Assembly: GCA_021791545.1 (NCBI GenBank)
Contig: JAJYWL010000007.1
Span: 3,972-67,971 of the forward strand
Length of the DNA: 64,000 bases
Direction: 5' to 3'
From: a bacterium
Lineage (GTDB): Bacteria > Patescibacteriota > Microgenomatia > Levybacterales > UBA12049
In this document: in pieces, positions 1 through 64,000 of the stretch
How the letters are laid out: each line of letters opens with the position of its first letter
Position numbering within the stretch: position 1 is the first letter of the stretch
Made by a program: the position numbers and the translations under genes
Notes under the pieces: model-generated
What the model was told of the DNA's origin: nothing
Database searches by the model: none
Seen by the model: only the letters and a program-made list of their open reading frames with translations

Positions 1-900
1 AGGATGATCATTAGGTCCTCGTTCAATCTTTATTTCATGGGCTTGTTCTCCCTGTGCTGAAGCACCTAGGTTGAATACAAAAGCGACTTTTACATCGTGT
101 TGTGCATCTGTTTTAGGTAATTCTACAGAGAAGTCACCAAACTTGCTTGCTGTATAGACAATAGGCGTGTCGGTTCCGTCCCATGTAAGTTGCTTTCCTG
201 TATCAGGATCGACAGGAATAATTTGCTGGCCTGCTTCTAAACCTTTAAAGGTATATTGCATCTTCCAGTTGTTATCTACCTGTCCTGTGCCGTTTATTAG
301 GCCATCATTTTGATGTTTTCCTAATTGCATGACACCGAATTCAACTAAACCTCCATTGTCTGCAACGATAACTGTTTCTCCAACAGCACCGTGAGTTGTA
401 AGGTGAGCTGCTCCTGACTGTAATTCTTTGAAGGCAACCGGACACCAAGGTCCAATTCCTCTCCAATCGAATTTTGCATTTGCCTCAAATTCGTCATATG
501 CAGGTAAGAACCATTGTCCTTCCTGATATTTTGCGAATTTTCCTCCATCTATAAAGCTTCTTACCAAATCGCCTGAAACTTTTTGAGGTTCAGGGATTAC
601 AAGCAATTGAGCTCCTTGTGGTAATTGTTCTGCTCCTGTTGAAGGCATTGGGCTTTCAATAGGTGAAGCCGAAGGGAAGACAAGTGTTCCGGATCCTGAA
701 GGAAGCGGAATTTCTTGGCTTTGACTTGGCATAGCAGAAGTTATAGGTGAAACTTCGGGAGAGCCGGATGGCATAGGAGATCCTCCTGTGTCAGCGTTAG
801 TTACCATTTTAACAGGTCCAAATTCGGAACCTATCATTCCTGCAACTATTCCTGCTCCTGCAACCAAACCAGCGACTCCAATTTTTTCGTTTCTAGTCAT
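1..900 (-). CDS. Hypothetical membrane-anchored or secreted protein. Partial: the start codon is at 900 and the C-terminus runs off the window start.
   Basis: Manual translation of the minus strand from an ATG (reverse complement of 898-900) gives MTRNEKIGVAGLVAGAGIVAGMIGSEF... (N-terminal hydrophobic anchor). The frame stays open to position 1. It overlaps the stop of the 900..1652 ORF by 1 nt. It is absent from the ORF track, presumably because there is no stop in the window. Confidence 0.5.
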   Translation of the reverse strand, partial: MTRNEKIGVAGLVAGAGIVAGMIGSEFGPVKMVTNADTGGSPMPSGSPEVSPITSAMPSQSQEIPLPSGSGTLVFPSASPIESPMPSTGAEQLPQGAQLLVIPEPQKVSGDLVRSFIDGGKFAKYQEGQWFLPAYDEFEANAKFDWRGIGPWCPVAFKELQSGAAHLTTHGAVGETVIVADNGGLVEFGVMQLGKHQNDGLINGTGQVDNNWKMQYTFKGLEAGQQIIPVDPDTGKQLTWDGTDTPIVYTASKFGDFSVELPKTDAQHDVKVAFVFNLGASAQGEQAHEIKIERGPNDHP

Positions 901-1652
901 TATTTCTCACCCCCCTTTTTCATTAGGTTCATCTTGGTTTTCTTAATTAAGCTAAATCCTGCTCCTGCCAAAGGGAGAAGGGAAATGAGGGCAAGATCAT
1001 TAGGTCCCGTAGGAGGTGTTACCTTAAGCTGAGACGGTGGAGCAACCGTAGGTGATGGAGTTACAGTAACTGTGTTTTGAATACAGAACTGACTTGAAGA
1101 AGTGTTTGTCATTCCGTTATTGTCTGTTCCTGTTGCTTGGTTTATAAGACAGCTGACTCCAGATGAAAGGTTAGATGAGCCTGTAATTTTTAAAGTAAGG
1201 TTATATGTTTTACTCTGTCCTGCTCCTATATTAGTAGCAGTGAAAGTAAGCGTGTTATTTGAAGAGTTGAATGTAGAACCAGCTCCGGATACAAAGCTTA
1301 CAAATTGGGGAAGAGTATCGGTTACGGTCATAGAAGGGATATTTTGGCTTCCTGTATTTGTAACTACGATCTGGAAGTTTACGTTTTGTCCTGGTGAGAA
1401 TTTAGGATCGTTAATAGAGAAGCTATTAACATAGTTTCCACCGTTAGGTCCCTGTACGAATTTTTGGATAGTGAAGGTGTTTGTGCATGAAGTGCCTCCT
1501 CCGTAGACTGTTGTACAGTCTGCCAGGGCTTTTGGAGCACTAAACAGTGATACTAAAATTAAAGATAAACCTAATAGAATTAATTTCTTCATAAAGTTCA
1601 AAGAATAAATCACTGGAGGCCAGAGTATACCACATATTATAGGCTTTGTCAA
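900..1652 (-). CDS. Cell-surface protein with an N-terminal signal peptide, DUF11-like conserved repeat domain, and a C-terminal sorting-signal-like tail.
   Basis: Signal peptide MKKLILLGLSLILVSLFSAPKALA. A beta-rich T/S/N region (TVTDTLPQFVSFVSGAGSTFN...TYNLTLKI) resembles DUF11. The C-terminus is TPPTGPND, then a hydrophobic stretch (LALISLLPLAGAGFSLI), then KKTK, which is sortase-substrate-like. A sortase gene lies at 45058. Confidence 0.55.
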   Translation of the reverse strand: MTKPIICGILWPPVIYSLNFMKKLILLGLSLILVSLFSAPKALADCTTVYGGGTSCTNTFTIQKFVQGPNGGNYVNSFSINDPKFSPGQNVNFQIVVTNTGSQNIPSMTVTDTLPQFVSFVSGAGSTFNSSNNTLTFTATNIGAGQSKTYNLTLKITGSSNLSSGVSCLINQATGTDNNGMTNTSSSQFCIQNTVTVTPSPTVAPPSQLKVTPPTGPNDLALISLLPLAGAGFSLIKKTKMNLMKKGGEK

Positions 1653-1832
1653 TCAGATTATGGTCGGGCTATAGTACGTTTTAAGCTCTTCCGTTTCCCT
1701 CTTGACAAGCATAAATGGATATAGTTTAATATGAATTGCTTTTAATTAATCTTCAAAAGCATTCCCTAAAGTCACATGAACGGAATTTTCTATATTTAAG
1801 GTCGCCCAAAAAGCGTTTTTTGGCACAAAATT

Positions 1833-3134
1833 ATGGTAGACAAGAAAAAAACAGAACTACAGGAAGAAACAAAGCCTACATCAGTAGAGGATATAGTAGG
1901 ACAACCTCAGGAAGAGACTCCCGAACCAAAGGTAGAGGAGGCTAAAACTGAGGATGTTAAGGTTGAGGAACCAGCTCCTGTTCAGAAACCAAGATACGAA
2001 GATAGATATGAACAGCAACAGCAGATAACAACTCCCGTTAAGGGCATCTTAGATATCCAGCCTGAAGGACACGGATTTTTAAGGCCAAGGTTTATTCCTT
2101 CCCAAAGAGACATATATATCTCTCAATCACAGATAAGAAGATTTTTATTAAGACCAGGGGATATGGTAGAGGGTGTAGGTAGACCTCCTAAAGATACTGA
2201 AAGATATTTTGGTCTTTTGAAGGTAGAAAAAGTAAATGGATTGCCTGCAGAAGAATCCTTAAACAGACCATATTTTGATGAACTCACGCCAATTTATCCT
2301 AAAAAACAGATTAAATTAACCACGGGAAAGACTCCTTTATCTACAAGAATAATCGATCTCATTGCTCCTATTGGATTTGGACAAAGAGGAATGATTGTGT
2401 CTCCTCCTAAAGCAGGAAAGACGACAATATTAAAAGAATTAGCAGCAGGAATCACCGCTAATTTCCCTGACGTACACTTAATGGCAGCCTTAATCGGTGA
2501 AAGACCCGAGGAAGTAACAGACATCTCAAGTTCGGTAAGAGGAGACGTAATAGCATCAAACTTTGATGAACCGCCGGAGAATCAGACAAGAGTTGCTGAT
2601 ATTGCTTTGGAAAGAGCCAAAAGACTCGTAGAGCAGGGAATAGACGTAATCATACTTTTAGATTCAATTACAAGGCTTGCAAGAGCATACAATCTTTCTG
2701 TTGCACCTTCGGGAAGAACTTTATCCGGAGGATTTGATCCTGCAGCTTTATGGCCTGCAAAGAGATTCTTTGGAGCAGCCAGAAACTGTCAGGAAGGTGG
2801 AAGCTTAACAATTATAGGAACAGCTTTGGTAGATACGGGTTCAAGAATGGACGATCTTATATATGAAGAGTTCAAGGGAACGGGAAACATGGAGCTTCAT
2901 CTTGACAGAAAACTTGCAGAAAAAAGAGTATATCCGTCAATTGATATAGAGAAATCCGGAACCAGACAGGAAGAGCTTATCTTCAAGCCAGAAGATCTTA
3001 GTAAGATAGTAACAATGAGAAGAATGTTATACATGCTTGGAGAAGACGAGAGAACAGCTTTATTTATAGAACAACTTTCAAAAACTGACACAAATGAGGA
3101 GTTTCTGGAAAAACTCGGAAAAGGCAAAGTTTAG
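1833..3134 (+). CDS. rho: Transcription termination factor Rho, with an E/K-rich N-terminal extension.
   Basis: RNA-binding and ATPase motifs: [60 protein letters not shown]. Length is 433 aa. Confidence 0.95.
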
Positions 3135-3388
3135 CCTCAAAACGTTGACTTCTTAGCAATTTTCTGCTATCATTTTTTCCCGTAATGCATAAGCGTTTCA
3201 GCCTATCATTTCTGTCCGTCCTTAGGTTCCTGCACGACTTCTCGGATTTTTCCAAGGTTTTCTACTCATACTTAAAAAACAAACTTATTAAGATCTCAAT
3301 TATTTTTGAGAATTACAAAAATTCACTTGTAAAGCTGTTTACGATAAAAAGAGGACGATACACACGTCCTTTTTTACATTTAGCCACA

Positions 3389-4309
3389 ATGGGAGTCTTG
3401 GGTGTAGGAGTAATTTCTGCTCCTTTTCTGGCCAGCACTTATCCCGTATTTTCCTCTAACGCTTCTACTTCATCGGCAGTAACAAATCTTTCAGGACAAC
3501 AGTCGATTACGGTAGGAGAAAATGTATTCCAGACCGATGTTTCTCAAAAACCTAGAGACAAAACAATAACCTATACGGTTCAAAGAGGAGACACAATCTC
3601 AACAATTGCCCAAAAGTTTGGAATTTCGACAGATACTATTAAATGGGAGAATGATTTAACAGACGATAGCCTTAGTGTAGGAGATACGTTAAGAATACTT
3701 CCAGTTTCGGGAATCTCATATAAGGTTCAAAGCGGTGATACAGTCTATACTATTGCTAAGAAGTTTGATACAGAAGCACAGAAGATTGTAGATTTTCCGT
3801 TTAACGATTTTGCAAATCCTGAAACCTTTTCCTTGGTAACAGGACAGATGCTTCTCGTACCTGATGGAATTAAGCCTTCCGAGCAGCCTTATGTCAAACA
3901 TGAAGTCTATGTAGCTCAAGGTCCTACTACTTCATTCGGCTCCGGAGGATTTACATGGCCGGTTCATGGAATAGTTACACAGTTTGCTTCCTGGTATCAT
4001 ATGGCTTTGGATTTGGCGGCTCCTATAGGTACTCCTATCGTTGCCGCAAGAAGCGGTAGAGTAGTCCAGGTAAATACGGGAGGATGGGATTATGGATACG
4101 GAAACGATGTAATAATAGACCATGGTGATGGAACTACGTCTCTTTATGCCCATATGGAAGCTGTAAATGTAAGTGCAGGGCAGACAGTAACAGGTGGAAG
4201 TAGTGTAATAGGATGGATAGGTATGACCGGAAGAACAACAGGACCTCATGTTCATTTTGAAATTAGAAAGAACGGAGTAACCGTTAATCCTATGTTATAT
4301 CTCCAGTAA
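3389..4309 (+). CDS. LysM-domain M23 family metallopeptidase (peptidoglycan hydrolase).
   Basis: Two LysM repeats (YTVQRGDTISTIAQKFGIS..., YKVQSGDTVYTIAKKFDT...). M23 motifs are HMALDLAAPIGTPIVAARSGRV, DHGDGTTSLYAHM and GRTTGPHVHFEI. The ORF track starts at 3185, but that 68-aa extension overlaps the rho 3' region and is low-complexity. The Met at 3389 precedes the hydrophobic signal MGVLGVGVISAPFLAST. Confidence 0.85.
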   Translation: MGVLGVGVISAPFLASTYPVFSSNASTSSAVTNLSGQQSITVGENVFQTDVSQKPRDKTITYTVQRGDTISTIAQKFGISTDTIKWENDLTDDSLSVGDTLRILPVSGISYKVQSGDTVYTIAKKFDTEAQKIVDFPFNDFANPETFSLVTGQMLLVPDGIKPSEQPYVKHEVYVAQGPTTSFGSGGFTWPVHGIVTQFASWYHMALDLAAPIGTPIVAARSGRVVQVNTGGWDYGYGNDVIIDHGDGTTSLYAHMEAVNVSAGQTVTGGSSVIGWIGMTGRTTGPHVHFEIRKNGVTVNPMLYLQ

Positions 4310-4312
4310 TAG

Positions 4313-4383
4313 TGGACTTACCGAGAATCGAACTCGGAACTGTACAATGCGAATGTACCGGTATACCATTTACCTATAAGCCC
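4313..4383 (-). tRNA. tRNA-Ala (anticodon CGC).
   Basis: Hand-folded reverse complement: acceptor GGGCUUA/UAAGUCC with G3:U70. D-arm GGUA-AAUGGUA-UACC. Anticodon stem GUACA/UGUAC with loop UUCGCAU. T-arm CCGAG-UUCGAUU-CUCGG. Discriminator A. CCA is not encoded. Confidence 0.8.
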
Positions 4384-4421
4384 CAGAGTATAATAACAGT
4401 AAATTAAAGATAAAATCAAGC

Positions 4422-4450
4422 TTGCACATGGAATATCACTGGAGTACAAT
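4422..4450 (+). promoter_or_regulatory. Sigma-70-like promoter (TTGCAC-N17-TACAAT) driving the leaderless 4457 gene.
   Basis: Read directly from the sequence. The -10 hexamer ends 6 nt upstream of the ATG at 4457. Confidence 0.5.
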
Positions 4451-4456
4451 TTATAT

Positions 4457-5161
4457 ATGTTTTATGAGAAGAATTTAAAAGAGGAGGCGATAAAACTTAG
4501 ATTAAAAGGATTTACTTATACTGAAATTAATAAAGAGTTGGGAATTATTATACCTAAGGGAACATTAAATGCTTGGTTAAAGAAGGTTTCTCTCCCGGAT
4601 AACTATAAAGAAAGAATAAAAAAGATTAATAATTTAAATTTAGATAAGGCAAGGACAAAAGCTTTAAAAGTGAATAAATTAAAAAGGGAAGAGTATTTAA
4701 GGTCTTTAGATAAGCTGAATATTGAAATAAGTGAAAGGATTAAAAATCCAGCTATTGGAAAAATAGCTTTAGCAATGCTGTGTTTGGGAGAAGCAAGTAA
4801 ATACAAAAGCGGGAGATCATTTAACCTTGGTAGCTCAGACCCTAAAATAATCAAAATATTTTTGGAGTTGTTAAGGACATGTTTTAGCTTTAAAACTTCA
4901 AAAATAAGGTGTACCGTCCAATGTAGAGCTGATCAAGATCTAAATCAATTGGAAAAGTTCTGGATGGAGATTACAGATATCCCTAGGGAACAGTTCTATA
5001 AACCTCAAATAGACAAAAGAACCATAGGAAAGCCAACACTAAAGGAGGATTATAAAGGAGTATTAAGAGTTGATTATTTAGACAGAAATGTTCAATTAGA
5101 GCTAGAATCGTTGGCAAATTTGATATATAATCAATTGAATTCCAAAGGGCCCGAAGTTTAA
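4457..5161 (+). CDS. HTH-containing LAGLIDADG-like homing-endonuclease family protein. Paralog of 44312..44932.
   Basis: N-terminal HTH (TYTEINKELGIIIPKGTLNAWLKK). The core LAMLCLGEASKYKSGRSFNLGSSDPKIIKIFLELLRTCF aligns with YWAEGNKKDFMLSNTDPKLIKVFVEGLRNIF of the paralog. This is a degenerate LAGLIDADG-type motif (L..GE.S / WAEG). Promoter TTGCAC-N17-TACAAT lies at 4422-4450 and ends 6 nt before the ATG, so the start is leaderless. The 3' end overlaps tRNA-Ala(GGC) by 15 nt. Confidence 0.45.
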   Translation: MFYEKNLKEEAIKLRLKGFTYTEINKELGIIIPKGTLNAWLKKVSLPDNYKERIKKINNLNLDKARTKALKVNKLKREEYLRSLDKLNIEISERIKNPAIGKIALAMLCLGEASKYKSGRSFNLGSSDPKIIKIFLELLRTCFSFKTSKIRCTVQCRADQDLNQLEKFWMEITDIPREQFYKPQIDKRTIGKPTLKEDYKGVLRVDYLDRNVQLELESLANLIYNQLNSKGPEV

Positions 5162-5219
5162 ATGGTTGAACATTTGGCTGGCAGCCAGAGGGTAGCGGGT
5201 TCGATCCCCGTCGGGTCCA
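5147..5219 (+). tRNA. tRNA-Ala (anticodon GGC).
   Basis: Acceptor GGGCCCG/CGGGUCC with G3:U70. D-arm GUUU-AAAUGGUU-GAAC. Anticodon stem UUUGG/CCAGA with loop CUGGCAG. T-arm GCGGG-UUCGAUC-CCCGU. Discriminator A. No encoded CCA. Confidence 0.8.
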
Positions 5220-5396
5220 CAATTTCCACCAAACTTGCTATTTATCCTCAAAACCTATATACTCCAAATAGATGAACAGGGAACCAATCACTTCTCTCTG
5301 AATGAGCGAGGAAAGTTGACCCCAAGAATATGATCAGAGAGGAGGTGACATTTAAGATAGTTAAATAGCAGCTAAAACTGCTTAACTAACCTCAAT

Positions 5397-5693
5397 ATGG
5401 ATTTTCAAGACAAAACATTAGTATGTAGAGATTGCGGTAAAGAATTTACATGGACCGCATCCGAACAAGATTTTTATCAGAAAAAGGGTTTTACAAACGA
5501 ACCAGTTAGATGCCCAGATTGCAGAGCTTTGAAAAAAGCTAGAATGAACGAGGGCAGAGGAGGAGGACCAAGACAGTCTTTTGAAATAACTTGCGCACAA
5601 TGCGGAAGAAAAGACACTGTTCCTTTCCAGCCTAAAGGTGATAGGCCGGTTCTTTGCAGAGATTGTTTCAGAAGCAAGAGACCTACAGCATAA
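5397..5693 (+). CDS. Duplicated CxxC zinc-ribbon protein.
   Basis: Two CxxC...CxxC modules: CRDCGKEF...RCPDCR and CAQCGRKD...LCRDCF. Basic, 98 aa. Confidence 0.7.
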   Translation: MDFQDKTLVCRDCGKEFTWTASEQDFYQKKGFTNEPVRCPDCRALKKARMNEGRGGGPRQSFEITCAQCGRKDTVPFQPKGDRPVLCRDCFRSKRPTA

Positions 5694-5763
5694 GATAACT
5701 CCAGAAATTAGAATCTCGTAAGTTGATTTTATTATTTTTTGTGGTTTTACTTATCCAAAAGAT

Positions 5764-5791
5764 TCCCAATGTCCAAAATTGGGATTTTTTT
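5764..5791. terminator. Rho-independent bidirectional terminator between convergent genes.
   Basis: Hairpin tcccaat-gtccaaa-attggga followed by a T7 run. It lies between the zinc-ribbon gene (+) and the Wzy-like gene (-). Confidence 0.6.
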
Positions 5792-5833
5792 GTGGCATAA
5801 ATAAGGTAAGTAAGCTAAATATTTATTTTCAGA

Positions 5834-7954
5834 TTAAGGAGTAGGGGAAGGAGTGATAGTTAATCCGCCTTCGGTTGTTGCCGGTGTAGGAGTAGCGCTT
5901 ACTTTAGGTGTAGGGCTAACGGAAGGAGCAGGAATCTTTACCTGAGGATTCTGAGCCGGAAGTTTTGCAGAAGGTTCGTTTACTTTAAGTGTTTTTGAAC
6001 TAGCGGCTTCATTTTGTGCTGTTCCTTGATCTATCTGTTTTTGCAAGTCTGCTATTTCAGCATTTATCTTATCCAAGCTTGCTTTATCTTTCTGTACCAG
6101 CTGTTTTACCGTAAGAAGTTGTGTTTGGGCTCCTTTAAGATCTCCTTTTTGAATCAATGTATGGGCAAGATTATAGTATGCGTTAGCAAAGTCAGGTTTA
6201 AGGTTTGCTGCTGTTTGGAACTGTTCCTGGGCTTTATCCCATTGTCCGAGTTGATAGTATATTCCTCCCAAGTTTATATACTCCTGAGGATTATTAGGAT
6301 CAAGCATTGTTGCTTGCTGTGCTGTTGAGATGGCGAATGCATCTGCATTCTGACCGAATCCGATCAAACTTCTGTATATTGATGAAAGGTTCTGCCAGTT
6401 TGTTGCATCTTGTGGAGCAAGGGTAGTTGCCTGTCTTCCTGCGTTTATAGACTGCTGGATCAAGGTATAGATTGTCTGCTGTGTTTGTGCGCTTGGAGTC
6501 GCTCCTTTTGGTACAGAATTTGCCAATGAGTTGGCGAGTGCAAGGTTTGTTTGAGAGAACAATCTATAATATGAGTCATTGTTGTTAAACATACCGATTG
6601 CTTGATTCTGTAGTGTGTATGTTTGAGATCCGTTGTTTGCGGCAGCCGCAACTAATGATTTTTCAAATATTATGTTTGAATTGAGATAGTTAAAGCTTAC
6701 ATATCCTACTCCTAATGTAAATAGAAGTATTAACCCGAAAACTACATATGAAAGAATAGGGCTTATTCCTCTTTCTCTTCCGTCTACTGCCGATATTGCA
6801 AAGATACCTTTTTTGAATTGCACAAGCTGGAGTTCAACATCAAAGTATTTTCTTTCGTGTTTCAATCCCATGATTGCTGCATAGAGACCAAGAAGAATGA
6901 AGATAAGGGATGTTAATACGAAAGAGAAGGGCAATATGAATGCTGCAGCGAGTAAAAGAACCAATGGGATAAATAATGGTCTTTCTTTGACTGCTTTATA
7001 GCAAAGAAGTAGGAATGAGAGAAGGCCTAATAATCCGGTTGTTGCCAAGAGTTCCAATACTAAGCTTGAGCTCCTATAGAATGTAAGGGTCCATAGGGAT
7101 TGGTTAAGATTAAATGCTGCAGGTTTGAATCTCGTAAAGTCGTAAACATACGTTCCGTATCCAGAACCGAAGAGGAAGCCCTGAAGAATTCTTCCTGCAT
7201 CTTGAGATATGGCTGCAAATGCTGTCTGGAATCCTACAGATATTGGAAGAAGAACAGGGTTTTGAACAAAAACCATCTGATAAACTGATACTAAAAGCCC
7301 TATTAATATAGCGATTGATCCTATTCCTAGTCCTAATACCTGTACTCCGTCCGATTTTAGTTTCTCTCTATTTGAAACGTATGGAGAGAGAAGATATGCT
7401 CCTACTCCTAAGGCCATTAACAAATAGACGGCGAGGTCTAGGGTAGTGCCCATTGTAGTAAAACCTTGAACCTTTGCGAAATCAAACGGGAAAACATAAA
7501 CCTTAAAGAAGGAAAGAAGAGAAATAAGACCAGAAAGAGCAGCTCCTCCCAAGAAGCTATATAAAATTGCAAGAACCGATTTATGATCCTTTGCGTTATT
7601 TACAATAGCAAAGTAGGAAAGTGCTGCAAAAAGGAAAGGAACAAAGTTAATAAAAGAATTGACTCTGTTTAAAGAAAATACGCTTGAAAGAAGTACGGAT
7701 ACTATTAATAAGACAATAGGAAGATCAAAGACTGTTTTTCTCAATACCAATTTCTGCTGAAGAAGTACTTTTACCCCGAAAAGTAAAACCAGGACTAAAA
7801 TTGTGAAGGTTAGTATTGCTTGTTTAGGAAGTGTGAAAAAGTCTGTTGTGATTGAAGAGAAGGCGAGAGGAAATATGATCAATAATAATCCAACTAAAGC
7901 TGTTGAACTCTTGTCTAAATATTGGACTATATTGTTTTTAGTCTGCTCATCCAT
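5834..7954 (-). CDS. Polytopic membrane protein of O-antigen-ligase (Wzy_C)-like type with C-terminal TPR repeats and a P/T/S-rich tail.
   Basis: About 11 predicted TM helices in the first ~430 aa, then TPR-like repeats (YINLGGIYYQLGQWDKAQEQFQTAANLKPDFANAYYNLAHTLIQKGD), a coiled-coil, and a PT-rich C-terminus. It is co-directional with and immediately downstream of the giant surface-protein gene. Confidence 0.5.
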   Translation of the reverse strand: MDEQTKNNIVQYLDKSSTALVGLLLIIFPLAFSSITTDFFTLPKQAILTFTILVLVLLFGVKVLLQQKLVLRKTVFDLPIVLLIVSVLLSSVFSLNRVNSFINFVPFLFAALSYFAIVNNAKDHKSVLAILYSFLGGAALSGLISLLSFFKVYVFPFDFAKVQGFTTMGTTLDLAVYLLMALGVGAYLLSPYVSNREKLKSDGVQVLGLGIGSIAILIGLLVSVYQMVFVQNPVLLPISVGFQTAFAAISQDAGRILQGFLFGSGYGTYVYDFTRFKPAAFNLNQSLWTLTFYRSSSLVLELLATTGLLGLLSFLLLCYKAVKERPLFIPLVLLLAAAFILPFSFVLTSLIFILLGLYAAIMGLKHERKYFDVELQLVQFKKGIFAISAVDGRERGISPILSYVVFGLILLFTLGVGYVSFNYLNSNIIFEKSLVAAAANNGSQTYTLQNQAIGMFNNNDSYYRLFSQTNLALANSLANSVPKGATPSAQTQQTIYTLIQQSINAGRQATTLAPQDATNWQNLSSIYRSLIGFGQNADAFAISTAQQATMLDPNNPQEYINLGGIYYQLGQWDKAQEQFQTAANLKPDFANAYYNLAHTLIQKGDLKGAQTQLLTVKQLVQKDKASLDKINAEIADLQKQIDQGTAQNEAASSKTLKVNEPSAKLPAQNPQVKIPAPSVSPTPKVSATPTPATTEGGLTITPSPTP

Positions 7955-8029
7955 GTTAATAAAACTAATTTAACTGTTCAAAAATATAATGTCAAGGAGT
8001 AAATAGTAACTCCTTGTTCTTACTTATAT

Positions 8030-11000
8030 TTAATTGACAATAATCCAGTTAAATGGAATATTTGACGTTGCAAAATCGGGAAGTCCGACGGTAAATGACT
8101 GTCCCGCAACTTGTCTGATAAGGTAGATTACCTGGTTTTTTGTATCTGCTGTCGGCGTTATATAAATGAGTGATTTATCTGTTACAAGTGAATTATCTAT
8201 TGTTACTTCTTTTTGATGTGCTGCTATCCAGGCAGTTCCTGCTGAACCGGTTGCCGTAATTTCTGTTTCCGATAATGCTTGAGCAGGTTGTATTAGGCTT
8301 AAGTTAAGCTTTGCAAATGTTCCGGCACCGGAAGCTGTAAGATCTCCAGATTTTCCGTTAAGGCTAAGAATAGATGATCCTGTCGCATTTGTGACGTTAA
8401 GATTTGCCACTTTTCCGGATGGGGAGGCAAGGTTAATTGCCAAGTCATTTCCCGGAATTGGTGCAATAGCGTTGGCATATAGAGTTCCTTTAACTTGGAC
8501 ATCCGATCCGAAGGTTACGTTTCCGTTTGTATCTATATATACAAGACCTGCCATTATTGAGACTCCACCTTGTTTAAGAGGTTGAATGTTAAAGTCAGAA
8601 CCTAATACATTAATAGAGTTATTTGCAAGTATTAAGCTTCCGTTTATTGCTACCTGTCCTGTTATAGATACATCGGATAGGGAAGAAGGTCCAAATACTG
8701 TAAGTCCTTCGGAGAAGGCAGCAGTCTGGGAAGAAAGCGTGGGAACGTATGAAAGTTGTCCTGACATTGAAGATATATCCATATAACCCGTTCCTGTCTG
8801 TGTTTGGTTTGTTGTTCCTGAGGAAGTACTCGTTGAAGAGCCGTTTACAAGACCAAAGTTTGTGTTAGATGAAGGAGTACTATTATATACATTAGTAATA
8901 TTGGTTACATAAGTTGCAGAAGAGCTTCCTGAAACTATCTGATCAGCAATGATTTTCCCTACATGTAAAGTTCCAGAAATACTTGCATCATTTGTATCTA
9001 ACTGATTAGAGGTTAGCTTTCCACTGAAGCTGGCGTTGCCTTGATTATCTATTGTTGCAACGGCAGAACCGGAAGAATTATTTGTGTTCAAAACAGATAA
9101 TTTATCATTTTCAAACCTTAAAGCTACTGCTGAGCTTGTTGCAGTAGGGGCTATTAGATTTGTTTTAATAGAATCCGATGCAATAGGTGAGACAACTTGT
9201 CCATTTGCATTCTGACCAACTATGTTATTAACAATAGTAGCTATATAGTCTCCAAGGTTTTGTCCGTTTACAATTATTTGCTGTGCATTTACAACTCCTG
9301 CTCTTAGATTTGCGACTGCAAGTTGCGCAAATGCTCCAACTCTATCAATAGGATTTCCTAAAGCATCAGATATTGAATAGTAGTGGGGAACAGTAAAATC
9401 AGCGCTTGTTGTTGCTTGGTCAACAATGCTCATATCTCCTGTAGATGTAAGATAGACCTGGGGATCAGAAAATCCAGGTTTAATAAATACCAAAATTTTT
9501 CCGTATGCATAGCAGTCGGGCTCATTTTGAGTACAGGTAGAATCCAAAATTTGCCACTGTCCGTTTATTAGTCTTGCCGATTGGGTTGCACTTGAAGGAT
9601 CAAAATCTGTTAAAGCTGTTCCTACAACCATTCCTGCTTTGGTTGCTTTCATTCCAACTCCGGGAATTTCGCTTGATGTTACTAGGTCACCGACTTTAAT
9701 AGGGCCATTTTTAGAAGTGACTTTTACCGGAATACGTCCTGCAACTGTCAAGGGTCTTTCATTAGATTCCCAGAGATTGTCTGAATTAAAATTGTTATTA
9801 ATTAACATTCCCGGGTTTTCGCTTATTGCTCCTATTAAATCAGGTGAATATGGAGTACTTGTTTTCGAAGCTAAAGCTTTTTGGTAAATGTCTTTTACGC
9901 TGTTGTCATAATCTTTTGCAGCAACTATATCACCAGAATCAATCGATTGATCTTTTATTCTTATAGTTTCAGCGTAGTCAGGTGTGGTGCTTCCTGTAAT
10001 CGTACCTGCTGCTCTTATGATACCGGTTAAGCTGATTGATACAAGGCTTGTCCCACCGTTTCTTTCAAACATTAATTTTCCGGTTGTAGCAGAGCTTGCC
10101 GTCAGATAAGTGTCCATCCAATATGTTGAGTTTTGTGTCCATTTTAATCCTCCTTGTCCAGCTACGCTACCGCTACTTACAACAGTTACCCATTGTCCAG
10201 CCGATCCTGATGGATCCATGTATACGTTCCCATAGAAACCTGAGTTATCTATATTCAAAGCTGAAGATGATCCGTTTCCTCCGAGGTGAAGAGCACCAGC
10301 TGTATCCGCAACCAAGTACATGTCGGAATTACTGGTAGATCCGTCACCAACATACCCAATTCTTGTTCCACCGCTGTCATAAAAACCTAAATAGGCATTG
10401 CTTGTGGCTCCTGTAGCTTGACCATACAATCCTACATAATGGGTCTCGTTTATTCTCATGGCTAATGTCGGGTTTGTGTTTACTGCATTTATAGTGTTGA
10501 AATCAAAGTAACCTCCGGAGGTATCAGAAACAAATCCTATGCTTGCTGCTCCATACGTGCTTCTTGCGAATGCTCCGTCGCTTGATCTTCTGTTAATTGC
10601 AAGATAAGCAGCATCAATATATGTATCCATATACATTCTATTTCCGCTTGACGAGCCTATACTCCAGTTGGAATTAGCCGTCCCGTTGCCAATTGATAGA
10701 TTTTCGGCTGGGGATGTGTTTCCAATTCCGATGTTTCCACTTGATCCGGTAATTGTGCCTCCTCCGCTTCCAAGTTTAAGACTCGCTATAGCACTATTAC
10801 TATTTCCATAAAGACCAAGAGTATTTGCAACATCAATATCTGTAAAGAATGAATCGTCACCTACTTGAAGTAATTTTGCCCCAGGATTACTTCCGCTGTC
10901 TTCAATAAGTATGCCTCCATTAGTTCCTCCTCCGCCAAATACGTCCATTTTGTATCCTGAGGTAGGGCTGGTTACGTTGACTCCAATATTTCCGAGATGA

Positions 11001-14000
11001 TCTATCATCATCCTTGTCTGTGCTCCGGTAGCAAAAGAATTTGTGGTTGCAAAATACATCTTAGTTCCGTAGGCTCCGCTAGATTGTACATAAATACCAG
11101 CTTGAGCAGTATTGCCGGATGAAGATTGTCCTGCACCAAAGGTAATTCCATTAGCATAGTCAGCAACGTTTGTAGGTGCTGTTAAATGTATGCCATAAGT
11201 GGTAGCGAGTCCGGGAGTTGTTACATTTATGGTACTACTTTCGGATACATCTAATAAATCATTTGGAGCAGTTATTCCAATTCCAACGTCTCCTGTGCCC
11301 GTTATTACCATTCTTTGATTAGTACCGCCTGTTAAAAATGAAATTGGAGCATTGTTTCCTTGGAATATGTTTAGAGAGTTAGCTCCTCCATAACTTGCTA
11401 ATGCTGTTCCTCCTGCAAAAACACCCATGTTTTGAGCAGCATCGCTTTTAAGTAATAAATATGCATATCCTGCAGAATTGGTATTTTGTATCTCTCCAGT
11501 GATGCCGGATGAAGAATTTCCATAAATATGTAAAGGACTTGCAGGGCTATCTGTTCCTATTCCCATATTTCCACCATAGCTGTAAAAGGCGTAGGTAGGG
11601 TTAGTTTGTGTTCCAGCAGGAAGAGACGCAACTGAAGCAGAATTTGTTGGTGAAATTGTAATATTATTACTTGCGCTTAAAGCTGTGTATGTATATTCCT
11701 CATAGCTTGTTGGATTTTTAACATATAAAGTACCAGTAGTTGGTCCCGCATAGCTCGTTAGAACAAAGACTATGTTTGCTGCCTTAATTCCATAAAGATA
11801 AGAAGCCTGTAAAGAAACAATTGGGGGACTTCCAAATGCCGCCTGTTGTTTTACTTGCAAATGTACAAGGGCATTATCGTCAGATTGAGATCCTGCAGCG
11901 CCTTGTTTCGAGATTAAAATATCTGCTGTCCCATATCCATATTGGGCAGGAATACTTACAGATGCAATAGGGAAGTATTGATTTGTATAGGTACCTCCTC
12001 CTGTAGTTGTTGTCCACCCAGACATTATTCCTTGTTCGAATAATCCTATTCCTCCGGCAACATCAAGTTTCGTAGTCGTACCAGTAATAGAATATGTTCC
12101 TATTCCGGCAGCTCCTGCTGTCGTAAGAGAAGTTCCCGAAGCTGCTGGGTCAAGGAAGTATGAGTTGTTGTCCAAGTCAGTAAAGGATCTACCATATATA
12201 GAACCAAGATTTGTAACTTTAAATTGTAGTCTTCCAAGAGCAGGGGATAGACCTGATGAAGCATTTATTAAATCTCCTGCCCCGGTATTGCTGTCTATTC
12301 CTAAAGCAGGTCCACTTGTTGTTCCCGAGAAAGAAGCGATAGGAGTAGTTGCTGAACTTCCTCTTACATCTAAAGTCGCAAGGGGAGCTGATATGCCAAG
12401 GCCAAGATTTCCTAAATGGTCTAATCTCATTTTTTCTGTGTAGGTTGCTCCATTTCCTACCATAAACCCTATATAACCGCTTTGATCTGTGGCTGAGAAG
12501 GCAGCATCTGTTCCGAAATTTATTCTTCCGACATCTTTGAAACTCGTTCCGTTATATGCTCTACCTACAAGAGTAGTTACGTCGGAATTTGCTGTTGCTA
12601 TTGTAGGAGCTGCTTTTGTTCCTTTTGCAACCTGAAGAATTAAAGCAGATTGTCCTGTTGTGCTTCCCGTGTAATTATCTACTTCTACACTTGGATACCT
12701 TGGTGCAGTGCTTGAATCATTTTCTACTACTATTATAGAATTCATATCATTTCCTACCACATTTATTCCCCCTCCATAGCCTTTATTTGGAGTAACAATT
12801 AATTGTCCGCTAAATGAAGCTTGAGTTTGGTTTCCCATTAAACCTGTGAATGCAAAATCTGCAGATGCTGTCGAAGATCCCCCTATAAGAAGATCATCTC
12901 CAGATTGAACAGGGGATAGAGCACCCGAAAGTTCTTGCCAAAAGTTATATGTAGTCGGACATGTTCCCCAGGCAGGTATACTTGATCCGGAAAGAAGACA
13001 TTGTCCGGAAGTTGTTGTTGATGAGACTGAAGTAACAAGACCTGTTGAATTTGCAGAATAGAGTACTGCATTGTTTCCATTGTTATTAACAAGAGTAAGA
13101 GTTTTCCCTGTTGGTATTGTAGTATTTCCATTTAGAGAAACTGTTCCTGTTCCTGTTGCAAAATTACCAGTTCCTGACATTGTTATATTTCCTGAACCAT
13201 CAATGGTTAATCTTGTTGAAAGGGTTTCTGGGTTTACTCCTGATACTCCTGCGGTTGATGTCATAAAATATATGTTTCCTCCAGCAGCGTTTCCTGTAGA
13301 TATTCCGCTTGCTAGGGTAAGATTGGCTCCTGTAACGTTTGTACCTGATCCTCCGCTGGCGTGTAGTATAACTTGTCTGGGAGAAGCCGTAGTAACTCCG
13401 TTTCCAAGATAAAAATCTTGTATGTAGCTTGTGCCCGTATTTCCTCCTATAACTGCTTGATTCGACCCTGTCGCAATTGCGTTATACCCTAAAGCAAGAG
13501 AATAATTAAGGTTATTCGAAGACATATCTGCATATGCTCCGATTATGGTGTTATTGTTTCCAACAGTAGGAACTGTGCCTGCATATGCTCCTAGTAATAC
13601 ATTATCTGTTCCTCCTCCTAAATTAACTCCAGCTTGATATCCGAGTAAGGCATTTTCAGTACCTGTGCTCAAGTTTGTACCTGCGCTTGTTCCAACAGCT
13701 GTGTTGTATCCTGAAGCAGTAGGGTTGCCAGCAAATCCTCCTACAAATATATTTGAAGTGCCATAGGCAGAAAGTATATTTGTTCCTCTAAATGCATAGC
13801 CTGTATAGCTATTAACTCCTCCTCCGTATCCCTTGTTTGGCATTATGTTAAGTTGTCCGCTAAATGATGCTTGTGTCTGGTTTCCCATCAGACCTGTAAA
13901 TGCAAAATCTGCAGATGCTGTTGAAGAACCTCCTATAAGAAGATCATCACCTGGTTGAACGGGGGAGAGAGCACCTGCTAGTTCTTGCCAGAAGCCTGCC

Positions 14001-17000
14001 CCTCCATTTGTAAGAAGTACACCATTGGAATAGATATTTTGACCATATATGTTTCTCCACTGGTGTGTGGCATCTCCTAAATCTATCTGCTGATTGGTTG
14101 TAGGGGCAACATTTGATCCTGTTCCTCCGGAGGGAGCTATGGCTAGATTTCCTGAGGTAGCTAAAAGTTGGACATTGTTTGTAGTTGCTCCATCATAAAT
14201 TTGGATTCCTCCTGTTCCTCCTCCATAATCGTAGTTAAATCTAACAGCAGAAGTACCTCCGTTTGAAGATATATCCAAGATTCCGGATGCTCCTGTTTTT
14301 TTAATAACCGTATCTCCACTTGAAGCTGTAAAACTTAATCCATTTCCTGTTGTAGTTATAGCTCCGGTTGCATCAACTTGAAAATTGGAAGAAGATCCAA
14401 CGGAAAATAACGCAGCTGAATTGGAATTTCCTATTCCAACATATCCGGAGCTATTAATAGTAAGTCTATCTGTATACGTTTCTGCGCCATAGGCTGTTCC
14501 ATTGGTTCCTTGCTGAATCCTAAAATCAAAATTGCTGCTTGCCAAGTAAAGTCTTGCACCTGTTCCTATTCTATTTCCTGATGTAGTTCTGTAAAGAGTG
14601 ATTGCTGGATTAGCATTGCCCTGAACAGATTCTCCGATTGTTACCAATGAATTAGCTGAAAGAAGAAATTCTGCTGAACTCGATGCAAATGGAGTTACAG
14701 GAGTACTGGCTGAGACAGAATTTTTAAATACAGCTCCGTTTCTTACATCAAGCTGAGCAACTGGATTATTTGTTCCGATACCAACATTGCCAGCAAAATA
14801 GCCTTGTCCGTCTGCTCTCACGCTAAAATTGGTGGTTGAACCAGTTACTCCTTGAAAATAGGTGTTATTAGCACCCGTTAAATTGTCTGTTATTGCCTGG
14901 AATATTCCAGGCGCACCGTAAGAATATCCTGATCCTACTTGGTGTCCTGTAAAAAATACTTGCCCAGTTGTGCCCACTGATGCAACAGCACCGGTTGTAT
15001 TTACGGTAAATTGTCCATTGGAACTGTTGGGACCTACAGTTAAAAGTTGTCCTGGATTTGTTGTTCCTATTCCAACATTTCCTGAACTGGCTTGTATCGT
15101 CATCCAAGTAGACGTGGCATTCATGTTGGTAAATCTTAGATCAGCTCCCGTTCCGGCTCCCATTGCTGCACCTGCGCTTTCGATATAATTTATTCCACCG
15201 CTGGGAACGAATTTAAGTCCACTTAAGACGCTTGCTAGTGTTCCATTATCTCGGATATATTGAGTACCAAAAACATCTAGGTTAACTTGTGGAGCTGCTG
15301 TGCCTATACCAACATTGCCTTCTACAATAAGACCGTTTGAGGGAGGGGTAGTGGTGACATATGTTGATCCAATAGCCTGACTCCCGCTTACTTCCAATAC
15401 AGCTCCAGTATTACTATATGTTGCTCCTGTATTCGATAAAACAAAGCCACGACTAGTTGCTGCATTTAAAGAGACACCTCCCTGATAATTTGCTAGTATA
15501 TATGCATTATTGGCTGTTCCACTATTACGTCCAGTTAGGTTTAATTGAGCGTTTGCGCTTCCTGCTCCTGCGTCAATAGTAAAGGCTCCGGTAGTATGGC
15601 CGGTACCTGTTACGTCAAGAGTATATGCGGGAGTGTTTGTTCCAATTCCAACATTTCCTCCGTATCCATTATTTGGCATTACGATAAGTTGTCCGCTGAA
15701 GCTGGCTTGTGTCTGATGGTTTGCAAGTCCAAGTCCTGTGAATGCAAATTCGGCGGATGCTGTCGAAGATCCTCCTAGTAATAGATCATCTCCTGACTGA
15801 ATAGGGGACAGAGCTCCCGAAAGTTCTTGCCAGTAGTTATAGTTTCCTGTAGAACAGCTTCCCCATGAGGCATTTGCTCCTCCGATAAGACATTGTCCTG
15901 CTCCTGTTGAGGCTCCCAGTGTAATTGCTCCGGAAGTTAAGGTTAATCCGGTAGAGGCTGCTATTGCGCCTGATGAATTAACTTGGAATTGAGCCGAAGA
16001 TCCTACATTAAATAAGGATGTGGCTGTTGTTCCGCCTATTGTAAAGTTACCGTTGGTGGCAACCATATATCGTGGAGGATAGCTGGCTGAGGATGAATCA
16101 AAAACCAACGTTCCCGTGGGGATAGATGTAGAACCAGTTGGATTAGGGTAAACAGTAGCTTGAATAGATTCTGTAATATTATAGGAGATAGACGTATAGC
16201 TGGTTGCTTTGTGGTAAGTATAGACTGAAATTGATCCGTCTGTTTCCTGATAGGCCAGAATCTTAGCTTTACTTCTTACATCTCCAAATAGATCATATTC
16301 ATATTTAAAGCCATTTCTATTACCCATTAAGATATTGAATTGGGATTTTTGATTGCTGCCCCAGCCATCGTCAAGAATTCCGTTAATAACTATATGATCG
16401 TATGTCGCGCTTGTGGAAATTGGTAAAGTTGCTATTTTATAATAAGTGTCGGAAGCAGGATTAACTCCTGTTTGGCTCCAACCCCAAACGGTATTGTTTA
16501 TTTGTGCGCTATTTCCTACTACTTGAAGAGCAGTTTGTGGATTATTGGTTCCTATTCCTAAATTTCCACCAGTTAAATAAGAATTTCCACTGGAGCTAAG
16601 TTGGACAGTAGCGCTTGCTCCTGAATAATCGTTTATGCCCGGGCTTATTAGAAATGCTGAAGCATTAGCAGCGGAGTTGTTAAACTGAACAATTTTACCT
16701 GTTTGATCTAATCTAAAAGATTGATGACTAGTTGTATTGACAACATTGGTAAGATTTATAGTGGTAGCTTGAACCGTACCACTTGTGTTACCGGGTGTGC
16801 CATTCCCGATATTTATATATCCATCTCCTCCCCTTGAGATTCCCGTAGTGACTGATCCTGATCCGTTATCCCAACCAAGTGATCCTCCCGAACTTAAGGT
16901 TAAAAGTTGTCCTGGGTTTGTTGTTCCAATTCCAACATTTCCACTACTATTTATTACCATTGCCGTTCCTGTTCCAAAGGAATTATTATTAACATTAAAT

Positions 17001-19834
17001 TCAATTCCTTTGCCTGTAACCCCCTGAACTACAGTATTAAGGTTGGTTCCGTCGTATCCGAAGTAAGCTCTGGAATTTGCAGACAAATAAGATATATTAG
17101 ATGCACTGTCTACACCTGACGGAGTTAATTTAATAAAAGCATTTCCTGATGTATCTGAGATATCCAATTTTGCACCTGGGCTTGTTGTTCCAATCCCAAC
17201 ATTCCCTCCGTATCCGTTGTTTGGCATTACGATAAGTTGTCCGCTAAAGGAGGCTTGTGTTTGATGGTTAGCAAGTCCAAGTCCTGTAAAAGCAAATTCG
17301 GCAGATGAAGTTGAAGAACCTCCAATTAGCAGATCATCGCTTGAATTGATAGGGGAAAGAGCACCGGTTAATTCTTGCCAGAAATTATAGTTTCCCGTAG
17401 AGCAACTTCCCCAAGAAGGTGCGTAACCTGCTCCTGCTCCTGAAACCAAGCATTGTCCTGAAGTTGAGGTTGTAGCGGATGTCACTACTCCAGTTCCCGT
17501 AGTTGCATAGAGTACTGCGTTATTTCCGGTTATTCCTCCAAGAGTTAATGTTTTTCCGGAGGTAACTGTTGTATTACTATTTAACGTAATTGTTCCTGTT
17601 GAATTTCCGACTGAAACATTTCCCGTATTGGTAGTAGCAAGGTTTAAAGCACCAGTGCCATTAGGGATTATCGATAAATCATCGTTTGAAACAGTACCCA
17701 AAGTTGCTGCAGAGCCATTTCCTAAGTAAAGAGTAGTATTGGTGATGTTATTTCCGCTTATTGTAAGATTTTGCGCCAAGGTTAGACCAGAGCTCATGGA
17801 AAAGTAGCTCCCAGTTGTTTTGGTTATGGTTCCATCGCCAATTTTTATTCCTCCCGTTGTCCCATCGCCAAAAACCGAATTAGATGTTGAGTTTGCGGAT
17901 AAAATTCCTCCTGCAGTCACGTTTCCCGAAGCATCTACTGTAAATTTAGCTACTCCGCTTGCAGATGCACTTATTATCGGTCCTGTTGACCCTTGATTTA
18001 TTGTCACTGCGGATTGTCCGCTTGAAGTAGCAAGGACGGCAAACATGTCATCTACTTCAACTGCTCCCTGAGCGGTAGATATATTGTTATTGTATGAGCT
18101 ATTTTGTAATGGTTTTTGAAGATCAATCTTTCCTAAACCGTCCGGAGAAATAGTAACATTAGCATTTGAACCGACATTAGTGCCAAGCACAAGCGGTTGT
18201 CCTAATAGCTTGAATTGGCCGCCTGTTGCTTGAAATGTGGGAGTGGCGGTGCCTCCAATAGAAAGATTTCCTGAAGAATCCAAGGCCAGGATTACGTTTG
18301 TTGCCGAAGTAGTAGCCGTAGTCGGATACATTCCTTGGAGCGTTTCGGCGTTTGTTGCATACGCAACTGTAGCTAAAGGTTGTCTGGGAGTAAGTTCTGC
18401 AGTTTGTCCTACTGTTACTCCTAGCCACAAAGCGTTATTTTGCGTAAATACTTCCGGTGGAATAACAGAGTTTTGTCCTAAGAGGACATTGAATATTCCG
18501 TCGGTGTCGGGAGATACATAATCCGTCTCCTGCCATTTGAAAATTGTGGTTCCAGAATCCGATGCTGTAGCACTGGTATAAATACCAAAACGCAGCCACG
18601 TGGGGCTGGTGATTGGGTTATCGTTGCTGTCGGTCAGCCTACCCTGAAACGACAGTATTCTCGGTGGAGCCACGGGAGCGGCAGCAAGGATTGGACTTTG
18701 ATTTTTGGGATTATCAAAAAAGCTTGTATAGAATCCAAATCCTATTGCAGCCATTATTATTATCAAAACCGCAAAGTTAAGATAGTGGGCAAGTGGATAG
18801 GAGTGATATGTTTTATACCAGTTTGGTCTTTTATATCTCAGTGCAATCCAATACTTTTTGTAGGAAGGAAGGTTAGCTGTAGATATGGTTAAAGGAGCAT
18901 AGAATTCTTTCTTTATATTTGAGACTTTAAGAAAGTTATGATCCGGGATTTTAGCTTTGATTTCGCTAGATTTCTCCGTGAAAACATGTTTTCCTTTAAC
19001 TTTCCATGCTATATATTCGGCATTCCTTACGCCCTTAGCGAGAGTTTCGGTTATCGCTTTATCGAATATAGCTTGGAAACCTAATCCCATTTTTTGGGCT
19101 ACTCTAAGAGGAGGGAACCAAGAGTAGTTTTTAATTCTAGGTTCCTCAGTTTTTGAAAGTTCTTGTGAAATAGCTTCAGGTTGTGTTGTGAAAAAGGGAG
19201 TTTGATAATTTGTAATTTCAGGCTGTGCTTTTATGAAGCCTTCTTCTTGAGCCCAGGAAAGATATTTCCTTAGAGAAGATAGCTTCCTATTGACCGTGGT
19301 AGCAGAAAAATTATTGTGGGTGATTAACCTCTGTTTGTATTCCTCGATGAGTTCTTTGTTTATTTTCCCTACGGTTGGAAGGTCTGAGTTAGGAGTGACC
19401 GTCTCAGCCCAGGTAAGGAATTGTCGAATATCAATGATATAGTTCTTTATAGTAAGATTCGATGCGTTGAATACATAGAGGTAGTTTTTAAATTCCTTTA
19501 TGTGCCATGGATCTTTAACCTCGACGGGTTGAGGAAGGACAGCTTTGAATGGATCACTAGAGATATATCCTTCAAGCTTAAGAAAGTAGAAGAACTTTCT
19601 AAGTGATGACATGTGCCTATCAAGTGAGCTTTCGGAAAGAACGGAGGCTGATTGTGTTTTATAATTTCGTATTGTTTCAAAGCTTATCTCGGAGGGGGAG
19701 AAAGCTTTCTTGTATTGGTCTTCAAAGAATTTAATGAAATGATTTATGTCCGATAGATAATTTTTTACCGTAACCTTTGAAGGCTGGTTCTTTTGTGATA
19801 ATAAATAATTTTTAAACTGGGCAAGTATATCCAT
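8030..19834 (-). CDS. Giant (3,934 aa) membrane-anchored surface protein. It has an N-terminal cytoplasmic region with two tandem phage-integrase SAM-like (core-binding) domains, a single TM helix, and a ~3,500-aa beta-rich repeat ectodomain.
   Basis: First SAM-like copy: ILAQFKNYLLSQKNQPSKVTVKNYLSDINHFIKFFE...SLDRHMSSLRKFFYFLKLEGYISSDP. Second copy: IKEFKNYLYVFNASNLTIKNYIIDIRQFLTWAE...TVNRKLSSLRKYLSWAQEEGFI. Both match the integrase N-terminal consensus (aflehL...lsenTlraYrrdlrrF..fl...s.rsiarrlsalrsfyryl). TM helix YLNFAVLIIIMAAIGFGFYTSFF. Many fibre-like repeats (GNVGIGTT(N/S)P..(L/V)). Four long internal repeats (CSTGNYN(F/Y)WQEL.GALSP..SGDDLLIGGSSTASAEFAFTGL...SFSGQLIVMPN.GYGG). S/T/N/G-rich. 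Confidence 0.85.
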   Translation of the reverse strand: MDILAQFKNYLLSQKNQPSKVTVKNYLSDINHFIKFFEDQYKKAFSPSEISFETIRNYKTQSASVLSESSLDRHMSSLRKFFYFLKLEGYISSDPFKAVLPQPVEVKDPWHIKEFKNYLYVFNASNLTIKNYIIDIRQFLTWAETVTPNSDLPTVGKINKELIEEYKQRLITHNNFSATTVNRKLSSLRKYLSWAQEEGFIKAQPEITNYQTPFFTTQPEAISQELSKTEEPRIKNYSWFPPLRVAQKMGLGFQAIFDKAITETLAKGVRNAEYIAWKVKGKHVFTEKSSEIKAKIPDHNFLKVSNIKKEFYAPLTISTANLPSYKKYWIALRYKRPNWYKTYHSYPLAHYLNFAVLIIIMAAIGFGFYTSFFDNPKNQSPILAAAPVAPPRILSFQGRLTDSNDNPITSPTWLRFGIYTSATASDSGTTIFKWQETDYVSPDTDGIFNVLLGQNSVIPPEVFTQNNALWLGVTVGQTAELTPRQPLATVAYATNAETLQGMYPTTATTSATNVILALDSSGNLSIGGTATPTFQATGGQFKLLGQPLVLGTNVGSNANVTISPDGLGKIDLQKPLQNSSYNNNISTAQGAVEVDDMFAVLATSSGQSAVTINQGSTGPIISASASGVAKFTVDASGNVTAGGILSANSTSNSVFGDGTTGGIKIGDGTITKTTGSYFSMSSGLTLAQNLTISGNNITNTTLYLGNGSAATLGTVSNDDLSIIPNGTGALNLATTNTGNVSVGNSTGTITLNSNTTVTSGKTLTLGGITGNNAVLYATTGTGVVTSATTSTSGQCLVSGAGAGYAPSWGSCSTGNYNFWQELTGALSPINSSDDLLIGGSSTSSAEFAFTGLGLANHQTQASFSGQLIVMPNNGYGGNVGIGTTSPGAKLDISDTSGNAFIKLTPSGVDSASNISYLSANSRAYFGYDGTNLNTVVQGVTGKGIEFNVNNNSFGTGTAMVINSSGNVGIGTTNPGQLLTLSSGGSLGWDNGSGSVTTGISRGGDGYINIGNGTPGNTSGTVQATTINLTNVVNTTSHQSFRLDQTGKIVQFNNSAANASAFLISPGINDYSGASATVQLSSSGNSYLTGGNLGIGTNNPQTALQVVGNSAQINNTVWGWSQTGVNPASDTYYKIATLPISTSATYDHIVINGILDDGWGSNQKSQFNILMGNRNGFKYEYDLFGDVRSKAKILAYQETDGSISVYTYHKATSYTSISYNITESIQATVYPNPTGSTSIPTGTLVFDSSSASYPPRYMVATNGNFTIGGTTATSLFNVGSSAQFQVNSSGAIAASTGLTLTSGAITLGASTGAGQCLIGGANASWGSCSTGNYNYWQELSGALSPIQSGDDLLLGGSSTASAEFAFTGLGLANHQTQASFSGQLIVMPNNGYGGNVGIGTNTPAYTLDVTGTGHTTGAFTIDAGAGSANAQLNLTGRNSGTANNAYILANYQGGVSLNAATSRGFVLSNTGATYSNTGAVLEVSGSQAIGSTYVTTTPPSNGLIVEGNVGIGTAAPQVNLDVFGTQYIRDNGTLASVLSGLKFVPSGGINYIESAGAAMGAGTGADLRFTNMNATSTWMTIQASSGNVGIGTTNPGQLLTVGPNSSNGQFTVNTTGAVASVGTTGQVFFTGHQVGSGYSYGAPGIFQAITDNLTGANNTYFQGVTGSTTNFSVRADGQGYFAGNVGIGTNNPVAQLDVRNGAVFKNSVSASTPVTPFASSSAEFLLSANSLVTIGESVQGNANPAITLYRTTSGNRIGTGARLYLASSNFDFRIQQGTNGTAYGAETYTDRLTINSSGYVGIGNSNSAALFSVGSSSNFQVDATGAITTTGNGLSFTASSGDTVIKKTGASGILDISSNGGTSAVRFNYDYGGGTGGIQIYDGATTNNVQLLATSGNLAIAPSGGTGSNVAPTTNQQIDLGDATHQWRNIYGQNIYSNGVLLTNGGAGFWQELAGALSPVQPGDDLLIGGSSTASADFAFTGLMGNQTQASFSGQLNIMPNKGYGGGVNSYTGYAFRGTNILSAYGTSNIFVGGFAGNPTASGYNTAVGTSAGTNLSTGTENALLGYQAGVNLGGGTDNVLLGAYAGTVPTVGNNNTIIGAYADMSSNNLNYSLALGYNAIATGSNQAVIGGNTGTSYIQDFYLGNGVTTASPRQVILHASGGSGTNVTGANLTLASGISTGNAAGGNIYFMTSTAGVSGVNPETLSTRLTIDGSGNITMSGTGNFATGTGTVSLNGNTTIPTGKTLTLVNNNGNNAVLYSANSTGLVTSVSSTTTSGQCLLSGSSIPAWGTCPTTYNFWQELSGALSPVQSGDDLLIGGSSTASADFAFTGLMGNQTQASFSGQLIVTPNKGYGGGINVVGNDMNSIIVVENDSSTAPRYPSVEVDNYTGSTTGQSALILQVAKGTKAAPTIATANSDVTTLVGRAYNGTSFKDVGRINFGTDAAFSATDQSGYIGFMVGNGATYTEKMRLDHLGNLGLGISAPLATLDVRGSSATTPIASFSGTTSGPALGIDSNTGAGDLINASSGLSPALGRLQFKVTNLGSIYGRSFTDLDNNSYFLDPAASGTSLTTAGAAGIGTYSITGTTTKLDVAGGIGLFEQGIMSGWTTTTGGGTYTNQYFPIASVSIPAQYGYGTADILISKQGAAGSQSDDNALVHLQVKQQAAFGSPPIVSLQASYLYGIKAANIVFVLTSYAGPTTGTLYVKNPTSYEEYTYTALSASNNITISPTNSASVASLPAGTQTNPTYAFYSYGGNMGIGTDSPASPLHIYGNSSSGITGEIQNTNSAGYAYLLLKSDAAQNMGVFAGGTALASYGGANSLNIFQGNNAPISFLTGGTNQRMVITGTGDVGIGITAPNDLLDVSESSTINVTTPGLATTYGIHLTAPTNVADYANGITFGAGQSSSGNTAQAGIYVQSSGAYGTKMYFATTNSFATGAQTRMMIDHLGNIGVNVTSPTSGYKMDVFGGGGTNGGILIEDSGSNPGAKLLQVGDDSFFTDIDVANTLGLYGNSNSAIASLKLGSGGGTITGSSGNIGIGNTSPAENLSIGNGTANSNWSIGSSSGNRMYMDTYIDAAYLAINRRSSDGAFARSTYGAASIGFVSDTSGGYFDFNTINAVNTNPTLAMRINETHYVGLYGQATGATSNAYLGFYDSGGTRIGYVGDGSTSNSDMYLVADTAGALHLGGNGSSSALNIDNSGFYGNVYMDPSGSAGQWVTVVSSGSVAGQGGLKWTQNSTYWMDTYLTASSATTGKLMFERNGGTSLVSISLTGIIRAAGTITGSTTPDYAETIRIKDQSIDSGDIVAAKDYDNSVKDIYQKALASKTSTPYSPDLIGAISENPGMLINNNFNSDNLWESNERPLTVAGRIPVKVTSKNGPIKVGDLVTSSEIPGVGMKATKAGMVVGTALTDFDPSSATQSARLINGQWQILDSTCTQNEPDCYAYGKILVFIKPGFSDPQVYLTSTGDMSIVDQATTSADFTVPHYYSISDALGNPIDRVGAFAQLAVANLRAGVVNAQQIIVNGQNLGDYIATIVNNIVGQNANGQVVSPIASDSIKTNLIAPTATSSAVALRFENDKLSVLNTNNSSGSAVATIDNQGNASFSGKLTSNQLDTNDASISGTLHVGKIIADQIVSGSSSATYVTNITNVYNSTPSSNTNFGLVNGSSTSTSSGTTNQTQTGTGYMDISSMSGQLSYVPTLSSQTAAFSEGLTVFGPSSLSDVSITGQVAINGSLILANNSINVLGSDFNIQPLKQGGVSIMAGLVYIDTNGNVTFGSDVQVKGTLYANAIAPIPGNDLAINLASPSGKVANLNVTNATGSSILSLNGKSGDLTASGAGTFAKLNLSLIQPAQALSETEITATGSAGTAWIAAHQKEVTIDNSLVTDKSLIYITPTADTKNQVIYLIRQVAGQSFTVGLPDFATSNIPFNWIIVN
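12765..17430 (-). repeat. Four dispersed in-frame direct repeats (~180-230 bp each, ~80-85% nt identity) inside the giant gene.
   Basis: Near-identical DNA blocks at about 12765-12945, 13815-13995, 15650-15900 and 17200-17430. An example shared string is gtccgctaaatga.gcttg.g...tgcaaa.tc.gcagatg...gttcttgcca. Confidence 0.7.
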
Positions 19835-20404
19835 TGATTTAAATAATAAATTCTTGTGAAAATTCCTCTATAGCCTCGAGATTATACAGATTATACGGTT
19901 TATATCCGTGAAAAAAAGATTTATTACTCATACTATTAGAATAAAGAAAATTTTTCACCACTGTCAAGGACCTAGAGTATTATTAGATGAGATAGATTGT
20001 TAAGGATTGATATACTTGTTGTTGAAGGTGGTATTGGTGAAATAGGGTAGTGAAAAGGCTGTTTATGCCCCTGAGGCTAGTAAATTAGATAAAATAGCTA
20101 TATCTTAATGTATCAAACTAGACTTTCATCTAATTTTGGGGTAGTTGTTGATTTTGATATATTTGCCTAGAAAATGGCCGAGTTGTGTAAAATTAATCTA
20201 AGATCAGGAGGGTAGTTTAGCCTCACTCTTAGCAGATATATGGTGTGAGTGATAGGTATTTTCACATAGGGGTTTGGATTGATCTGGCGGGCTGTTTTAA
20301 ATCTATTCTAGTTTTATTCGTATGTCTCTAGCTTCGTCTATGATTTATAAAGATTTTAGTACCTTAACTGTTGTATTCCCTGAGTTTATTATACAATATA
20401 ACTA

Positions 20405-21268
20405 ATGTCCAAGACCAGACTGGCCATTCATAAATTAAAAGTAGTTCAAAGAGTGATAGGTATATCTCTTCTTGCGGTATTGTTGCTAAACATTTTTACC
20501 CCCTATGTCTCGGCTCAGTTTAAAGGATCCTTAAATACCTCCGTATCAGGAAGAGTAGGAGAGTTCTTTCTTGATGTTTCCGGATATATCTCTCCTTATG
20601 CTTCGGTTATACTAACATCCGACGGAGTGTTCCTAAGAGCTACCGTAGCGGACTCTAAAGGTAACTTCTATATCTCCCAGGTCCTCATTAACTCCGGCTT
20701 TTCACACTTTTGCTTGGAGGCTGTAGATTACAAGCAGATAGGAAGTTCGGAGACTTGCATGACCATTCCTCCGGCCACAGGCTCTGTAGAGATTAAGAAT
20801 ATATTCCTTCCTCCCACAATAGCAGTACAGAAGAAGGAGATAGCTGAAGGATCTCCCGCGATTGTTTACGGTTACACAATGCCCGGAGCAGAAGTTAAGC
20901 TATTTCTTTCAAATAAACAGACTATTACGACAACAGCCGATGAAACTGGTTTCTATAGATTTGAGATAAATAACCTCAAGGCGGGGACATATAGCTTATA
21001 TGCAAAGGCATATTATAAGGACAAGGAATCGCTGACTCCGGCTAAGAAGATTGAACTTAAAAGTCTCTCTTGGTGGGAGCAAATTATTGCTTTTATCAAG
21101 GATCTGCTAAGTAAAATCTGGCTTTATCTTACATCTTTGTCTTTAGGACCACTTTGGCTTGCTATACCAATCATTATCCTCATTATTATACTGATTTTTA
21201 AGTTATTACCCAGAGGCATTGTACGTCCCAAGGAACATCTCCATCATTATTGGATGGTACATGAATAA
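20405..21268 (+). CDS. Surface protein with a signal peptide, Ig-like/CarboxypepD_reg-like beta domains and a C-terminal TM anchor.
   Basis: N-terminal signal (LLAVLLLNIFTPYVSAQ). Segment ADETGFYRFEINNLKAGTYSLYAKA. C-terminal TM LWLAIPIIILIIILIF followed by a basic tail. Confidence 0.5.
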   Translation: MSKTRLAIHKLKVVQRVIGISLLAVLLLNIFTPYVSAQFKGSLNTSVSGRVGEFFLDVSGYISPYASVILTSDGVFLRATVADSKGNFYISQVLINSGFSHFCLEAVDYKQIGSSETCMTIPPATGSVEIKNIFLPPTIAVQKKEIAEGSPAIVYGYTMPGAEVKLFLSNKQTITTTADETGFYRFEINNLKAGTYSLYAKAYYKDKESLTPAKKIELKSLSWWEQIIAFIKDLLSKIWLYLTSLSLGPLWLAIPIIILIIILIFKLLPRGIVRPKEHLHHYWMVHE

Positions 21269-21390
21269 TCTTTTGTCAGATGAGAGAGTAGGGAAACTCC
21301 TTTATATTCTTCCTTTTAAGTTCTCTAGTCAGTTCTAAGTAGATAAGAATAAGAGAGACAGTGAGCAAAACAATTCACTAAGCCAAGTGT

Positions 21391-22377
21391 TTACTCAGCA
21401 GGTGTATGGTATTCATGGAGAACACCGGGGTTTTGAACTTTTGGTCCTTCTTCTTTCTTTCCGCCTCTTCTACTTCTCTTTCTCAAGTAGAGGATAAGAA
21501 GGATTACGGCTATTACGATTAAGACTGCGAGTGTTGTAAGTTTCCATGGGAATACCCAGAAGGAAACTGTTGCTGAAAGCGGCTGAACGCTGTTAAATCC
21601 ATATGTTCCGGAAAGAACGGCAGTGTACTTTCCGAACATGAATTGCTGTCCTACGAAGTTCTCATAGTCTCTGGCTGCACCGGGAAATACATCATGCTGG
21701 GGAAGAGTATATGTTTGATTAAAGAAAGGTCCTGTTACTGTTATTTTTGCATTAGGTCTTGTATGAATATCTCCATAGTTTCTTATCTGCGTCATTATCT
21801 TAACGGGTCCGTATTCCTGGAATGATTTTGCAAGGAAATTGGTTATGCTTGCTTTTTCAAGTACTGGGCCTTTAACGATAAGTTTAAAGATTGTTCCGAG
21901 TTGTGAATTTACAGTGCTTCCTGTGCCTTTATCTGCTGTTTTGACTTCAGGTGTATATACAACTGCTGCGTAATGTCCTCCCGGTCTTGCGTTAGCAGGA
22001 ACTTGGATGTAGTAGTTTAGATCCTGTCTTTGATGGGGTTGTACGGTAAATTCGCTTGGGTAGACGGCTATCCAGGATGCACCGGAATATTTTGATTCTA
22101 TTGTTCCTAGTGGAAGAAGTTGGGGAGTGCCAAGACTATCTGTAACTATGAAATCTTCAACTGCTGCTTTGAAAGTAAGGGGAGCATCTGTATCATTTGT
22201 AATTCTTGTTACTCCTTCGCTTTTCTCTCCGGGATTAAGGGAAGCTTCAACTACAGGGTAGGTAAGTGTGACTGTTCTTTGGACTTCCTGTGCTAAGGCG
22301 ACTCCGCCAAGAAGGGTAACTCCTAATATTGCGGTTCCTAATATTAATTTTTTATGTTTAATGTTGGGCAGTTTCAT
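21391..22377 (-). CDS. DUF916-like cell-surface protein with a signal peptide and a C-terminal TM anchor plus basic tail (module B anchor).
   Basis: Signal peptide. TYPVVEASLNPGEKSEGVTRITNDTD...YYIQVPA pattern. C-terminus FWVFPWKLTTLAVLIVIAVILLILYLRKRSRRGGKK. Paralog of 23892..24911. Confidence 0.5.
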   Translation of the reverse strand: MKLPNIKHKKLILGTAILGVTLLGGVALAQEVQRTVTLTYPVVEASLNPGEKSEGVTRITNDTDAPLTFKAAVEDFIVTDSLGTPQLLPLGTIESKYSGASWIAVYPSEFTVQPHQRQDLNYYIQVPANARPGGHYAAVVYTPEVKTADKGTGSTVNSQLGTIFKLIVKGPVLEKASITNFLAKSFQEYGPVKIMTQIRNYGDIHTRPNAKITVTGPFFNQTYTLPQHDVFPGAARDYENFVGQQFMFGKYTAVLSGTYGFNSVQPLSATVSFWVFPWKLTTLAVLIVIAVILLILYLRKRSRRGGKKEEGPKVQNPGVLHEYHTPAE

Positions 22378-22381
22378 ATTT

Positions 22382-23827
22382 TTAGAACGTAGCCGTTGCT
22401 ACATACGTCATTGTTGTCGTGTAAACACCCGGAGGTGTTGTTCCCGTTACTTCGGCTCCATATCTTACTACTGTTTTTGCTGCGCTTACAGGCCCTCCCG
22501 TATTGGAAGCAATTGTTGCGTAATATGAGTTTGTTCCAGTATTCCATGGGTTTGCAGTTTTTGCGCTTCCGGCTGCCATTGATGTTGCTCCTGCTCCCCA
22601 TACGGCTGTGGGTATATCTGCTCCACAAGGGCTTATTCCAAAGAATGCAGTTCCGTTTGCGGGGATTGTCCATGGCGCAGGAGTGTCAACAGCCGTCAGC
22701 CCGTTATTTCCTCCGTTGACAATGTTATCTGTAAGATAGAAGCCTGAAGCAGGATTAATAAACTTGCCTGAAGAAGTTGCCGTGATTACATATCCTGCTG
22801 CTCCGTTTGTTGTTACTGTTAAGAGTTGTCCTGCTTTATTGGGTCCAGTTGGAGTAAGAAGTCCTAAGTTTACAAAGGTTGCAGTAGAATCGATTCCACT
22901 ATTTGATGTTTCAGAAGTGCAGCTTGAAGAACCGGAAATTGTATTGTAATTGTCTGTATTAAGTAATCCTGCAATCGTAAAAGTAAGGGATGGTTCAACT
23001 GTTGCTTGAACTTGTACAGATTCAATGGTTGCTATTTTTGCAGATCCTGTATCTAAATCAATCCCGTTATTATCCTGGGTTTTCATTTGAACTTTCCAAG
23101 AATCGTTTGTCCCTGCAGTTGCTGTTTTTGTCGGATTAATAAGTGCTGGAGTTGTATTTCCTATTACTATCGTAATGGTGGAAGCAGCCGGTATCGTGGC
23201 AGTTGCTACTGTGCAAGTAATATTTGGCGTGGTAGTACCAACATTTACAACCCAAGTACATGTAGAAGAACCGGGAAGAGTAGCGCTAATGTTAGCAGTC
23301 TGAAGATTATTAAACTCGAAGCCGGTAGCCGATGGGGAAGCCAGATTGGAGCTTGCTAGGTCGGTGATGGTTGGATAAGTTATGATTATTTTTCCATTTA
23401 CAGGAATTGCAGCGACCGTTGTAAATTTGATGGTATGTTTTGCAGTTACTGCTGTTTGGATAACTGCTCCTATGCTATGGCCGTTTGTTACGGTATTTGT
23501 GAAATATAGGTATCTAAAGTTGGGGGTGCCCGATTGTTGAGCAGACATTGATGCTACATTTAAGCCGGCTTGGAAACCAGGCGTCATTATTGTTGCCGAG
23601 TCTGATGCAATCCATTGTGCAGTTGTTCCCGTAGTATCTGCTACCTGAACAAATGTTGCCCCGGTGGTTTGATTAGCTGTTAAGTATGAAGAGGCCGATG
23701 GTCTTGAAGTGGTAACTGTGTCCGTGACGCTGGAAAGTGAGGCTGCATCTACTGTATTAACTGAAAAAACTCCAAAAAGGAGGATAAGGGATAACAAATA
23801 AAAACTTCGCTTAACTATAATTCCCAT
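22382..23827 (-). CDS. Secreted T/S-rich beta-rich protein, candidate fibre or surface subunit (module B).
   Basis: Signal peptide, 481 aa. The C-terminal strand GVYTTTMTYVATATF is shared with the 24892..25620 protein (GLYTNVINFIATPTY). Confidence 0.5.
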   Translation of the reverse strand: MGIIVKRSFYLLSLILLFGVFSVNTVDAASLSSVTDTVTTSRPSASSYLTANQTTGATFVQVADTTGTTAQWIASDSATIMTPGFQAGLNVASMSAQQSGTPNFRYLYFTNTVTNGHSIGAVIQTAVTAKHTIKFTTVAAIPVNGKIIITYPTITDLASSNLASPSATGFEFNNLQTANISATLPGSSTCTWVVNVGTTTPNITCTVATATIPAASTITIVIGNTTPALINPTKTATAGTNDSWKVQMKTQDNNGIDLDTGSAKIATIESVQVQATVEPSLTFTIAGLLNTDNYNTISGSSSCTSETSNSGIDSTATFVNLGLLTPTGPNKAGQLLTVTTNGAAGYVITATSSGKFINPASGFYLTDNIVNGGNNGLTAVDTPAPWTIPANGTAFFGISPCGADIPTAVWGAGATSMAAGSAKTANPWNTGTNSYYATIASNTGGPVSAAKTVVRYGAEVTGTTPPGVYTTTMTYVATATF

Positions 23828-23891
23828 CTATATACTATTATATGGGTTATTTTTATATACTTGTCAATATATCAGTTTAGGTCATTTAGCC

Positions 23892-24911
23892 TCAAAATTC
23901 GGGAAGTTTTTTCTTAACACGAAGAATTATGAAAATAGCTATAAGAATTACTGCAAATATTACCGCTAAAGCCTCTAACGGGAAGGCAAAGAAATATGCA
24001 TTTCTCACATAAACAGGTCCGCTATCAGATAGTGAAAGAGTTAAAGTTGCTGTATAGGGACCCAAGAGGAATGTCTCCGGCCAGACTGCAACAGGATAAT
24101 AATTTGCAAGAACGACATCTTTAATCTGTCCGAATTCTTTCTCTTTGTCGGGAGATTGGAGGCTGTCCGGTATCCTTCTTGTCGTGCCGGCAAGTATATT
24201 TACTGGCAATAAATCTACTTTTCCTATTGTCTGTCCAAATATGTTTTTAATAGTGATGTCTCCTTTGGGAGTAATAAAGTGGGAAGATGTGTTTTTTACT
24301 CTTACTGTAAAGGGGACGGGACCTTTTTCAACGAAAAACGGAGCGCTGAAGTCAGAAATCACTCCTTCTGTTTTACCTTTTTGTCCTATCGATAAAAGAA
24401 CATTAGAAGCAATTGCTCCGGTTGCCTGGGAACCGTTAAGTTGGACATTGTCTCTGGCTTTAGAAATAAAGAGGATAGAGAAGTAATAATCCGAAGAAGT
24501 TTCTTCTTTTGGAATTTGGATATGTAGTACAAGATTTTTCTTTTGTTTTGGTGCAAGGGTTATGCTACTGACAGAATTTTCTCCGTCCAAGATTTCCATC
24601 TTTTCAAAAATGTAGGGATCTTCATAAGTACTTAAATCTTGCTGATAAGAGACTTCACCGTTTTCACGATCTCCGGCAGTAAAGGGTTTTACTGCAATAT
24701 CAAGGTCTATAGAGTCCTTGTCCGAGAGGTTTTGAACAAAAAAATTCGTTCTGATATCCGAAGGTGGATTAGCCGTGATTTGAAAAACAGGAGGGTAGAC
24801 TCCGACGTTTACGTCCTGTGCAAACGATTTTTGGGCAAAATTGTGAAAAATTAACGGTAGTAATAAAGCGATTAAAAATAATTTTTTCATTTTAGTATGT
24901 TGGTGTTGCAA
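23892..24911 (-). CDS. DUF916-like cell-surface protein with a signal peptide and a C-terminal TM anchor (module A anchor).
   Basis: VGVYPPVFQITANPPSDIRTNFFVQNLSDKDS...YYFSILF. C-terminus YFFAFPLEALAVIFAVILIAIFIILRVKKK. Confidence 0.5.
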   Translation of the reverse strand: MQHQHTKMKKLFLIALLLPLIFHNFAQKSFAQDVNVGVYPPVFQITANPPSDIRTNFFVQNLSDKDSIDLDIAVKPFTAGDRENGEVSYQQDLSTYEDPYIFEKMEILDGENSVSSITLAPKQKKNLVLHIQIPKEETSSDYYFSILFISKARDNVQLNGSQATGAIASNVLLSIGQKGKTEGVISDFSAPFFVEKGPVPFTVRVKNTSSHFITPKGDITIKNIFGQTIGKVDLLPVNILAGTTRRIPDSLQSPDKEKEFGQIKDVVLANYYPVAVWPETFLLGPYTATLTLSLSDSGPVYVRNAYFFAFPLEALAVIFAVILIAIFIILRVKKKLPEF

Positions 24912-25620
24912 TAAAATTGATTACATTGGTGTAAAGTCCTGCCGCTTGTACAGCAGAAACATTTAGCTTATATGTTATTGTTGCTTGTCTATTTCTTCCG
25001 ACATTTGAAGAACTCATTACTGTTACTGCAGAAGGGGAAGCGGCAAAAGGTCTGAAGTATGTGGAGTTTACAAAGTCAGTTGAACAATCTGTTCCGCTAA
25101 CGTTGGTGCAGTTATAACCAAATCCGAAAGTTCCCGGCAAAGTCCATGCTCTTGCGGTAGTTGTCGTACATGTGCCCGAGTCGCATGTAGTATCGGGTAT
25201 ATCTATTCCTTTTGCATTAAGTCTTAGAGGATGGTTTTCGGATGCAGTTACTATGTAGCCACCGGCAGATCCGTTCGAAACTGTTAATGTACTTGTTCTG
25301 GTTACGGCATTTGTTGCAAAGACAGGACCGAAGTCAATATTTAGCCCTGTTATCTTAAAGGAGAAGGGAATAATGGACATTATATATTGGAAACCTCCCC
25401 TTACTCTGTAATTTACTCCGGTTAAGCTATAAAAACCGTTAGCAGTCTGTCCTGCGGTAAAGCCTAAGGCATAACCTGAGCCTGTCGGATGGCCGGAAGA
25501 CATATTGAGATTTCCCATCCTTATGATATAAAAGCCGTTAGACATAGTCTGAGCCTTAACAATAGAGGCTGTAAGAAGTATTAGAAGAGTTGTGAAAAGG
25601 ACAGCCAGGAAATATTTCAT
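24892..25620 (-). CDS. Secreted beta-rich protein, candidate fibre or surface subunit (module A).
   Basis: Signal peptide, 242 aa. The C-terminal strand motif matches the 22382..23827 protein. Confidence 0.5.
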   Translation of the reverse strand: MKYFLAVLFTTLLILLTASIVKAQTMSNGFYIIRMGNLNMSSGHPTGSGYALGFTAGQTANGFYSLTGVNYRVRGGFQYIMSIIPFSFKITGLNIDFGPVFATNAVTRTSTLTVSNGSAGGYIVTASENHPLRLNAKGIDIPDTTCDSGTCTTTTARAWTLPGTFGFGYNCTNVSGTDCSTDFVNSTYFRPFAASPSAVTVMSSSNVGRNRQATITYKLNVSAVQAAGLYTNVINFIATPTY

Positions 25621-26255
25621 AGATTATTTGAACTTTCTCTTCTTAGATCTTCGGTTTCTTCCAAGACTTCATTGAGTTTTTCCATATCTTCTGGTCTTAG
25701 GTTCTGTTTTTCTTCTTTTATCACTCTATCTATATCTTTTGCGATTGTGTCTGCAGCTTCTTGGGTTCTTTCTTCAAGTTCTTCAATTTTTTCTTCTTCC
25801 TGGTCTCTTAATCTATATTCCTTTCCGAAAAAGTAGGCAAGGGGTCCGATCAAGACAAGGCTTAAAAGTTTTAGAAGATTGACTGTAAAGTCTCCCTGAG
25901 AAAGAGAAGGAACAAAAACAAGGAAAGCACCCAATATGAAAATAAAAACGGAGGCGGGTTCAAATACAAAAGCTATTCCGAAAGAAAGGAAGTATAGGAG
26001 GAAGAAGACGGACGATGAGATATTTCCGGTTGAGAATATAACTAAAAGTATAATCGAGGATAGAAGAAATATTCCAAAAGGATTTCCTCCCATCGTAAGG
26101 AAGCCTTTGCCTCTGTTTCTCAAGGAGATAAAAAGATAGAGGACAATAAAGATTGCAAGAAGTTGGACATTTATGGCTGAAAGTGGAGTTTGTTGCCATG
26201 CAAAGACAAGGATAAAGGAAGTAAGGAGTACAAGGCAGTGTTCTAAAAGCTTCAT
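25617..26255 (-). CDS. Integral membrane protein with an acidic coiled-coil C-terminus. First gene of the surface-module operon.
   Basis: About 5 TM helices, then an EEEKIEELEERTQEAAD... tail. Overlaps the next gene by 4 nt. Confidence 0.45.
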   Translation of the reverse strand: MKLLEHCLVLLTSFILVFAWQQTPLSAINVQLLAIFIVLYLFISLRNRGKGFLTMGGNPFGIFLLSSIILLVIFSTGNISSSVFFLLYFLSFGIAFVFEPASVFIFILGAFLVFVPSLSQGDFTVNLLKLLSLVLIGPLAYFFGKEYRLRDQEEEKIEELEERTQEAADTIAKDIDRVIKEEKQNLRPEDMEKLNEVLEETEDLRRESSNNL

Positions 26256-26261
26256 ATAGTT

Positions 26262-28625
26262 ATGGTAGGAGATTTAAGCTTAAAGTTCAAGTCTGATATA
26301 ATGGTTGGTATGGACGAGGCAAAGAAAAAAGAAAGATATTTCCCAAAAGAAATAGAAGAAAAGTGGCAAGATAAATGGCAGAAAGAAAATCTATATAAGT
26401 TTAGGGGAGATAGCAAAAAAGAAAAATATTACAACTTGGTAGAACTTCCATATCCTTCTGGTGATTTACATTTAGGGCATTGGTTTGCATTTACTCCGGC
26501 AGACGCACACGCAAGATATAAAAGAATGAGTGGTTTCAACGTCTTCTTTCCCAACGGTTTTGATGCTTTTGGTCTTCCTGCCGAGAATGCAGCAATAAAA
26601 AGAGGAGTACATCCTCAAGACTGGACTATGAAAAATATTGAAACCATGAAAAAGCAGTTTTCGACAATGGGGACCATGATTGACTGGTCACATGAAGTAA
26701 TAACTTGTCTTCCCGAGTATTACAGATGGAATCAATGGATATTCATAAAGATGTTCGAGAAAGGCCTCGCCTACAGAGGTAAAGCACTATCAAACTGGTG
26801 TCCAGTAGATCAAACAGTACTAGCTAACGAACATATAGAGAATGGAAAATGCTGGAGGTGTGGCTCCGAAGTAGTTCAAAAGGAAGTAGAACAGTGGTTT
26901 TTGGGTATAACGAAATATGCGGAGAGCTTAATTTGGCCTGAAGAACCCAAGGTAGATTGGCCTAAATCGGTAAGAGAAGGCCAGAATAATTGGATTGGCA
27001 GATCAGAAGGCATGATGCTAAAGTTTAAAATTTCTAAAAAAGACGGTCAATCCAAGCTAAACATGGATGAGATAACTGTCTTTACAACGCGTCCCGATAC
27101 GACTGACGGCGCAACTTTTGTCGTAGTTGCTCCTGAACATCCTTTTGCTCAACAAATTGGTCTGGAAAATGTAAAACAATATATCAAAGAAGCTCAAAAG
27201 AAGACAGAAATGGAGAGAAAAGAGGAAAAAGTAAAAACAGGAGTATTTAGTGGAGAATACGCAGTAAACCCCGTAACAGGTAAGGAGATTCCTATCTGGA
27301 TAGCAGATTACGTTCTTGCAACATATGGAACTGGTGCAATTATGGCTGTTCCTTTTGCTGACGAAAGAGATAAGGATTTTGCCGAAAAGTTTGATCTTCC
27401 TATCGAGAAGACAGATTTTGAAGCTAAACCAGACGGAGAAAAGGTAGTCCAGTATCATTTAAGAGATTGGTCCATATCAAGGCAAAGATATTGGGGAACT
27501 CCTGTTCCTATGATTCACTGTGAAAAATGCGGGATCGTGCCTGTTCCCTATGAAGATCTACCAGTTGAGCTTCCTTATAACGTAGATTACACGCCTAAAG
27601 GCAAACCTCCATTAGCAACAGATGAAGAGTGGCTAAATACAAAGTGTCCTAAATGCGAGGGGGAAGCTAAAAGAGATGCGGAAACACTGGATACTTTCTT
27701 CGATTCTGCCTGGTACTACTATAGATACGTATCTTCTCATTATGAAAGAGGGCCTTTTAGTGAAGACGAGGTGAGAGCGCTAATGCCTGTTGATGTGTAT
27801 TTTGGAGGCTCGGAACACACTTTGGGCCATACTTTATATGCCAGATTCTTCACGAAGTTCTTTAAGGACTTGGGTTTAATAGGATTTGATGAATTTGCCA
27901 AGAAAAGAGTCCAGCACGGAGTAATTCTTGGGCCAGACGGGAACAGGATGAGTAAATCGAGGGGAAATGTCGTAAATCCGGATGATATTGTAAAAGAATA
28001 TGGTACAGATGCTGTCAGACTATATCTTTGTTTCATGATGCCTTATGAGGCAACCGCTCCATGGTCTACAGATGCTATCTCCGGAATCTACAGATTTCTT
28101 CATAGAGTCTGGGATTTACGAAATAAAGTCGAAGATGGTGCGAAAATGGACAAAAATGATCTCGTTTTCATGAACCAGACAATAAAAAAGGTGGGAGATG
28201 ACTTAAATAGCCTCGAATTTAACACCGCAGTATCTTCGCTCATGACTTGGTTAAATCATTTGGAAGCTAAAAAAGCAATTACAATGGATGAGTGCTACGT
28301 TTTTATAAAGATTCTTGCTCCTTTTGCTCCATATATGACAGAAGAGCTGCGTGAAAAGTTGGGTTATAAAACATCAATTCACCTTGAAAAATGGCCTGAA
28401 TATGATGAGGCTTATCTAACTGGGGATAAGGTTACTTTTGCGGTCCAGATAAACGGAAAAACAAGAGATACGGTAGAAATTGAGGCTGAGTATATGGCTG
28501 ATGAAGATAAAGTTTCGCAAATTGTTAAGGAGAGCGCTAAGGTTTCTAAGTATTTAGAGGGTAAGGATATTGTGAAAACAATCTTTGTTAAAGGTAAAAT
28601 AATAAATTTTGTGGTAAAGAATTAG
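26262..28625 (+). CDS. leuS: Leucyl-tRNA synthetase.
   Basis: YPSGDLHLGHWFAFTPADAHARYKRMSGFNVFFPNGFDAFGLPAENAAIKRG. KMSKS as RMSKSRGN. The true start may be the downstream Met (MDEAKKK...). Confidence 0.95.
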   Translation: MVGDLSLKFKSDIMVGMDEAKKKERYFPKEIEEKWQDKWQKENLYKFRGDSKKEKYYNLVELPYPSGDLHLGHWFAFTPADAHARYKRMSGFNVFFPNGFDAFGLPAENAAIKRGVHPQDWTMKNIETMKKQFSTMGTMIDWSHEVITCLPEYYRWNQWIFIKMFEKGLAYRGKALSNWCPVDQTVLANEHIENGKCWRCGSEVVQKEVEQWFLGITKYAESLIWPEEPKVDWPKSVREGQNNWIGRSEGMMLKFKISKKDGQSKLNMDEITVFTTRPDTTDGATFVVVAPEHPFAQQIGLENVKQYIKEAQKKTEMERKEEKVKTGVFSGEYAVNPVTGKEIPIWIADYVLATYGTGAIMAVPFADERDKDFAEKFDLPIEKTDFEAKPDGEKVVQYHLRDWSISRQRYWGTPVPMIHCEKCGIVPVPYEDLPVELPYNVDYTPKGKPPLATDEEWLNTKCPKCEGEAKRDAETLDTFFDSAWYYYRYVSSHYERGPFSEDEVRALMPVDVYFGGSEHTLGHTLYARFFTKFFKDLGLIGFDEFAKKRVQHGVILGPDGNRMSKSRGNVVNPDDIVKEYGTDAVRLYLCFMMPYEATAPWSTDAISGIYRFLHRVWDLRNKVEDGAKMDKNDLVFMNQTIKKVGDDLNSLEFNTAVSSLMTWLNHLEAKKAITMDECYVFIKILAPFAPYMTEELREKLGYKTSIHLEKWPEYDEAYLTGDKVTFAVQINGKTRDTVEIEAEYMADEDKVSQIVKESAKVSKYLEGKDIVKTIFVKGKIINFVVKN

Positions 28626-28632
28626 CCTTCCA

Positions 28633-29220
28633 ATGGATACAGAACAGCTAAAGGAAAGATATTTGCCTCTTTTAAAAAGGAATTGGATTCCTTTGCTTCT
28701 TGGTTTGATAGGTTTATTGCTTCTAAGTTATGGTTTGATATCTTTATTGTCTTCAAACGAGAAAGATACGGTCGTAATAGAAAAATCTGAAGATAATAAT
28801 GTTTCTTCAAAGATAAAAGTAGATGTTGAGGGTGCAGTTGTGAAGCCGGGAGTATATGAATTGGATAATACGGCAAGAATACAAGACGCCTTAATAGCAG
28901 CGGGAGGCTTCTCAGCCTCAGCGGATAGGACTATTGTATCTAAAAAACTGAATTTAGCTTCAAGACTTGTTGACGGATCCAAGATATATATTCCTCAGAA
29001 AGGGGAGGAGACGATATTGACATCATCCGGCTCGGTGGAAGGGACTATAAATATAAATAGTGCAACAGCAGAACAGCTCGATACTCTTTCGGGTATAGGA
29101 CCTACAACCGCAGAAAAGATTATAAATCTGAGACCTTATTCTTCGCTTGAGGATTTGGTGACAAAAAAAGCAGTAAGTCAGAAAGTATTTGATAGCATTA
29201 AAGACAAGATAAGTCTTTAA
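28633..29220 (+). CDS. comEA: ComEA (SLBB domain plus helix-hairpin-helix DNA-binding domain).
   Basis: N-terminal TM. VDVEGAVVKPGVYEL (SLBB). NINSATAEQLDTLSGIGPTTAEKIINLRP (HhH). Confidence 0.85.
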   Translation: MDTEQLKERYLPLLKRNWIPLLLGLIGLLLLSYGLISLLSSNEKDTVVIEKSEDNNVSSKIKVDVEGAVVKPGVYELDNTARIQDALIAAGGFSASADRTIVSKKLNLASRLVDGSKIYIPQKGEETILTSSGSVEGTININSATAEQLDTLSGIGPTTAEKIINLRPYSSLEDLVTKKAVSQKVFDSIKDKISL

Positions 29221-29224
29221 ATTT

Positions 29225-30460
29225 ATGCCCGACAAAAAATTTCTTCTCCCTGCAATTCTTTTATTCCTTTTTTTGTCTTTAAGATTTATTTATTACTTTT
29301 CGCATCAAGAAAATTTAAGACCAGGGGAGAACCTGAGTTTTACTACTGCTATTTTATCTTCTGTAAACAGGTCCGGCTCTTTCCAGACCTTTACTGTCGA
29401 GACACCCGGAGGAACAAATGTTTTAATAGTTGCAGACAATAAAAAAGATTACTCTTACGGAGATAGTCTAAAAATCGTTGGCACTGTTAATAGGAAAGTG
29501 CTAGACAACGGAAAGAGCATTTTTGTAATTTTCACGCCGAAAATTGAATCTAATTTCCGTGAAAATAATTGGTTTTTGGCAATTACGTTAAACATCCGAC
29601 AAAGATTTGTAGACTTTTTTGAAAGGATTTTGCCCCAAAAAGAAGCGTCGTTATTGTTGGGGATAGTGTTTGGAATCAAAGAAAATATACCTAAGGATTT
29701 TAACGAAATACTCAGAAATTCAGGAGTTTTGCATGTAATTGCTGCGTCGGGTATGAATGTCACTTTAGTTGCGGGTTTCATAAGCGGACTTTTAGGATAC
29801 TTTTTAAATAGAAGAGTGGCTCTTTTAATTAGTCTTCTTGCTATTATCTTTTATGCTTCTCTTGCAGGTTTTGCTCCTTCAATTGTTAGGGCTTCTGTAA
29901 TGGGAGTTGTAGTTTTTTCGGCTCAAATAATCGGAAGGCAAGCTTTTGGTCTTTACAGTCTTTTTCTTGCCGCCGGAGCAATGCTTTTTTATGATCCCGG
30001 TCTTATCTCGGACATTGGCTTTCAGCTTTCTTTTTCGGCCACCTTGGGAATTTTGTTTATAAAACCTATTTTTGATTCTAAAAAAGTGTTTAAAAAAATC
30101 TTTTTTGAAGATTTTGCCACAACGGTTTCCGCTCAAATAGCCACAATCCCAATAATGTTTGCTAATTTTGGTACTTATTCGTTGGTTTCTGTCATAGCCA
30201 ATGTGCTAGTTTTATGGACTATTCCTCCTCTTATGGTTATTGGGGGAATAGGAGGAATAATAGGTATATTGTGGGGAGGATTTGGCTCATTGTTTTTATA
30301 CCTATGCCTTCCTTTGCTCTTCTTTTTCGAAAAGGTCGTGAGTTTCTGGGGAAGTAAAGGTTATTTGTTTAGCTTTGAAGGCCTTTCTTGGGAGTTTTTC
30401 CTAGGCTATTATCTTCTTATCGTTTCTTTTATAATCTTTCTAAGAAAGAATGAAGCCTAA
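29225..30460 (+). CDS. comEC: ComEC/Rec2 membrane channel portion (DUF4131 plus competence domain).
   Basis: VLHVIAASGMNVTLVAGFISGLLG. Polytopic. Confidence 0.8.
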   Translation: MPDKKFLLPAILLFLFLSLRFIYYFSHQENLRPGENLSFTTAILSSVNRSGSFQTFTVETPGGTNVLIVADNKKDYSYGDSLKIVGTVNRKVLDNGKSIFVIFTPKIESNFRENNWFLAITLNIRQRFVDFFERILPQKEASLLLGIVFGIKENIPKDFNEILRNSGVLHVIAASGMNVTLVAGFISGLLGYFLNRRVALLISLLAIIFYASLAGFAPSIVRASVMGVVVFSAQIIGRQAFGLYSLFLAAGAMLFYDPGLISDIGFQLSFSATLGILFIKPIFDSKKVFKKIFFEDFATTVSAQIATIPIMFANFGTYSLVSVIANVLVLWTIPPLMVIGGIGGIIGILWGGFGSLFLYLCLPLLFFFEKVVSFWGSKGYLFSFEGLSWEFFLGYYLLIVSFIIFLRKNEA

Positions 30461-31304
30461 AGGTATAATCTCTTTGATAATTTTGGTTTTAGCCTTGGTT
30501 GGTCTTTATATTTATCAGAGTCTGGTTTTCTTTGACGGTAAACTTCATGTTGTAGTTTGTAATGTAGGGCAGGGAGACGCAATATTCATCAGAACTTCCG
30601 ATGCCAAAGATATCCTTATTGACGGAGGCCCGGATAATTCCGTCTTAGATTGTCTTTCAAACCATATGCCTTTCTGGGATAGGGATATAGAGCTTGTTAT
30701 GCTTTCTCATCCTCATTCCGACCACTATACGGGGCTATTAGAGGTGATGAAAAGATATAAAGTGATACATTATGTTACTGAAAAAGTTGAAAATGGTGAA
30801 AATGAGGTTTCAAAACTTAATAAAGAATTAGCAGACAAGAATTTGAATGCTAAGCACCTTTTAAGAGGAGATAAGATTGATATTTCGGGCCAAACTCAAC
30901 TATTAACTTTATGGCCGGAGAAGGGAATGGCTAAATTAGGCAAGGATACAGATATAAATGGATCGGGATTGATAGAACTTCTTACTTTCCAAAGCTTTAA
31001 GATGCTTTTGACAGACGATGTTGGCTATAAATCCGAAGAATTAGCTTCAAGTGGGATAGGTATGATAGACGTCCTAAAAGTACCTCATCACGGCTCTTCA
31101 ACGGGCATGAGCAAAGATTTTCTAAGTAATACGGATCCTAGGCTTGCCGTTATTTCCGTGGGAAAGGGAAACTCCTTTGGACATCCCGCTTTGACCTCAC
31201 TTAACCTTCTTAAAGAGGATAATATTAAAACTCTTAGAACAGACATGGATGGGGAAGTGGAGATCGTAAGTGACGGAAAGAGTTTTACCTATAAAACTAA
31301 TTGA
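30450..31304 (+). CDS. ComEC metallo-beta-lactamase domain encoded as a separate ORF (split ComEC).
   Basis: VVCNVGQGDAIFIRTSD...LSHPHSDHYTGL. Overlaps the upstream ORF by 11 nt. Confidence 0.8.
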   Translation: MKPKGIISLIILVLALVGLYIYQSLVFFDGKLHVVVCNVGQGDAIFIRTSDAKDILIDGGPDNSVLDCLSNHMPFWDRDIELVMLSHPHSDHYTGLLEVMKRYKVIHYVTEKVENGENEVSKLNKELADKNLNAKHLLRGDKIDISGQTQLLTLWPEKGMAKLGKDTDINGSGLIELLTFQSFKMLLTDDVGYKSEELASSGIGMIDVLKVPHHGSSTGMSKDFLSNTDPRLAVISVGKGNSFGHPALTSLNLLKEDNIKTLRTDMDGEVEIVSDGKSFTYKTN

Positions 31305-32991
31305 TTGTAGCGACGGGTTTAAGCGTATTCTGCCTTATAAGATCTTCTTTTTCATCTAAAGGAAGATAGAAGAAGATTTCGGTCCCTTTTCCTTCTTCCG
31401 ATTCTACCCCTACTGTCCCTCCATGAGCTTCTACTATACCTTTTGTTATATATAATCCCAGTCCTGACCCTTTTTTGGAAAGTTCCAAGGGGTTATTCTG
31501 GATCTGATAATACTTAGAGAAAAGGTCTTTTTGTTCGTCTTTTGGGATACCTATTCCGTTATCGCTTACAGACACCCTTAGCATATTTCCTTCGATTTTT
31601 GTCTTAACTGTTATTGTTCCTCCTTCGTTTGTGAACTTAAGGCTATTTGATATCAGGTTATTGAGGACTTGGGTAAGATGAACGCTATCGAATGAGAATT
31701 GAGGAATTGCTACGGGTATCTCGTTTTTAAGCGTTATCTGTTTTTTCATTGCTTGTGGAGTAAAAGCGTCCGTTACTTCTTTTATTAGCTTTGTTATATC
31801 GTTTTTATCCTTTTTTATCGTAAACTTTCCGGCTTCCATTTTCGCTGCATCCAAGACTATCCCTATCTGTTCAAGCATGCTTTTGGATTGTTTATCGACT
31901 ATTGTAAGTAGCTTTAGTTTTTCTTCTTTTCCAAGATCTTCTTCCATCATAAGTTCTGCGGAATCCTTTATTGCAGAAAGAGGTGCTCTTAATTCATGCA
32001 CCATCATGTTGGTGAAGTCTTCCTTAATCTTACTGATGTTTTTCTCGACCGTGATGTCATGAAGGAGTATAGAGGCTCCTATTGGTGCTTCGCTCTGGTC
32101 TTGTTTGAGTCTTTTTACGGGAGTTACAAATATCTGAAAGAATCTTGTTCCGATTTGTACCTCCTTGTCTTCAACAGTCGTATTTTCTTTTATTGCCTTA
32201 TCTATTTTTGAAGCCAGATCAAAGGGGGAGAAGGCTACCTGTATATGATAGAAGTTGGCATTGGGAGGAAGATTCAAAAAGTTTTTAGCTGCATCGTTTA
32301 TTATCGAAAGGTTTTTATGCATATCTACCATGAAAACACCGTCTGCAAGGCTTCCTATCATTGAGGTAAGTTTACTTTTCTCCGTCTCAAGAAGATTCTC
32401 AAGCCTTGAAAGAGCAACAGAAGCCTGTTCGGTTATCTGATACAAAAGAGTCGTCTTATCTTCCTTATATAGGTTGGGAGTAGTAGAAGAAACGTTAATA
32501 AGTCCTACGACTTTATTATTTACGATAAGAGGAATATTGAAAAAGGATGCTACCGGAGCTAATTTAGATTCGTCAATGGTAACACCATACAGTCTTTCAT
32601 CTATCTGGGTAGGGGTTTTCTCTAAAAGTGCGCTCATGGAGTTTACCATGCTTTCCTTAACCTGCCTTATGAAGGCTGAATTTACGTTTTCATCAAGGGT
32701 TGTCTTTAAGATTATCCTGTCTTCCTTTACGACCATTGAGGAGGCTGTGGAATAGGGAAGAAGGTGTTTAAGGCTTCCGGTTATTACGTCTATTATCTTT
32801 TCGATATCCAAAGAATATCCTATTCTATTTTGAATTTCTCTAAGTATTGTTATCTGGTAGATTTTCTGTTTTTGAAGTTCTTCTCTTTTTGCAAGCTCTC
32901 TTCTTATATAGAAGTTTCTAAATAACAGAAAGATTGCTAGGAAATCCAGGGCAGTTGTTAAAAATACCCAAAATGAGGTTAAGAAAGACAT
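31297..32991 (-). CDS. Sensor histidine kinase (TM, PAS/GAF-like, HisKA, HATPase_c).
   Basis: MVHELRAPLSAIKDSAELM (H-box). DNGIGIPKDEQKDLFSKYYQ, GSGLGLYITKGIVEAHGG (G-boxes). Confidence 0.85.
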   Translation of the reverse strand: MSFLTSFWVFLTTALDFLAIFLLFRNFYIRRELAKREELQKQKIYQITILREIQNRIGYSLDIEKIIDVITGSLKHLLPYSTASSMVVKEDRIILKTTLDENVNSAFIRQVKESMVNSMSALLEKTPTQIDERLYGVTIDESKLAPVASFFNIPLIVNNKVVGLINVSSTTPNLYKEDKTTLLYQITEQASVALSRLENLLETEKSKLTSMIGSLADGVFMVDMHKNLSIINDAAKNFLNLPPNANFYHIQVAFSPFDLASKIDKAIKENTTVEDKEVQIGTRFFQIFVTPVKRLKQDQSEAPIGASILLHDITVEKNISKIKEDFTNMMVHELRAPLSAIKDSAELMMEEDLGKEEKLKLLTIVDKQSKSMLEQIGIVLDAAKMEAGKFTIKKDKNDITKLIKEVTDAFTPQAMKKQITLKNEIPVAIPQFSFDSVHLTQVLNNLISNSLKFTNEGGTITVKTKIEGNMLRVSVSDNGIGIPKDEQKDLFSKYYQIQNNPLELSKKGSGLGLYITKGIVEAHGGTVGVESEEGKGTEIFFYLPLDEKEDLIRQNTLKPVATIN

Positions 32992-32997
32992 AGGCAG

Positions 32998-33342
32998 TTA
33001 GTTTGTTAATGATTCGAGCTTATCTCCGGTTTTCTTGCTCCCGATTACTATCGTATAGGTGCCGGCGATGAAAAGAAGTTCTTCTATTATCGACAAGACA
33101 ACTCCCACTGCTCCCAAATCCGATCTCGCTATTAAAAGATAGCTTTTTACAGCCTCCATAAGGATTCCGCCGGCTATAAGAAGAACTCCTATTGCTATGA
33201 CTTTAAATCCCGTTGCCAAAATACCCGTACCGAATTTCTTTCTTACCTGCCACATTACCAAAGCTCCTACTATGGCTGCAAAAGCGGAAATAAATGTTCC
33301 CGCTTCAATCACTACTGTTAATAATCTTTGTGAATCAATCAT
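32998..33342 (-). CDS. Small 3-TM membrane protein.
   Basis: Hydrophobic segments. Lies within the two-component operon. Confidence 0.4.
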   Translation of the reverse strand: MIDSQRLLTVVIEAGTFISAFAAIVGALVMWQVRKKFGTGILATGFKVIAIGVLLIAGGILMEAVKSYLLIARSDLGAVGVVLSIIEELLFIAGTYTIVIGSKKTGDKLESLTN

Positions 33343-33345
33343 ATC

Positions 33346-33669
33346 TTATGTATTTTGTACAGGACTTTGAGTCGTTTGTGCTTCAACAGTTGGTGTTTGA
33401 AGGGGAACGGTAGGAATGCCCATGGATAAAAGAGGTTCCATTGTCTTTTTTACGATAAGTCCCGAAAGTTGGACAAATTGGTCTATAAGGCCTTGGATTA
33501 GTTCCGGCGGATTTCCCTGTATATCTAGTACTGTTCCATCGTCTGCGACGATTAAACCCTTTACGTTTCTTGCTTTTGCCAGAGTTATGCTTGGCCCAAG
33601 GATGACCATCTGTTTTTTAATTACCTCTGTAAGGAGTTTTTTATAATCTTCGTTGCTTTTAGGTTGCAT
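33346..33669 (-). CDS. Small cytoplasmic protein, possibly roadblock/LC7-like.
   Basis: KGLIVADDGTVLDIQG segment. Weak similarity only. Confidence 0.25.
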   Translation of the reverse strand: MQPKSNEDYKKLLTEVIKKQMVILGPSITLAKARNVKGLIVADDGTVLDIQGNPPELIQGLIDQFVQLSGLIVKKTMEPLLSMGIPTVPLQTPTVEAQTTQSPVQNT

Positions 33670-34034
33670 TACTTATTAAGGATGCCGTTTATCTTGTCTA
33701 CTACGTCTTTGGGTTCAACTTGATATTTGAAGACATAATCAACGGCTCCTTGGTCTATTGCCTGTTTTACCAGTTCTTCCTGGCTGAAGTTGGAAAGCAT
33801 TACGATAGGAATATTTTTTGTTGCGTCCTCTGTCTTTAGACTTTTTAGGACCTCATTTCCTGATGTGTCAGGTAGTACCTGATCAAGTAGTACGAGATCG
33901 GGTTTTTCGTTTTTTGCCTTTTCAAGACCTCCTTCGCCTGTCCCGTCCGAAACTACGTCGAAACCTTCTTTTTTCAAGGCTGTGGAAAAGACCGTTACCA
34001 ATGATTCGTCGTCGTCAATAAGGAGTATTTTCAT
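33669..34034 (-). CDS. Stand-alone CheY-like response-regulator receiver domain.
   Basis: MKILLIDDDESL...DLVLLDQVLPDTSG...IVMLSNF. Has the Asp and Lys positions. Confidence 0.85.
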   Translation of the reverse strand: MKILLIDDDESLVTVFSTALKKEGFDVVSDGTGEGGLEKAKNEKPDLVLLDQVLPDTSGNEVLKSLKTEDATKNIPIVMLSNFSQEELVKQAIDQGAVDYVFKYQVEPKDVVDKINGILNK

Positions 34035-34079
34035 ACCTAATATTTAAGCTACCAGTTATAGTATTAAAAAGCAAGAGTT

Positions 34080-34460
34080 TTATTTTGCTCTTTGAGGCGC
34101 GGTTCTGGGGTGTCTGACTCTAAACCTGTCAGGGTATCTAAGTCCTTGTATTATTCCGCCTATAGCAACTCCTTTAATGATTGTTAGATACTGGATTCCT
34201 TCAAAATATACGATTGCAATGAGAGCGATTACCGAGAGAACCATCCAATGGTGAATCCAATATGTTTTTCTTCCTATATGTATTTTGAGGTTAGGGGATA
34301 GTTCTAAGACACCAATTTTAACCTTAGGCAGCTTGTCCTTCTTTTTGGAAGGGTGGGTAAGATAAAGAAATAGTACATACCCAAGCCAGGCGAAAAATAA
34401 AAATGTAAAAAGTCCGTTCAAATTTAAGCTTTCCATATATTTTTGCTTAAACATAGGCAT
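34080..34460 (-). CDS. Small membrane protein (hypothetical).
   Basis: Three hydrophobic helices. No recognisable motif. Confidence 0.35.
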   Translation of the reverse strand: MPMFKQKYMESLNLNGLFTFLFFAWLGYVLFLYLTHPSKKKDKLPKVKIGVLELSPNLKIHIGRKTYWIHHWMVLSVIALIAIVYFEGIQYLTIIKGVAIGGIIQGLRYPDRFRVRHPRTAPQRAK

Positions 34461-34532
34461 TCTATATTAAACACAAATTTAATGCAAGTCCACCAAATTT
34501 GTTCATCTGAATATGCTAAAATCAGAATTACA

Positions 34533-36155
34533 ATGGAAAATGCAAAAGAAAAAATTTACTCAATACTTGAGAATTTGCTTCAAAATCTTAATATTGAAGA
34601 CGTAAAGATTATCGTAGAAAGACCCCATGATTTGGTCAACGGAGATTATTCATCAAATATTGCCCTTTTAGCTTCGAAAAAATTAAATATTTCACCAATG
34701 GAATTGGCACAAGAGTTGGTAGACGGTTTTGGAAAAAGTGAAATATTCGAAAAAATAGAGATTGCTACACCTGGCTTTATCAATTTTTATCTTTCAAAAA
34801 AGTATCTGCAAAGTCAGACAGAGAAAATTGTACTTGAAGGTAAAGAATATGGAAAATCAAAAAAAGGAAAAGGAAAAAGGGCGAGTGTCGAGTTTGTTTC
34901 GGCAAACCCAACAGGACCGTTACATATAGGTAACGCAAGGGGAGGGCCTTTAGGAGATACGTTGGCAAATGTTTTGGAAAAGGCTGGATACGAAGTAACA
35001 AGAGAATATCTTCACAATAACGTCGGAGGTCAGGTAGAAAGACTTGGAGAGACGATATATTTTGAAATTCACCCCGACCAAAAACCCGAGGATTATGTTG
35101 CACATTATCCCGGAGAATACGTCAAAGACCTGGCAAATTTAGTTAAAGAGCAGCTCGAAGGATCTGAGCAATATGAAGAACTTTCACAAGAGCAATTTAT
35201 AGAAAAAGCAGGGGAAATAGCAGTCGAGATAATGCTTCAAGATATCCTAAGAGACTGTAAGGACATGGGAATTGTCTACGATAAGGTAGTTAAAGAATCA
35301 GATCTCAGAAGGCAAGTTCCACAGGTCTTAGAAAAAATACATAAGTACTTAAAAGAAAATGAAGGAGCTCTTTGGTTTGCTCCCAATGATGAATTCCTAA
35401 AAGATAGAGAAACAGTAGTCAAAAAATCAGACGGAGAATATACATATTTTGCTTCGGATATTGCATATCATAATGATAAGATGTCTCAAAATGATCTTGC
35501 AATTGATGTTTTGGGCTCAAATCACAGTGGACATGTTCCAAGGCTTCAGGCCGCAGTAAAAGCATTAGGATATGATCCTGATAACTTCAAAACCATTCTA
35601 TATCAATTCGTAAGGCTTAAAAGAGGAGATGAAGTAGTCAGAATGGGAAAAAGATTTGGAAATATCATTACTTCAAAGGAGGTATTGGATGAAGTAGGGA
35701 AAGATGCCTTCAGATTTTTTCTCCTTATGCCTAAAAACTCTACCCACATGGATTTTGATCTTGAACTTGCCAAAAAACAGGCAACCGAAAATCCAGTCTT
35801 TTATGTCCAATACGCTCATTCAAGAATATCAAGTATATTCAGTAAAGCTCAGAACTATAACTTTAGCAATGCAAAGTATGAACTGCTAACAACTAACGAA
35901 GAGGTTGATCTGATAAGGAAATTGATAGTTTTCCCGGAATTAATTGAAGAAATTTCTGACTCTTTTGCCGTGAATAGTTTAACTACGTATGCGATGGAGA
36001 TTGCAACCGCTTTTCATAAGTTTTATGAGGCAGAAAAAGTAATAACAGACGTTAAAGAAGAGTCGGAAGCTCGTCTTGCTCTTATCAAGGCAACACAGGC
36101 CGTTCTTAAAAATACTTTAGATCTTTTGGGAGTTTCTGCTCCCGAAAGAATGTAA
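34533..36155 (+). CDS. argS: Arginyl-tRNA synthetase.
   Basis: SANPTGPLHIGNARGGPLGDTLANVL (HIGH) and the anticodon-binding C-terminus. The ORF track starts at 34443, but the conserved N-terminus begins at MENAKEK. Confidence 0.95.
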   Translation: MENAKEKIYSILENLLQNLNIEDVKIIVERPHDLVNGDYSSNIALLASKKLNISPMELAQELVDGFGKSEIFEKIEIATPGFINFYLSKKYLQSQTEKIVLEGKEYGKSKKGKGKRASVEFVSANPTGPLHIGNARGGPLGDTLANVLEKAGYEVTREYLHNNVGGQVERLGETIYFEIHPDQKPEDYVAHYPGEYVKDLANLVKEQLEGSEQYEELSQEQFIEKAGEIAVEIMLQDILRDCKDMGIVYDKVVKESDLRRQVPQVLEKIHKYLKENEGALWFAPNDEFLKDRETVVKKSDGEYTYFASDIAYHNDKMSQNDLAIDVLGSNHSGHVPRLQAAVKALGYDPDNFKTILYQFVRLKRGDEVVRMGKRFGNIITSKEVLDEVGKDAFRFFLLMPKNSTHMDFDLELAKKQATENPVFYVQYAHSRISSIFSKAQNYNFSNAKYELLTTNEEVDLIRKLIVFPELIEEISDSFAVNSLTTYAMEIATAFHKFYEAEKVITDVKEESEARLALIKATQAVLKNTLDLLGVSAPERM

Positions 36156-36230
36156 TTTTCTCCATGAAATTGTCCCAGAGTGTTTTAGGCCTCTAGCAAT
36201 CAACTCTAAAACCTGCTATATTAATTTCCT

Positions 36231-37505
36231 ATGAACCACCAAGGAAAAGTACTTAAAAATGGCCTCAAGGTAATCACGATTCCTATGCCTTCCTTCGAAA
36301 GCGCAACGGTCTTGGTAATGGTTGGAGCAGGCTCCAGATATGAAACAAGACAAAATAACGGTATTTCACACTTTTTAGAGCATATGGCTTTTAAAGGTAC
36401 CGAGAAAAGACCTTCCGCTTTGGATATTGCCGAACTTATAGACGGAATAGGCGGGGAGTTCAATGCATTTACAGGAAAAGAAACAACCGGGTATTATGTT
36501 AAATCGGGAAATAAATATGTAGGACTTTGCCTCGATATCCTCTCAGACATGCTCCAGCATTCAAAACTTGAACAGGCCGAAATAGACAAAGAAAGAGGAG
36601 TAATAATAGAGGAAATTAATCTTTATGAAGATACTCCTGCAAGAAAGATAGGAGATATTTACGAAAGACTTCTTTACGGAGATACTCCGATGGGTTGGGA
36701 TATAGCAGGAGAAAAAGATGTAATTCAAAAGATAAACAGGGAAGATTTTGTCAGCTATATGGGAAGCCTATATAGTCCAAGCAATATGACAGTAGTTGTG
36801 GCAGGCGGAGTTGAAGCTCCTAAAGTTGAGGAAATGACTGAAAAATACTTCGGAGAAATGAAGTCTTTCGATACAGTAGGATATAAAGAAGTAGTAGATA
36901 AACAGGATAAGCCCGAAGTAATGGTAAGACAAAAACAGACAGAACAAGTCCATTTTTCAATTGGCTTTAGAACAGTAAGTTTATTTAATCCTAACAAATA
37001 TGCATTAGCGGTTTTAGCTTCAATCTTGGGTGGAGGAATGAGCTCAAGATTGTTCCATGAGATAAGAGAAAGAAGAGGATTAGCATATTATGTCAGAACA
37101 ACTTCGGATCAGTATGTAGACGCCGGAAACTTGGCAACCGTAGCAGGAGTAGATCCCAAGAGAGTAGACGATGCCATACAGGTTGTTGTAGAAGAGTATA
37201 AGAAGTTCTCCGAAGGAAAAGGAAACGTGACAGAAAAAGAACTCACAAAAGCAAAAGAATTCATAAAAGGCCATTTGGTTTTGGAACTTGAAGATTCAAG
37301 ATCGGTAGCAGGGTTTTATGCCCAGCAGGAAATCTTGGAAAAATCTATAGAAAATCCGGATGAACTTATGAAAAAGATTGATGAAGTTAAAGTAGAAGAT
37401 GTAGAAAGAGTAGCTAAGGAATTCTTTAAATTAAATACATTAAATCTCGCGTTAATAGGTAATTTTGACGATAGACAAAGATTTGAAAACTTGCTAAAAT
37501 TCTAA
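36231..37505 (+). CDS. M16 family zinc peptidase (pitrilysin/insulinase-like).
   Basis: Inverted zinc motif HFLEHMAFKGT. Confidence 0.85.
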   Translation: MNHQGKVLKNGLKVITIPMPSFESATVLVMVGAGSRYETRQNNGISHFLEHMAFKGTEKRPSALDIAELIDGIGGEFNAFTGKETTGYYVKSGNKYVGLCLDILSDMLQHSKLEQAEIDKERGVIIEEINLYEDTPARKIGDIYERLLYGDTPMGWDIAGEKDVIQKINREDFVSYMGSLYSPSNMTVVVAGGVEAPKVEEMTEKYFGEMKSFDTVGYKEVVDKQDKPEVMVRQKQTEQVHFSIGFRTVSLFNPNKYALAVLASILGGGMSSRLFHEIRERRGLAYYVRTTSDQYVDAGNLATVAGVDPKRVDDAIQVVVEEYKKFSEGKGNVTEKELTKAKEFIKGHLVLELEDSRSVAGFYAQQEILEKSIENPDELMKKIDEVKVEDVERVAKEFFKLNTLNLALIGNFDDRQRFENLLKF

Positions 37506-37512
37506 AAAGTAT

Positions 37513-38064
37513 ATGGAAAGAACCTTAGTAATATTAAAACCCGATGCCGTAAAAAAACATGTAATGGGTGAAATCCTCACAAGATTTGAAAAAGTCGGCC
37601 TCAAAGTTGTTGCAATGAAGTTTCTTATTGCTAAAAGAGATCTTATCGAAAGACATTATCCAGAAGATAGAGAAGAACTTTGGGTGGGTATAGGAAATAA
37701 AACCCTTGAAAACTACAGAGATTTGGAAATGGATCCGGTAGAATCTCTTGGAACAAGTGATGCCAGAGAGATAGGGAAAATGGTAAGAGTCTGGCTTATG
37801 GATTACATTATGGACGGACCTGTTCTAGCTATGGTCTTGGAATCACCTCATGCTGTAGAATTAGTAAGAAAAATGGTAGGACACACGCTTCCTTTGGTTT
37901 CCGCTCCCGGAACAATTAGAGGAGATTATGCATACGATTCATCCTACCTTGCAAATAGCAATAAAAGAGCAATAGAAAATCTTGTTCATGCATCAGGAAC
38001 AGTAGACGAGGCTAAATACGAAATTCCACTTTGGTTTAGCGAAGACGAGATCCACAATTGGTAA
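37513..38064 (+). CDS. ndk: Nucleoside diphosphate kinase with a ~35-aa insertion.
   Basis: ERTLVILKPDAV...RFEKVGLKVVAMKF. Catalytic His at NLVHASGT. Confidence 0.85.
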   Translation: MERTLVILKPDAVKKHVMGEILTRFEKVGLKVVAMKFLIAKRDLIERHYPEDREELWVGIGNKTLENYRDLEMDPVESLGTSDAREIGKMVRVWLMDYIMDGPVLAMVLESPHAVELVRKMVGHTLPLVSAPGTIRGDYAYDSSYLANSNKRAIENLVHASGTVDEAKYEIPLWFSEDEIHNW

Positions 38065-38089
38065 AATTTAAGCCTTAAAAGCAGCTTTA

Positions 38090-38671
38090 TTAAGAGAAAA
38101 TTATTTTTTCTACTTTATTTATTACGCTCGCTAAGTCTGTTGAATTGTCTACAAATCTAAGTGGAATTTTGTTGTCTTTTGAAATTCTTTTAGCAAAATT
38201 GATCGAAATATCTTGACTTTGTTTTATTCTCTCTAACAAACTGCAGTCTTTTCTTATGAGGTTTTTTAATCTTCTTGGAAGATTAGTACGATCTGACGTT
38301 AATCTTTCTAGGATTGAATTTGGACTGGATTTTAAATAAATTAATGATTTAAAATTTTTTATCCATTCTTTTTCAATAACTGATTTGACCCCATTTTTAG
38401 TAAAAAGAACAAAATGTCCGTCTAATATAGCTATTGTAGATTCTAATGAAGATAATTTAGAGAAGATTTCAATTCTCCCTTTTTCTTGTTGTTTGTCTGA
38501 AATTCTGCCTAAATCAAGCTGATCGTGGCAATTAAAGTGATTCATTAAAGCTTGAGAGCCGTAGATAGGGGTAATTCTTTCATCATTTATTGCTAATTCT
38601 CTAGTAACTGATGATTTACCTGATCCTGTTATGCCCCCTATAAAGAAGAGGGCAGGCTTAATTTGTTCCAT
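38090..38671 (-). CDS. P-loop NTPase, (d)NMP-kinase-like.
   Basis: Walker A FFIGGITGSGKSS. Small alpha/beta protein of 193 aa. Confidence 0.5.
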   Translation of the reverse strand: MEQIKPALFFIGGITGSGKSSVTRELAINDERITPIYGSQALMNHFNCHDQLDLGRISDKQQEKGRIEIFSKLSSLESTIAILDGHFVLFTKNGVKSVIEKEWIKNFKSLIYLKSSPNSILERLTSDRTNLPRRLKNLIRKDCSLLERIKQSQDISINFAKRISKDNKIPLRFVDNSTDLASVINKVEKIIFS

Positions 38672-39251
38672 TTATTTGTTTAATATATTTCTTAAAAACG
38701 CTATCGATGGTTTTAATATTGAATTTTTTGTTTCCATATTTTTTCATCCATGCCCAATAAGTTTTTAGTTCATCCTCATTTAAGCTTGTTATTCCGAGGG
38801 TTTTTGCTAGCTTATTTAATCTAGTAATTGAAGCTGTCTCTTTAAGAGTTTCTATTTCCCAACAGAAAATCTTATTGTCACATTCAGTAAATTTCACTTC
38901 TTCACCATTAATTTGAAATATCCAGTCTTGACAATTAGCAACTGCCGCTTCTTTGAAGCCAAGTGTATATACAAAAAAAATGCTTGGGATAAACTGCTCC
39001 GCAGTTATCTTTATTGAGTATTCTTCTCTCGTATTTCCTTCATGTTTCCCTTTTTTGAGTACTATTTCTCCATTCAAATTATGGAGTCTTACTTGTAAGT
39101 CAATTCCTTTTTCGTTACCTGAAGTGAAGAGAATGGAAAGCCTTTTTCTTTGTTGCCATTTAGGGGAAATAGCACTTAATTTAGCTAAAACCTCATACAT
39201 TTCTTTCCTGTTTTTAAATTTTCCTCTTATTTCTTTTTCAGTTTTTTTCAT
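38658..39251 (-). CDS. Hypothetical protein, possibly CYTH-like triphosphate tunnel enzyme.
   Basis: N-terminal EKEIRGKF resembles the CYTH ExExK motif. Weak. Confidence 0.3.
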   Translation of the reverse strand: MKKTEKEIRGKFKNRKEMYEVLAKLSAISPKWQQRKRLSILFTSGNEKGIDLQVRLHNLNGEIVLKKGKHEGNTREEYSIKITAEQFIPSIFFVYTLGFKEAAVANCQDWIFQINGEEVKFTECDNKIFCWEIETLKETASITRLNKLAKTLGITSLNEDELKTYWAWMKKYGNKKFNIKTIDSVFKKYIKQINGTN

Positions 39252-39873
39252 TTAAATACTTTTTAGATTCTTTTAAGAGCCTCTCTACGGTTTCAATGTC
39301 TTTCTCATATATATGAGCAGAGGAAACCATAAATTTCATTTGTCCTAATGGATATCCTGTTGCTTTTGCTATTTTTTTATGTAGATAGTGAATTGCGATA
39401 AAATTCGCATAACTTCTTGTCACATTTTGAGATCTAAAGAATCCTGTTAAATGAAGCCTTCCTTCTCTTACTTTAATATCTATTAAGCTTAGGCACGGTA
39501 TTCTTGGTCCAGGATCATTGGGCAAAAGAAGACTGATGGTAGCAGCTTTTGTTTCTGGTTTTGATTTTAATCTTTTGACAATCCAATCTATCTGATCTAT
39601 TCCTAATTGATCGTACAATCTTTTCCCGTAAGAAGAGTTTAGTTCGGGGACTATTTCCGTAGTTTCCATTTTTTTTCTATATAAGCTAACTAATTTTTTA
39701 TCTCCCAATTCTTTAAATATCTTATCATTTGGGTCGAATGTATTAAATACTAGGAAAACATCTGTTAATTCTTTTATCTTTTCTTCTTCATCATGAAATT
39801 TACTTCCGTAATCTAAGACGTTTTTACAATAATTTATCCAGTTTCTTCCACCAGAACCTCTTATTGTTAACAT
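39238..39873 (-). CDS. Thymidylate-synthase-fold protein (ThyA/dNMP hydroxymethylase-like, minimal, 211 aa).
   Basis: PCLSLIDIKVREGRLHLTGFFRSQNV aligns to ThyA PCH...lyQRSaD. ANFIAIHYLHKKIA...SSAHIY aligns to NIASYALL...gDaHIY. The canonical N-terminal region and the phosphate-binding Arg pair are not evident. Confidence 0.5.
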   Translation of the reverse strand: MLTIRGSGGRNWINYCKNVLDYGSKFHDEEEKIKELTDVFLVFNTFDPNDKIFKELGDKKLVSLYRKKMETTEIVPELNSSYGKRLYDQLGIDQIDWIVKRLKSKPETKAATISLLLPNDPGPRIPCLSLIDIKVREGRLHLTGFFRSQNVTRSYANFIAIHYLHKKIAKATGYPLGQMKFMVSSAHIYEKDIETVERLLKESKKYLNEKN

Positions 39874-39998
39874 ATAATGTGTATATCATACACATTATAT
39901 GTTGTCAAGTGGTACTTTTTCTATCTTAATTTTCAGATATAATATGCACACGAAGTACATATTGATTTTATATTTTCTTTCAGATATCATTTTGTTGT

Positions 39999-40589
39999 AT
40001 GAAGGTATTTTTTGCAGCTTCAACTTCTCAGTTTGATAAATATTTTCCTATTTATAAACAGATTTGTAGTACTATAAAATCAAGAGGACATACATTAACT
40101 AGAGATTGGATTGATGAAGCAAAAGAAGTTCTGGAAAAAGATTTAAGAGTTGATTATGAGGAAATGTATGAAGATATTATGGCTTCTATTTTATATGCTG
40201 ATGTTGGGATAGTGGAGGGTACAGTTAAGGGTTTAAGTACTGGTCATCAAATGACTATTGCTCTTCAGAAAGGAAAGCCTCTTCTTTTTTTGCACCAGGG
40301 AAGCGGAGAAGATAAATTCCCCTTTATTGTTCAAGGAGTCCATTCTGAGCTTTTTGTAGATAAGCAATATAAAGATCCAAGTGAAATTCCGGCACTCATA
40401 AAAGAATTTTTGGAATTGAATAAGAGAGGAAAAAAGGTAAGATTTAATTTAGTTTTAACAGCAAAAGAAGAGAAATATGTTGAATGGGCTTCTTTTGTTT
40501 ATAAAAAAACTAAGACAGATATAATCAGGGAATTAATTACTGCAAGAATGGAGACGGATTTAAATTATAAAAAAGCAAATAAGAAGTAA
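39999..40589 (+). CDS. Nucleoside 2-deoxyribosyltransferase/DNPH1 (Rcl)-like protein.
   Basis: VFFAAS (compare iYFCGS). ADVGIVEGTVKGLSTGHQMTIA aligns to DNPH1 ADVVVAEVTQPSLGVGYELGRA. The catalytic Glu position is Gln here. Confidence 0.45.
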   Translation: MKVFFAASTSQFDKYFPIYKQICSTIKSRGHTLTRDWIDEAKEVLEKDLRVDYEEMYEDIMASILYADVGIVEGTVKGLSTGHQMTIALQKGKPLLFLHQGSGEDKFPFIVQGVHSELFVDKQYKDPSEIPALIKEFLELNKRGKKVRFNLVLTAKEEKYVEWASFVYKKTKTDIIRELITARMETDLNYKKANKK

Positions 40590-40623
40590 TTTCTTCAGTC
40601 TTTGGGTTTTTGGGTATTATAAA

Positions 40624-41787
40624 TTATTCTTCAGGATCTTCGGAGTGAACTCTAGTATAGAGAATAGCTAGTCTTTTTATTGGTTCGCTTTTCATTGCTT
40701 CAGCGGTTTCTGTAATTCTGTTTGGGGATGGGATTGCCTTTAATACTTCGGTTACAGCTTCAATTTGTCCAATTGATGCTAAATACTCCAAGTGGGAGAC
40801 TAGTTCTTTATCAAGAAACATTGGAAGATATTCCTGAATAATGGGATCTTGAAGCCTTGCTTTGTAGTCTTTTTTTGGTTTTACATTTCTATTTTTGTCA
40901 TAATCATAATGTTCGTCAAATCTTAATGATTCTTCGTCTGTAAAATCAGGGCCAATTACTTCGTCAAAATACGGCCTCACAAGTTTAGCTATGTCTTGTT
41001 TTGAAACCCCCAAGGCTTGTCTATCTGTATTTATTCTACCCACAAAATCGGCATATCTATCTAATGCCTCATCTGATAGATAGCGTAAATCAAAATCAAA
41101 TTTTCTACCTTCACCATTGACTCTTTCTAATACTTTTAATCCGTCAGCAGTGCCTGTTGGATCCAAGTCTTTATAATTTTTCGTTAGAACATTATCAACA
41201 ACTCTAAAAGAGTGTCCTCCGTTGATTCCTACTCGCATGTCAGCAAGTTCTTCCCAAAATCTTCCATTGTTGAGTCTTCTTCTTAGTTGAGGGCTAATCC
41301 TGTCTGCAAACATTGATCCCGGTTTTTCAACAATTTGGCTATGTGCAATGCTAAATGGTCTTTGACTGCCTGGAGCAAAAACAGTACCTTCGGGGGCGCT
41401 AAATACCATTTCCATATATATTCCGAACAGATCCTGTAACTGTTCCTCTGTGAAATTCTCTTTTGCCCAAGTCCTTGATTTTTCTCTTTCTTGATCCCAC
41501 TCAGACTTTGGAAGGCCATTTGCAAAAGTAGGAATTCCTTCATAGCTTACTTGTCCGTCAATTCTATCCATAATTCCCCAGAATCTTCCGTCTTTGATGT
41601 CTCTAAAAAGCCATGCGACACTTAAATCATCTTTTGCTTCTGGGTGTTGCTCATAATAGGAATCCATGAACTGGTTGGCTTGAGGGAAAGCGGAATCTTT
41701 CTGAGGAAGACTTCTTAGGTGTTCCCATTGAAGGGAGTCATGTGTTGGTGGCCATACTCTTTGTGTTGTTCTTTCCGGTGTTGTCAT
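40624..41787 (-). CDS. Hypothetical protein (387 aa). W/R/D-rich, atypical for the window.
   Basis: ORF only. No recognisable motif. Confidence 0.4.
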   Translation of the reverse strand: MTTPERTTQRVWPPTHDSLQWEHLRSLPQKDSAFPQANQFMDSYYEQHPEAKDDLSVAWLFRDIKDGRFWGIMDRIDGQVSYEGIPTFANGLPKSEWDQEREKSRTWAKENFTEEQLQDLFGIYMEMVFSAPEGTVFAPGSQRPFSIAHSQIVEKPGSMFADRISPQLRRRLNNGRFWEELADMRVGINGGHSFRVVDNVLTKNYKDLDPTGTADGLKVLERVNGEGRKFDFDLRYLSDEALDRYADFVGRINTDRQALGVSKQDIAKLVRPYFDEVIGPDFTDEESLRFDEHYDYDKNRNVKPKKDYKARLQDPIIQEYLPMFLDKELVSHLEYLASIGQIEAVTEVLKAIPSPNRITETAEAMKSEPIKRLAILYTRVHSEDPEE

Positions 41788-41824
41788 ATTTATTTGGGGC
41801 AGTCAGAGGCAGTTAACTTATTAT

Positions 41825-42274
41825 CTATTTTTCTTTAACTTTGTCAATAAGTAAATCTTTTGAAAGGATAGCGGGAAGTAATAATAAAGCTGAAATTAGC
41901 TCCGAGAGAAGGCAATATTGGCAAAATGCATGTATTACAAAAATCTGAAGTAAAAGTAGCTGTAGGGAGACGATAAAGCCTACAAAGACAGTAAAGACTA
42001 ATGAACGCAAATACAACCTCTTGTAGTGGAATAGGCATAAGATGGAGAGAAATATTACTGCAAGGTAAAAAATAGACCCTAAAAGAGCAAGCGGAAATGG
42101 TCCTACGGTTGAATAAGTGCTTGTTAAGACAGTTTCACAGCCGGTCTTAAGCGTGCAGGGAGGTAAGACATTCCTGTAATGCATGATAGTAAGATAGGTA
42201 GAATCAAGGAATCCTAGAAACCCCAGAACTGCGGACAGCTGAAAAAGATTATTTCTTATTAAGTTCATTGTCAA
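41825..42274 (-). CDS. Vitamin K epoxide reductase (VKOR) family membrane protein.
   Basis: Loop Cys pair PPCTLKTGC. CxxC (FCQYCLL) at the start of the last TM. Overlaps the adjacent DsbA-like gene. Confidence 0.6.
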   Translation of the reverse strand: MTMNLIRNNLFQLSAVLGFLGFLDSTYLTIMHYRNVLPPCTLKTGCETVLTSTYSTVGPFPLALLGSIFYLAVIFLSILCLFHYKRLYLRSLVFTVFVGFIVSLQLLLLQIFVIHAFCQYCLLSELISALLLLPAILSKDLLIDKVKEK

Positions 42275-43010
42275 TCAACTGCTTGAAGGCATCGTAGCTC
42301 GTTGGATTACTTATTAATTTACCGTTTAGGATAAAGCTTGGTGTATATGTAATTCCTGCGTTATTTCCTTCGTCTTGTTCTGATCGTATAAAATTCTTTG
42401 TTTGATCCGAATTCATGTCTTCCTTGAACTTATTTACGTCTAAGTTCAATTTCTGGGCATATCCTACAAAAACACTCGTTGGATCGGAAAGATCTGCCCA
42501 ATCATTCTGGTTATTAAATAATAAATCTCCCATTTCCCAGAATTTTCCTTGTTTGTAGGCAGCGTATCCTGCTTGGGCTGAAATCATTGCATTTTGGTGG
42601 ATGTTGGTTAATGGGAAGAATCTGTAGACGAAGTATATTTTATTTCCGTAATCTGAAAGAAGCTGGTTAACAAGTGGATGAAAAGCTGCACAAGCAGGGC
42701 ATTGAAAGTCTGAATATTCTATTAGGGTTACTTTTGCGTTTTTATTTCCTCTTGTGACATCAGTTGAGGAAATAGGCTTTACGTTAATTGATGTTTGAGT
42801 CGGGGTGGTAGGGCTTGAAGAGCTTGTTGCAAAGAGGATGAGACCGCCTACGGATGCAATTATTATTGCAATAGCTCCTATCCATATGCCAATCTTTTTT
42901 AATCTTTGATTTTTTTGTTCCTGGGCTAACTTATCCTGCCATTCTTGTTTTCGAAGTACCTTTTTCTCTTTTTTGGTGAGTTTTTGTGTCTCTGCCATGC
43001 CAAATATCAT
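42249..43010 (-). CDS. DsbA-like thioredoxin-fold thiol-disulfide oxidoreductase with an N-terminal TM anchor.
   Basis: DFQCPACAAFHP active site. Thioredoxin fold. Confidence 0.75.
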   Translation of the reverse strand: MIFGMAETQKLTKKEKKVLRKQEWQDKLAQEQKNQRLKKIGIWIGAIAIIIASVGGLILFATSSSSPTTPTQTSINVKPISSTDVTRGNKNAKVTLIEYSDFQCPACAAFHPLVNQLLSDYGNKIYFVYRFFPLTNIHQNAMISAQAGYAAYKQGKFWEMGDLLFNNQNDWADLSDPTSVFVGYAQKLNLDVNKFKEDMNSDQTKNFIRSEQDEGNNAGITYTPSFILNGKLISNPTSYDAFKQLIDNELNKK

Positions 43011-43041
43011 CGCACAAGTTAATCTTTAATGCAAGAATGTA

Positions 43042-44112
43042 TTAATCTTTTCTTCTAAGATTTTGGGGGTAGCTTATTGAGGAGATAACTTTTTCTATGT
43101 CGCTTCTGTCTAATTGAACCAATTGATTTGGGGTATGAAAATCTTCTGTTTCTTTATGTTCTATTACTTCTCTGGGGGAGAGAAAATAAAGACTGGTGGT
43201 TTCCGGTCCGTTTTTGTCATTGATGTTTGTCAGAATAAGATCTGTATCTAGCCTTAACTGCTCAAGTCCCGGTATTTCGTCATTAACTCCCATTTGTTCT
43301 ATAGTTTTAGGAGTGGTTATTGTCCATTCCTGACCGTCTTCCGTATTAAATGATGCTACTCTTGCTTTCCCAAGCATTTCACGAAGCTTAATCCAGAGCC
43401 TTCTTCCCGGCTCTTTTGCTTCTTCTTGCGCTTCCTTACTTAGCGTAAGTCTTTCAAGTGCCTTTTCCTCAGGTTCTTCGGGTGGAATAGATCGAAATTT
43501 AGTATCTAAAGCCTGATTATTTGAAAGATCTTCAGAAATAGCTTTTATTCCAGTCTTTCCTAGCTCGACTTTTCTAAATGAAAGTTCGCTTTCTCTGATC
43601 GGTACGGTATGTATTCCTTTATCTGTCTGTATGAATGTAGGCCATTCAAGGTCGATAAGAAGAACACCCATCTTAGTTAAGAAGTAGTATTGTCTTATTT
43701 CGTATTCCGTAATTTTGCCGTATGGATTTATCTCTTCACCCTTACTTATTCTGACTAAAGCAGCTTCCGCATTTACAGGAGAAAGTCCAAGTTCTTGTGT
43801 TTCTTCTTTTCCGTATATTCTTATGACATCTCCGCGTTTATCGATTGCTTCCATGTGGGTTGAGTTTCCCAAAAGTCCTTCAACTTGGGTTTTGAGGCCT
43901 GATGCTGCCTCTACGGCTTCATTTCTGGCGTCTTTTTGTAAGAGAGTTATATCTGCCAGATCATTTGAGATATTTCTTCTCATTGCAAAAATGAGATATG
44001 TGTCGTTTATCATTCCAAGAGACTCTTGTGTTTCTTGATTTGTGTTTTTAGAGACGATTTTTTGTGCTTCAAGTACCGTAGGGGACTGATTTGCATCTAC
44101 AAACTCGGGCAT
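43042..44112 (-). CDS. Hypothetical protein (356 aa).
   Basis: ORF only. Confidence 0.4.
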   Translation of the reverse strand: MPEFVDANQSPTVLEAQKIVSKNTNQETQESLGMINDTYLIFAMRRNISNDLADITLLQKDARNEAVEAASGLKTQVEGLLGNSTHMEAIDKRGDVIRIYGKEETQELGLSPVNAEAALVRISKGEEINPYGKITEYEIRQYYFLTKMGVLLIDLEWPTFIQTDKGIHTVPIRESELSFRKVELGKTGIKAISEDLSNNQALDTKFRSIPPEEPEEKALERLTLSKEAQEEAKEPGRRLWIKLREMLGKARVASFNTEDGQEWTITTPKTIEQMGVNDEIPGLEQLRLDTDLILTNINDKNGPETTSLYFLSPREVIEHKETEDFHTPNQLVQLDRSDIEKVISSISYPQNLRRKD

Positions 44113-44156
44113 AAAAATATTTTAAATGGTTGAGTAAACGGATGCAAGAAGAAAAG

Positions 44157-44228
44157 TCGGGGTGCCGGGAATTGGACCCGGTACCTCTCGGTCCCGAACC
44201 GAGCGTTCTACCGATGAACTACACCCCG
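44157..44228 (-). tRNA. tRNA-Pro (anticodon CGG).
   Basis: Reverse complement folds as acceptor CGGGGUG/CACCCCG, D-arm GUUC-AUCGGUA-GAAC, anticodon stem CUCGG/CCGAG with loop UUCGGGA, T-arm CCGGG-UCCAAUU-CCCGG, discriminator A. The T-loop has C55, which is unusual. Confidence 0.7.
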
Positions 44229-44276
44229 TGGGATAATTTTATTGATTTTGATTTGAATATACAAACTTGTTCTTGA

Positions 44277-44305
44277 TTGACAAGAAGGTCTCATTTGGTC
44301 ATAAT
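44277..44305 (+). promoter_or_regulatory. Near-consensus sigma-70 promoter TTGACA-N17-CATAAT, leaderless to the ATG at 44312.
   Basis: Read from the sequence. Same arrangement as the promoter of the paralog at 4457. Confidence 0.5.
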
Positions 44306-44311
44306 TAAATT

Positions 44312-44932
44312 ATGGCTAGACGCTTGAGTGAAAAAGAACTTAATAAATTGAAATTTATGAGAAAGAAAGGGAAAAGTATACTAGAAATTTCTAAAATTTT
44401 GAATATTCCTAAAACTACAGTTTTTTATCATGCAAAACAAGTGAAAATGTCTTCAGAAGTTTTGAAAGCATGGAGAACTAAGAGGGGAGGGAGTAAGAAT
44501 TTAAAATTTGAAAAAGAGAAAAAAGCTTTTGTTGAGGCTAAAAAAGAAATCGGAAAGTTATCTAAAAAGGAAAAGTTGCTATTTCTTTCAGCACTTTATT
44601 GGGCAGAGGGTAATAAGAAGGATTTCATGCTTTCCAATACAGACCCTAAACTAATAAAAGTGTTTGTTGAGGGTTTAAGAAACATTTTTGAAATAGACGA
44701 TGAAAGGTTAAAAATAAGCATAAGAATATATGAAGACATGGATAAAGAAAAGTGCCTTACTTTTTGGTCTAGTTTGATTGGTGTTCCAAAACAAAAATTT
44801 CAAAATGTTTATATTCTTAAAGGAAAGAAGCAGGGAAAACTGAAGTTTGGGATGTGTAGAGTAAGGGTAACTAAAGGCGGGGACCTGTTAAAGAAGGTAT
44901 TTGCAATAAATAATATTGTTGCTAATTTTTAA
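44312..44932 (+). CDS. HTH-containing LAGLIDADG-like homing-endonuclease family protein. Paralog of 4457..5161.
   Basis: N-terminal HTH ILEISKILNIPKTTVFYHAKQ. LLFLSALYWAEGNKKDFMLSNTDPKLIKVFVEGLRNIF aligns with the 4457 paralog. Lies between tRNA-Pro (-) and tRNA-Arg (+). Confidence 0.45.
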   Translation: MARRLSEKELNKLKFMRKKGKSILEISKILNIPKTTVFYHAKQVKMSSEVLKAWRTKRGGSKNLKFEKEKKAFVEAKKEIGKLSKKEKLLFLSALYWAEGNKKDFMLSNTDPKLIKVFVEGLRNIFEIDDERLKISIRIYEDMDKEKCLTFWSSLIGVPKQKFQNVYILKGKKQGKLKFGMCRVRVTKGGDLLKKVFAINNIVANF

Positions 44933-44956
44933 GTATTTCTATAGAATTTAGCAGAA

Positions 44957-45028
44957 GCCTCCGTAGCTCAATGGATAGAGTAGTCGCGTCCTAAGCGATC
45001 GATGCAGGTTCGATTCCCGCCGGGGGTA
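44957..45028 (+). tRNA. tRNA-Arg (anticodon CCU).
   Basis: Acceptor GCCUCCG/CGGGGGU (with G-U pairs). D-arm GCUC-AAUGGAUA-GAGU. Anticodon stem GUCGC/GCGAU with loop GUCCUAA. T-arm GCAGG-UUCGAUU-CCCGC (one A-C mismatch). Discriminator A. Confidence 0.65.
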
Positions 45029-45057
45029 CTAGATAAAGATTCTTTTACATAATTATT

Positions 45058-45756
45058 ATGAAGAGAAGCGAAATTTTGCGCTTTTTGATCTTAAGATCCA
45101 TAGGTAATTTTCTTGTTCTTTTTGCCATTTTTGGAATTTTAGCAACCTTTGGTCCTGCGATTTATTATGAAATTTCTTTTAAAGTCATACAGACAAGGGG
45201 AGTGCAATTTACGGTTCCTCAAAATGTCCAAGTTTTATCAAAACAAGAAAATAAGGCTCAATCTATTTCTAATTTTTCGGATGTCCTTACAGGCCCGAAA
45301 GAGCAGGTTCTTGTTCCTCCGGATCCATCATTTTCTATAGTAATTCCCAAAATTGGAGCAACTGCAAAAATTTTTCCAAATGTCGATGCTTCAAACCAGG
45401 ATCAATTTCTTCCTCTTTTGATGAAGGGAGTTGCTCATGCAAAAGGAACAGTTTTCCCGGGAATGAAAGGGAATGTCTATCTATTTGCACATTCTACGGA
45501 TAACTTTTGGGATGTAGGAAGGTATAATGCCGTTTTCTATCTAATTAAAGATCTTAAGCCGGGAGATGAAATAGTAATATTCTATGCAAATAAAAGGTTT
45601 AATTATGTGGTGACAGGATCAAAGATAGTTAACCCTTCGGATGTTTCATACATCGTAAATGCCCAGAATAAATCTTCGGAGACTTTAATTTTACAGACTT
45701 GCTGGCCTCCGGGCACCACTCTTCAAAGGCTTCTGGTCTTTGCCAAACCTAAATAA
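45058..45756 (+). CDS. Sortase family transpeptidase.
   Basis: N-terminal TM. Catalytic His (VYLFAHST) and Cys (LILQTCWPP). Confidence 0.75.
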   Translation: MKRSEILRFLILRSIGNFLVLFAIFGILATFGPAIYYEISFKVIQTRGVQFTVPQNVQVLSKQENKAQSISNFSDVLTGPKEQVLVPPDPSFSIVIPKIGATAKIFPNVDASNQDQFLPLLMKGVAHAKGTVFPGMKGNVYLFAHSTDNFWDVGRYNAVFYLIKDLKPGDEIVIFYANKRFNYVVTGSKIVNPSDVSYIVNAQNKSSETLILQTCWPPGTTLQRLLVFAKPK

Positions 45757-46980
45757 CTATTTGAGGCTAATTGTATAGAGGTTGGGAAGGATATTTGGAT
45801 TACCAAGGTTAGTTAATATAACAAGCTTTGTTCCGTCAGGCCATGGAAAGACATAATCATTTACAAAAGGTCCCGCATAAACCGTAGTTTGATTCTGTGC
45901 ATCGTATTCCATCATGTCAATTTTACCGTTATGTACGTATACAAGATGAGTAGAGTCAGGGAAGAACATTATTGGAGATGGTGTTCCTTCGGGAAGTTTA
46001 TCGAGTATCTTGAAGTTCTTGTCTTCTTTTATGTCATAAACGTAGACTGCACCTTTTGAAAGTGTTCTTTCTTCGGGAGTTGAGTCTGTTCCTATTAATG
46101 CAGGAGTAATTATAGGAGGAAGGGTAGCGTTATTTGAAGCTTCATAAAGAATTTTTGTTTCATCTTCAGACCACTGAAGAATGTTAAAGTCATTTGAAAC
46201 TATTGATCTTAATGTTTTAGGAAGTGCTTCGTTTTGTGCTTTTTGTTTATCTGTCTTTTGCTTATTCCAAAGTGCAGTTGTGGCGGATAGGGTTTCTGTT
46301 ACATCAGTTGGGTTAGAGTTCATTCCATTGGCAGCAAGAAGAAACATTGACTGTCCGGAAATGGAAGCTAATATTTGTGATCCGTCAGGTGACCAGCTTA
46401 GAGTTGCTTTGGAGAACGGAAAGCTTGTATCGTCTGCTATCTGATTAGAAGAAGCCTGGAAAGTAAGAATTGGCCTTGAAGACATATCTAAGACATAAAT
46501 ACCGTTTTTAACTGCAGATTGAGAAGCTACGTTAAAGGCAAGTTTGGTTAGAGAAGGATCAATCACAGGGTTAGATATTCCCGTATTTGTAATACTTTCA
46601 AGCTTTGGAGCCGTAGGAAGAAGAAGAGCGTCTGCTTTTGTTACTACTTCTTTTTTTACTACTAATTGTTTTTCCCAAGGAAAGTACCCTTCCTTATATA
46701 TCTTTACGTCGTAGTTTCCCGGTGCAAGATTAATAGTGTTATCCGTAGCAGTTGTCAGATGTCCATTTACAAATACCTGAGCTCCGTCCGGGTTACTTGT
46801 CGTAACCAAAAGGCCGGTTCCCGAAAGAGCCGGAGCTCCATTAGATAATCCGAATCTGTAACCCTTTCCGTAAAGAACGACAAGTACTGTCATTACAAGC
46901 AGAAAGATTATTATTAAAGAAGGGATAATGAGTTTTTTCATACTCAAGCGAATTATACAGGCTACAAATAATACTTGCAA
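45757..46980 (-). CDS. Membrane-anchored PEGA-domain protein with a beta-propeller-like C-terminal region.
   Basis: TM. AQVFVNGHLTTATDNTINLAPGNYDVKIYKEGYFPWEKQLVV (PEGA). Then WD/TolB-like beta segments. Confidence 0.5.
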   Translation of the reverse strand: MQVLFVACIIRLSMKKLIIPSLIIIFLLVMTVLVVLYGKGYRFGLSNGAPALSGTGLLVTTSNPDGAQVFVNGHLTTATDNTINLAPGNYDVKIYKEGYFPWEKQLVVKKEVVTKADALLLPTAPKLESITNTGISNPVIDPSLTKLAFNVASQSAVKNGIYVLDMSSRPILTFQASSNQIADDTSFPFSKATLSWSPDGSQILASISGQSMFLLAANGMNSNPTDVTETLSATTALWNKQKTDKQKAQNEALPKTLRSIVSNDFNILQWSEDETKILYEASNNATLPPIITPALIGTDSTPEERTLSKGAVYVYDIKEDKNFKILDKLPEGTPSPIMFFPDSTHLVYVHNGKIDMMEYDAQNQTTVYAGPFVNDYVFPWPDGTKLVILTNLGNPNILPNLYTISLK

Positions 46981-47078
46981 GAGACCCTTGAGCTATATAT
47001 AATCAATTTGGCGAAGCTAATCAGAGAAATTGATACACTAAGTTGATGTTTTGATATATTAGTTCGCTCCTTTTTTAT

Positions 47079-48095
47079 ATGCTTTCTAAGAGAATAGGGA
47101 TAGACCTTGGAACTGCTAATACCCTTGTATATATGGTAGGACAAGGAATAGTCCTTAATGAACCCACAGTAGTTGCCGTAACAGCAGAAGAAAACCGAGT
47201 TGTTGCCGTGGGAAAAGAGGCAAAAGAAATGCTTGGCAGAACCCCGGGGAATATCGTTGCTTTAAGACCTTTAAGAGATGGTGTAATCGCAGATTACACG
47301 ATAACAGAGGCAATGCTCACGTATTTTATAGATAAAGCAGCCGGTCAAGCACGTTTTTTCAAGCCAGAAGTAATGATATGTATTCCGGCGGGAGTTACCC
47401 AGGTAGAAAGACGTGCGGTTTTGGATGCAACTATGGCAGCAGGGGCAAAGGTAGCATATTTAATAGAAGAACCCTTGGCTGCAGCAATAGGAGCAAAAAT
47501 ACCCATTGCTCAGGCAGCAGGGCACATGATAGTAGATACGGGTGGAGGATCAACGGAATGTGCTGTTATTTCTTTAGGAGGAGTAGTTGTGCATGACAGC
47601 GTAAGAGTAGGAGGAAATAAGATAGACGAGGCCATAACAAACTACTGTAAAAAGAAATTTAACCTTCTTATAGGGGAAAGGACTGCGGAGGAAATCAAAA
47701 TCCAAATAGGAAATGCCGTAATAGACGATAAGAGAGAAGCAGAGAATACAAAAATGGAAATTAAGGGTAGAGATGCGATATCAGGTCTTCCAAGAACAAT
47801 AGAATTAAATGAAACCCATGTAAATGAAGCGATATACCCAGTTTTAGTAGACATAATATCTGCAGTAAAGGGTGTTTTGGAGCAAACTCCTCCGGAACTT
47901 GCATCAGACATCATAGATAAAGGTGTTGTAATGAGCGGTGGAACATCACAACTCAAAAACCTTGATAAGTTGATGACAAAGATAACAGGTGTTCCTTGTC
48001 ATTTGGCAGAAGATCCACTTTTATGTGTAGTAAGGGGAACGGGTGTAGCACTTGAAAACATAGAGCTTTATAAAAGAAGCATTGCTAAGAAATAA
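47079..48095 (+). CDS. mreB: Rod-shape determining actin homolog MreB.
   Basis: RIGIDLGTANTLVYMVGQGIVLNEPTVVAV. DTGGGSTECAVISLGG. Confidence 0.95.
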   Translation: MLSKRIGIDLGTANTLVYMVGQGIVLNEPTVVAVTAEENRVVAVGKEAKEMLGRTPGNIVALRPLRDGVIADYTITEAMLTYFIDKAAGQARFFKPEVMICIPAGVTQVERRAVLDATMAAGAKVAYLIEEPLAAAIGAKIPIAQAAGHMIVDTGGGSTECAVISLGGVVVHDSVRVGGNKIDEAITNYCKKKFNLLIGERTAEEIKIQIGNAVIDDKREAENTKMEIKGRDAISGLPRTIELNETHVNEAIYPVLVDIISAVKGVLEQTPPELASDIIDKGVVMSGGTSQLKNLDKLMTKITGVPCHLAEDPLLCVVRGTGVALENIELYKRSIAKK

Positions 48096-48307
48096 GTCCT
48101 ATAAGAATTTTTGACAATAAATGAGTTGGGAAAAAAAGACAGTTGAGATAGACAATTTTCACGCTTAACCATAATATAGTATTTAGAAAGTAAAAATAGT
48201 CTAAACTTAACATTATTTAAGATCTCAGCTATAAATTAAGAAGTCAAAAACTGAATAATTAAAATGTTCAAAACTAATAAAATTACAGATTCCGGAAATT
48301 ATGAAGA

Positions 48308-49033
48308 TTGCCTTATAGTAAAATGAACGATTTTGACAAAACTTTTTTGCTTGGGGTAGGGTTTAATAACCTAACTGAAACAGAAGTCCTAGAGTATATA
48401 GTAAAAAATCTTCAAAAACAAAGAAAAAAGTACTACATTGTGACCCCTAACCCCGAACTTTTGGTAATTGCCAACAATGATAAAGACTATAAAAAAGTCT
48501 TAAATGGGGCAGAATTAGCTTTGCCGGATGGCATTGGGATAATTTTAGGAAGCCAATTGTTGGGTAAGTCCTTAAAACAGCGTATAACGGGTGTTGATTT
48601 CATGGAAATGCTGTGCAAAGAAGTATCAAAACGGCCTATAACGGTAAGCTTTCTTGGTGCAGGACCAAACGTAGCAGTCAAAACATCAGAGTGCTTACAA
48701 AAAAGGTATCCTGGTTTAAACGTAGGTTGGGTCGCTCAAGAATGGTCGGAAGAGCTTAAAAATAAAGAAACAGACATTTTGTTTGTGGCTTTTGGTTCCC
48801 CAAAGCAGGAAATTTGGATCTCAGAGCACTTAAATGAACTTCCTGTTAAGGTTGCAGTGGGCGTAGGAGGTGCTTTTGACTTTGTAAGCGGTAATGTAAG
48901 AAGGGCACCGGGCCTTATGAGACGTCTTGGGCTTGAATGGTTGTTTCGTCTAGTAATACAACCATGGAGAATAAAGAGACAACTTTCTTTAGTTAAGTTT
49001 TCTTACCTTATCTTAAAAGAAAAGTTTTCTTGA
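48308..49033 (+). CDS. WecG/TagA/CpsF family glycosyltransferase.
   Basis: YYIVTPNPELLVIANND...ALPDGIGIILGSQLLG...FGSPKQEIWISEH. Confidence 0.8.
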   Translation: MPYSKMNDFDKTFLLGVGFNNLTETEVLEYIVKNLQKQRKKYYIVTPNPELLVIANNDKDYKKVLNGAELALPDGIGIILGSQLLGKSLKQRITGVDFMEMLCKEVSKRPITVSFLGAGPNVAVKTSECLQKRYPGLNVGWVAQEWSEELKNKETDILFVAFGSPKQEIWISEHLNELPVKVAVGVGGAFDFVSGNVRRAPGLMRRLGLEWLFRLVIQPWRIKRQLSLVKFSYLILKEKFS

Positions 49034-49660
49034 TATTTCAATTACATAATTACTCTAAGTCATTTAATAGTCTTACTAATCAATTTTAATTTTAGTGTTT
49101 CTTTATCTGGTTAATGTAGAAAATGACTAGTTTAATAAATGATGGGGTGGAAAAATCTAATTTCTGCTTAATGTAATATTAAGATATGTAAAAGTCTTGT
49201 CTGATATATTTTATTACTTATCAAGCTTTATAAATCTTCTTTTTCAGTTTAGAAAATTATTTCACAGGTAGGGAAGCCGGGCGTTCGAAAAATGTTTCAA
49301 TTATCTATTACCGAGGATTTTCCGAAAATACAATTTATAAAGCTAAAAACGTTGGTGAAAATTGATCGGTCAGGTAGAGATTAAAGAATAACGCTCAGCT
49401 ATCTTTATTTTCGTTTTTCCTTTAAAACTCAAGCAATTCTCTCATGTAAAGTTAATAGCACTCTTTATTTTTTCCTGCTATTGGGGTGTGAATTTAAGTT
49501 TAGAAACATTCAAATTCTTTTCAAAAACTATATCATTTAAAATCTTTATAATACTTAAATAGAACATATTTCAGCGATTTTTAAAAAATAGCTTAAATAT
49601 TTGGTTTTTCACGCACTTTTTCATTCGTGAAAAGACTTATTGCAAAACTCATGAATTTTA

Positions 49661-50551
49661 ATGTTTAATAAGTATATGGACTTTAAATTCCTGCAAGATT
49701 CTATATCTGGAAAATGGGTTATTTCAGCTCCGAAGAGATCCAAAAGACCGGATAGATCAAAAGGAGTAGAGCCAAGTTGCCCTTTTTGTGTAGGAAGAGA
49801 AGCAGATGAAAAAGAAGTCTATAGGATAGGCGGGAAAGAGGGAGATCCTAATTGGAAAGTAAGGGTAGTCCCAAATAAATATCCCTTTGCTCCCATACAT
49901 GAGGTAATAATACATTCTCCAGATCATCATAAAAGCTTTGACGAGCTTCCTTTGGACCACACCGAATTGATAATTAAGACATATAGAGAGAGGTTTAAGG
50001 CCCATCAGGATAAGGGTAAAGTATATGTATTTCATAATCATGGTGAAGGTGGAGGAGAGAGCCTTGGTCATCCACATAGTCAGCTTGTGGTTATACCGGA
50101 TAATGTAAAAATGGAAATCCCTGTTTTGCCAGAGGAGGCTAAGGGAGAAGAATTCCAGGAAACCGAATTTTTTAAGATAAGTTGCCCAATAACATCGGAA
50201 TGGCCGGATGAAGTTTGGATACACCCTAAGGAAAGAGGAAGACTTTTTTCTGAGATTACGGATCTGGAAATAAAAGATATGGCCAAAGTGCTTTATAGAA
50301 CTATTCAGATTTTTGATTTAAGGCATGGGCACGAGTTTCCTTTCAATTTCTATATCTATCCAGGAGGAGATTGGTATCTAAGATTAATTCCCAGGCTTAA
50401 GATTCTTGGGGGTTTTGAGCTTGGAACAGGTATATCTGTCAATACACAAGATCCCAAAGAAACAATAGCCTTTATAAAGGAGCATTTCGAGAGTCCTAAT
50501 GAGGAGAAGATAAGGCAAGTCCACAGAGCAGATTATAGAAGAAGTGTTTAG
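49661..50551 (+). CDS. Galactose-1-phosphate uridylyltransferase (GalT)-like HIT-superfamily nucleotidyltransferase.
   Basis: CPFCVGRE zinc knuckle. VVPNKYPF. HxHxQ motif as GHPHSQLVV. Confidence 0.7.
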   Translation: MFNKYMDFKFLQDSISGKWVISAPKRSKRPDRSKGVEPSCPFCVGREADEKEVYRIGGKEGDPNWKVRVVPNKYPFAPIHEVIIHSPDHHKSFDELPLDHTELIIKTYRERFKAHQDKGKVYVFHNHGEGGGESLGHPHSQLVVIPDNVKMEIPVLPEEAKGEEFQETEFFKISCPITSEWPDEVWIHPKERGRLFSEITDLEIKDMAKVLYRTIQIFDLRHGHEFPFNFYIYPGGDWYLRLIPRLKILGGFELGTGISVNTQDPKETIAFIKEHFESPNEEKIRQVHRADYRRSV

Positions 50552-50825
50552 TTTTTCTTCAGACCTTTTTTGAATCCCAATAGCAAAGCAATAATAAGTA
50601 TGCCAATTAAAGCTAAGACCCAAGGTTGGATGCTTCCTTGTGATAAAAACTGAGCTTCTTTTGTCAATCTTTGATTATATTTGCCAAAATGGAGATTTAC
50701 CGATATTTTGAAAGGTTTGTCGGAATGAATGTCTGTATCGAAATTCCTTATCATTCCAGGAAGAATTATGTCTGAATTGCTGTTTAGAACAGCTTCTGCT
50801 TCGGTTAGTTCTTCGGTAACTCTAT

Positions 50826-53341
<2,516 letters not shown>

Positions 53342-53345
<4 letters not shown>

Positions 53346-54814
53346 AAGTTTAGTATCTTTTCTATAATCTTATTTTCCGGTGTTGTTTTTTTAAGTAACT
53401 CATTTAATGTCTCCGAAGTTTCAATCATCTCATCAAGTTCCTTTTGTAATTTCGGGTCCTTAAGATATAGCTCCGTAAGTTTTTTTCTCTTTTCTATGAC
53501 TTCTTCAATTTTAAGATTGGGAAGTAAGGTTCCCCATACCATTACAAATATTATGACCTGTACATTAATTGGAATTATTTCATTTGATGGCTGGTCAAAG
53601 AGTTTTTGGATCTTTGCTCCTGTATCTAGCGTTATTTTTGATGATTCGTTAAGTTCGGAACCGAAATGTACAAAATTCTGTATTCTTTCATACAGGGTCA
53701 AGAATGACGTAATTTCTCTGTTTATGCTTCTTTTTATTGAGGACTGTGTTTGTCTTCCTACCCTTGTTACCGAAAGGAAGGGGTTTATTGCAGGTCTTCT
53801 TCCTTGATAGAAAAGATTACTGTCGAAGAATAGATGGCCGTCAGTCATAGACATAAGGTTTGTCTGTATAAAACCGGAAAGATCTCCCTGTGTTGTCTCT
53901 ACAACGGGAAGACAAGTTATCGCAGTCTCTCCATTGGTAGTAGAGAAGTTGCCTGCTCTTTCCATTAGTTTTGCATGTACATAGAAAATATCTCCGGGGT
54001 AGGAATTTCTTCCTGGAAATCTTTTACCGAGAAGTGAAATTTCCCTGTAAAACTTTGCATGAGTAGACATATCGTCCAAAACGACGAGTACGTCTTTTCC
54101 TTTGTCTTTAAAATACTCTGCGGCTGCCATTGCAGAGTAGGGGGTTACGAAAATTGTTCCTGCAGGATCGGTTGAAGTAGAGGCAATCAGTAAAACTTTA
54201 TCCATTATCTTATTCGCCCTAAAGAATTCTTCCGATTTTTTTATATCTATCTTTCTTTTACCTATGCAGGCATAAATACAAATATTGCCTTGTTTTGCCT
54301 GCGTAAGTATCGTATGAAGGAGAAAATTAGTTTTTCCTGTTTTTCTATCGCCGATTACCAACTCTCTTTGTCCCTTTCCCAGAGGTATCATAAGGTCGAC
54401 GATTGAAGTTCCCGTTTCGAGATATTTTTTAATGGATTCTCTTTCGACTATTCCTTCCGGTTCTCTGTCCACCGGGTAGGGAGTTGTTTTAATTGTTGCT
54501 TTTCCCTCTTCTGTTAAAAGGTTTCCGAACGGGTCTACTACTTTTCCCAACATGCCTTCTCCCGAAGGGAATTCAAGAATTGTTCCTGTTCTCGTTATTT
54601 TTGTACCCACCTTTATTTGTTCGGGTGAGAAAGTGAGTATTTCTATGGAACCCTCATTAAGTGAAAGAACTTGTCCTTTTTCTCCTGTTTCAAAAACAAC
54701 AATCTCGTCCGGTTGAACTCCGGGAAGACCTTCTGCATATACTATGCTGTCTATGACTTGAGTGACAAACCCTATTTCACCTGTTTTATCTAAAAGTTTT
54801 TTAAATGTTTCCAT
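53342..54814 (-). CDS. atpA: ATP synthase F1 alpha subunit.
   Basis: GDRKTGKTNFLLHTI Walker A. ILTQ... Confidence 0.95.
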
Positions 54815-55244
54815 TGCTTAAGTTTTTAAAAGACAGTTCTTCAAGTTTTTTCTTAATGCTTAAATCCGTATAATATCCATTGTAGCTTAGAACGATCCCA
54901 CCTAGTAGACCCTCATCTTCGTTTAAATTGATTATTATATCCTCGCTCAAGTTTTTCTTAAGCCACCTATGGATATTTTTAACGAATACTTCCGACGGTT
55001 TAAAACTCAAGGTTATATTTATTTGTTTTAGAGATTCAAGTTTTTCTTCCATTTGATCAAGTGCTTTTTTCACTTCTTCGTTATCTTTTAAAGAGTCTCC
55101 TAGTTCTTCTTTAATAATCTTTGAATAGGGAAGGGGAATCCCTTTTAAGGTTCTTTCTATTCCCTTCTCGGTGAATATTCCGTCTCTAGCCATCTGAATA
55201 TAGTCCAGTAATTGATCTTTCTCTTCTATAGTTGCTATATCCAT
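54801..55244 (-). CDS. atpH: ATP synthase delta (OSCP) subunit-like.
   Basis: C-terminal EDEGLLGGIVLSYNGYYTDLSIKKKLEEL matches the OSCP C-terminus. Confidence 0.6.
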   Translation of the reverse strand: MDIATIEEKDQLLDYIQMARDGIFTEKGIERTLKGIPLPYSKIIKEELGDSLKDNEEVKKALDQMEEKLESLKQINITLSFKPSEVFVKNIHRWLKKNLSEDIIINLNEDEGLLGGIVLSYNGYYTDLSIKKKLEELSFKNLSNGNI

Positions 55245-56755
<1,511 letters not shown>

Positions 56756-56897
56756 TTAATACAAATTAATTGAGCCTGTCAACGCTGGACACCTATTGAC
56801 ATCTACTTGAGATTAATTTTACTATTAATATAGGTATAAAGTTGGACAAAAAAAAAGACGACTGTCCAAGTTATTTTAACACTAAAAAACGTCCTAA

Positions 56898-59060
56898 ATG
56901 CAAGAAGAACTTATTTCTATCCAGAAGGCAGCAGATTACTTGGGAGTTTCTACGAAAACCCTTCGAAGATGGGAACAACGCGGCATCTTGGTACCCCAAA
57001 GAACCTCTGGAAACCAAAGAAGATATACTTTTACGGAACTAGAGAATTTTAAAAACGGTCAAGAAGAAAGAAAACATGAAGAAAGAACAGAAGAAGCTTC
57101 CGATGTAATTAATTCTCTTCAGCCTCTGGATACCATTTCTTATATAAAACTTGAAATGAGTAAATTTCCTTTGAGCAAAAAACTTCTTCTTACCTTAGCA
57201 CCTGTAATAATATTATTTTTGGCTTCCGGTATAGTCGTGAAAGACTTAGTATTTAAAGGAATAGGGACCGGAGGGGAAAAGAGCGTAGTAGCACAGAAGC
57301 AGGGTAATGGAAATGCGGTTTTAGGAGCAGAGACGGAATCTAATAACTATATCTTTAAAGTAAACGTTCCTAGCACTTTTGGTGAATCAGCAAGCTTCTT
57401 AAAAGGAATAACGGTTAACGGACAGACTATCTTTGCCGGTGGAATAGATACCAACAATAGGGATGTAAATGCGGGTTCGGGTAAATTGACGGCATCTAAT
57501 GTTATCTATAGTCTTCAAGCTGGTTCCGGACTTTCAGTTACTAACGGACAGACTCCTACAATAGCTAACACAGGAGTGCTTTCCCTTGGTGGTTCTACAG
57601 GAGCGATAGATCTCGGCGCCGGAACAGGAATATCTATAGACGGATTAAAGATTACAAATACGGACACAGGATCTTCTCAATATATATTTAAAAATATTGT
57701 TTCGGGAGGACAGAAAATCACAGCAGATTCGAACTCAGATACTTTAAACTTCACAGCCGGAACAGGTGTTACTCTTTCAACAGATGCATTGACAAAAACT
57801 ATAACTATAGCCTCAAATCAAGGACAACAAACAGGAGTAACTTCTTTGCAGGGTCAGACAGGAGCTTTGACATTAGCTGCTGGAACAGGCCTTTCTTTGG
57901 CAGGTCTTACTTTCTCCAACTCCGGAGTGACCTCTGTAAATACTCTTACAGGAGATCTTAATATTGCAGCAGGATCAAACGTCAGCGTTACAAAAGATGC
58001 TAATACAAATACTGTCACAATATCTTCAACTATATCAAATAATACTATTTCAAATGTCTCTGGTTGGACTCAAAGCGGCAATTATGTAACATTAGCAAAT
58101 TCGGGAAACTACGTAGGCATAGGAACAGCAACTCCGGCAAGTGCTTTACAGGTAGGGGGAGATATTCTTCCTACCCAAAACGGTGTTTCTAATTTAGGTT
58201 CGTCAAATCTTAGTTGGAACAATATATACGCTAATCAAATAGTTGGAACAGGTGCACAGCTTAATCTAACAATTCCTGCAACAAGTTCGGCGACCGGTCT
58301 TTCGGTCTCTATGAGCGGCACGGGGAGCGGACAGCTTGCATCCTTCAGCTTTAATGGAACCCAGGTTTTAGGCGTAGGTACAAACGACGTATATATAGGA
58401 GGAAAGGTAAGTATGATAACAGATGATACAAACCTTTCGAATGCAAAAGATGTTTTTGTTTATGACACTTCAAAAGATTCTGATGCAGGACAATGGGTAA
58501 ATGGTGATACATCTCAATCTTCTTCCTGGTATAACGAACAGTTGGATCATACAGGTCTTGCTTGCCAGATAGGAACGGATAAAAGGTGCGGACAAAGGCC
58601 CTTCCCTCAAAAAGTAACAATATATGTAACCTCGAATTCAGTTTATATCTATGACAATAAAGACAATACGATGTGGATGAAGTTCTCGGAGGGTCAGAAT
58701 TTCGCAATAAACGGAACAAGCGTTAATCTTACTTCAGTTTACGCATTAAATGGAATAATTTTCCTCGGAACAGATACGAACGGATTAATAGAAATAAACT
58801 TCTTAACGGATAAGATTTTTGAATTTAACTATAACCAGGGAAATGGTGGAAGAAGTCAGTTCCTGGGAACAATTTCCGAAAGAAATTCTGCTAAATTCTA
58901 CGGCTCTGTCGAATCTTGGGGAAGGATTGCTTCAGATAAGGTTAATGGAGTATTTGCAAGAGTAATTAACGGAAAAGTGTATGTTGCTGTTTCGACTTTG
59001 GGAGGAGCATCGGTAATAAATCTTTCAGACCAAAAAGTAGTTAAGTACGTCGATAATTAA
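56898..59060 (+). CDS. Membrane-tethered MerR-type HTH protein with a large ectodomain carrying the NVGIGT..P fibre repeat and a C-terminal beta-propeller-like region.
   Basis: N-terminus ISIQKAADYLGVSTKTLRRWEQRGILVPQRTSGNQRRYTFTELENF (MerR/excisionase-type HTH). TM helix LLLTLAPVIILFLASGIVV. Ectodomain GNYVGIGTATPASALQVGG. C-terminus ...IIFLGTDTNGLIEINF. Confidence 0.6.
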   Translation: MQEELISIQKAADYLGVSTKTLRRWEQRGILVPQRTSGNQRRYTFTELENFKNGQEERKHEERTEEASDVINSLQPLDTISYIKLEMSKFPLSKKLLLTLAPVIILFLASGIVVKDLVFKGIGTGGEKSVVAQKQGNGNAVLGAETESNNYIFKVNVPSTFGESASFLKGITVNGQTIFAGGIDTNNRDVNAGSGKLTASNVIYSLQAGSGLSVTNGQTPTIANTGVLSLGGSTGAIDLGAGTGISIDGLKITNTDTGSSQYIFKNIVSGGQKITADSNSDTLNFTAGTGVTLSTDALTKTITIASNQGQQTGVTSLQGQTGALTLAAGTGLSLAGLTFSNSGVTSVNTLTGDLNIAAGSNVSVTKDANTNTVTISSTISNNTISNVSGWTQSGNYVTLANSGNYVGIGTATPASALQVGGDILPTQNGVSNLGSSNLSWNNIYANQIVGTGAQLNLTIPATSSATGLSVSMSGTGSGQLASFSFNGTQVLGVGTNDVYIGGKVSMITDDTNLSNAKDVFVYDTSKDSDAGQWVNGDTSQSSSWYNEQLDHTGLACQIGTDKRCGQRPFPQKVTIYVTSNSVYIYDNKDNTMWMKFSEGQNFAINGTSVNLTSVYALNGIIFLGTDTNGLIEINFLTDKIFEFNYNQGNGGRSQFLGTISERNSAKFYGSVESWGRIASDKVNGVFARVINGKVYVAVSTLGGASVINLSDQKVVKYVDN

Positions 59061-59061
59061 T

Positions 59062-62000
59062 ATGACAAAAAAAGATTTTAAAAAATTTAATTTTAAAGAC
59101 CAAAAATTCTTATTCTTTGGGTTGATTGTTTTATTGGCATTTGTTACTTTTCTTGTTTCGCATAAAAATAATCAGAAAAAAGAAATGTCGGCTCTCGAAA
59201 GCTTCGTTTCAAAGCAAAAATTACCTCAAAAAGATGGGTCAGTAAAGTATTCAATCCAGAAAGAAAAGGGTTATACCTTAAAAACAGCGGAAAAGGGAAA
59301 TGTAGATTCTCCTGTAACTTTTGAGGCAAAGGGTGGATCTGTCTCTTTTACAAGTATTCCCAATCAGACCTTGGGAGGATTAAATACCTCGGTGGTAGAA
59401 GCAAAAGACGGTAAAACGGTTTATAACAATATATATAATGGTATAAACCTTATTTATACCCCTTCTTCAAACGGAATTTTGGAAGAATATGAAGTAAGAG
59501 TCAAAAGGCCTCTCGAAAATATAGTTCAAAAGATAAATGTTTCGGGTCTAACTTATAAACAGCAAAAAGACGGCTCAATACTTTTCTATAACAAAAATAA
59601 TCAGTTTGCATTTGCAATACCAAAACCGGTCATGTACGAAGAGTACAACACGAAAAACAGGAGCTATGGTCTTCATTATGAAATCTTCACTTATGGAGGA
59701 AATACATATCTTGCAAAAGTAATTGATCAGGAAGGGCAACAGTGGCTTTCCAAGACAAACTATCCGGTAATGATAGACGCTACAATTCTTCTTACCCTTT
59801 TTAGTTATCAATCTTACCCGACAACTTCAGTAAACTGGCAGATTTCAATAGATACGGTAGGGTCAGGAGATCTCAAAATTCAACCAACAGATGGCACAAC
59901 TTGGAATGATTTGAGCTTAACTTCAATTACTTGTGGAACCGAAAAAGTTTCATATTCAAATTCAAATGGTGTCATAACAATCCCTAATTACTCTTGTGAT
60001 CAGAATACATTGATTACTACCAAGTTAAAAGATCCGTCAAAGCAATCTTCTCTTTCCTTTAATTGGAGCGGATACGAAACGGTTGTTCAAAACCAGGTAT
60101 ATACGGGAAAACCTGAAATAATTTCTTCGTCTCTAAATCCCGCAGTAGTGAAAGTAGGAGACACGATTACCGTAAAAACAGAAGTAGCTGATTTAAATGG
60201 TGTAAAAAGTGTAAAAGCTGACATGGGTGGTATACAAACAATAGACCTTAGTATGACTTCGGGAACGGCACAGGATGGAGTATGGCAAGGGCAATGGAAA
60301 GTAGAGGGAACAAAGATGCTTCCTTACGAGACAAAAATAACTGCATCAAATGCTTCGGAAAGTACGACATCTTCAATAGGGTTTTTTGATCCTTACACTT
60401 GTCTAGGTGGAGGAGATCATGCAGGTGCAGCTTGGGATCCTGCTACAGATTGTCCTTCCGGGTTTGCGGGAAATCATACAAATATAGGAACAATGTCGAT
60501 AGGAACAGGTGAGACGGCAACAGTTCAGGCTTTTGATCAGGTGTCAAATTATGGAATAGCAACAATATCTGCTTCAACAGTTACTATAACAGGAACTTTA
60601 ACAGCATATGGAAAAGGTTGGCGTGGTGGTACTGCGGGTGGGGGTTCAGGTTTGGGACCAGGATTTGGAGCTGGTTCTACGGGTCATGGTGGAGGAGCAG
60701 GTTACGGAGGAGTAGGAGGAACAGGTAATGGAGCAGGGGGACCTTCTTATGGTTCGTTATCGGCACCAGGCGATTTGGGAAGTGGTGGTGGAGGAGGAGG
60801 ATCTGCAGCCGGAGGAGCAGGGGGAGGATCAATTAGGGTTGTTGCTACTGGAACTCTTACCGTAAATGGAACTATTTCTGCAAACGGAGTAAACGGTGGT
60901 AATGCAAATGGTAATAACGGTGGTGGAGGTTCGGGAGGAAGTATATATCTTACTGCCGGGACTTTAGCTGGAAGCGGTACTGTTACAGCTATTGGAGGAA
61001 ACGGTGTAAACGCTTGGGGAACAAGCGGTAACGCAGGAGGAGGAAGAATAGCAATGTATTACACTAGTGCTAATAATTTTACCGGAACTACACCTGTTAA
61101 TGTAGGAACAGGTGGTCTGGGAGGAGCAAATGGAACTGCTTTTATTGAAAATCCCAACACTAATGATCTTTTAATAGTTTCTAATAATGGAATTTGGGTT
61201 GGAAGCGATTTATCTTCTTGGAATTTTTCAAATCTTACTATTAATGCAAATGTCGCTTTTCAGCCTTCTAATGCTCAACTTTTAACAATTAATGTTTCCG
61301 GAACAACTACTATTGGTTCAGGAGTGACTGTTTCTGCTATGAGTTCTTATACTACCAATTCGAATGGAGTTGGAGTCTATTTTAATTTAAGCGGTAACGT
61401 TACAATACCGGCAACTTCTACTATAACTGCATCTGGTTTGGGTTATGCGGCCGGAGTAGTCGGAGGAACTTCTGGAGCTGGTCCCGGAGCAGGTGGTGGT
61501 TCTGCGGGTGCTGCGGCTGGAGCAGGTTATGGATCAGCGGGAGGAAATGGAAGTGGAGCAGGAGCTACAGGTGGTTCTTTTTATGGTTCGTTGACGGCAC
61601 CTGTTGATTTGGGAAGTGGTGGAGGTGGAGGAGGATCTGCAAACGGAGGTGCAGGTGGAGGAGCAATAAGGATAACTACTCCGGGAACTCTTACTATAAA
61701 TGGAACGATTACATCAAATGGAAATAACGGTGGAGATGCAAATGGAAATAACGGTGGTGGAGGAGCCGGTGGAAGTATTTATCTTACGGCGGGTACTTTA
61801 GCCGGAAACGGTTCTGTTACAGCAAATGGAGGAAATGCGGCAACTAACTGGGGAACTGGCGGTAACGGAGCAGGGGGAAGAATAGCTATATATTATACGA
61901 CTACTAATAGTTATACAGGTTCGACTGCGGTTAATGTGGGAACTGGGGGAGCGGGAGGAGCAAATGGAACTGCTTTTATAAAAGGTTCGAGCGCTGGAGA

Positions 62001-64000
62001 CTTGCTTATTCCTGCAAATAACGGAATTTGGTACGGGAGTGATCTTTCGAATTGGAATTTTCACAATATTACCATTAATGCAAACATTACGTTTAAACCT
62101 AGTGGTGCCAATCTTCTTACAATTAATTCAACCGGGTCGGCAACAATAGCTTCAGGAATTACTATTACAACGGCAGGTTCATATACAAATAATACAAACG
62201 GAGTTGGTGTTTTCTTCAATCTTACGGGAAATGTAACATTGCCTGCTACAAGTACGATAAATGCAGCTTCTCAAGGTTACGCAGCTGGTGCTGCCGGTGG
62301 ATCTTCGGGTTCCGGTCCGGGGGCGGGTATTGGTTATCCAGGCGGTCACGGTGGAGGAGCAGGCTATGGAGGGGCAGGTGGAAATGGTACAGGTGCCGGA
62401 GGAGCCGCTTATGGTTCATTAACTCTTCCAGGAGATTTGGGAAGTGGTGGAGGCGGAGGAGGATCTATAGCCGGAGGAGCCGGAGGAGGAGCAGTAAAGA
62501 TAGTAACTACGGGAACTCTTACTATAAACGGAACGATTACGGCAAACGGAGGAAATGGTGGAAATGCAAATGGTAATAACGGAGGAGGAGGATCTGGAGG
62601 AAGTATATGGTTAACAGCTGGTACTTTGGCAGGAAATGGAACTCTTACGGCAAACGGAGGAAATGGAGTAAATGCCTGGGGGGCAAGCGGTAATGGAGGA
62701 GGAGGAAGAATAGCTATGTACTACATAACAGCTAATAATTTTTCAGGAACAACGACTGCTAATGTAGGAACAGGCGGAAACGGTGGTGCAAATGGTACGA
62801 TTAACAGATCTTCAGATAACATTCCTGCAATAACAAATCTTTCCCAGTATCAAACAGATTGTATTAATTCTTTGGCTGTTGGAGGGACTTTGCAGGGTGA
62901 TAATTCGGGATCGACAGGTTGTTTTAAAGCTAGCCTAAGTACATCAAATATCTCGGACAACTTATACCTTCAGATAGAAGCGCAGCAAATCGGAGGTACA
63001 TTTAGCAATATTTATTCGACTCAAAGCGCGGGATTTGCCTTCTCGGGGTCGCCTCTTACGGCCAATGTCTCGCAAGTAGGTTTCACCCTGGGAGTAGCTT
63101 ATCATTGGCAAGCAAGAGTAGTAGATCAATATGGTTATCCTTCGGCATGGACATCTTTTGGAGGAAATTCCGAGTCGGTTGCGGATTTTGTATCAAATGT
63201 TCCTGCCCCTGCAAATATAACAGCTACATATAATTCCGACAGTCAAATTACAATTACCTGGACTAATACGGCATTAAATGTTGTTCATTTTGAGATACAA
63301 AGAAGTACGAATGGTGGTGCATATACGACAATAGGAACCACAACGGATGGTAATACTTTATCTTTTACCGATAATCCTACTAATAACCCAGGAGCTCCTC
63401 CTTCAGCAAATCATAAATATTCTTATCAGGTAAGATCTAATTTCTCCGGTTATTCTTCTGATTTTGGTACGCCTTCATCTTTGGTATATACAACTCCCGC
63501 AGCTCCTTCAGCAGTTTCTATATCTCAAACAGCAGTAGGTTCTATAACCGTTTCTTGGACAAATAATGCGAATTATCAGACAGCATTTCAGGTTCAAAGA
63601 TCGATAGGAGGAGGATCTTATCAGACAATAACATCCACAGTATCTCCTTCAGCAACTTCATTTGTTGATTCAAATGCTCAACAGGGAACAAGCTATGATT
63701 ACAAGGTTGCAGCATTAAGAACAACCCCAAATGCGCTTACCTCAGCATTTGTACAAGCAGCTTCGCCGGTAACTATATCTAAGGGCTTTGGAAGGGGTAT
63801 TTATCTTACTCAGAACGGTTCACTTGTTATTCAAAATGATGTAAAAAACAGTGTAGATATATTTACAAATATTCAGAATGATACCCAGGATAAAGTAGGA
63901 CAACAGTTTGCATATGACCAGACAAATCCTTCTTCCGGGCCTAACCTTCCCACGGGAAGTACTCTAAACGGATTAACTGTTAAAGAAGGTGTATCTACAG
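59062..64000 (+). CDS. Giant surface protein. Partial (>1,640 aa): the C-terminus runs beyond the window. It has an N-terminal signal anchor, three ~280-aa Gly/Asn-rich beta-helix-like tandem repeats, and FN3 domains.
   Basis: Manual translation from the ATG at 59062 (MTKKDFKKFNFKDQKFLFFGLIVLLAFVTFLVS...) stays open to 64000. It is absent from the ORF track because there is no in-window stop. Repeat unit: ...GGGGGSAAGGAGGGSIRVVATGTLTVNGTISANG.NGGNANGNNGGGGSGGSIYLTAGTLAG.GTVTA.GGNG.NAWG.SGN.GGGRIAMYYT.... FN3-like: ITATYNSDSQITITWTN...FEIQRSTNGGAYTTIG. Confidence 0.7.
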   Translation, partial: MTKKDFKKFNFKDQKFLFFGLIVLLAFVTFLVSHKNNQKKEMSALESFVSKQKLPQKDGSVKYSIQKEKGYTLKTAEKGNVDSPVTFEAKGGSVSFTSIPNQTLGGLNTSVVEAKDGKTVYNNIYNGINLIYTPSSNGILEEYEVRVKRPLENIVQKINVSGLTYKQQKDGSILFYNKNNQFAFAIPKPVMYEEYNTKNRSYGLHYEIFTYGGNTYLAKVIDQEGQQWLSKTNYPVMIDATILLTLFSYQSYPTTSVNWQISIDTVGSGDLKIQPTDGTTWNDLSLTSITCGTEKVSYSNSNGVITIPNYSCDQNTLITTKLKDPSKQSSLSFNWSGYETVVQNQVYTGKPEIISSSLNPAVVKVGDTITVKTEVADLNGVKSVKADMGGIQTIDLSMTSGTAQDGVWQGQWKVEGTKMLPYETKITASNASESTTSSIGFFDPYTCLGGGDHAGAAWDPATDCPSGFAGNHTNIGTMSIGTGETATVQAFDQVSNYGIATISASTVTITGTLTAYGKGWRGGTAGGGSGLGPGFGAGSTGHGGGAGYGGVGGTGNGAGGPSYGSLSAPGDLGSGGGGGGSAAGGAGGGSIRVVATGTLTVNGTISANGVNGGNANGNNGGGGSGGSIYLTAGTLAGSGTVTAIGGNGVNAWGTSGNAGGGRIAMYYTSANNFTGTTPVNVGTGGLGGANGTAFIENPNTNDLLIVSNNGIWVGSDLSSWNFSNLTINANVAFQPSNAQLLTINVSGTTTIGSGVTVSAMSSYTTNSNGVGVYFNLSGNVTIPATSTITASGLGYAAGVVGGTSGAGPGAGGGSAGAAAGAGYGSAGGNGSGAGATGGSFYGSLTAPVDLGSGGGGGGSANGGAGGGAIRITTPGTLTINGTITSNGNNGGDANGNNGGGGAGGSIYLTAGTLAGNGSVTANGGNAATNWGTGGNGAGGRIAIYYTTTNSYTGSTAVNVGTGGAGGANGTAFIKGSSAGDLLIPANNGIWYGSDLSNWNFHNITINANITFKPSGANLLTINSTGSATIASGITITTAGSYTNNTNGVGVFFNLTGNVTLPATSTINAASQGYAAGAAGGSSGSGPGAGIGYPGGHGGGAGYGGAGGNGTGAGGAAYGSLTLPGDLGSGGGGGGSIAGGAGGGAVKIVTTGTLTINGTITANGGNGGNANGNNGGGGSGGSIWLTAGTLAGNGTLTANGGNGVNAWGASGNGGGGRIAMYYITANNFSGTTTANVGTGGNGGANGTINRSSDNIPAITNLSQYQTDCINSLAVGGTLQGDNSGSTGCFKASLSTSNISDNLYLQIEAQQIGGTFSNIYSTQSAGFAFSGSPLTANVSQVGFTLGVAYHWQARVVDQYGYPSAWTSFGGNSESVADFVSNVPAPANITATYNSDSQITITWTNTALNVVHFEIQRSTNGGAYTTIGTTTDGNTLSFTDNPTNNPGAPPSANHKYSYQVRSNFSGYSSDFGTPSSLVYTTPAAPSAVSISQTAVGSITVSWTNNANYQTAFQVQRSIGGGSYQTITSTVSPSATSFVDSNAQQGTSYDYKVAALRTTPNALTSAFVQAASPVTISKGFGRGIYLTQNGSLVIQNDVKNSVDIFTNIQNDTQDKVGQQFAYDQTNPSSGPNLPTGSTLNGLTVKEGVST
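60590..62800 (+). repeat. Three tandem ~830-840 bp in-frame repeats inside the 59062 gene.
   Basis: Highly similar DNA blocks begin near 60670, 61500 and 62330. Example: ggaagtggtgg.gg.ggaggatctgca...ggagga.caat.agg.t..t.ctac.ggaactcttac. Confidence 0.7.

What the first reader, a model, noticed from the sequence alone, without database searches (positions are those of the whole stretch)
4313..5219. HTH-LAGLIDADG-like gene wedged between two opposed tRNA-Ala genes, leaderless, overlapping the tRNA 5' end
A 234-aa HTH plus degenerate LAGLIDADG-like protein lies between tRNA-Ala(CGC) on the minus strand and tRNA-Ala(GGC) on the plus strand. Its stop codon is 15 nt inside the downstream tRNA. It has a near-consensus promoter (TTGCAC-N17-TACAAT) placed for a leaderless transcript. 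A paralog at 44312-44932 occupies the same kind of slot (see separate finding). The repeated tRNA(-)/HEG-like(+)/tRNA(+) arrangement suggests a tRNA-locus-targeting selfish element. Alternatively it could be a tRNA-associated factor such as a processing or anticodon nuclease/immunity protein.
Basis: partly seen in the sequence, partly recalled or inferred. Interest (0 to 1): 0.6.

Follow-up and report, generated by a model that had tools for sequence, protein, structure and literature searches.

The report
Homing-endonuclease-like gene welded to tRNA gene
The gene belongs to a large, unannotated family of DNA-binding, nuclease-like proteins in ultra-small (CPR) bacteria and large phages, and each branch of the family sits directly in front of one particular tRNA gene and comes and goes between sister genomes like a selfish mobile element.

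Summary
ORF 4457-5161 (234 aa) lies between tRNA-Ala(CGC) on the minus strand and tRNA-Ala(GGC) on the plus strand. Its stop codon is 15 nt inside the downstream tRNA. A promoter is placed for a leaderless mRNA, and a 27%-identical paralog (44312-44932) precedes tRNA-Arg(CCT).

The conserved feature is ORF-then-tRNA, not the flanking tRNA pair. In 162 of 170 family ORFs from 164 loci a same-strand tRNA starts -51 to +35 nt from the ORF end. None of the 8 exceptions is an intact ORF with a tRNA-free downstream flank. Subfamilies pair with fixed tRNAs: Ala-GGC, Arg-CCT, Lys-CTT, Gly-GCC, Gln-TTG.

Eight close relatives lack the gene at the same locus. Carriers and non-carriers interleave on host-marker trees, and the linked tRNA allele is swapped along with the gene. 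Phage homologs sit inside tRNA arrays.

Best reading (0.6): a free-standing homing-endonuclease-like cassette specialised on tRNA genes. Cleavage and target site are untested. A domesticated tRNA-gene-specific factor remains possible.

The parts
4384..5146 (+). Cassette (promoter plus ORF) that is absent from the otherwise collinear locus of a close relative (L179)
   Evidence: In the window-versus-L179 alignment, homology runs over 4256-4383 and from 5147 onward, and nothing in between aligns. L179 has the same tRNA orientation with a 109-nt spacer and no family gene.
4422..4450 (+). Sigma-70-type promoter TTGCAC-N17-TACAAT. The -10 hexamer ends 6 nt before the ATG, so the mRNA should be leaderless.
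   Evidence: The position is conserved in 70 of 80 family-A loci, and sequence conservation begins at the -35 element.
4457..5161 (+). ORF A, 234 aa, a family-A (tRNA-Ala(GGC)-linked) HTH plus LAGLIDADG-like protein
   Evidence: AF2 model has pLDDT 92.7.
4457..4591 (+). N-terminal helix-turn-helix domain (residues 1-45; R15 and G18 invariant)
4604..4744 (+). Single long helix (residues 50-96) that links the two domains
   Evidence: DSSP on the AF2 model.
4748..5137 (+). LAGLIDADG-like core (residues 98-227). Helix 98-112 ends in the motif L-C-L-G-E112-A-S-K115.
4790..4801 (+). Codons for E112-A-S-K115, the putative catalytic Glu and Lys
   Evidence: Both are invariant in 56 sequences spanning all subfamilies. 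They align with E117 and K120 of I-DmoI, which are catalytic there and lost in WhiA (PMC3384342).
5079..5108 (+). Promoter-like site TAGACA-N18-TAGAAT inside the 3' end of the ORF, 39 nt before the tRNA
   Evidence: A site of at least 9/12 lies within 45 nt of the tRNA in 76% of family-A loci, against 6% of control windows inside the ORFs. It may be partly a by-product of the conserved ELESL codons.
5147..5220 (+). tRNA-Ala(GGC), the constant partner of family A. Its first 15 nt encode G-P-E-V-stop of the ORF. This is a divergent 'type II' allele with A8.
   Evidence: Allele comparison.
4312..4383 (-). tRNA-Ala(CGC), a variable upstream neighbour that is not part of the conserved unit
   Evidence: In 51 cases with room upstream it never has a family gene in front of it.
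44277..44305 (+). Promoter TTGACA-N17-CATAAT of the paralog, 6 nt before its ATG
44312..44932 (+). ORF B, 206 aa, the family-B (tRNA-Arg(CCT)-linked) paralog
44957..45029 (+). tRNA-Arg(CCT), the constant partner of family B
   Evidence: In one search, 64 of the 83 family ORFs tabulated over 80 loci precede tRNA-Arg(CCT). The rest are distant members with other tRNAs, truncated copies, or one frameshift fragment.

Best explanation
The window holds two copies of a compact cassette. Each copy has a sigma-70 promoter, a leaderless ORF and a tRNA gene. The ORF encodes a free-standing protein that resembles a homing endonuclease.

The protein has an N-terminal HTH, a 47-residue helix and one LAGLIDADG-like domain. 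That domain keeps the metal-binding Glu and the neighbouring Lys. With a single LAGLIDADG domain, the protein would have to act as a homodimer.

Inferred mechanism: the protein recognises DNA in or beside its cognate tRNA gene on chromosomes that lack the cassette. It cuts there, and recombinational repair from a cassette-bearing copy copies in the ORF together with the adjacent tRNA allele. CPR bacteria take up DNA, and phages meet during co-infection, so a donor copy is plausible in both settings.

The tRNA gene would serve three roles. It is a conserved landing mark. It is a safe harbour, because insertion in front of it leaves the tRNA intact. It also forms the 3' end of the transcript.

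The ORF runs up to or into the tRNA, and no terminator-like site was found between ORF and tRNA in either window copy. RNase P cleavage at the tRNA 5' end would therefore remove the stop codon or leave it at the very end of the mRNA. That would keep expression of the nuclease low.

Shown here: the anatomy, the family-wide pairing with tRNAs, the match between subfamily and tRNA, the presence/absence between sister genomes, the tRNA allele swapping, the phage relatives, and the conserved residues. Inferred: cleavage, the target site, dimerisation, co-transcription, and the RNase P effect.
For: 1. Linkage. Of 170 family ORFs in 164 loci from Microgenomates, Parcubacteria, Saccharibacteria and metagenomes, 162 are followed by a same-strand tRNA at -51..+35 nt. 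The 8 exceptions are four ORFs cut by a contig end, two fragments of frameshifted copies, one ORF that reads through the tRNA, and one rearranged locus.
2. Specificity. Family A always precedes Ala(GGC) and family B always precedes Arg(CCT). More distant members precede Lys(CTT), Gly(GCC), Gln(TTG), Met(CAT) or Ile(TAT). Protein clades follow the tRNA partner. tRNA-Ala(CGC) (0 of 51), Pro(CGG) (0 of 21) and Phe (0 of 14) never have the gene.
4. Mobility. An unbiased sample taken through the neighbouring LysM/M23 gene found 8 independent relatives (68-76% identical) with no family gene. In 7 of them the two tRNA-Ala genes lie 0-157 nt apart or are cut by the contig end (L174); L172 has no tRNA at the locus. 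Carriers and non-carriers interleave on the LysM and Rho trees, for example (window+, (L172-, L179-)) and (L001+, L182-).
5. Co-conversion signature. The window shares its tRNA-Ala(CGC) and both flanks with the empty L179. Its tRNA-Ala(GGC), however, is a different allele. It differs from the allele of the empty loci over much of its 5' half (62% identity there against 91% in the 3' part) and is identical to the allele next to the gene in L001.
6. Bystander tRNAs. Arg(CCT) lacks the gene in 18 family-A loci and Ala(GGC) lacks it in 15 family-B loci. Both B-Arg-Ala and Arg-A-Ala arrangements exist.
7. Phage relatives. Seven full-length homologs on IMG/VR contigs of 21-447 kb lie in tRNA-rich stretches. 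Six sit inside same-strand tRNA arrays, including one locus with 23 tRNAs in 5 kb; L165 has a single upstream tRNA.
Against: - No cleavage assay has been done and no target site was identified.
- tRNA alleles next to the gene show no consistent difference from alleles at empty sites. A resistant-target-allele model therefore has no support, and the common 'type I' allele occurs both with and without the gene.
- Within carriers the protein's divergence tracks the flanking genes (r = 0.63; 53-62% against LysM 40-74%). The locus is syntenic in about 24 species. Much of the gene's history is therefore vertical with repeated loss, which also fits a dispensable host gene.
- Degenerate copies are rare (2 frameshifted among about 165). 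The classic homing cycle predicts many.
- The predicted core has an extra helix between strands 3 and 4 and a reduced first hairpin.
- There is only one LAGLIDADG domain, and dimerisation was not modelled.
Confidence: 0.6

Rival explanations
1. The protein is a domesticated, tRNA-gene-specific DNA-binding factor. It derives from a LAGLIDADG endonuclease and now serves the host, for example by regulating its own promoter and the embedded tRNA promoter. Alternatively it acts as a cis-encoded chaperone for its cognate tRNA precursor, by analogy with WhiA or with LAGLIDADG maturases.
For: - The gene shows long vertical retention with purifying selection. It is 38-62% identical across the whole CPR, and its divergence tracks host flanks.
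- Pseudogenes are rare.
- The pairing of subfamily with tRNA is strict.
- A promoter-like site for the tRNA lies inside the ORF 3' end in 76% of family-A loci.
- The family-A promoter is conserved in sequence beyond its hexamers and could be an operator.
- WhiA and I-TevI are precedents for regulator roles (PMC3384342).
- The unusual A8 tRNA allele was seen only next to the gene.
Against: - The same tRNA species functions without the gene in 8 of 8 sampled close relatives and in more than 30 bystander cases.
- Carriers and non-carriers are sister lineages.
- The catalytic Glu and Lys are invariant, unlike in WhiA and in inactive maturases.
- Phage homologs sit in tRNA arrays, where free-standing endonucleases are usual.
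Confidence: 0.22
2. The ORF persists mainly as a translated leader of the tRNA transcript. Once a 700-nt sequence sits between promoter and tRNA, keeping it translated up to the tRNA prevents Rho-dependent termination. The protein itself would then be a decaying relic.
For: - The ORF always ends within a few codons of the tRNA or inside it. The distance from the protein core to the tRNA is 5-60 nt.
- The transcript is leaderless, and no terminator-like site lies between ORF and tRNA.
- Rho is encoded in these genomes.
Against: - This accounts for an open frame but not for invariant residues, or for 38-62% protein identity across a superphylum.
- Many family-A loci seem to have a tRNA promoter close to the tRNA, which would make read-through unnecessary.
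Confidence: 0.08
3. The protein is an ordinary conserved housekeeping or regulatory gene that merely happens to lie beside tRNA genes, or a tRNA-directed toxin/immunity (anticodon-nuclease) module.
For: Local synteny Rho - LysM/M23 - tRNA - gene - tRNA - zf_Tbcl is conserved in about 24 species. All database names are 'hypothetical' or 'HTH domain-containing'.
Against: - Adjacency in 162 of 170 ORFs, with different tRNAs for different subfamilies, cannot be coincidence.
- The gene is absent in sister genomes.
- There is no match to defence-system models beyond the HTH.
- No partner gene is conserved next to it.
Confidence: 0.04

Closest known systems
Free-standing homing endonucleases in phage tRNA gene clusters (T4/T6 SegB, GIY-YIG; own knowledge, and PMC13096335 listed)
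   Same: Both are stand-alone endonuclease-type genes lodged among tRNA genes. The phage homologs of this family occupy exactly that niche. The chromosomal copies show swapping of the adjacent tRNA allele, as expected from co-conversion.
   Different: The fold is different (HTH plus LAGLIDADG-like, not GIY-YIG). Most copies are bacterial and chromosomal. Each subfamily is tied to one tRNA. The ORF is leaderless and ends at or inside the tRNA.
LAGLIDADG homing endonucleases (I-DmoI, I-CreI, I-Tsp061I and others)
   Same: They are the best structural matches. The family shares a helix ending in an acidic residue followed by G/A-x-K, in the same register as I-DmoI E117 and K120.
   Different: No Pfam LAGLIDADG model is matched. 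The family has a single domain with an extra helix between strands 3 and 4 and a reduced first hairpin. It has an added N-terminal HTH and a long linker helix. It is not inside an intron or intein.
WhiA/DUF199 (domesticated LAGLIDADG plus HTH regulator)
   Different: [quoted passage not shown] This family has one domain and an N-terminal HTH, keeps the Glu and Lys, and is sporadic.
Intron-encoded endonucleases in bacterial tRNA genes (for example LAGLIDADG in cyanobacterial tRNA-Arg(CCU) introns; HNH in Patescibacteria tRNA-Asn introns; PMC13011429)
   Same: These are endonuclease genes that exploit tRNA genes as conserved targets. The host phylum is the same, and tRNA-Arg(CCU) recurs as a target.
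   Different: No intron is present here. The tRNAs are uninterrupted and Rfam finds only tRNAs. The gene lies upstream of the tRNA, not inside it.
Mitochondrial 'tRNA punctuation' with leaderless mRNAs and incomplete stop codons (own knowledge)
   Same: The inferred transcript anatomy is similar: an mRNA with no 5' leader whose 3' end is defined by a tRNA.
   Different: This is an analogy only. The system is bacterial, no processing data exist, and here the stop codon lies inside the tRNA rather than being completed by polyadenylation.

Membership tests
LAGLIDADG homing endonucleases | [quoted passage not shown] | tested here: inconclusive
LAGLIDADG homing endonucleases | Acidic residue at the C-terminal base of the LAGLIDADG helix (metal ligand) | tested here: met
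   E112 is the last residue of helix 98-112. It is invariant in 56 sequences from all subfamilies and aligns with I-DmoI E117.
LAGLIDADG homing endonucleases | Conserved basic active-site residue | tested here: met
   K115 is invariant and aligns with I-DmoI K120 (role per PMC3384342). The alignment itself is statistically weak.
LAGLIDADG homing endonucleases | Match to curated sequence models (Pfam LAGLIDADG_1, _2, _3, Hom_end) | tested here: not met
   The window proteins give no hit. LAGLIDADG_3 is hit by 2 of 56 members at best E 0.0088, which does not amount to a family-level match. A profile search against PDB returns only HTH-like matches.
LAGLIDADG homing endonucleases | Two LAGLIDADG helices packed together (homodimer or tandem domains) | not testable with these tools
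   There is one domain per protein. No multimer prediction was available.
LAGLIDADG homing endonucleases | Site-specific double-strand cleavage of a long target | not testable with these tools
   This needs biochemistry. No candidate target could be derived from allele comparisons.
Homing-endonuclease genes as mobile elements | Sporadic presence/absence at one homologous site among close relatives | tested here: met
   Eight independent relatives lack the gene at the same locus. Carriers and non-carriers interleave on the LysM and Rho trees. Bystander tRNAs also lack the gene.
Homing-endonuclease genes as mobile elements | Co-conversion of flanking markers or mosaic flanks | tested here: inconclusive
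   The window's tRNA-Ala(GGC) allele differs from that of its empty sister L179 but equals the allele in L001. L003 and L004 proteins are 82% identical yet sit beside unrelated tRNA alleles. No extended high-identity tract was seen beyond the tRNA.
Homing-endonuclease genes as mobile elements | Frequent degenerate copies (homing cycle) | tested here: not met
   Only L037 and L133 are frameshifted among about 165 copies.
WhiA/DUF199 | Two degenerate LAGLIDADG domains plus a C-terminal HTH, with catalytic residues lost | tested here: not met
   The family has one domain, an N-terminal HTH, and retains the Glu and Lys.
Group I intron-encoded tRNA endonucleases | Gene lies inside a self-splicing intron that interrupts the tRNA | tested here: not met
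   The tRNAs are continuous at 72-74 nt. Rfam at gathering threshold finds only four tRNAs in the window.
SegB-type phage tRNA-cluster endonucleases | GIY-YIG catalytic domain | tested here: not met
   No GIY-YIG match appears in Pfam or PHROGs. Only the genomic niche is shared.

The most novel reading that the evidence does not exclude
The ORF and its tRNA form a co-evolved two-part module rather than a parasite and its landing site. Each subfamily protein would act specifically on its own tRNA gene or precursor, as a tRNA-gene-specific regulator or a cis-acting 'tRNA maturase'. Its synthesis would be gated by tRNA maturation, because RNase P cleavage removes the stop codon of the leaderless mRNA. 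This would be a bacterial analogue of mitochondrial tRNA punctuation, used for feedback between a tRNA and a dedicated protein.
Probability: 0.2. Interest if true: 0.85.

Novelty: new variant of a known kind. Interest (0 to 1): 0.7.

Why it matters
If correct, CPR bacteria and large phages share a large gene family (5,471 clusters at 50% identity with E <= 1e-3) that is currently annotated only as 'hypothetical'. Its members would be free-standing endonuclease-like genes that have specialised, lineage by lineage, on individual tRNA genes.

- This would add a third route by which homing endonucleases colonise the translation apparatus of these reduced genomes, alongside rRNA and tRNA introns.
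- It would explain why tRNA loci there are hot spots of rearrangement and allele exchange.
- It would supply a panel of natural proteins with presumably distinct long DNA specificities.
- The transcript anatomy, a leaderless ORF whose stop lies inside a tRNA, is a directly testable case of coupling between translation and tRNA processing in bacteria.
- Annotation pipelines could use the ORF-then-tRNA rule to name thousands of proteins.

Tried and rejected
- Pfam, NCBIfam, PHROGs and PADLOC on the window proteins and relatives gave only HTH-type hits.
- Sequence and profile searches of PDB found nothing for the C-terminal domain.
- tblastn against INPHARED phages found no match.
- I looked for a 'resistant' tRNA allele by comparing tRNAs with and without the gene. 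No fixed difference emerged.
- I looked for long high-identity tracts around the shared type II tRNA allele between the window and L001, L005 and L007. Only the tRNA itself is highly similar.
- The single-sequence promoter scan is not above chance. Only the cross-species positional conservation carries weight.
- A group I intron or other RNA element in the locus is ruled out by Rfam.
- The idea that the flanking pair of opposed tRNAs is the defining feature was rejected after surveying 84 family-A loci.
- Literature searches found no description of this family.
Full report
**1. What is in the window**

ARAGORN and Rfam agree on four tRNA genes:
- tRNA-Ala(CGC), 4312-4383, minus strand
- tRNA-Ala(GGC), 5147-5220, plus strand
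- tRNA-Pro(CGG), 44156-44228, minus strand
- tRNA-Arg(CCT), 44957-45029, plus strand

Between the first pair lies ORF 4457-5161 (234 aa). Its ATG is the first possible start after the preceding in-frame stop. Its TAA occupies tRNA positions 13-15, so the last five codons (G-P-E-V-stop) are tRNA sequence.

TTGCAC-N17-TACAAT ends 6 nt before the ATG. Between the second pair lies a 206-aa paralog (27% identity, E 1e-12) with TTGACA-N17-CATAAT-N6-ATG.

**2. The constant feature is ORF-then-tRNA**

Homolog searches gave 614 relatives for ORF A and 427 for ORF B, all from CPR bacteria where a name is given.

I fetched 80 species-level genome loci for family A and 80 metagenome loci for family B and more distant members. 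I then scanned all of them for tRNAs.

- Of 170 family ORFs, 162 are followed on the same strand by a tRNA that starts -51 to +35 nt from the ORF end.
- The 8 exceptions are four ORFs cut by a contig end, two fragments of frameshifted copies, one ORF that reads through the tRNA, and one rearranged locus.
- Family A always precedes tRNA-Ala(GGC), and family B always precedes tRNA-Arg(CCT).
- More distant members precede Lys(CTT), Gly(GCC), Gln(TTG), Met(CAT) or Ile(TAT).
- A neighbour-joining tree groups the proteins by tRNA partner.

The upstream neighbour varies: tRNA-Ala(CGC) on either strand, another tRNA, or none.

Stop codons inside the tRNA are whatever comes first in frame: U8-A9-G10, positions 13-15, or U36-A37-A38. 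The conserved protein core ends only 5-60 nt before tRNA position +1.

**3. Expression signals are conserved**

In 70 of 80 family-A loci and 49 of 60 family-B loci a -10-like hexamer ends 5-7 nt before the start codon. Sequence conservation starts at the -35 element. Only 11 of 157 loci have an SD-like motif. A leaderless mRNA is therefore a family trait.

No terminator-like site separates ORF and tRNA in either window copy. In 76% of family-A loci a promoter-like site lies within the last 45 nt of the ORF, against 6% of control windows. The tRNA may thus also have its own start. Part of that signal may come from the conserved ELESL codons.

**4. The protein**

AF2 gives a confident model (pLDDT 92.7). 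It has a three-helix HTH (residues 5-41), one helix of 47 residues (50-96), and an alpha/beta domain (98-227).

The HTH is confirmed by Pfam in up to 26 of 56 members.

For the C-terminal domain:
- Foldseek against PDB is silent.
- Pfam LAGLIDADG models are not matched.
- hhalign against I-DmoI is weak, at 3% probability (sequence verified as PDB 1b24). Its only alignment puts the family motif L-x-L-G/A-E112-G/A-S/N-K115 on I-DmoI G-L-Y-V-A-E117-G-D-K120.

E112 and K115 are invariant across all subfamilies. In I-DmoI the corresponding residues are catalytic, and they are lost in the domesticated regulator WhiA (PMC3384342).

I conclude, with moderate confidence, that this is a divergent single-domain LAGLIDADG protein that has kept its active-site residues. 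It would need to dimerise to cut DNA. That was not tested.

**5. Is it a fixed host gene or a mobile one?**

Among carriers the locus is syntenic in about 24 Microgenomates species: Rho, LysM/M23 peptidase, tRNA-Ala(CGC), gene, tRNA-Ala(GGC), zf_Tbcl. The protein's pairwise identity correlates with that of the LysM/M23 neighbour (r = 0.63). This points to long vertical descent under purifying selection.

That sample was chosen through the gene itself, however. I therefore sampled the locus independently through homologs of the LysM/M23 gene (look-ups).

- All eight independent relatives (68-76% identical) lack any family member, even as fragments.
- In seven of them tRNA-Ala(CGC) is still present, and where both tRNA-Ala genes are on the contig they lie 0-157 nt apart. 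L172 has no tRNA at the locus.
- L179 has the same divergent tRNA orientation as the window, with a 109-nt spacer where the window has 763 bp (4384-5146).
- On the LysM and Rho trees, carriers and non-carriers interleave: (window+, (L172-, L179-)), (L001+, L182-), L005+, (L173-, L175-, L176-), L181-.

Bystander tRNAs tell the same story. Arg(CCT) lacks the gene in 18 family-A loci and Ala(GGC) lacks it in 15 family-B loci. Both B-Arg-Ala and Arg-A-Ala arrangements exist.

**6. The tRNA travels with the gene**

The window's tRNA-Ala(CGC) and both flanks match the empty relatives. Its tRNA-Ala(GGC), however, is a divergent allele with A8 and different D and anticodon stems. It is only 62% identical to the L179 allele over the 5' half, against 91% in the 3' part, and it is identical to the allele beside the gene in L001.

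Simple insertion or deletion of the ORF cannot produce this pattern. The ORF-plus-tRNA unit was exchanged as a block.

L003 and L004 have 82%-identical proteins beside unrelated tRNA alleles. The tRNA is therefore a recombination boundary.

No longer conversion tract was seen. No allele feature separates filled from empty sites. The target site remains unknown.

**7. Phage relatives**

Seven full-length homologs (E 1e-27 to 1e-48 against the family profile, same MLYW[AG]EGSK motif) occur on IMG/VR contigs of 21-447 kb. Six lie inside same-strand tRNA arrays, one locus with 23 tRNAs in 5 kb. L165 has a single tRNA about 400 nt upstream. Neighbours of L165 look like jumbo-phage auxiliary genes.

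This is the niche of known free-standing endonucleases such as T4 SegB (own knowledge; PMC13096335).

**8. Interpretation**

The best-supported reading (0.6) is a free-standing, homing-endonuclease-like cassette specialised on tRNA genes. The tRNA gene would serve as conserved landmark, safe harbour and mRNA 3' end.

Inferred consequences:
- RNase P cleavage would strip or expose the stop codon and limit expression.
- Translation up to the tRNA would avoid Rho polarity.

The main rival (0.22) is a domesticated tRNA-gene- or tRNA-specific factor. Long vertical retention, rare pseudogenes and conserved promoter sequence favour it. Dispensability in sister genomes, retained catalytic residues and the phage niche weigh against it.

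**9. Novelty**

All database names are 'hypothetical' or 'HTH domain-containing'. No curated family covers the protein. Literature searches, including the recent survey of tRNA introns in Patescibacteria, do not mention it.

A profile search found 5,471 clusters at 50% identity with E <= 1e-3.

The kind of element, a free-standing endonuclease gene at tRNA loci, is known. The fold combination, the one-subfamily-one-tRNA rule, the bacterial chromosomal setting and the leaderless ORF ending inside the tRNA appear to be new.

Noticed in passing
window 5254-5396: The non-coding stretch between tRNA-Ala(GGC) and the zf_Tbcl-type zinc-ribbon gene (5397-5693) is 86-96% identical to the same stretch in L179. 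It can form a hairpin in which CACUUCUCUCUGA pairs with UCAGAGAGGAGGUG and so sequesters the Shine-Dalgarno sequence. The folding energy is not exceptional (z = -1.4).
   Followed up: partly
window 5147-5220; also L001, L005, L007, L033: The tRNA-Ala(GGC) next to the gene is an unusual allele with A8 instead of the near-universal U8 and an AU-rich D stem. It was seen only beside family-A genes. The two ORF-linked tRNAs in the window score lower against Rfam tRNA (51.6 and 55.3 bits) than the two unlinked ones (63.6 and 62.5).
   Followed up: partly
window 8030-19834 (-): A single ORF of 3,934 aa lies on the minus strand, a giant protein of the kind common in CPR genomes. It was not examined.
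   Followed up: no
L001 versus L182; L175: The tRNA-Ala locus is a synteny break point. The sister genomes L001 and L182 carry unrelated tRNA-Ala(CGC) alleles and different downstream genes, and L175 has transposase genes (rve, Transposase_mut) on both sides.
   Followed up: partly
L169 2540-3235 (-): In one phage tRNA array, a second ORF overlaps the family member on the opposite strand. It has a weak HTH match and motifs that resemble a different nuclease type. This may be another free-standing endonuclease in the same array.
   Followed up: no
L111, L112, L123, L136 versus L044, L053, L063, L072: tRNA-Arg(CCT) and tRNA-Ala(GGC) are frequent neighbours across the CPR. The family gene sits before the first, between the two, or before both (L078, L130). 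This suggests an ancestral tRNA pair that was colonised repeatedly.
   Followed up: partly
window 4390-4419 (-): A promoter-like site with an extended -10 (TTGATT-N18-TATTAT, TG upstream) lies on the minus strand and ends 6 nt before tRNA-Ala(CGC). The 73-nt spacer would then hold two divergent promoters.
   Followed up: no

What the first reader, a model, noticed from the sequence alone, without database searches (positions are those of the whole stretch)
8030..19834. Giant surface protein begins with two tandem phage-integrase core-binding (SAM-like) domains in the cytoplasm
The first ~200 residues of the 3,934-aa protein contain two consecutive segments that each fit the tyrosine-recombinase N-terminal SAM-like DNA-binding domain. 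These are F..YL...T...Y..D...F..F...(30-40 aa)...S..R.lSsLRkf..fl..eG. There is no catalytic domain (no R...HxxR...Y). A ~370-aa cytoplasmic region is followed by one TM helix and ~3,500 aa of extracellular beta-rich fibre repeats. A DNA-binding module of phage-recombinase origin fused to an enormous surface fibre is not a described architecture. It suggests a membrane-tethered DNA-binding protein that couples surface events to the nucleoid or gene expression, in a one-component ToxR-like fashion, or that anchors DNA at the envelope. ComEA/ComEC lie 9 kb away.
Basis: partly seen in the sequence, partly recalled or inferred. Interest (0 to 1): 0.75.

Follow-up and report, generated by a model that had tools for sequence, protein, structure and literature searches.

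The report
Giant surface fibre with cytoplasmic recombinase DNA-binding domains
A 3,934-residue phage-tail-fibre-like surface protein of a Levybacteria (CPR) bacterium begins, inside the cell, with two integrase-type DNA-binding domains but has no recombinase catalytic domain, and it may be an adhesin wired directly to DNA because its gene always carries its own conserved 9-bp repeat element next to the promoter.

Summary
ORF 8030..19834 (-) encodes 3,934 aa. Residues 1-100 and 108-205 are two tyrosine-recombinase core-binding (SAM-like) domains (Pfam E 1e-22; AlphaFold pLDDT >90; best structural matches XerA, Brujita Int and lambda Int CB). There is no catalytic domain. The only hydrophobic helix is 347-374. 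The N side is basic (pI >9) and the 3,560-aa C side is acidic and G/T/S/N-rich.

It is not a one-off. It belongs to a Levybacteria-wide family (264 species genomes; 677 clusters at 50% identity; complete members 1,212-6,048 aa), always with this fusion and in conserved synteny, and NCBI names it "site-specific integrase". The ectodomain is phage-fibre-like: it has a Bdellovibrio MAT beta-helix segment and a G2/S74 intramolecular-chaperone domain.

Three new points bear on the DNA-binding reading:
- The residues conserved in at least 95% of members lie in helices B and D, which contact DNA in recombinases.
- A conserved promoter followed by 2-3 tandem repeats of CGTATAATC sits upstream of essentially every family member and nowhere else.
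- The same window encodes a MerR-HTH + TM + fibre-like protein.

My best reading is a membrane-tethered, probably trimeric fibre whose cytoplasmic domains bind its own leader DNA. DNA binding itself is untested. I found no support for a link to ComEA/ComEC.

The parts
8030..19834 (-). Whole gene: 3,934-aa bitopic giant protein. It is monocistronic, with its own promoter and a terminator-like hairpin.
19535..19834 (-). Core-binding (SAM-like) domain 1, residues 1-100. Helices A 3-12, B 20-41, C 52-63, D 68-87.
   Evidence: Pfam; AF2; Foldseek. Residues conserved in at least 95% of members: T22 K24 N25 Y26 D29 F33 (helix B) and S70 R73 S76 S77 L78 K80 F81 (helix D).
19220..19513 (-). Core-binding (SAM-like) domain 2, residues 108-205. 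Helices 112-121, 126-146, 160-172, 178-197.
   Evidence: Residues conserved in at least 95% of members: T128 I129 K130 N131 Y132 D135 F139 W142 and N182 R183 K184 L185 S186 S187 R189.
18797..19129 (-). Family-specific conserved cytoplasmic juxtamembrane module, residues 236-346. Motifs YSxFPPxRLxQK, NIxKxxYAPLxIST and RPxWYKxYHSY. No detectable homology to anything, including recombinase catalytic domains.
18713..18796 (-). Single transmembrane helix (signal-anchor), residues 347-374.
16835..18712 (-). Conserved membrane-proximal ectodomain, residues 375-~1000, beginning APPRILSFQGRLTD.
10028..16834 (-). Hypervariable fibre shaft, residues ~1000-3270. G/T/S/N-rich, with GNVGIGT motifs and four ~75-aa WQELxGALSP modules, three of them preceded by a Cys pair. 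Length differs from 0 to ~2,600 aa or more between orthologues.
   Evidence: weak PHROG tail-fibre hits
12353..12631 (-). Segment (residues ~2402-2494) homologous to the beta-helix of the Bdellovibrio MAT trimeric fibre Bd1334.
   Evidence: 8oml/8on4, E 5e-9; PMC10769870
9791..10036 (-). Peptidase_G2-like intramolecular-chaperone autoproteolytic domain, residues 3267-3348, with a DYAE motif nearby. The match is borderline in this protein.
   Evidence: E 2.4e-5, 24.3 bits against a cut-off of 25. Above the cut-off in homologue P0080 (27.3 bits). On record for the L002 homologue.
8033..10027 (-). Conserved C-terminal ~660 aa (G2 domain to the end ...FNWIIVN), shared by all complete orthologues.
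19938..19967 (-). Conserved sigma70-type promoter, TTGACA-18-TATTCT. TTGAC occurs within 110 nt upstream of 188 of 191 motif instances.
19871..19905 (-). Conserved gene-specific cis element: three tandem 9-bp direct repeats (ATATAAACC GTATAATCT GTATAATCT) followed by CGAGGCTA. It lies ~+26 to +60 from the predicted transcription start, and its 3' end is 36 nt upstream of the ATG.
19856..19862 (-). TTTTCAC box at fixed spacing downstream of the repeats. A second copy lies at 19908-19914 upstream of them. It is enriched in a subset of orthologous leaders.
   Evidence: 45 of 168 against 1.9 expected; 17 of 168 against 1.6 expected
7993..8016 (-). Terminator-like hairpin immediately after the stop codon.

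Best explanation
The gene encodes a membrane-anchored (N-in, C-out), probably homotrimeric, phage-tail-fibre-like surface fibre of a Levybacteria (CPR/Patescibacteria) cell. Scaled from a solved Bdellovibrio fibre fragment, the fibre would be on the order of 100 nm long.

The cytoplasmic tail carries two Xer-type core-binding domains that have lost the recombinase catalytic domain but kept their DNA-contacting helices. I infer that these domains bind the 2-3 tandem CGTATAATC repeats that lie just downstream of the gene's own conserved promoter. A trimer would present six such domains. Binding there would tether the gene to the membrane and feed back on its transcription. That feedback could be repression that counts fibres made. 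It could act in cis from the nascent chain during the minutes needed to translate 12 kb. It could also be modulated when the fibre engages a host cell, in a ToxR-like one-component manner.

Shown: the fold, the topology signals, family-wide conservation of the fusion, the phage-fibre homology, and the exclusive association of the repeat element with this gene family. Inferred: DNA binding, the repeats as the target, trimerisation, and the direction of regulation.
For: - Fold and absence of a catalytic domain.
- Single TM helix with positive-inside charge asymmetry.
- The fusion is universal. Of 80 genome loci, 36 have complete ORFs of 1,346-3,747 aa, 43 run off the contig or locus end (10 of those beyond 3,730 aa), and none is a short stand-alone version. 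There are 677 representative clusters at E<=1e-30, up to 6,048 aa long.
- Across 136 non-identical members, the residues conserved in at least 95% are concentrated in helices B and D of both domains. In Cre, lambda Int and Xer these two helices enter the DNA major groove (established knowledge). The Xer pattern R..S..RR.F is kept as R..SS.RK.F.
- The cis element GTATAATCNGTATAATC occurs once in the 64-kb window (0.03 expected). In 82 loci it occurs only upstream of this gene.
- A blind metagenome scan with the 25-nt motif returned 80 loci. In 69 the family gene lies directly downstream on the same strand, and the other 11 have 0-1,319 nt of sequence left downstream of the motif.
- The element is positioned relative to a conserved promoter. 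It has no conserved RNA structure (0 pairs) and no Rfam match.
- An unrelated, undisputed DNA-binding domain occupies the same position in analogous proteins. The window's own MerR-HTH + TM + fibre-like protein at 56898-59060 shows this. So does P0102, which combines a MerR HTH and a TM helix with the same fibre modules and C-terminus.
- There is precedent for recombinase folds reused as repressors that bind repeated elements: MrpR (PMC10516654) and SroF (PDB 9rd5).
- Ectodomain homology to MAT fibres and to phage intramolecular-chaperone domains.
Against: - No experiment or model shows that these domains bind DNA.
- Isolated core-binding domains of recombinases bind DNA weakly without the catalytic domain (established knowledge).
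- The repeats contain perfect TATAAT hexamers. They could therefore be tandem -10 boxes or sigma-dependent pause sites, or the target of another factor.
- The repeat core is invariant, so no protein/site covariation can be used to link it to the CB domains.
- Trimerisation is inferred only from homology.
- The Peptidase_G2 hit in this protein is just below Pfam's cut-off.
- The C-terminal structure model is poor (pLDDT 46).
- The MerR-type analogue found by sequence search (P0102) is a single sequence.
Confidence: 0.4

Rival explanations
1. The CB domains do bind DNA, but not (or not only) their own leader. They would tether the nucleoid or another locus to the envelope, or control a wider regulon. 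The upstream repeats would then serve RNA polymerase (tandem -10 boxes or sigma-dependent promoter-proximal pausing, for example to load an elongation or antitermination factor for a 12-kb gene) or another regulator.
For: The repeats carry consensus TATAAT and lie ~+26 to +51 from a conserved promoter. The conserved helices B and D argue for DNA binding in general, not for a particular target. A conserved zf_Tbcl protein and other genes sit in the same syntenic block.
Against: The 17-25 nt element, including the non-TATAAT positions (C/N spacers, YTYGWRGCT), is conserved across orthologues with only 35-57% protein identity and is found only at this gene. An ordinary promoter feature would not be expected to be this specific. 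No second copy exists in the 64-kb window even with 3 mismatches.
Confidence: 0.2
2. The tandem CB domains no longer bind DNA. They would be a cytoplasmic protein-protein or structural module, for example an oligomerisation plug, an anchor to a cytoskeletal or secretion partner, or a chaperone-like pre-export domain for the giant fibre.
For: The catalytic domain that normally completes the C-clamp on DNA is missing. A further conserved cytoplasmic module of unknown function (residues 236-346) is present and could be the true functional part. Net charge per domain is only +3 to +4.
Against: The conserved polar residues are those of the recombinase DNA-contact helices, not only the hydrophobic core. 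An unrelated bona fide DNA-binding HTH replaces the CB domains in analogous TM-fibre proteins, which is hard to explain by a structural role. A dedicated cis element co-occurs with the family.
Confidence: 0.25
3. The N-terminal ~375 residues are separated from the fibre after export. This could happen by signal-peptidase-like cleavage after the TM helix near LAAAPVAPP, or by intramembrane proteolysis. Fibre and DNA-binding stub would then act independently. The stub could be released into the cytoplasm as a soluble regulator, as in RIP or MyRF, or stay behind as a by-product.
For: A conserved small-residue motif (LAAxPxAPP) follows the TM helix. The family uses phage autoproteolytic IMC domains elsewhere in the protein. 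MyRF is a precedent for a DNA-binding domain combined with a phage IMC domain and a TM helix (established knowledge; S74/MyRF is mentioned in PMC10769870).
Against: Pro at the +1 position after AAA disfavours signal peptidase I. The IMC domain is extracellular and ~2,900 residues from the TM helix, so it cannot release the cytoplasmic domain. No protease site could be tested.
Confidence: 0.12
4. Artefact: a mis-assembly, a frameshifted pseudogene, or a wrongly called start fuses an integrase remnant to an unrelated surface-protein gene.
For: Some long-read assemblies split the gene by frameshifts (L001, L002).
Against: The same continuous architecture with the same start (M-x-x-L-x-x-F) is seen in more than 130 independent assemblies. 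The exact protein is on record from three sources.
Confidence: 0.01

Closest known systems
ToxR/CadC/TcpP-type bitopic membrane-bound transcription regulators
   Same: An N-terminal cytoplasmic DNA-binding domain, a single TM helix and a C-terminal extracytoplasmic domain. ToxR binds direct repeats near promoters.
   Different: The DNA-binding fold here is a tandem recombinase core-binding domain, not an OmpR-type winged helix. The outside part is a 3,560-aa fibre rather than a small sensor domain. DNA binding and regulation are untested.
XerC/XerD-type tyrosine recombinases (the NCBI name for the family is 'site-specific integrase')
   Same: The core-binding (SAM-like) domain is clearly homologous (XerC model E 3.6e-25). 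The R..S..R(R/K).F pattern of helix D is retained.
   Different: The CB domain is duplicated in tandem and there is no catalytic domain (no R-K-H-R-H/W-Y). The protein therefore cannot recombine DNA, and the database name is a misannotation.
MrpR (YopR) and SroF, master repressors of SPbeta-like phages
   Same: Tyrosine-recombinase-derived proteins that have lost recombination and act as sequence-specific DNA binders on repeated elements (PMC10516654; PDB 9rd5 appears among the fold hits).
   Different: They are soluble and keep both recombinase domains. This protein keeps only CB domains (two of them) and is membrane-anchored to a fibre.
Bdellovibrio MAT (mosaic adhesive trimer) fibres and phage tail fibres/tailspikes with S74/G2 intramolecular chaperone domains
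   Same: A beta-helical fibre segment homologous to Bd1334 (E 5e-9), a G/T/S/N-rich repetitive shaft, and IMC-type autoproteolytic domains (G2-like here, S74-like in some orthologues). The role in recognising another cell's surface is plausible for an episymbiont.
   Different: MAT fibres have a signal peptide and a conserved N-terminal surface-anchor domain. This family uses a TM signal-anchor with a 346-aa cytoplasmic DNA-binding tail. The IMC domain here is followed by ~590 more conserved residues instead of lying at the C-terminus.
MyRF (eukaryotic membrane-bound transcription factor with a phage S74 ICA domain)
   Same: It combines a DNA-binding domain, a phage-derived trimerising or autoprocessing domain and one TM helix in a single polypeptide.
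   Different: In MyRF the ICA domain lies on the same side as the DNA-binding domain and before the TM helix, and it releases the DBD. Here the IMC domain is extracellular and distant. The DBD is Ndt80-type in MyRF.
MerR-HTH + TM + fibre-like proteins (window 56898-59060; P0102)
   Same: The same layout in the same genome: a cytoplasmic recombinase-type DNA-binding domain, one TM helix and a G/T/S/N-rich ectodomain with GxVGIGT motifs. P0102 even shares the G2-like domain and the C-terminal end.
   Different: The DNA-binding fold differs: a MerR/HTH_17 domain whose closest relatives are IS607-type serine recombinases. These proteins are shorter (720-1,085 aa), and an inverted repeat rather than direct repeats lies in the leader.

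Membership tests
Tyrosine recombinase / phage integrase (XerC/D-like) | N-terminal core-binding (SAM-like) four-helix domain | tested here: met
   Pfam PF02899 E 1.2e-22, two copies. AF2 plus Foldseek hit XerA, Brujita Int and lambda CB.
Tyrosine recombinase / phage integrase (XerC/D-like) | C-terminal catalytic domain with R-K-H-R-H/W-Y active site | tested here: not met
   No Phage_integrase hit at E<=1 in 3,934 aa. Xer models match only their first ~95-133 positions. A profile of residues 206-346 finds no recombinase in PDB or Pfam.
ToxR-like bitopic membrane transcription regulators | Cytoplasmic N-terminal DNA-binding domain, single TM helix, extracytoplasmic C-terminal domain | tested here: met
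   One hydrophobic segment at 345-374. The N side has net charge +18 and the C side has pI 4.56. The domain order was confirmed. The topology is predicted, not measured.
ToxR-like bitopic membrane transcription regulators | OmpR/PhoB-type winged-helix DNA-binding domain | tested here: not met
   Only Phage_int_SAM families hit the N-terminus.
ToxR-like bitopic membrane transcription regulators | Sequence-specific binding to promoter-proximal repeats and control of transcription | not testable with these tools
   A candidate operator was found, but binding is untested.
MAT / phage tail-fibre superfamily | Beta-helical trimeric fibre repeats homologous to known fibres | tested here: met
   Matches to 8oml/8on4 (Bd1334) at E 5e-9. 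Weak PHROG tail-fibre hits. Weak Foldseek tailspike hits on a low-confidence model.
MAT / phage tail-fibre superfamily | Intramolecular chaperone autoproteolytic domain (Peptidase_S74 or G2) | tested here: inconclusive
   In the window protein G2 scores 24.3 bits against a cut-off of 25. Orthologues P0080 (27.3 bits) and P0079/P0081/P0085/P0086 (precomputed PF11962) pass, as do S74 (PF13884) fragments.
MAT / phage tail-fibre superfamily | Homotrimer formation | not testable with these tools
   Only monomer prediction is available. The monomer model of the C-terminal 705 aa is poor (pLDDT 46).
MAT / phage tail-fibre superfamily | Signal peptide plus the conserved MAT N-terminal surface-anchor domain | tested here: not met
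   The N-terminus is CB-CB-JM-TM. There is no N-terminal signal peptide.
MyRF-like self-cleaving membrane transcription factors | IMC/ICA domain between the DNA-binding domain and the TM helix, so that autocleavage frees the DBD | tested here: not met
   The G2-like domain lies at residues 3267-3348, ~2,900 residues beyond the TM helix on the outside.

The most novel reading that the evidence does not exclude
A giant host-binding fibre is itself a transcription factor. Its cytoplasmic tandem recombinase-derived domains would bind iterated 9-bp sites in its own leader, possibly already as a nascent chain in cis. Production, assembly or mechanical engagement of a ~100-nm adhesin would then be reported directly to DNA without any intermediary. 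This would be a one-polypeptide adhesin-to-gene signalling device specific to ultra-small CPR cells. A MerR-HTH version of the same layout in the same genome suggests it may not be limited to one DNA-binding fold.
Probability: 0.3. Interest if true: 0.9.

Novelty: new variant of a known kind. Interest (0 to 1): 0.72.

Why it matters
Patescibacteria/CPR make up a large share of bacterial diversity, and most are thought to live attached to host cells. How they sense and regulate attachment is unknown, and they have few classical regulators. A conserved, order-wide family that joins a phage-fibre-type adhesin to recombinase-derived DNA-binding domains through one TM helix, together with a dedicated cis element, gives a directly testable model for contact- or production-coupled gene control. 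It would also be a new case of recombinase DNA-binding modules exapted as regulators. It corrects a systematic database misannotation, since hundreds of these proteins are called "site-specific integrase". It also supplies a short DNA motif that acts as a near-perfect genomic marker for the family.

Tried and rejected
- **RNA element in the leader.** Rfam gave only noise hits (E>=0.66, far below gathering scores). RNAalifold on 46 orthologous leaders predicted 0 pairs. I rejected a conserved RNA structure.
- **Vestigial catalytic domain in residues 206-346.** A profile search against PDB, and per-member Pfam scans, gave nothing related. Rejected as undetectable.
- **Link to ComEA/ComEC.** Only neighbourhood supports it. 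LeuRS and surface-protein genes lie between them, and the co-occurrence seen in flanks (27 and 21 of 82 loci) reflects general synteny. There is no functional evidence.
- **PDB 9i5v 'RaiA' hit to CB1.** The paper modelled only 34 residues of that protein, in the tRNA site. It is not informative for a ribosome-binding role of CB domains.
- **C-terminal 705-aa structure.** Mean pLDDT is 46. The Foldseek hits to phage tailspikes cover only ~74 residues, so I used them as weak support only.
- **afdb50 fold search.** The library was not available.
- **The search for homologous proteins.** It returned only proteins of about 1,200 aa or less, mostly contig-end fragments. I took full lengths from genome loci and the representative library instead.
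- **Literature.** Six searches for the architecture found no description.
- **Protein/site covariation.** The GTATAAT core is invariant, so this test is not possible.
Full report
**Observation.** The minus-strand ORF 8030..19834 encodes 3,934 aa. Pfam finds Phage_int_SAM_1 with E 1.2e-22 in two stretches (residues 5-89 and 113-194), and SAM_4 and SAM_5 also score above their cut-offs. NCBIfam XerC/XerD/XerA models match only with their first ~95-133 positions, and no catalytic-domain family hits anywhere in the protein.

I predicted the structure of residues 1-400 with AlphaFold2, using an alignment of 25 homologues. Both domains come out as four-helix bundles with pLDDT >90. Every top Foldseek hit in the PDB is a tyrosine-recombinase core-binding domain: XerA 5hxy, Brujita integrase 5vfz, 3nrw (TM 0.80, rmsd 1.7 A) and lambda Int CB 2oxo.

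The protein has a single hydrophobic segment (345-374, KD 2.15). The N-terminal 350 residues are basic (net +18, pI >9). The remaining 3,560 residues are acidic (pI 4.56) and rich in G, T, S and N. All of this fits an N-in/C-out signal-anchor protein.

**It is a family, not an oddity.** The N-terminal 400 aa finds 61 homologues. Nearly all come from Patescibacteria MAGs, most are truncated at contig ends, and NCBI names them "site-specific integrase, partial". The alignment shows the whole cytoplasmic module is conserved:
- CB1 and CB2;
- a variable linker;
- a YSxFPPxRLxQK motif with a long helix;
- NIxKxxYAPLxIST;
- RPxWYKxYHSY;
- the TM helix, followed by APPRILSFQGRLTD outside.

A scan of one genome per GTDB species found 264 genomes encoding a relative. 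The best 80 are almost all Candidatus Levybacteria, although many records carry an implausible "uncultured Gammaproteobacteria" title. I read each ORF through from the matched start. Thirty-six are complete at 1,346-3,747 aa. Forty-three run off the contig or the 10-kb flank, ten of them beyond 3,730 aa. None is a short stand-alone CB protein.

A profile search of 1.8 billion representative proteins gives 677 clusters at E<=1e-30. Complete members are 1,212-6,048 aa long, and the ones I inspected all begin with the two CB domains. The exact window protein is on record from NCBI, ENA and Logan on a 420-kb contig, without a name.

Synteny is conserved. An Ig-like/CarboxypepD_reg-like membrane protein is encoded divergently upstream. 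Beyond it lies a cluster of secreted or anchored surface proteins including a WxLIP peptidoglycan-binding protein, then LeuRS and ComEA/ComEC. Downstream lie a protein with 10 TM helices plus TPR repeats, and a zf_Tbcl protein. The gene has its own promoter-like site and a terminator-like hairpin.

**The ectodomain.** Orthologues share the first ~650-1,000 residues and the last ~600-690 residues. The middle varies in length from nearly nothing to more than 2,600 residues. Residues ~2402-2494 match the beta-helix of the Bdellovibrio MAT fibre Bd1334 (8oml/8on4, E 5e-9). MAT fibres are surface-exposed trimeric prey-recognition fibres related to phage tail fibres, some with S74 autoproteolytic chaperone domains (PMC10769870).

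Residues 3267-3348 match Peptidase_G2, the intramolecular-chaperone autocleavage domain of the phi29 appendage type. The match has E 2.4e-5 and scores 24.3 bits against a cut-off of 25. Orthologues pass the threshold (P0080 at 27.3 bits; several precomputed hits). Other orthologues carry an S74-type domain instead. Weak PHROG tail-fibre hits and weak tailspike fold hits on a poor model point the same way.

The published Bd2133 fragment measures 142 A for 370 residues. Scaling from that, the fibre would be on the order of 100 nm long. This is an inference. A homotrimer is likely by homology but untested.

**Evidence bearing on the function of the CB domains.**
- *Conservation.* Among 136 non-identical members, the positions conserved in at least 95% fall in two helices of each domain. 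In the model's second helix (B) they are T22 K24 N25 Y26 D29 F33 and T128 I129 K130 N131 Y132 D135 F139. In the fourth helix (D) they are S70 R73 S76 S77 L78 K80 F81 and N182 R183 K184 L185 S186 S187 R189. In Cre, lambda Int and Xer recombinases, helices B and D are the ones that enter the major groove next to the crossover region (established knowledge). The conserved polar and basic residues argue that a ligand-binding surface has been kept, not only a fold.
- *No catalytic remnant.* Residues 206-346 show no detectable relation to recombinase catalytic domains or to anything else.
- *A dedicated cis element.* The leaders of orthologous genes share a striking module: CTCTAGGnCCTTGACA-N17/18-TATTCTAAT(A/T)GTATG, then ~25 nt later (G)ATAA(T/A)CN GTATAATCN GTATAAT(C/T)T (C/T)G(A/T)(G/A)GCTA. 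In the window the three 9-mers are at 19879-19905 (-).
- *The element is specific to this gene.* The two-unit core occurs once in 64 kb, with 0.03 expected. No further copy appears even with three mismatches. In 82 related loci it occurs only upstream of this gene.
- *A blind scan confirms the link.* I scanned metagenomes with the 25-nt motif alone, and 80 loci were fetched. In 69 of them the CB-CB gene lies directly downstream on the same strand, 2-722 nt away. The other 11 have only 0-1,319 nt of sequence left downstream of the motif. One of these (L156) still shows the syntenic upstream neighbour.
- *Layout of the element.* TTGAC lies 40-77 nt upstream in 188 of 191 instances. Of 168 distinct instances, 103 have three in-register units and 65 have two. 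A TTTCAC box is enriched at fixed offsets.
- *Not an RNA structure.* The element has no conserved RNA secondary structure and no Rfam match. It is therefore a primary-sequence element tied to the promoter. Its unit GTATAA resembles the inner arm (R-C/T-ATAA) of dif and lox core sites, which is the part contacted by CB domains. This resemblance comes from established site sequences and is weak evidence for an AT-rich hexamer.
- *An independent analogue.* The window's ORF 56898-59060 (+) has a MerR-family HTH (residues 6-54, 46.4 bits), one TM helix (96-114) and a ~600-aa G/T/S/N-rich ectodomain with a GNYVGIGT motif. It is homologous over HTH, TM and proximal ectodomain to P0102 (E 2e-21). P0102 combines a MerR HTH with the same fibre modules, a G2-like domain and the same C-terminal end as the giant family.
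- *Origin of that HTH.* Its nearest relatives are IS607-type serine recombinases. Two unrelated recombinase-derived DNA-binding folds therefore occupy the same cytoplasmic position on TM-fibre scaffolds.
- *Leaders of the MerR-type genes.* Both carry a perfect inverted repeat between promoter and start: TTGGACA-N14-TGTCCAA in the window and AAAATCTA-N11-TAGATTTT in L198. These are two single cases and I could not assess their significance.

**Interpretation.** The most economical reading is a bitopic, probably trimeric, phage-fibre-like adhesin whose cytoplasmic tandem CB domains bind DNA, most plausibly the iterated 9-mers in its own leader. This is ToxR-like in logic but uses a different fold and an enormous ectodomain.

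Because the N-terminus is made about 3,700 codons before the protein is finished, cis-action of the nascent chain on its own gene is physically plausible. It would offer a simple way to limit or couple expression of a very costly gene. This step is inference.

Soluble precedents exist for recombinase folds acting as repressors of repeated elements: MrpR and SroF (PDB 9rd5). The rivals are these:
- The repeats serve RNA polymerase (tandem -10 boxes or sigma-dependent pausing) or another factor, while the CB domains bind elsewhere.
- The CB domains are now a non-DNA structural or protein-binding module.
- The stub is proteolytically separated from the fibre.

None of these can be excluded computationally. 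An assembly or annotation artefact is excluded by the comparative data.

**Comparison and novelty.** The protein is not a tyrosine recombinase, because the catalytic domain is absent, so the database name is wrong. It shares the layout but not the fold of ToxR-type regulators. It shares fibre and IMC modules with MAT and phage fibres but not their anchoring. It differs from MyRF in the position of the IMC domain. I found no paper describing the architecture in the searchable library. I rate it a new variant of known kinds, namely the membrane-tethered one-component regulator and the trimeric fibre adhesin, with an unusually concrete and testable cis-element prediction.

Noticed in passing
window 56898-59060 (+); leader 56796-56869: A second protein follows the pattern 'cytoplasmic DNA-binding domain + one TM helix + fibre-like ectodomain'. 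It has a MerR/HTH_17 HTH (residues 6-54), a TM helix (96-114) and a ~600-aa G/T/S/N-rich ectodomain with GNYVGIGT. A perfect inverted repeat TTGGACA-N14-TGTCCAA (56842-56869) lies between a TTGACA promoter box (56796-56801) and the start codon. The protein is homologous to P0102. The closest relatives of P0102's HTH are IS607-type serine recombinases.
   Followed up: partly
L198 3547-3912 (downstream of P0102): The MerR-HTH/TM/fibre protein P0102 is followed by a 23S_rRNA_IVP/bAvd-like gene, the accessory protein type of diversity-generating retroelements. This hints that such fibres may be DGR targets. The contig ends soon after.
   Followed up: no
window 5834-7954 (-): A conserved downstream neighbour is a 706-aa protein with ~10 TM helices and C-terminal TPR repeats. 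This resembles O-antigen-ligase or PMT-type glycosyltransferases, so it may modify the Ser/Thr-rich fibre. It has its own TTGACA promoter right after the giant gene's terminator hairpin.
   Followed up: partly
window 20405-26255: A conserved cluster of secreted or C-terminally anchored surface proteins lies upstream of the giant gene in most orthologous loci. It includes an Ig-like/CarboxypepD_reg-like protein, three hypothetical proteins, a WxLIP peptidoglycan-binding-domain protein and a 5-TM protein.
   Followed up: partly
window residues 819, 1335, 1949, 2299 of the giant protein (about 17378, 15830, 13988, 12938 on the minus strand): Four near-identical ~75-aa modules (WQELxGALSPxxxxDDLLIGGSSTxSAxFAFTGL...QASFSGQL) occur in the fibre shaft, and three of them are preceded by a CxxGxxxxxxWGxC cysteine pair. 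The protein's other two cysteines are at residues 3434 and 3441. P0102 carries a similar module. These look like recurring junction modules between fibre segments.
   Followed up: no
L027, L029, L036 (upstream of the family gene): In some orthologues the canonical repeats lie 500-700 nt upstream. The intervening space contains many degenerate copies of an ATCCGYGWAAATC-like unit, which suggests expanded arrays of the same element.
   Followed up: no
Genome contigs record titles (L008, L010, L013, L018, L058 and others): Many contigs that carry this Levybacteria-specific locus and synteny are titled 'uncultured Gammaproteobacteria bacterium', including a 1.61-Mb chromosome (OZ246394.1). This is probably placeholder or wrong taxonomy in the records.
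   Followed up: no
PDB 9i5v chain 14 (hit of CB1): The 401-aa Porphyromonas gingivalis protein deposited as 'RaiA' has an N-terminal region (residues 8-103) similar to a Xer-type core-binding domain (E 2.6e-5). It appears to be a recombinase-like protein with a hibernation-factor-like part. Only 34 residues were modelled on the ribosome.
   Followed up: partly
window 29225-31304 (+): ComEC is split into two genes: a Competence-domain gene (411 aa) and a separate, overlapping metallo-beta-lactamase gene (284 aa), with ComEA directly upstream.
   Followed up: no
window 5397-5693 (+): A 98-aa double treble-clef zinc-finger protein (zf_Tbcl + zf_Tbcl_2) is conserved in synteny with the giant gene in distant orthologous loci (L001, L002; 18 of 82 loci within the available flanks). 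It could be an alternative nucleic-acid-binding factor for the locus.
   Followed up: no

What the first reader, a model, noticed from the sequence alone, without database searches (positions are those of the whole stretch)
21391..26255. Operon with a duplicated two-gene cell-surface module (secreted beta-rich subunit + C-terminally TM-anchored DUF916-like protein)
There are five co-directional genes: a membrane protein with an acidic coiled-coil, then twice the pair of a secreted signal-peptide protein ending in a conserved strand G(V/L)YT.....(Y/F)(V/I)AT.T(F/Y), followed by a DUF916-like protein whose C-terminus has F..FP......AV..AVIL plus a basic tail. The organisation resembles WxL/DUF916 surface-complex loci of Firmicutes but lacks recognisable WxL motifs. 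It probably encodes an uncharacterised envelope fibre, S-layer-like or adhesin assembly. The conserved C-terminal strand could be a donor strand or anchoring signal.
Basis: partly seen in the sequence, partly recalled or inferred. Interest (0 to 1): 0.55.

Follow-up and report, generated by a model that had tools for sequence, protein, structure and literature searches.

The report
Pam-type pilus operon of Levybacteria
This operon very probably builds a thin surface filament (a "Pam" pilus, first described in 2026 in another ultrasmall bacterium) from secreted subunits helped by membrane-anchored chaperones, and those chaperones belong to a protein family so far known from gut Firmicutes.

Summary
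Five co-directional minus-strand genes (21391-26255) encode a 6-TM protein with an acidic tail, then twice a secreted beta-rich protein followed by a two-Ig-domain protein with a C-terminal TM anchor. Paralogy of both pairs is significant at family level (hhalign 98% and 100%).

The locus is best read as a Levybacteria version of the Pam pilus system of CPR bacteria (Troman et al., bioRxiv 2026).
- B1 (242 aa) matches the PamT tip-pilin model over its full length.
- B2 (481 aa) carries the Pam pilin C-terminal domain after a conserved linker strand.
- C1 and C2 are PapD/FimC-like chaperones with a TM anchor.

A sixth gene outside the reported span (R, 20405-21268, +) is constantly syntenic and fits the PamR tether by architecture only.

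All Pam matches fall below NCBIfam's curated cut-offs, so this is a distant member. C1 passes Pfam's threshold for DUF916 (WxLIP_PGBD), and its best solved-structure match is E. faecium WxLIP. Six tests found no WxL domain in B1 or B2.

The conserved C-terminal strand is more likely part of the strand-acceptor domain than the donor strand.

Verdict: a new member of a recently described kind, of moderate interest.

The parts
25617..26255 (-). A: polytopic membrane protein (about 6 TM, N-in/C-in by the positive-inside rule) with a cytoplasmic acidic coiled-coil-like tail. It is the first gene of the cassette and its role is unknown.
   Evidence: ORF. TM segments. Tail has 24 D/E and 12 K/R in 67 aa. 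No significant Pfam or NCBIfam family. It is the conserved first gene in about 45 loci.
24892..25620 (-). B1: small secreted subunit and distant PamT (tip/initiator pilin) homologue. It has a signal peptide, a Gly/Asn-rich conserved N-terminal part, and a Pam pilin C-terminal domain (residues 92-242, nt 24895-25347) with 4 Cys, of which C146 and C151 are nearly invariant and a Cys is the majority residue at the other two positions.
   Evidence: NF058579 PamT E 1.6e-8 over 4-242 vs model 5-241/241, and NF058581 E 7e-8. 19/19 family members match both models, best 3.6e-13. Scores are below the curated cut-offs (34 vs 240; 33 vs 55).
23892..24890 (-). C1: two-Ig-domain protein with signal peptide and C-terminal TM helix (nt 23907-23978) plus a basic tail. 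It is a membrane-anchored PapD/FimC-like chaperone of the DUF916/WxLIP family and is paired with B1.
   Evidence: PF06030 E 4.8e-7, 30.3 bits > 27.3, with 61/61 family members matching. AF2 model has pLDDT 92.6. Foldseek PDB top hit is 9i1y_A WxLIP at E 4e-11, then RbmA, CsuC, CfaA, Caf1M, FimC and PapD at 1e-8 to 1e-6. C1 occurs in loci only where B1 occurs.
22382..23827 (-). B2: large secreted subunit and PamA-like shaft pilin. It has a signal peptide, an N-terminal beta-sandwich region (about 28-270), a hinge, a conserved linker strand TVEPSLTFTIAG (residues 276-287, nt 22967-23002), and a Pam pilin C-terminal domain (316-481, nt 22385-22882).
   Evidence: NF058581 E 3.7e-9 over 316-481 vs model 3-148/148. 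64/65 family members match, best 2e-10. AF2 model has pLDDT 81.7 and pTM 0.56, with the hinge at 273-275 below 50 and block 281-290 at 96. Conservation is 0.77 for the linker, 0.70 for the CTD and 0.60 for the NTD. More than 376 homologues were found.
21391..22377 (-). C2: full-length paralogue of C1 with signal peptide, two Ig-like domains, a C-terminal TM helix (nt 21484-21540) and a basic tail. It is the chaperone paired with B2-type pilins.
   Evidence: hhalign C1 vs C2 100%, E 1e-38, 285 columns. PF06030 E 0.011 here, with 12/20 family members matching, best 2.4e-5. C2 always follows B2, including in secondary loci that lack A/B1/C1.
20405..21268 (+). R: signal peptide, two tandem Ig-like (CarboxypepD_reg/Big-type) domains and a C-terminal TM helix (nt 21152-21208).
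   Evidence: Pfam Ig-like hits. The family profile hits Bap Ig repeats 7dm0 at E 2e-9. It is adjacent to the cassette in nearly all loci, and co-directional and immediately upstream of B2-C2 in about 15 secondary loci. Its size of 287 aa compares with 32.8 kDa for PamR. The fold was not modelled.
8030..19834 (-). Giant 3934-aa membrane/surface protein that is constantly syntenic with the cassette. Whether it belongs to the system is uncertain.
   Evidence: ORF. The only family hits are two N-terminal Phage_int_SAM domains. It is present next to R in most loci. The Pam preprint mentions a co-localised 'tail fibre-like protein', but equivalence was not shown.
22385..22429 (-). Conserved C-terminal strand of B2 (GVYTTTMTYVATATF). 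The B1 counterpart GLYTNVINFIATPTY lies at nt 24895-24939.
   Evidence: Sequence. G467 and Y469 are invariant and T464, P465, V476 and T478 nearly invariant in 65 sequences. It lies inside the NF058581 match. AF2 places a strand at 473-479.

Best explanation
The locus encodes a Pam-type pilus of a Levybacteria (Microgenomatia, CPR) bacterium. This is a usher-less, chaperone-assisted, donor-strand-exchange filament of a cell without an outer membrane.

Proposed steps:
1. All components are exported by Sec. The signal peptides are shown; the route is inferred.
2. C1 and C2 stay in the cytoplasmic membrane through their C-terminal helix. Their two Ig-like domains form a PapD-like clamp outside the cell. 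The fold and anchor are shown by prediction.
3. Each chaperone caps the open C-terminal domain of its cognate subunit, C1 with B1 and C2 with B2. The pairing is inferred from synteny.
4. B1, a single-domain PamT-like protein, starts the fibre at the distal tip.
5. B2 subunits are then added. The conserved linker strand (residues 276-287) of each incoming B2 replaces the chaperone strand in the C-terminal domain of the previous subunit. This is inferred by homology to PamA/PamB.
6. R, a two-Ig protein with a C-terminal TM helix, ends growth and tethers the fibre to the membrane. This is inferred from architecture and synteny only.
7. The role of A is unknown.

That would be analogous to the conserved C-terminal F strand of chaperone-usher pilins. 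This comparison rests on my own knowledge and was not tested.
For: Sequence links to the Pam system:
- B1 matches NF058579 PamT end to end (E 1.6e-8), and 19/19 relatives match it (best 3.6e-13).
- B1 and B2 match the full NF058581 Pam pilin C-terminal domain, with 64/65 B2 relatives matching.
- B1 and the B2 C-terminal domain are homologous (hhalign 98%, E 2e-13).

B2 model:
- An N-terminal beta region is followed by a low-confidence hinge (273-275), a very confident strand (281-287), a loop with one short helix (294-298), and the C-terminal domain.
- The low pTM (0.56) against pLDDT 81.7 fits two modules joined by a hinge.
- The linker and C-terminal domain are the most conserved parts. The scan tool picked the linker as one of the three most conserved stretches. 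The Pam paper reports the same pattern for PamA/PamB.

Chaperone model (C1):
- pLDDT is 92.6.
- It matches the chaperone-usher chaperones CsuC, CfaA, Caf1M, FimC, PapD, SafB and DraB at probability 1.00, with target TM-scores of 0.45-0.56.
- It carries a C-terminal TM helix, as described for PamC/PamD.

Other support:
- Conserved or mostly conserved cysteines occur in B1 and B2, in line with the paired cysteines reported for PamA/PamB.
- The order A-B1-C1-B2-C2, with R and the giant protein alongside, is conserved across Levybacteria, Shapirobacteria, Collierbacteria and unnamed Patescibacteria. Secondary R-B2-C2(-B2) loci resemble extra shaft-pilin sets.
- Sizes agree: B1 is 242 aa vs 25.6 kDa for PamT, and R is 287 aa vs 32.8 kDa for PamR.
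Against: - All Pam model scores are far below NCBIfam's curated cut-offs (34 vs 240; 33-37 vs 55), so the relation is distant.
- C1, C2 and R have no sequence match to any Pam-named model. I could not obtain the M. amalyticus PamC/D/R sequences for a direct comparison.
- No filament, polymerisation or chaperone-subunit complex was modelled or observed here.
- B1 also contains a linker-like segment (IPFSFKITG, 84-92) just before its C-terminal domain, whereas PamT is described as lacking a linker strand.
- A has no described counterpart in the Pam paper.
Confidence: 0.68

Rival explanations
1. A non-filamentous WxL/Csc-type cell-surface complex. Each membrane-anchored DUF916/WxLIP-like protein (C1, C2) permanently holds one secreted partner (B1, B2) at the cell surface by completing its beta-sandwich. 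This presents the B2 N-terminal region as an adhesin, and no polymer forms.
For: - C1 passes Pfam's threshold for WxLIP_PGBD, and 61/61 relatives match it.
- The best solved-structure hits are WxLIP alone and WxLIP bound to long WxL (9i1y, 9i25).
- There is one anchor gene per secreted-protein gene.
- The pattern of small protein, large protein and DUF916-TM protein, and their sizes (242, 481 and 328-332 aa), mirror CscB, CscC and CscA.
- In WxL clusters, an AlphaFold-predicted WxLIP strand completes the WxL sandwich.
Against: - B1 and B2 have no detectable WxL domain: Pfam scans, reverse NCBIfam scan of WxL proteins, hhalign against narrow and broad WxL profiles at under 3%, and no WxL chain among the top structure matches.
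- They do match the Pam pilin domain, for which filaments were solved by cryo-EM.
- The linker strand is strongly conserved, which a static 1:1 complex does not explain.
- Extra B2 copies occur without extra C2 in several loci.
- DUF3324 was not detected by Pfam.
Confidence: 0.2
2. An S-layer or other envelope lattice. B2 would be an abundant surface-layer protein, with C1, C2 and R as membrane anchors.
Against: No S-layer family or SLH-type domain was found. The specific significant matches are to pilin (Pam) and chaperone-like folds. The paired subunit/chaperone gene logic and the tip-like single-domain B1 have no role in a lattice model.
Confidence: 0.06
3. A sortase-dependent or TasA/SipW-type Gram-positive fibre.
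Against: No LPXTG-like motif occurs in any cassette protein. No sortase or SipW-like gene lies among the cassette genes. The hits are no better than many unrelated beta-sandwiches.
Confidence: 0.03

Closest known systems
Pam pilus system of Candidatus Mycosynbacter amalyticus (Saccharimonadia); Troman et al., bioRxiv 10.64898/2026.03.03.709456; NCBIfam NF058579 (PamT) and NF058581 (Pam pilin C-terminal domain)
   Same: - Found in a CPR host.
- All parts are Sec-secreted.
- A single-domain tip-like subunit of about 241 aa.
[quoted passage not shown]
- Two paralogous PapD-like chaperones with a C-terminal TM helix.
- A two-Ig-domain, TM-anchored candidate tether.
- No usher and no sortase.
- Cysteines in the subunits.
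   Different: - Sequence similarity is far below NCBIfam's curated cut-offs.
- The gene order and set differ: here A-B1-C1-B2-C2 with R divergent, and only one shaft pilin in this locus, against PamA, PamB and PamE.
- An extra conserved 6-TM gene (A) is present.
- The chaperones carry a recognisable DUF916 domain, a link the Pam paper does not mention (0 occurrences of WxL or DUF916).
- The ATP synthase operon lies 27 kb away, not adjacent.
WxL / Csc cell-surface clusters of Firmicutes (CscA = WxLIP, DUF916-DUF3324-TM; CscB small WxL; CscC large WxL); PDB 9i1y, 9i25
   Same: - C1 meets the PF06030 threshold, and its model is closest to E. faecium WxLIP.
- The architecture of signal peptide, two Ig-like domains and C-terminal TM matches, as does the size (328-332 aa vs 320-380 aa).
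- The cluster logic of a small secreted protein plus a large secreted protein sharing a domain at the extreme C-terminus matches.
- In WxL clusters a WxLIP strand is predicted to complete the partner's sandwich.
- There is a motif-level resemblance only: LTVTTNGAAGYVITA vs LTVTDATGSGNGWRINV, and Y-x3-hydrophobic-T-aromatic in the same 13-residue register to the C-terminus.
   Different: - No WxL domain is detectable in B1 or B2 by HMMER, hhalign or the structure-search lists.
- DUF3324 is not detected by sequence.
- There is no LPXTG CscD protein.
- The host is CPR, not Firmicutes.
- WxL proteins are thought to bind peptidoglycan as non-polymeric complexes.
Chaperone-usher pili of Gram-negative bacteria (Pap, Fim, Caf1, Csu, CFA/I)
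   Same: The predicted chaperone fold matches (Foldseek probability 1.00 to CsuC, CfaA, Caf1M, FimC and PapD). The presumed mechanism of donor-strand complementation and exchange is shared, as is a conserved strand at the subunit C-terminus.
   Different: - There is no outer membrane and no usher.
- The chaperones are membrane-anchored, not soluble.
- The donated strand is an inter-domain linker, not an N-terminal extension.
- The subunits have two domains.
- There is no detectable sequence similarity.

Membership tests
Pam pilus system (CPR) | Subunits carry the Pam pilin C-terminal domain (NF058581) | tested here: met
   B2 E 3.7e-9 (316-481 vs model 3-148/148) and B1 E 7e-8. 64/65 B2 relatives and 19/19 B1 relatives match. 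Caveat: scores of 33-37 bits are below the curated cut-off of 55, so NCBI's pipeline would not name them.
Pam pilus system (CPR) | Single-domain tip pilin PamT (NF058579 equivalog) | tested here: inconclusive
   There is a full-length, significant alignment (4-242 vs 5-241/241, E 1.6e-8; family best 3.6e-13). The score is 34 bits against an equivalog cut-off of 240, so B1 is a distant homologue and not an equivalog. B1 also has a linker-like segment that PamT is said to lack.
Pam pilus system (CPR) | Shaft pilin built as N-terminal beta-sandwich + linker strand + open C-terminal Ig-like domain | tested here: met
   The AF2 model shows beta strands at 32-267, a hinge at 273-275 with pLDDT below 50, a strand at 281-287 at about 96, and a C-terminal beta domain. 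The linker and C-terminal domain are the most conserved parts. This is a prediction, and coordinates could not be superposed on PamA/B.
Pam pilus system (CPR) | PapD/FimC-like chaperones with a C-terminal TM helix (PamC, PamD) | tested here: met
   C1 model has pLDDT 92.6. Foldseek matches to chaperone-usher chaperones have probability 1.00. TM helices were found in C1 and C2. C2 is a full-length paralogue. There was no direct sequence comparison with PamC/D.
Pam pilus system (CPR) | RbmA-like, TM-anchored tether PamR | tested here: inconclusive
   R has a signal peptide, two Ig-like domains and a C-terminal TM, with a matching size and tight synteny. Its fold was not modelled, and its mature N-terminal strand is only weakly conserved.
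Pam pilus system (CPR) | Assembly into helical filaments by donor-strand exchange | not testable with these tools
   This needs multimer modelling, cryo-EM/ET or proteomics.
WxL / Csc cluster (Firmicutes) | DUF916 (PF06030, WxLIP_PGBD) protein with C-terminal TM anchor | tested here: met
   C1 scores 30.3 bits > 27.3. 61/61 C1 relatives and 12/20 C2 relatives match. The top PDB fold hit is WxLIP 9i1y_A at E 4e-11.
WxL / Csc cluster (Firmicutes) | DUF3324 second domain | tested here: inconclusive
   DUF3324 is not among the Pfam families reported for C1, C2 or their relatives. The Foldseek alignment to WxLIP nevertheless spans 293-304 columns, that is, both domains.
WxL / Csc cluster (Firmicutes) | At least two secreted proteins with a C-terminal WxL domain (PF13731) | tested here: not met
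Chaperone-usher pili | Outer-membrane usher | tested here: not met
   None of the cassette proteins or R matches an usher family. CPR cells lack an outer membrane (established knowledge).
Sortase-dependent pili | LPXTG sorting signal on subunits and a pilin sortase | tested here: not met
   There is no LPXTG-like motif in A, B1, C1, B2, C2, R or the giant protein. No sortase hit occurs among the cassette genes.

The most novel reading that the evidence does not exclude
Pam pili of CPR bacteria and the WxL/Csc surface clusters of Firmicutes may be two branches of one ancient system for cells without an outer membrane. In this system a membrane-anchored DUF916-type chaperone completes, and then hands over, an open C-terminal beta-domain of small and large secreted subunits.

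If so:
- Pam components would not be exclusive to CPR.
- The enigmatic WxL proteins of enterococci, listeriae and lactobacilli might be assembled, and perhaps polymerised, by donor-strand exchange.

The chaperone half of this link is supported here. The subunit half rests only on shared architecture, size, position at the extreme C-terminus and short motif resemblance, and it failed every statistical test I could run.
Probability: 0.25. Interest if true: 0.75.

Novelty: new member of a known kind. Interest (0 to 1): 0.42.

Why it matters
CPR bacteria are thought to depend on attachment to host cells, and how they attach is largely unknown outside Saccharibacteria. This locus shows that a compact, clearly organised Pam-type pilus cassette is a conserved core-genome feature of Levybacteria and neighbouring Microgenomatia. 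The cassette comprises a tip subunit with its own chaperone, a shaft subunit with its own chaperone, a tether and a 6-TM partner. In these lineages current curated models (NCBIfam cut-offs) do not annotate it.

The locus also gives a testable bridge between two literatures that do not cite each other. The Pam-type chaperones here are members of the DUF916/WxLIP family studied in enterococcal, listerial and lactobacillar surface clusters. If that bridge holds for the subunits too, it would change how WxL proteins are understood.

Tried and rejected
1. WxL homology of the B1/B2 C-terminal domain. I fetched a genuine WxL cluster from pXO1 and collected 29 and then 150 WxL representatives. I ran hhalign with narrow and broad profiles, trimmed domains, global mode and column-shuffle controls (one search timed out). 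I also ran Pfam and NCBIfam cross-scans. Nothing was significant. The best local alignments did fall on the motif I had noticed by eye, but at P of about 0.2. Global mode gave degenerate end alignments and was uninformative.

2. Sequence search of PDB with the B2 protein, and with the B2, C1 and R family profiles. There was no Pam, WxL or WxLIP chain by sequence. There was one odd weak hit (9j1k_M).

4. tblastn of C1 against plasmids found nothing relevant.

5. R as a paralogue of C1/C2, or R carrying a conserved donor strand. hhalign gave about 20% only, and the N-terminal motif is poorly conserved. Both ideas were dropped.

6. The giant neighbour as the 'tail fibre-like protein' of the Pam paper. 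There were no tail-fibre hits in Pfam or PHROGs, so this was left open.

7. Promoter and terminator scan. Counts did not exceed those of shuffled sequence, so no operon boundaries could be drawn from it.

8. I could not obtain the M. amalyticus Pam protein sequences.

Full report
**1. What is there**

Five ORFs lie head to tail on the minus strand between 21391 and 26255:

| Gene | Coordinates | Length |
|---|---|---|
| A | 25617-26255 | 212 aa |
| B1 | 24892-25620 | 242 aa |
| C1 | 23892-24890 | 332 aa |
| B2 | 22382-23827 | 481 aa |
| C2 | 21391-22377 | 328 aa |

- The mechanical C1 ORF starts at a TTG at 24911. Independent gene calls on identical metagenome contigs use the ATG at 24890.
- Spacing is operon-like, with a 4-nt overlap, an abutment, a 64-nt gap and a 4-nt gap.
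- A simple hydropathy scan finds about six TM segments in A, followed by a tail with 24 D/E in 67 residues.
- B1, B2, C1 and C2 have signal-peptide-like N-termini.
- C1 and C2 each have one strong C-terminal TM segment plus a basic tail.
- The surrounding genes are housekeeping: Rho, LeuRS, ComEA/ComEC, ArgRS, MreB and an F-type ATP synthase operon at 51-57 kb.

**2. Is the duplication real?**

- Pairwise BLASTP is clear for C1/C2 (E 3e-11) but marginal for B1/B2 (E 0.004).
- With family alignments built from related loci, hhalign gives:
  - C1 vs C2 100%, E 1e-38, over 285 columns;
  - B1 vs the C-terminal part of B2 98%, E 2e-13, over 149 columns.
- Family HMMs searched against every ORF of the window hit only the partner paralogue, apart from one marginal C2-HMM hit at 50548-50850(-) (E 0.0015, 11.2 bits).

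**3. Conservation and extent**

- B2 has more than 376 relatives in public data, and C1 more than 439.
- A scan of species-representative genomes returned 74 loci.
  - Those with informative titles are Levybacteria, Shapirobacteria, Collierbacteria or 'Patescibacteria group'.
  - Many bulk-deposited MAGs carry 'uncultured Gammaproteobacteria' or 'Pseudomonadales' titles; I take these to be placeholder names (my judgement, not tested).
- I classified the ORFs of all loci with the window proteins. This shows one dominant arrangement: LeuRS(-) | A B1 C1 B2 C2 (+) | R(-) | giant protein(+).
  - It is kept down to 27% identity of B2.
- About 15 loci are a second type, R B2 C2 (B2), all co-directional and without A, B1 or C1.
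- Some primary loci carry one or two extra B2 genes.
- Three conclusions follow:
  - R (window 20405-21268, +) belongs to the system although it lies outside the reported span.
  - C1 travels with B1, and C2 travels with B2.
  - B2 is the component that is multiplied, as expected of a shaft subunit.
- The window itself is most likely from a Levybacteria genome. This is an inference from best hits and synteny.

**4. What the parts are**

NCBIfam gives the decisive lead:
- B1 aligns end to end with NF058579, 'CPR-type pilus protein PamT' (E 1.6e-8).
- Both B1 and B2 align over the whole of NF058581, 'Pam pilus system pilin subunit' C-terminal domain (E 7e-8 and 3.7e-9).
- This holds for 19/19 B1 relatives (best 3.6e-13) and 64/65 B2 relatives (best 2e-10).
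- All scores are well below the curated cut-offs, so these are distant homologues that the NCBI pipeline would leave unnamed.

The Pam system was described in a 2026 preprint (10.64898/2026.03.03.709456):
- Cryo-EM of filaments of the saccharibacterium Ca. Mycosynbacter amalyticus showed two pilins, PamA and PamB. Each has an N-terminal beta-sandwich, a single linker strand and an open C-terminal Ig-like domain.
- The linker of one subunit fills the C-terminal domain of its neighbour.
- From AlphaFold models, the operon was also proposed to encode:
  - PamT, a single-domain tip pilin;
  - PamC and PamD, PapD/FimC-like chaperones that unusually keep a C-terminal TM helix;
  - PamR, a two-FnIII, RbmA-like protein with a C-terminal TM helix, proposed as terminator and tether.
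- Homologues in Microgenomatia were reported only through language-model searches.

**5. Structure predictions**

B2, modelled with 65 relatives:
- pLDDT is 81.7 and pTM 0.56.
- It has a strand-rich N-terminal region (32-267) and a hinge with pLDDT below 50 at 273-275.
- A very confident strand follows at 281-287, then a segment with one short helix, then a C-terminal beta domain ending in strands 447-459 and 473-479.
- The segment TVEPSLTFTIAG (276-287) is one of the eight most conserved 12-residue stretches.
- Mean conservation is 0.77 for the linker, 0.70 for the C-terminal domain and 0.60 for the N-terminal region. The paper reports the same pattern for PamA/PamB.
- No Pam structure is in the PDB copy by sequence.

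C1, modelled with 61 relatives:
- The model is very confident, with pLDDT 92.6 and pTM 0.82.
- It consists of a signal peptide, two beta-sandwich domains and a long C-terminal helix.

Its Foldseek matches in the PDB are, in order:
1. WxLIP of Enterococcus faecium, alone and bound to a 'long WxL' protein (9i1y, 9i25; E 4e-11 to 1e-9).
2. RbmA.
3. A long series of chaperone-usher chaperones (CsuC, CfaA, Caf1M, FimC, PapD, SafB, DraB, CupB2). All have probability 1.00 and target-normalised TM-scores of 0.45-0.56.

**6. The DUF916 / WxL question**

  - C1 passes Pfam's gathering score for PF06030 (WxLIP_PGBD, formerly DUF916), and all 61 relatives match.
  - 12 of 20 C2 relatives match below threshold.
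- The literature on Firmicutes (PMC1534035, PMC9772566, PMC10599100) describes clusters made of:
  - a small WxL protein of about 240 aa that is almost only a WxL domain;
  - a large protein with a C-terminal WxL domain;
  - a 320-380-aa DUF916-DUF3324 protein with a C-terminal TM helix.
- AlphaFold predicts that a WxLIP strand fills a gap in the WxL sandwich. That is the same logic as in this locus.
- The Pam preprint does not mention WxL, DUF916 or DUF3324.

I then tested whether B1 and B2 carry a diverged WxL domain.
- By eye there are parallels with a genuine WxL cluster from pXO1:
  - LTVTTNGAAGYVITA against LTVTDATGSGNGWRINV;
  - GVYTTTMTYVATATF-end against ATYTSTVTWSLVSGP-end, in the same 13-residue register.
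  - Many accepted WxL proteins have Y or F instead of W.
- Every statistical test failed:
  - no PF13731 hit at E up to 10;
  - no Pam hit in WxL proteins;
  - hhalign below 3% with profiles of 19 and of 148 WxL sequences, no better than unrelated controls;
  - no WxL chain among the top structural matches.
- So the chaperone link is supported, and the subunit link is not.

**7. Mechanism**

The best-supported reading is a usher-less, chaperone-assisted donor-strand pilus.

Shown here:
- export signals, membrane anchors and the predicted chaperone fold;
- significant homology of both subunits to Pam pilin models;
- the two-module architecture with a conserved linker;
- pairing by synteny.

Inferred by homology:
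- C1 and C2 cap the open C-terminal domains of B1 and B2.
- B1 nucleates the tip.
- B2 polymerises by linker-strand exchange.
- R tethers the fibre.

Further points:
- The conserved C-terminal strand lies inside the acceptor domain. I therefore read it as the edge strand that pairs with the incoming strand, like the conserved C-terminal F strand of chaperone-usher pilins. This is my own knowledge and was not tested.
- A is a 6-TM protein with a cytoplasmic acidic tail. It has no assigned role and no described Pam counterpart.

**8. Rivals**

- **Static WxL-like surface complex.** Each anchor protein would hold one secreted partner without polymerisation.
  - This is the main rival. It is favoured by the WxLIP match and the 1:1 gene pairing.
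  - It is disfavoured by the Pam pilin domain, the conserved linker and the extra B2 copies without extra C2.
- **S-layer, sortase-pilus and TasA-type readings** have only weak, non-specific support. No LPXTG motif exists in any component.

**9. Novelty**

- The kind of system is already described, both in the preprint and in the NCBIfam models of June 2026.
- This is a distant, lineage-specific member with a very regular cassette.
- The new elements are:
  - the tidy subunit-chaperone pairing;
  - the constant partners A, R and the giant protein;
  - the assignment of the chaperones to the DUF916/WxLIP family.
- Interest is moderate. It would be high only if the Pam and WxL systems prove to be homologous as wholes.

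Noticed in passing
window 8030-19834 (-): A 3934-aa protein begins with two phage-integrase SAM-like domains (PF02899 E 4e-20, PF13495). A hydrophobic segment follows at about residue 360, then a huge Gly/Ser/Thr/Asn-rich region. A module of about 65 residues (…AFTGL…QTQASFSGQL…MPN.GYGG…) recurs at least four times in that region. The protein sits next to the pilus cassette in most related genomes. A cytoplasmic DNA-binding-type domain fused to a giant surface protein is odd.
   Followed up: partly
L024, L028, L029, L032, L034, L037, L041, L042, L044, L045, L047, L048, L052, L059, L060 (around position 8000 of each): A second locus type, R-B2-C2(-B2), is all co-directional and lacks A, B1 and C1. 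One genome (PLZJ01000002.1) has three B2 loci (L040, L046, L056). This suggests several shaft-pilin sets per cell that share one tip/initiator set.
   Followed up: partly
L079 27943-31664 (B. anthracis pXO1, record 77943-81664): pXO1 carries a WxL cluster of small WxL, DUF916-DUF3324 and a large WxL gene. The large gene is split into two ORFs (29735-31483 and 31380-31664), apparently by a frameshift, and is missing from the PLSDB gene table. In this Bacillus-type family, one or both 'W' positions of the WxL motifs are often Y or F.
   Followed up: partly
window 26255-26310: The start codons of A (26255, -) and of the LeuRS ORF (26262, +) are only 6 nt apart. The LeuRS start is probably the internal Met at about 26310 (MDEAKKKERYF…). 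That still leaves a very short divergent promoter region, and the consensus promoter scan found nothing above chance.
   Followed up: no
B2 residues 287-355 (window about 22763-22969): The B2 family profile weakly hits a 99-residue PDB chain, 9j1k_M, labelled 'CCA-adding enzyme' (E 0.006). The aligned chain segment looks like a fibre or tail-like repeat and not an enzyme. This is unexplained and possibly a chance match.
   Followed up: no
B1 family (alignment A5): 5 of 19 B1 relatives weakly match PF21426, the Ig-like domain of the streptococcal tip pilin GBS104 (best E 0.0032). This is suggestive for a tip role but below any threshold.
   Followed up: no
window 28633-31304 (+) and 51077-56725 (-): ComEA (SLBB + HhH) and ComEC (Competence + metallo-beta-lactamase) lie just beyond LeuRS. 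An F-type ATP synthase operon lies about 27 kb from B2. The Pam preprint reports ATP synthase genes as recurrent neighbours of pam operons.
   Followed up: partly
window 23866-23895 (-): A promoter-like site (TTGAGG-18-TATATT with an upstream TG) sits in the 64-nt gap before B2. It could give the shaft-pilin gene its own promoter. Site counts in the region do not exceed those of shuffled sequence.
   Followed up: no
window 56898-59060 (+) and 45757-46980 (-): A 720-aa protein has only an N-terminal MerR-type HTH domain recognised. A 407-aa PEGA-domain protein is also present. Two further ORFs of 356-387 aa (40624-41787 and 43042-44112) have no Pfam match.
   Followed up: no
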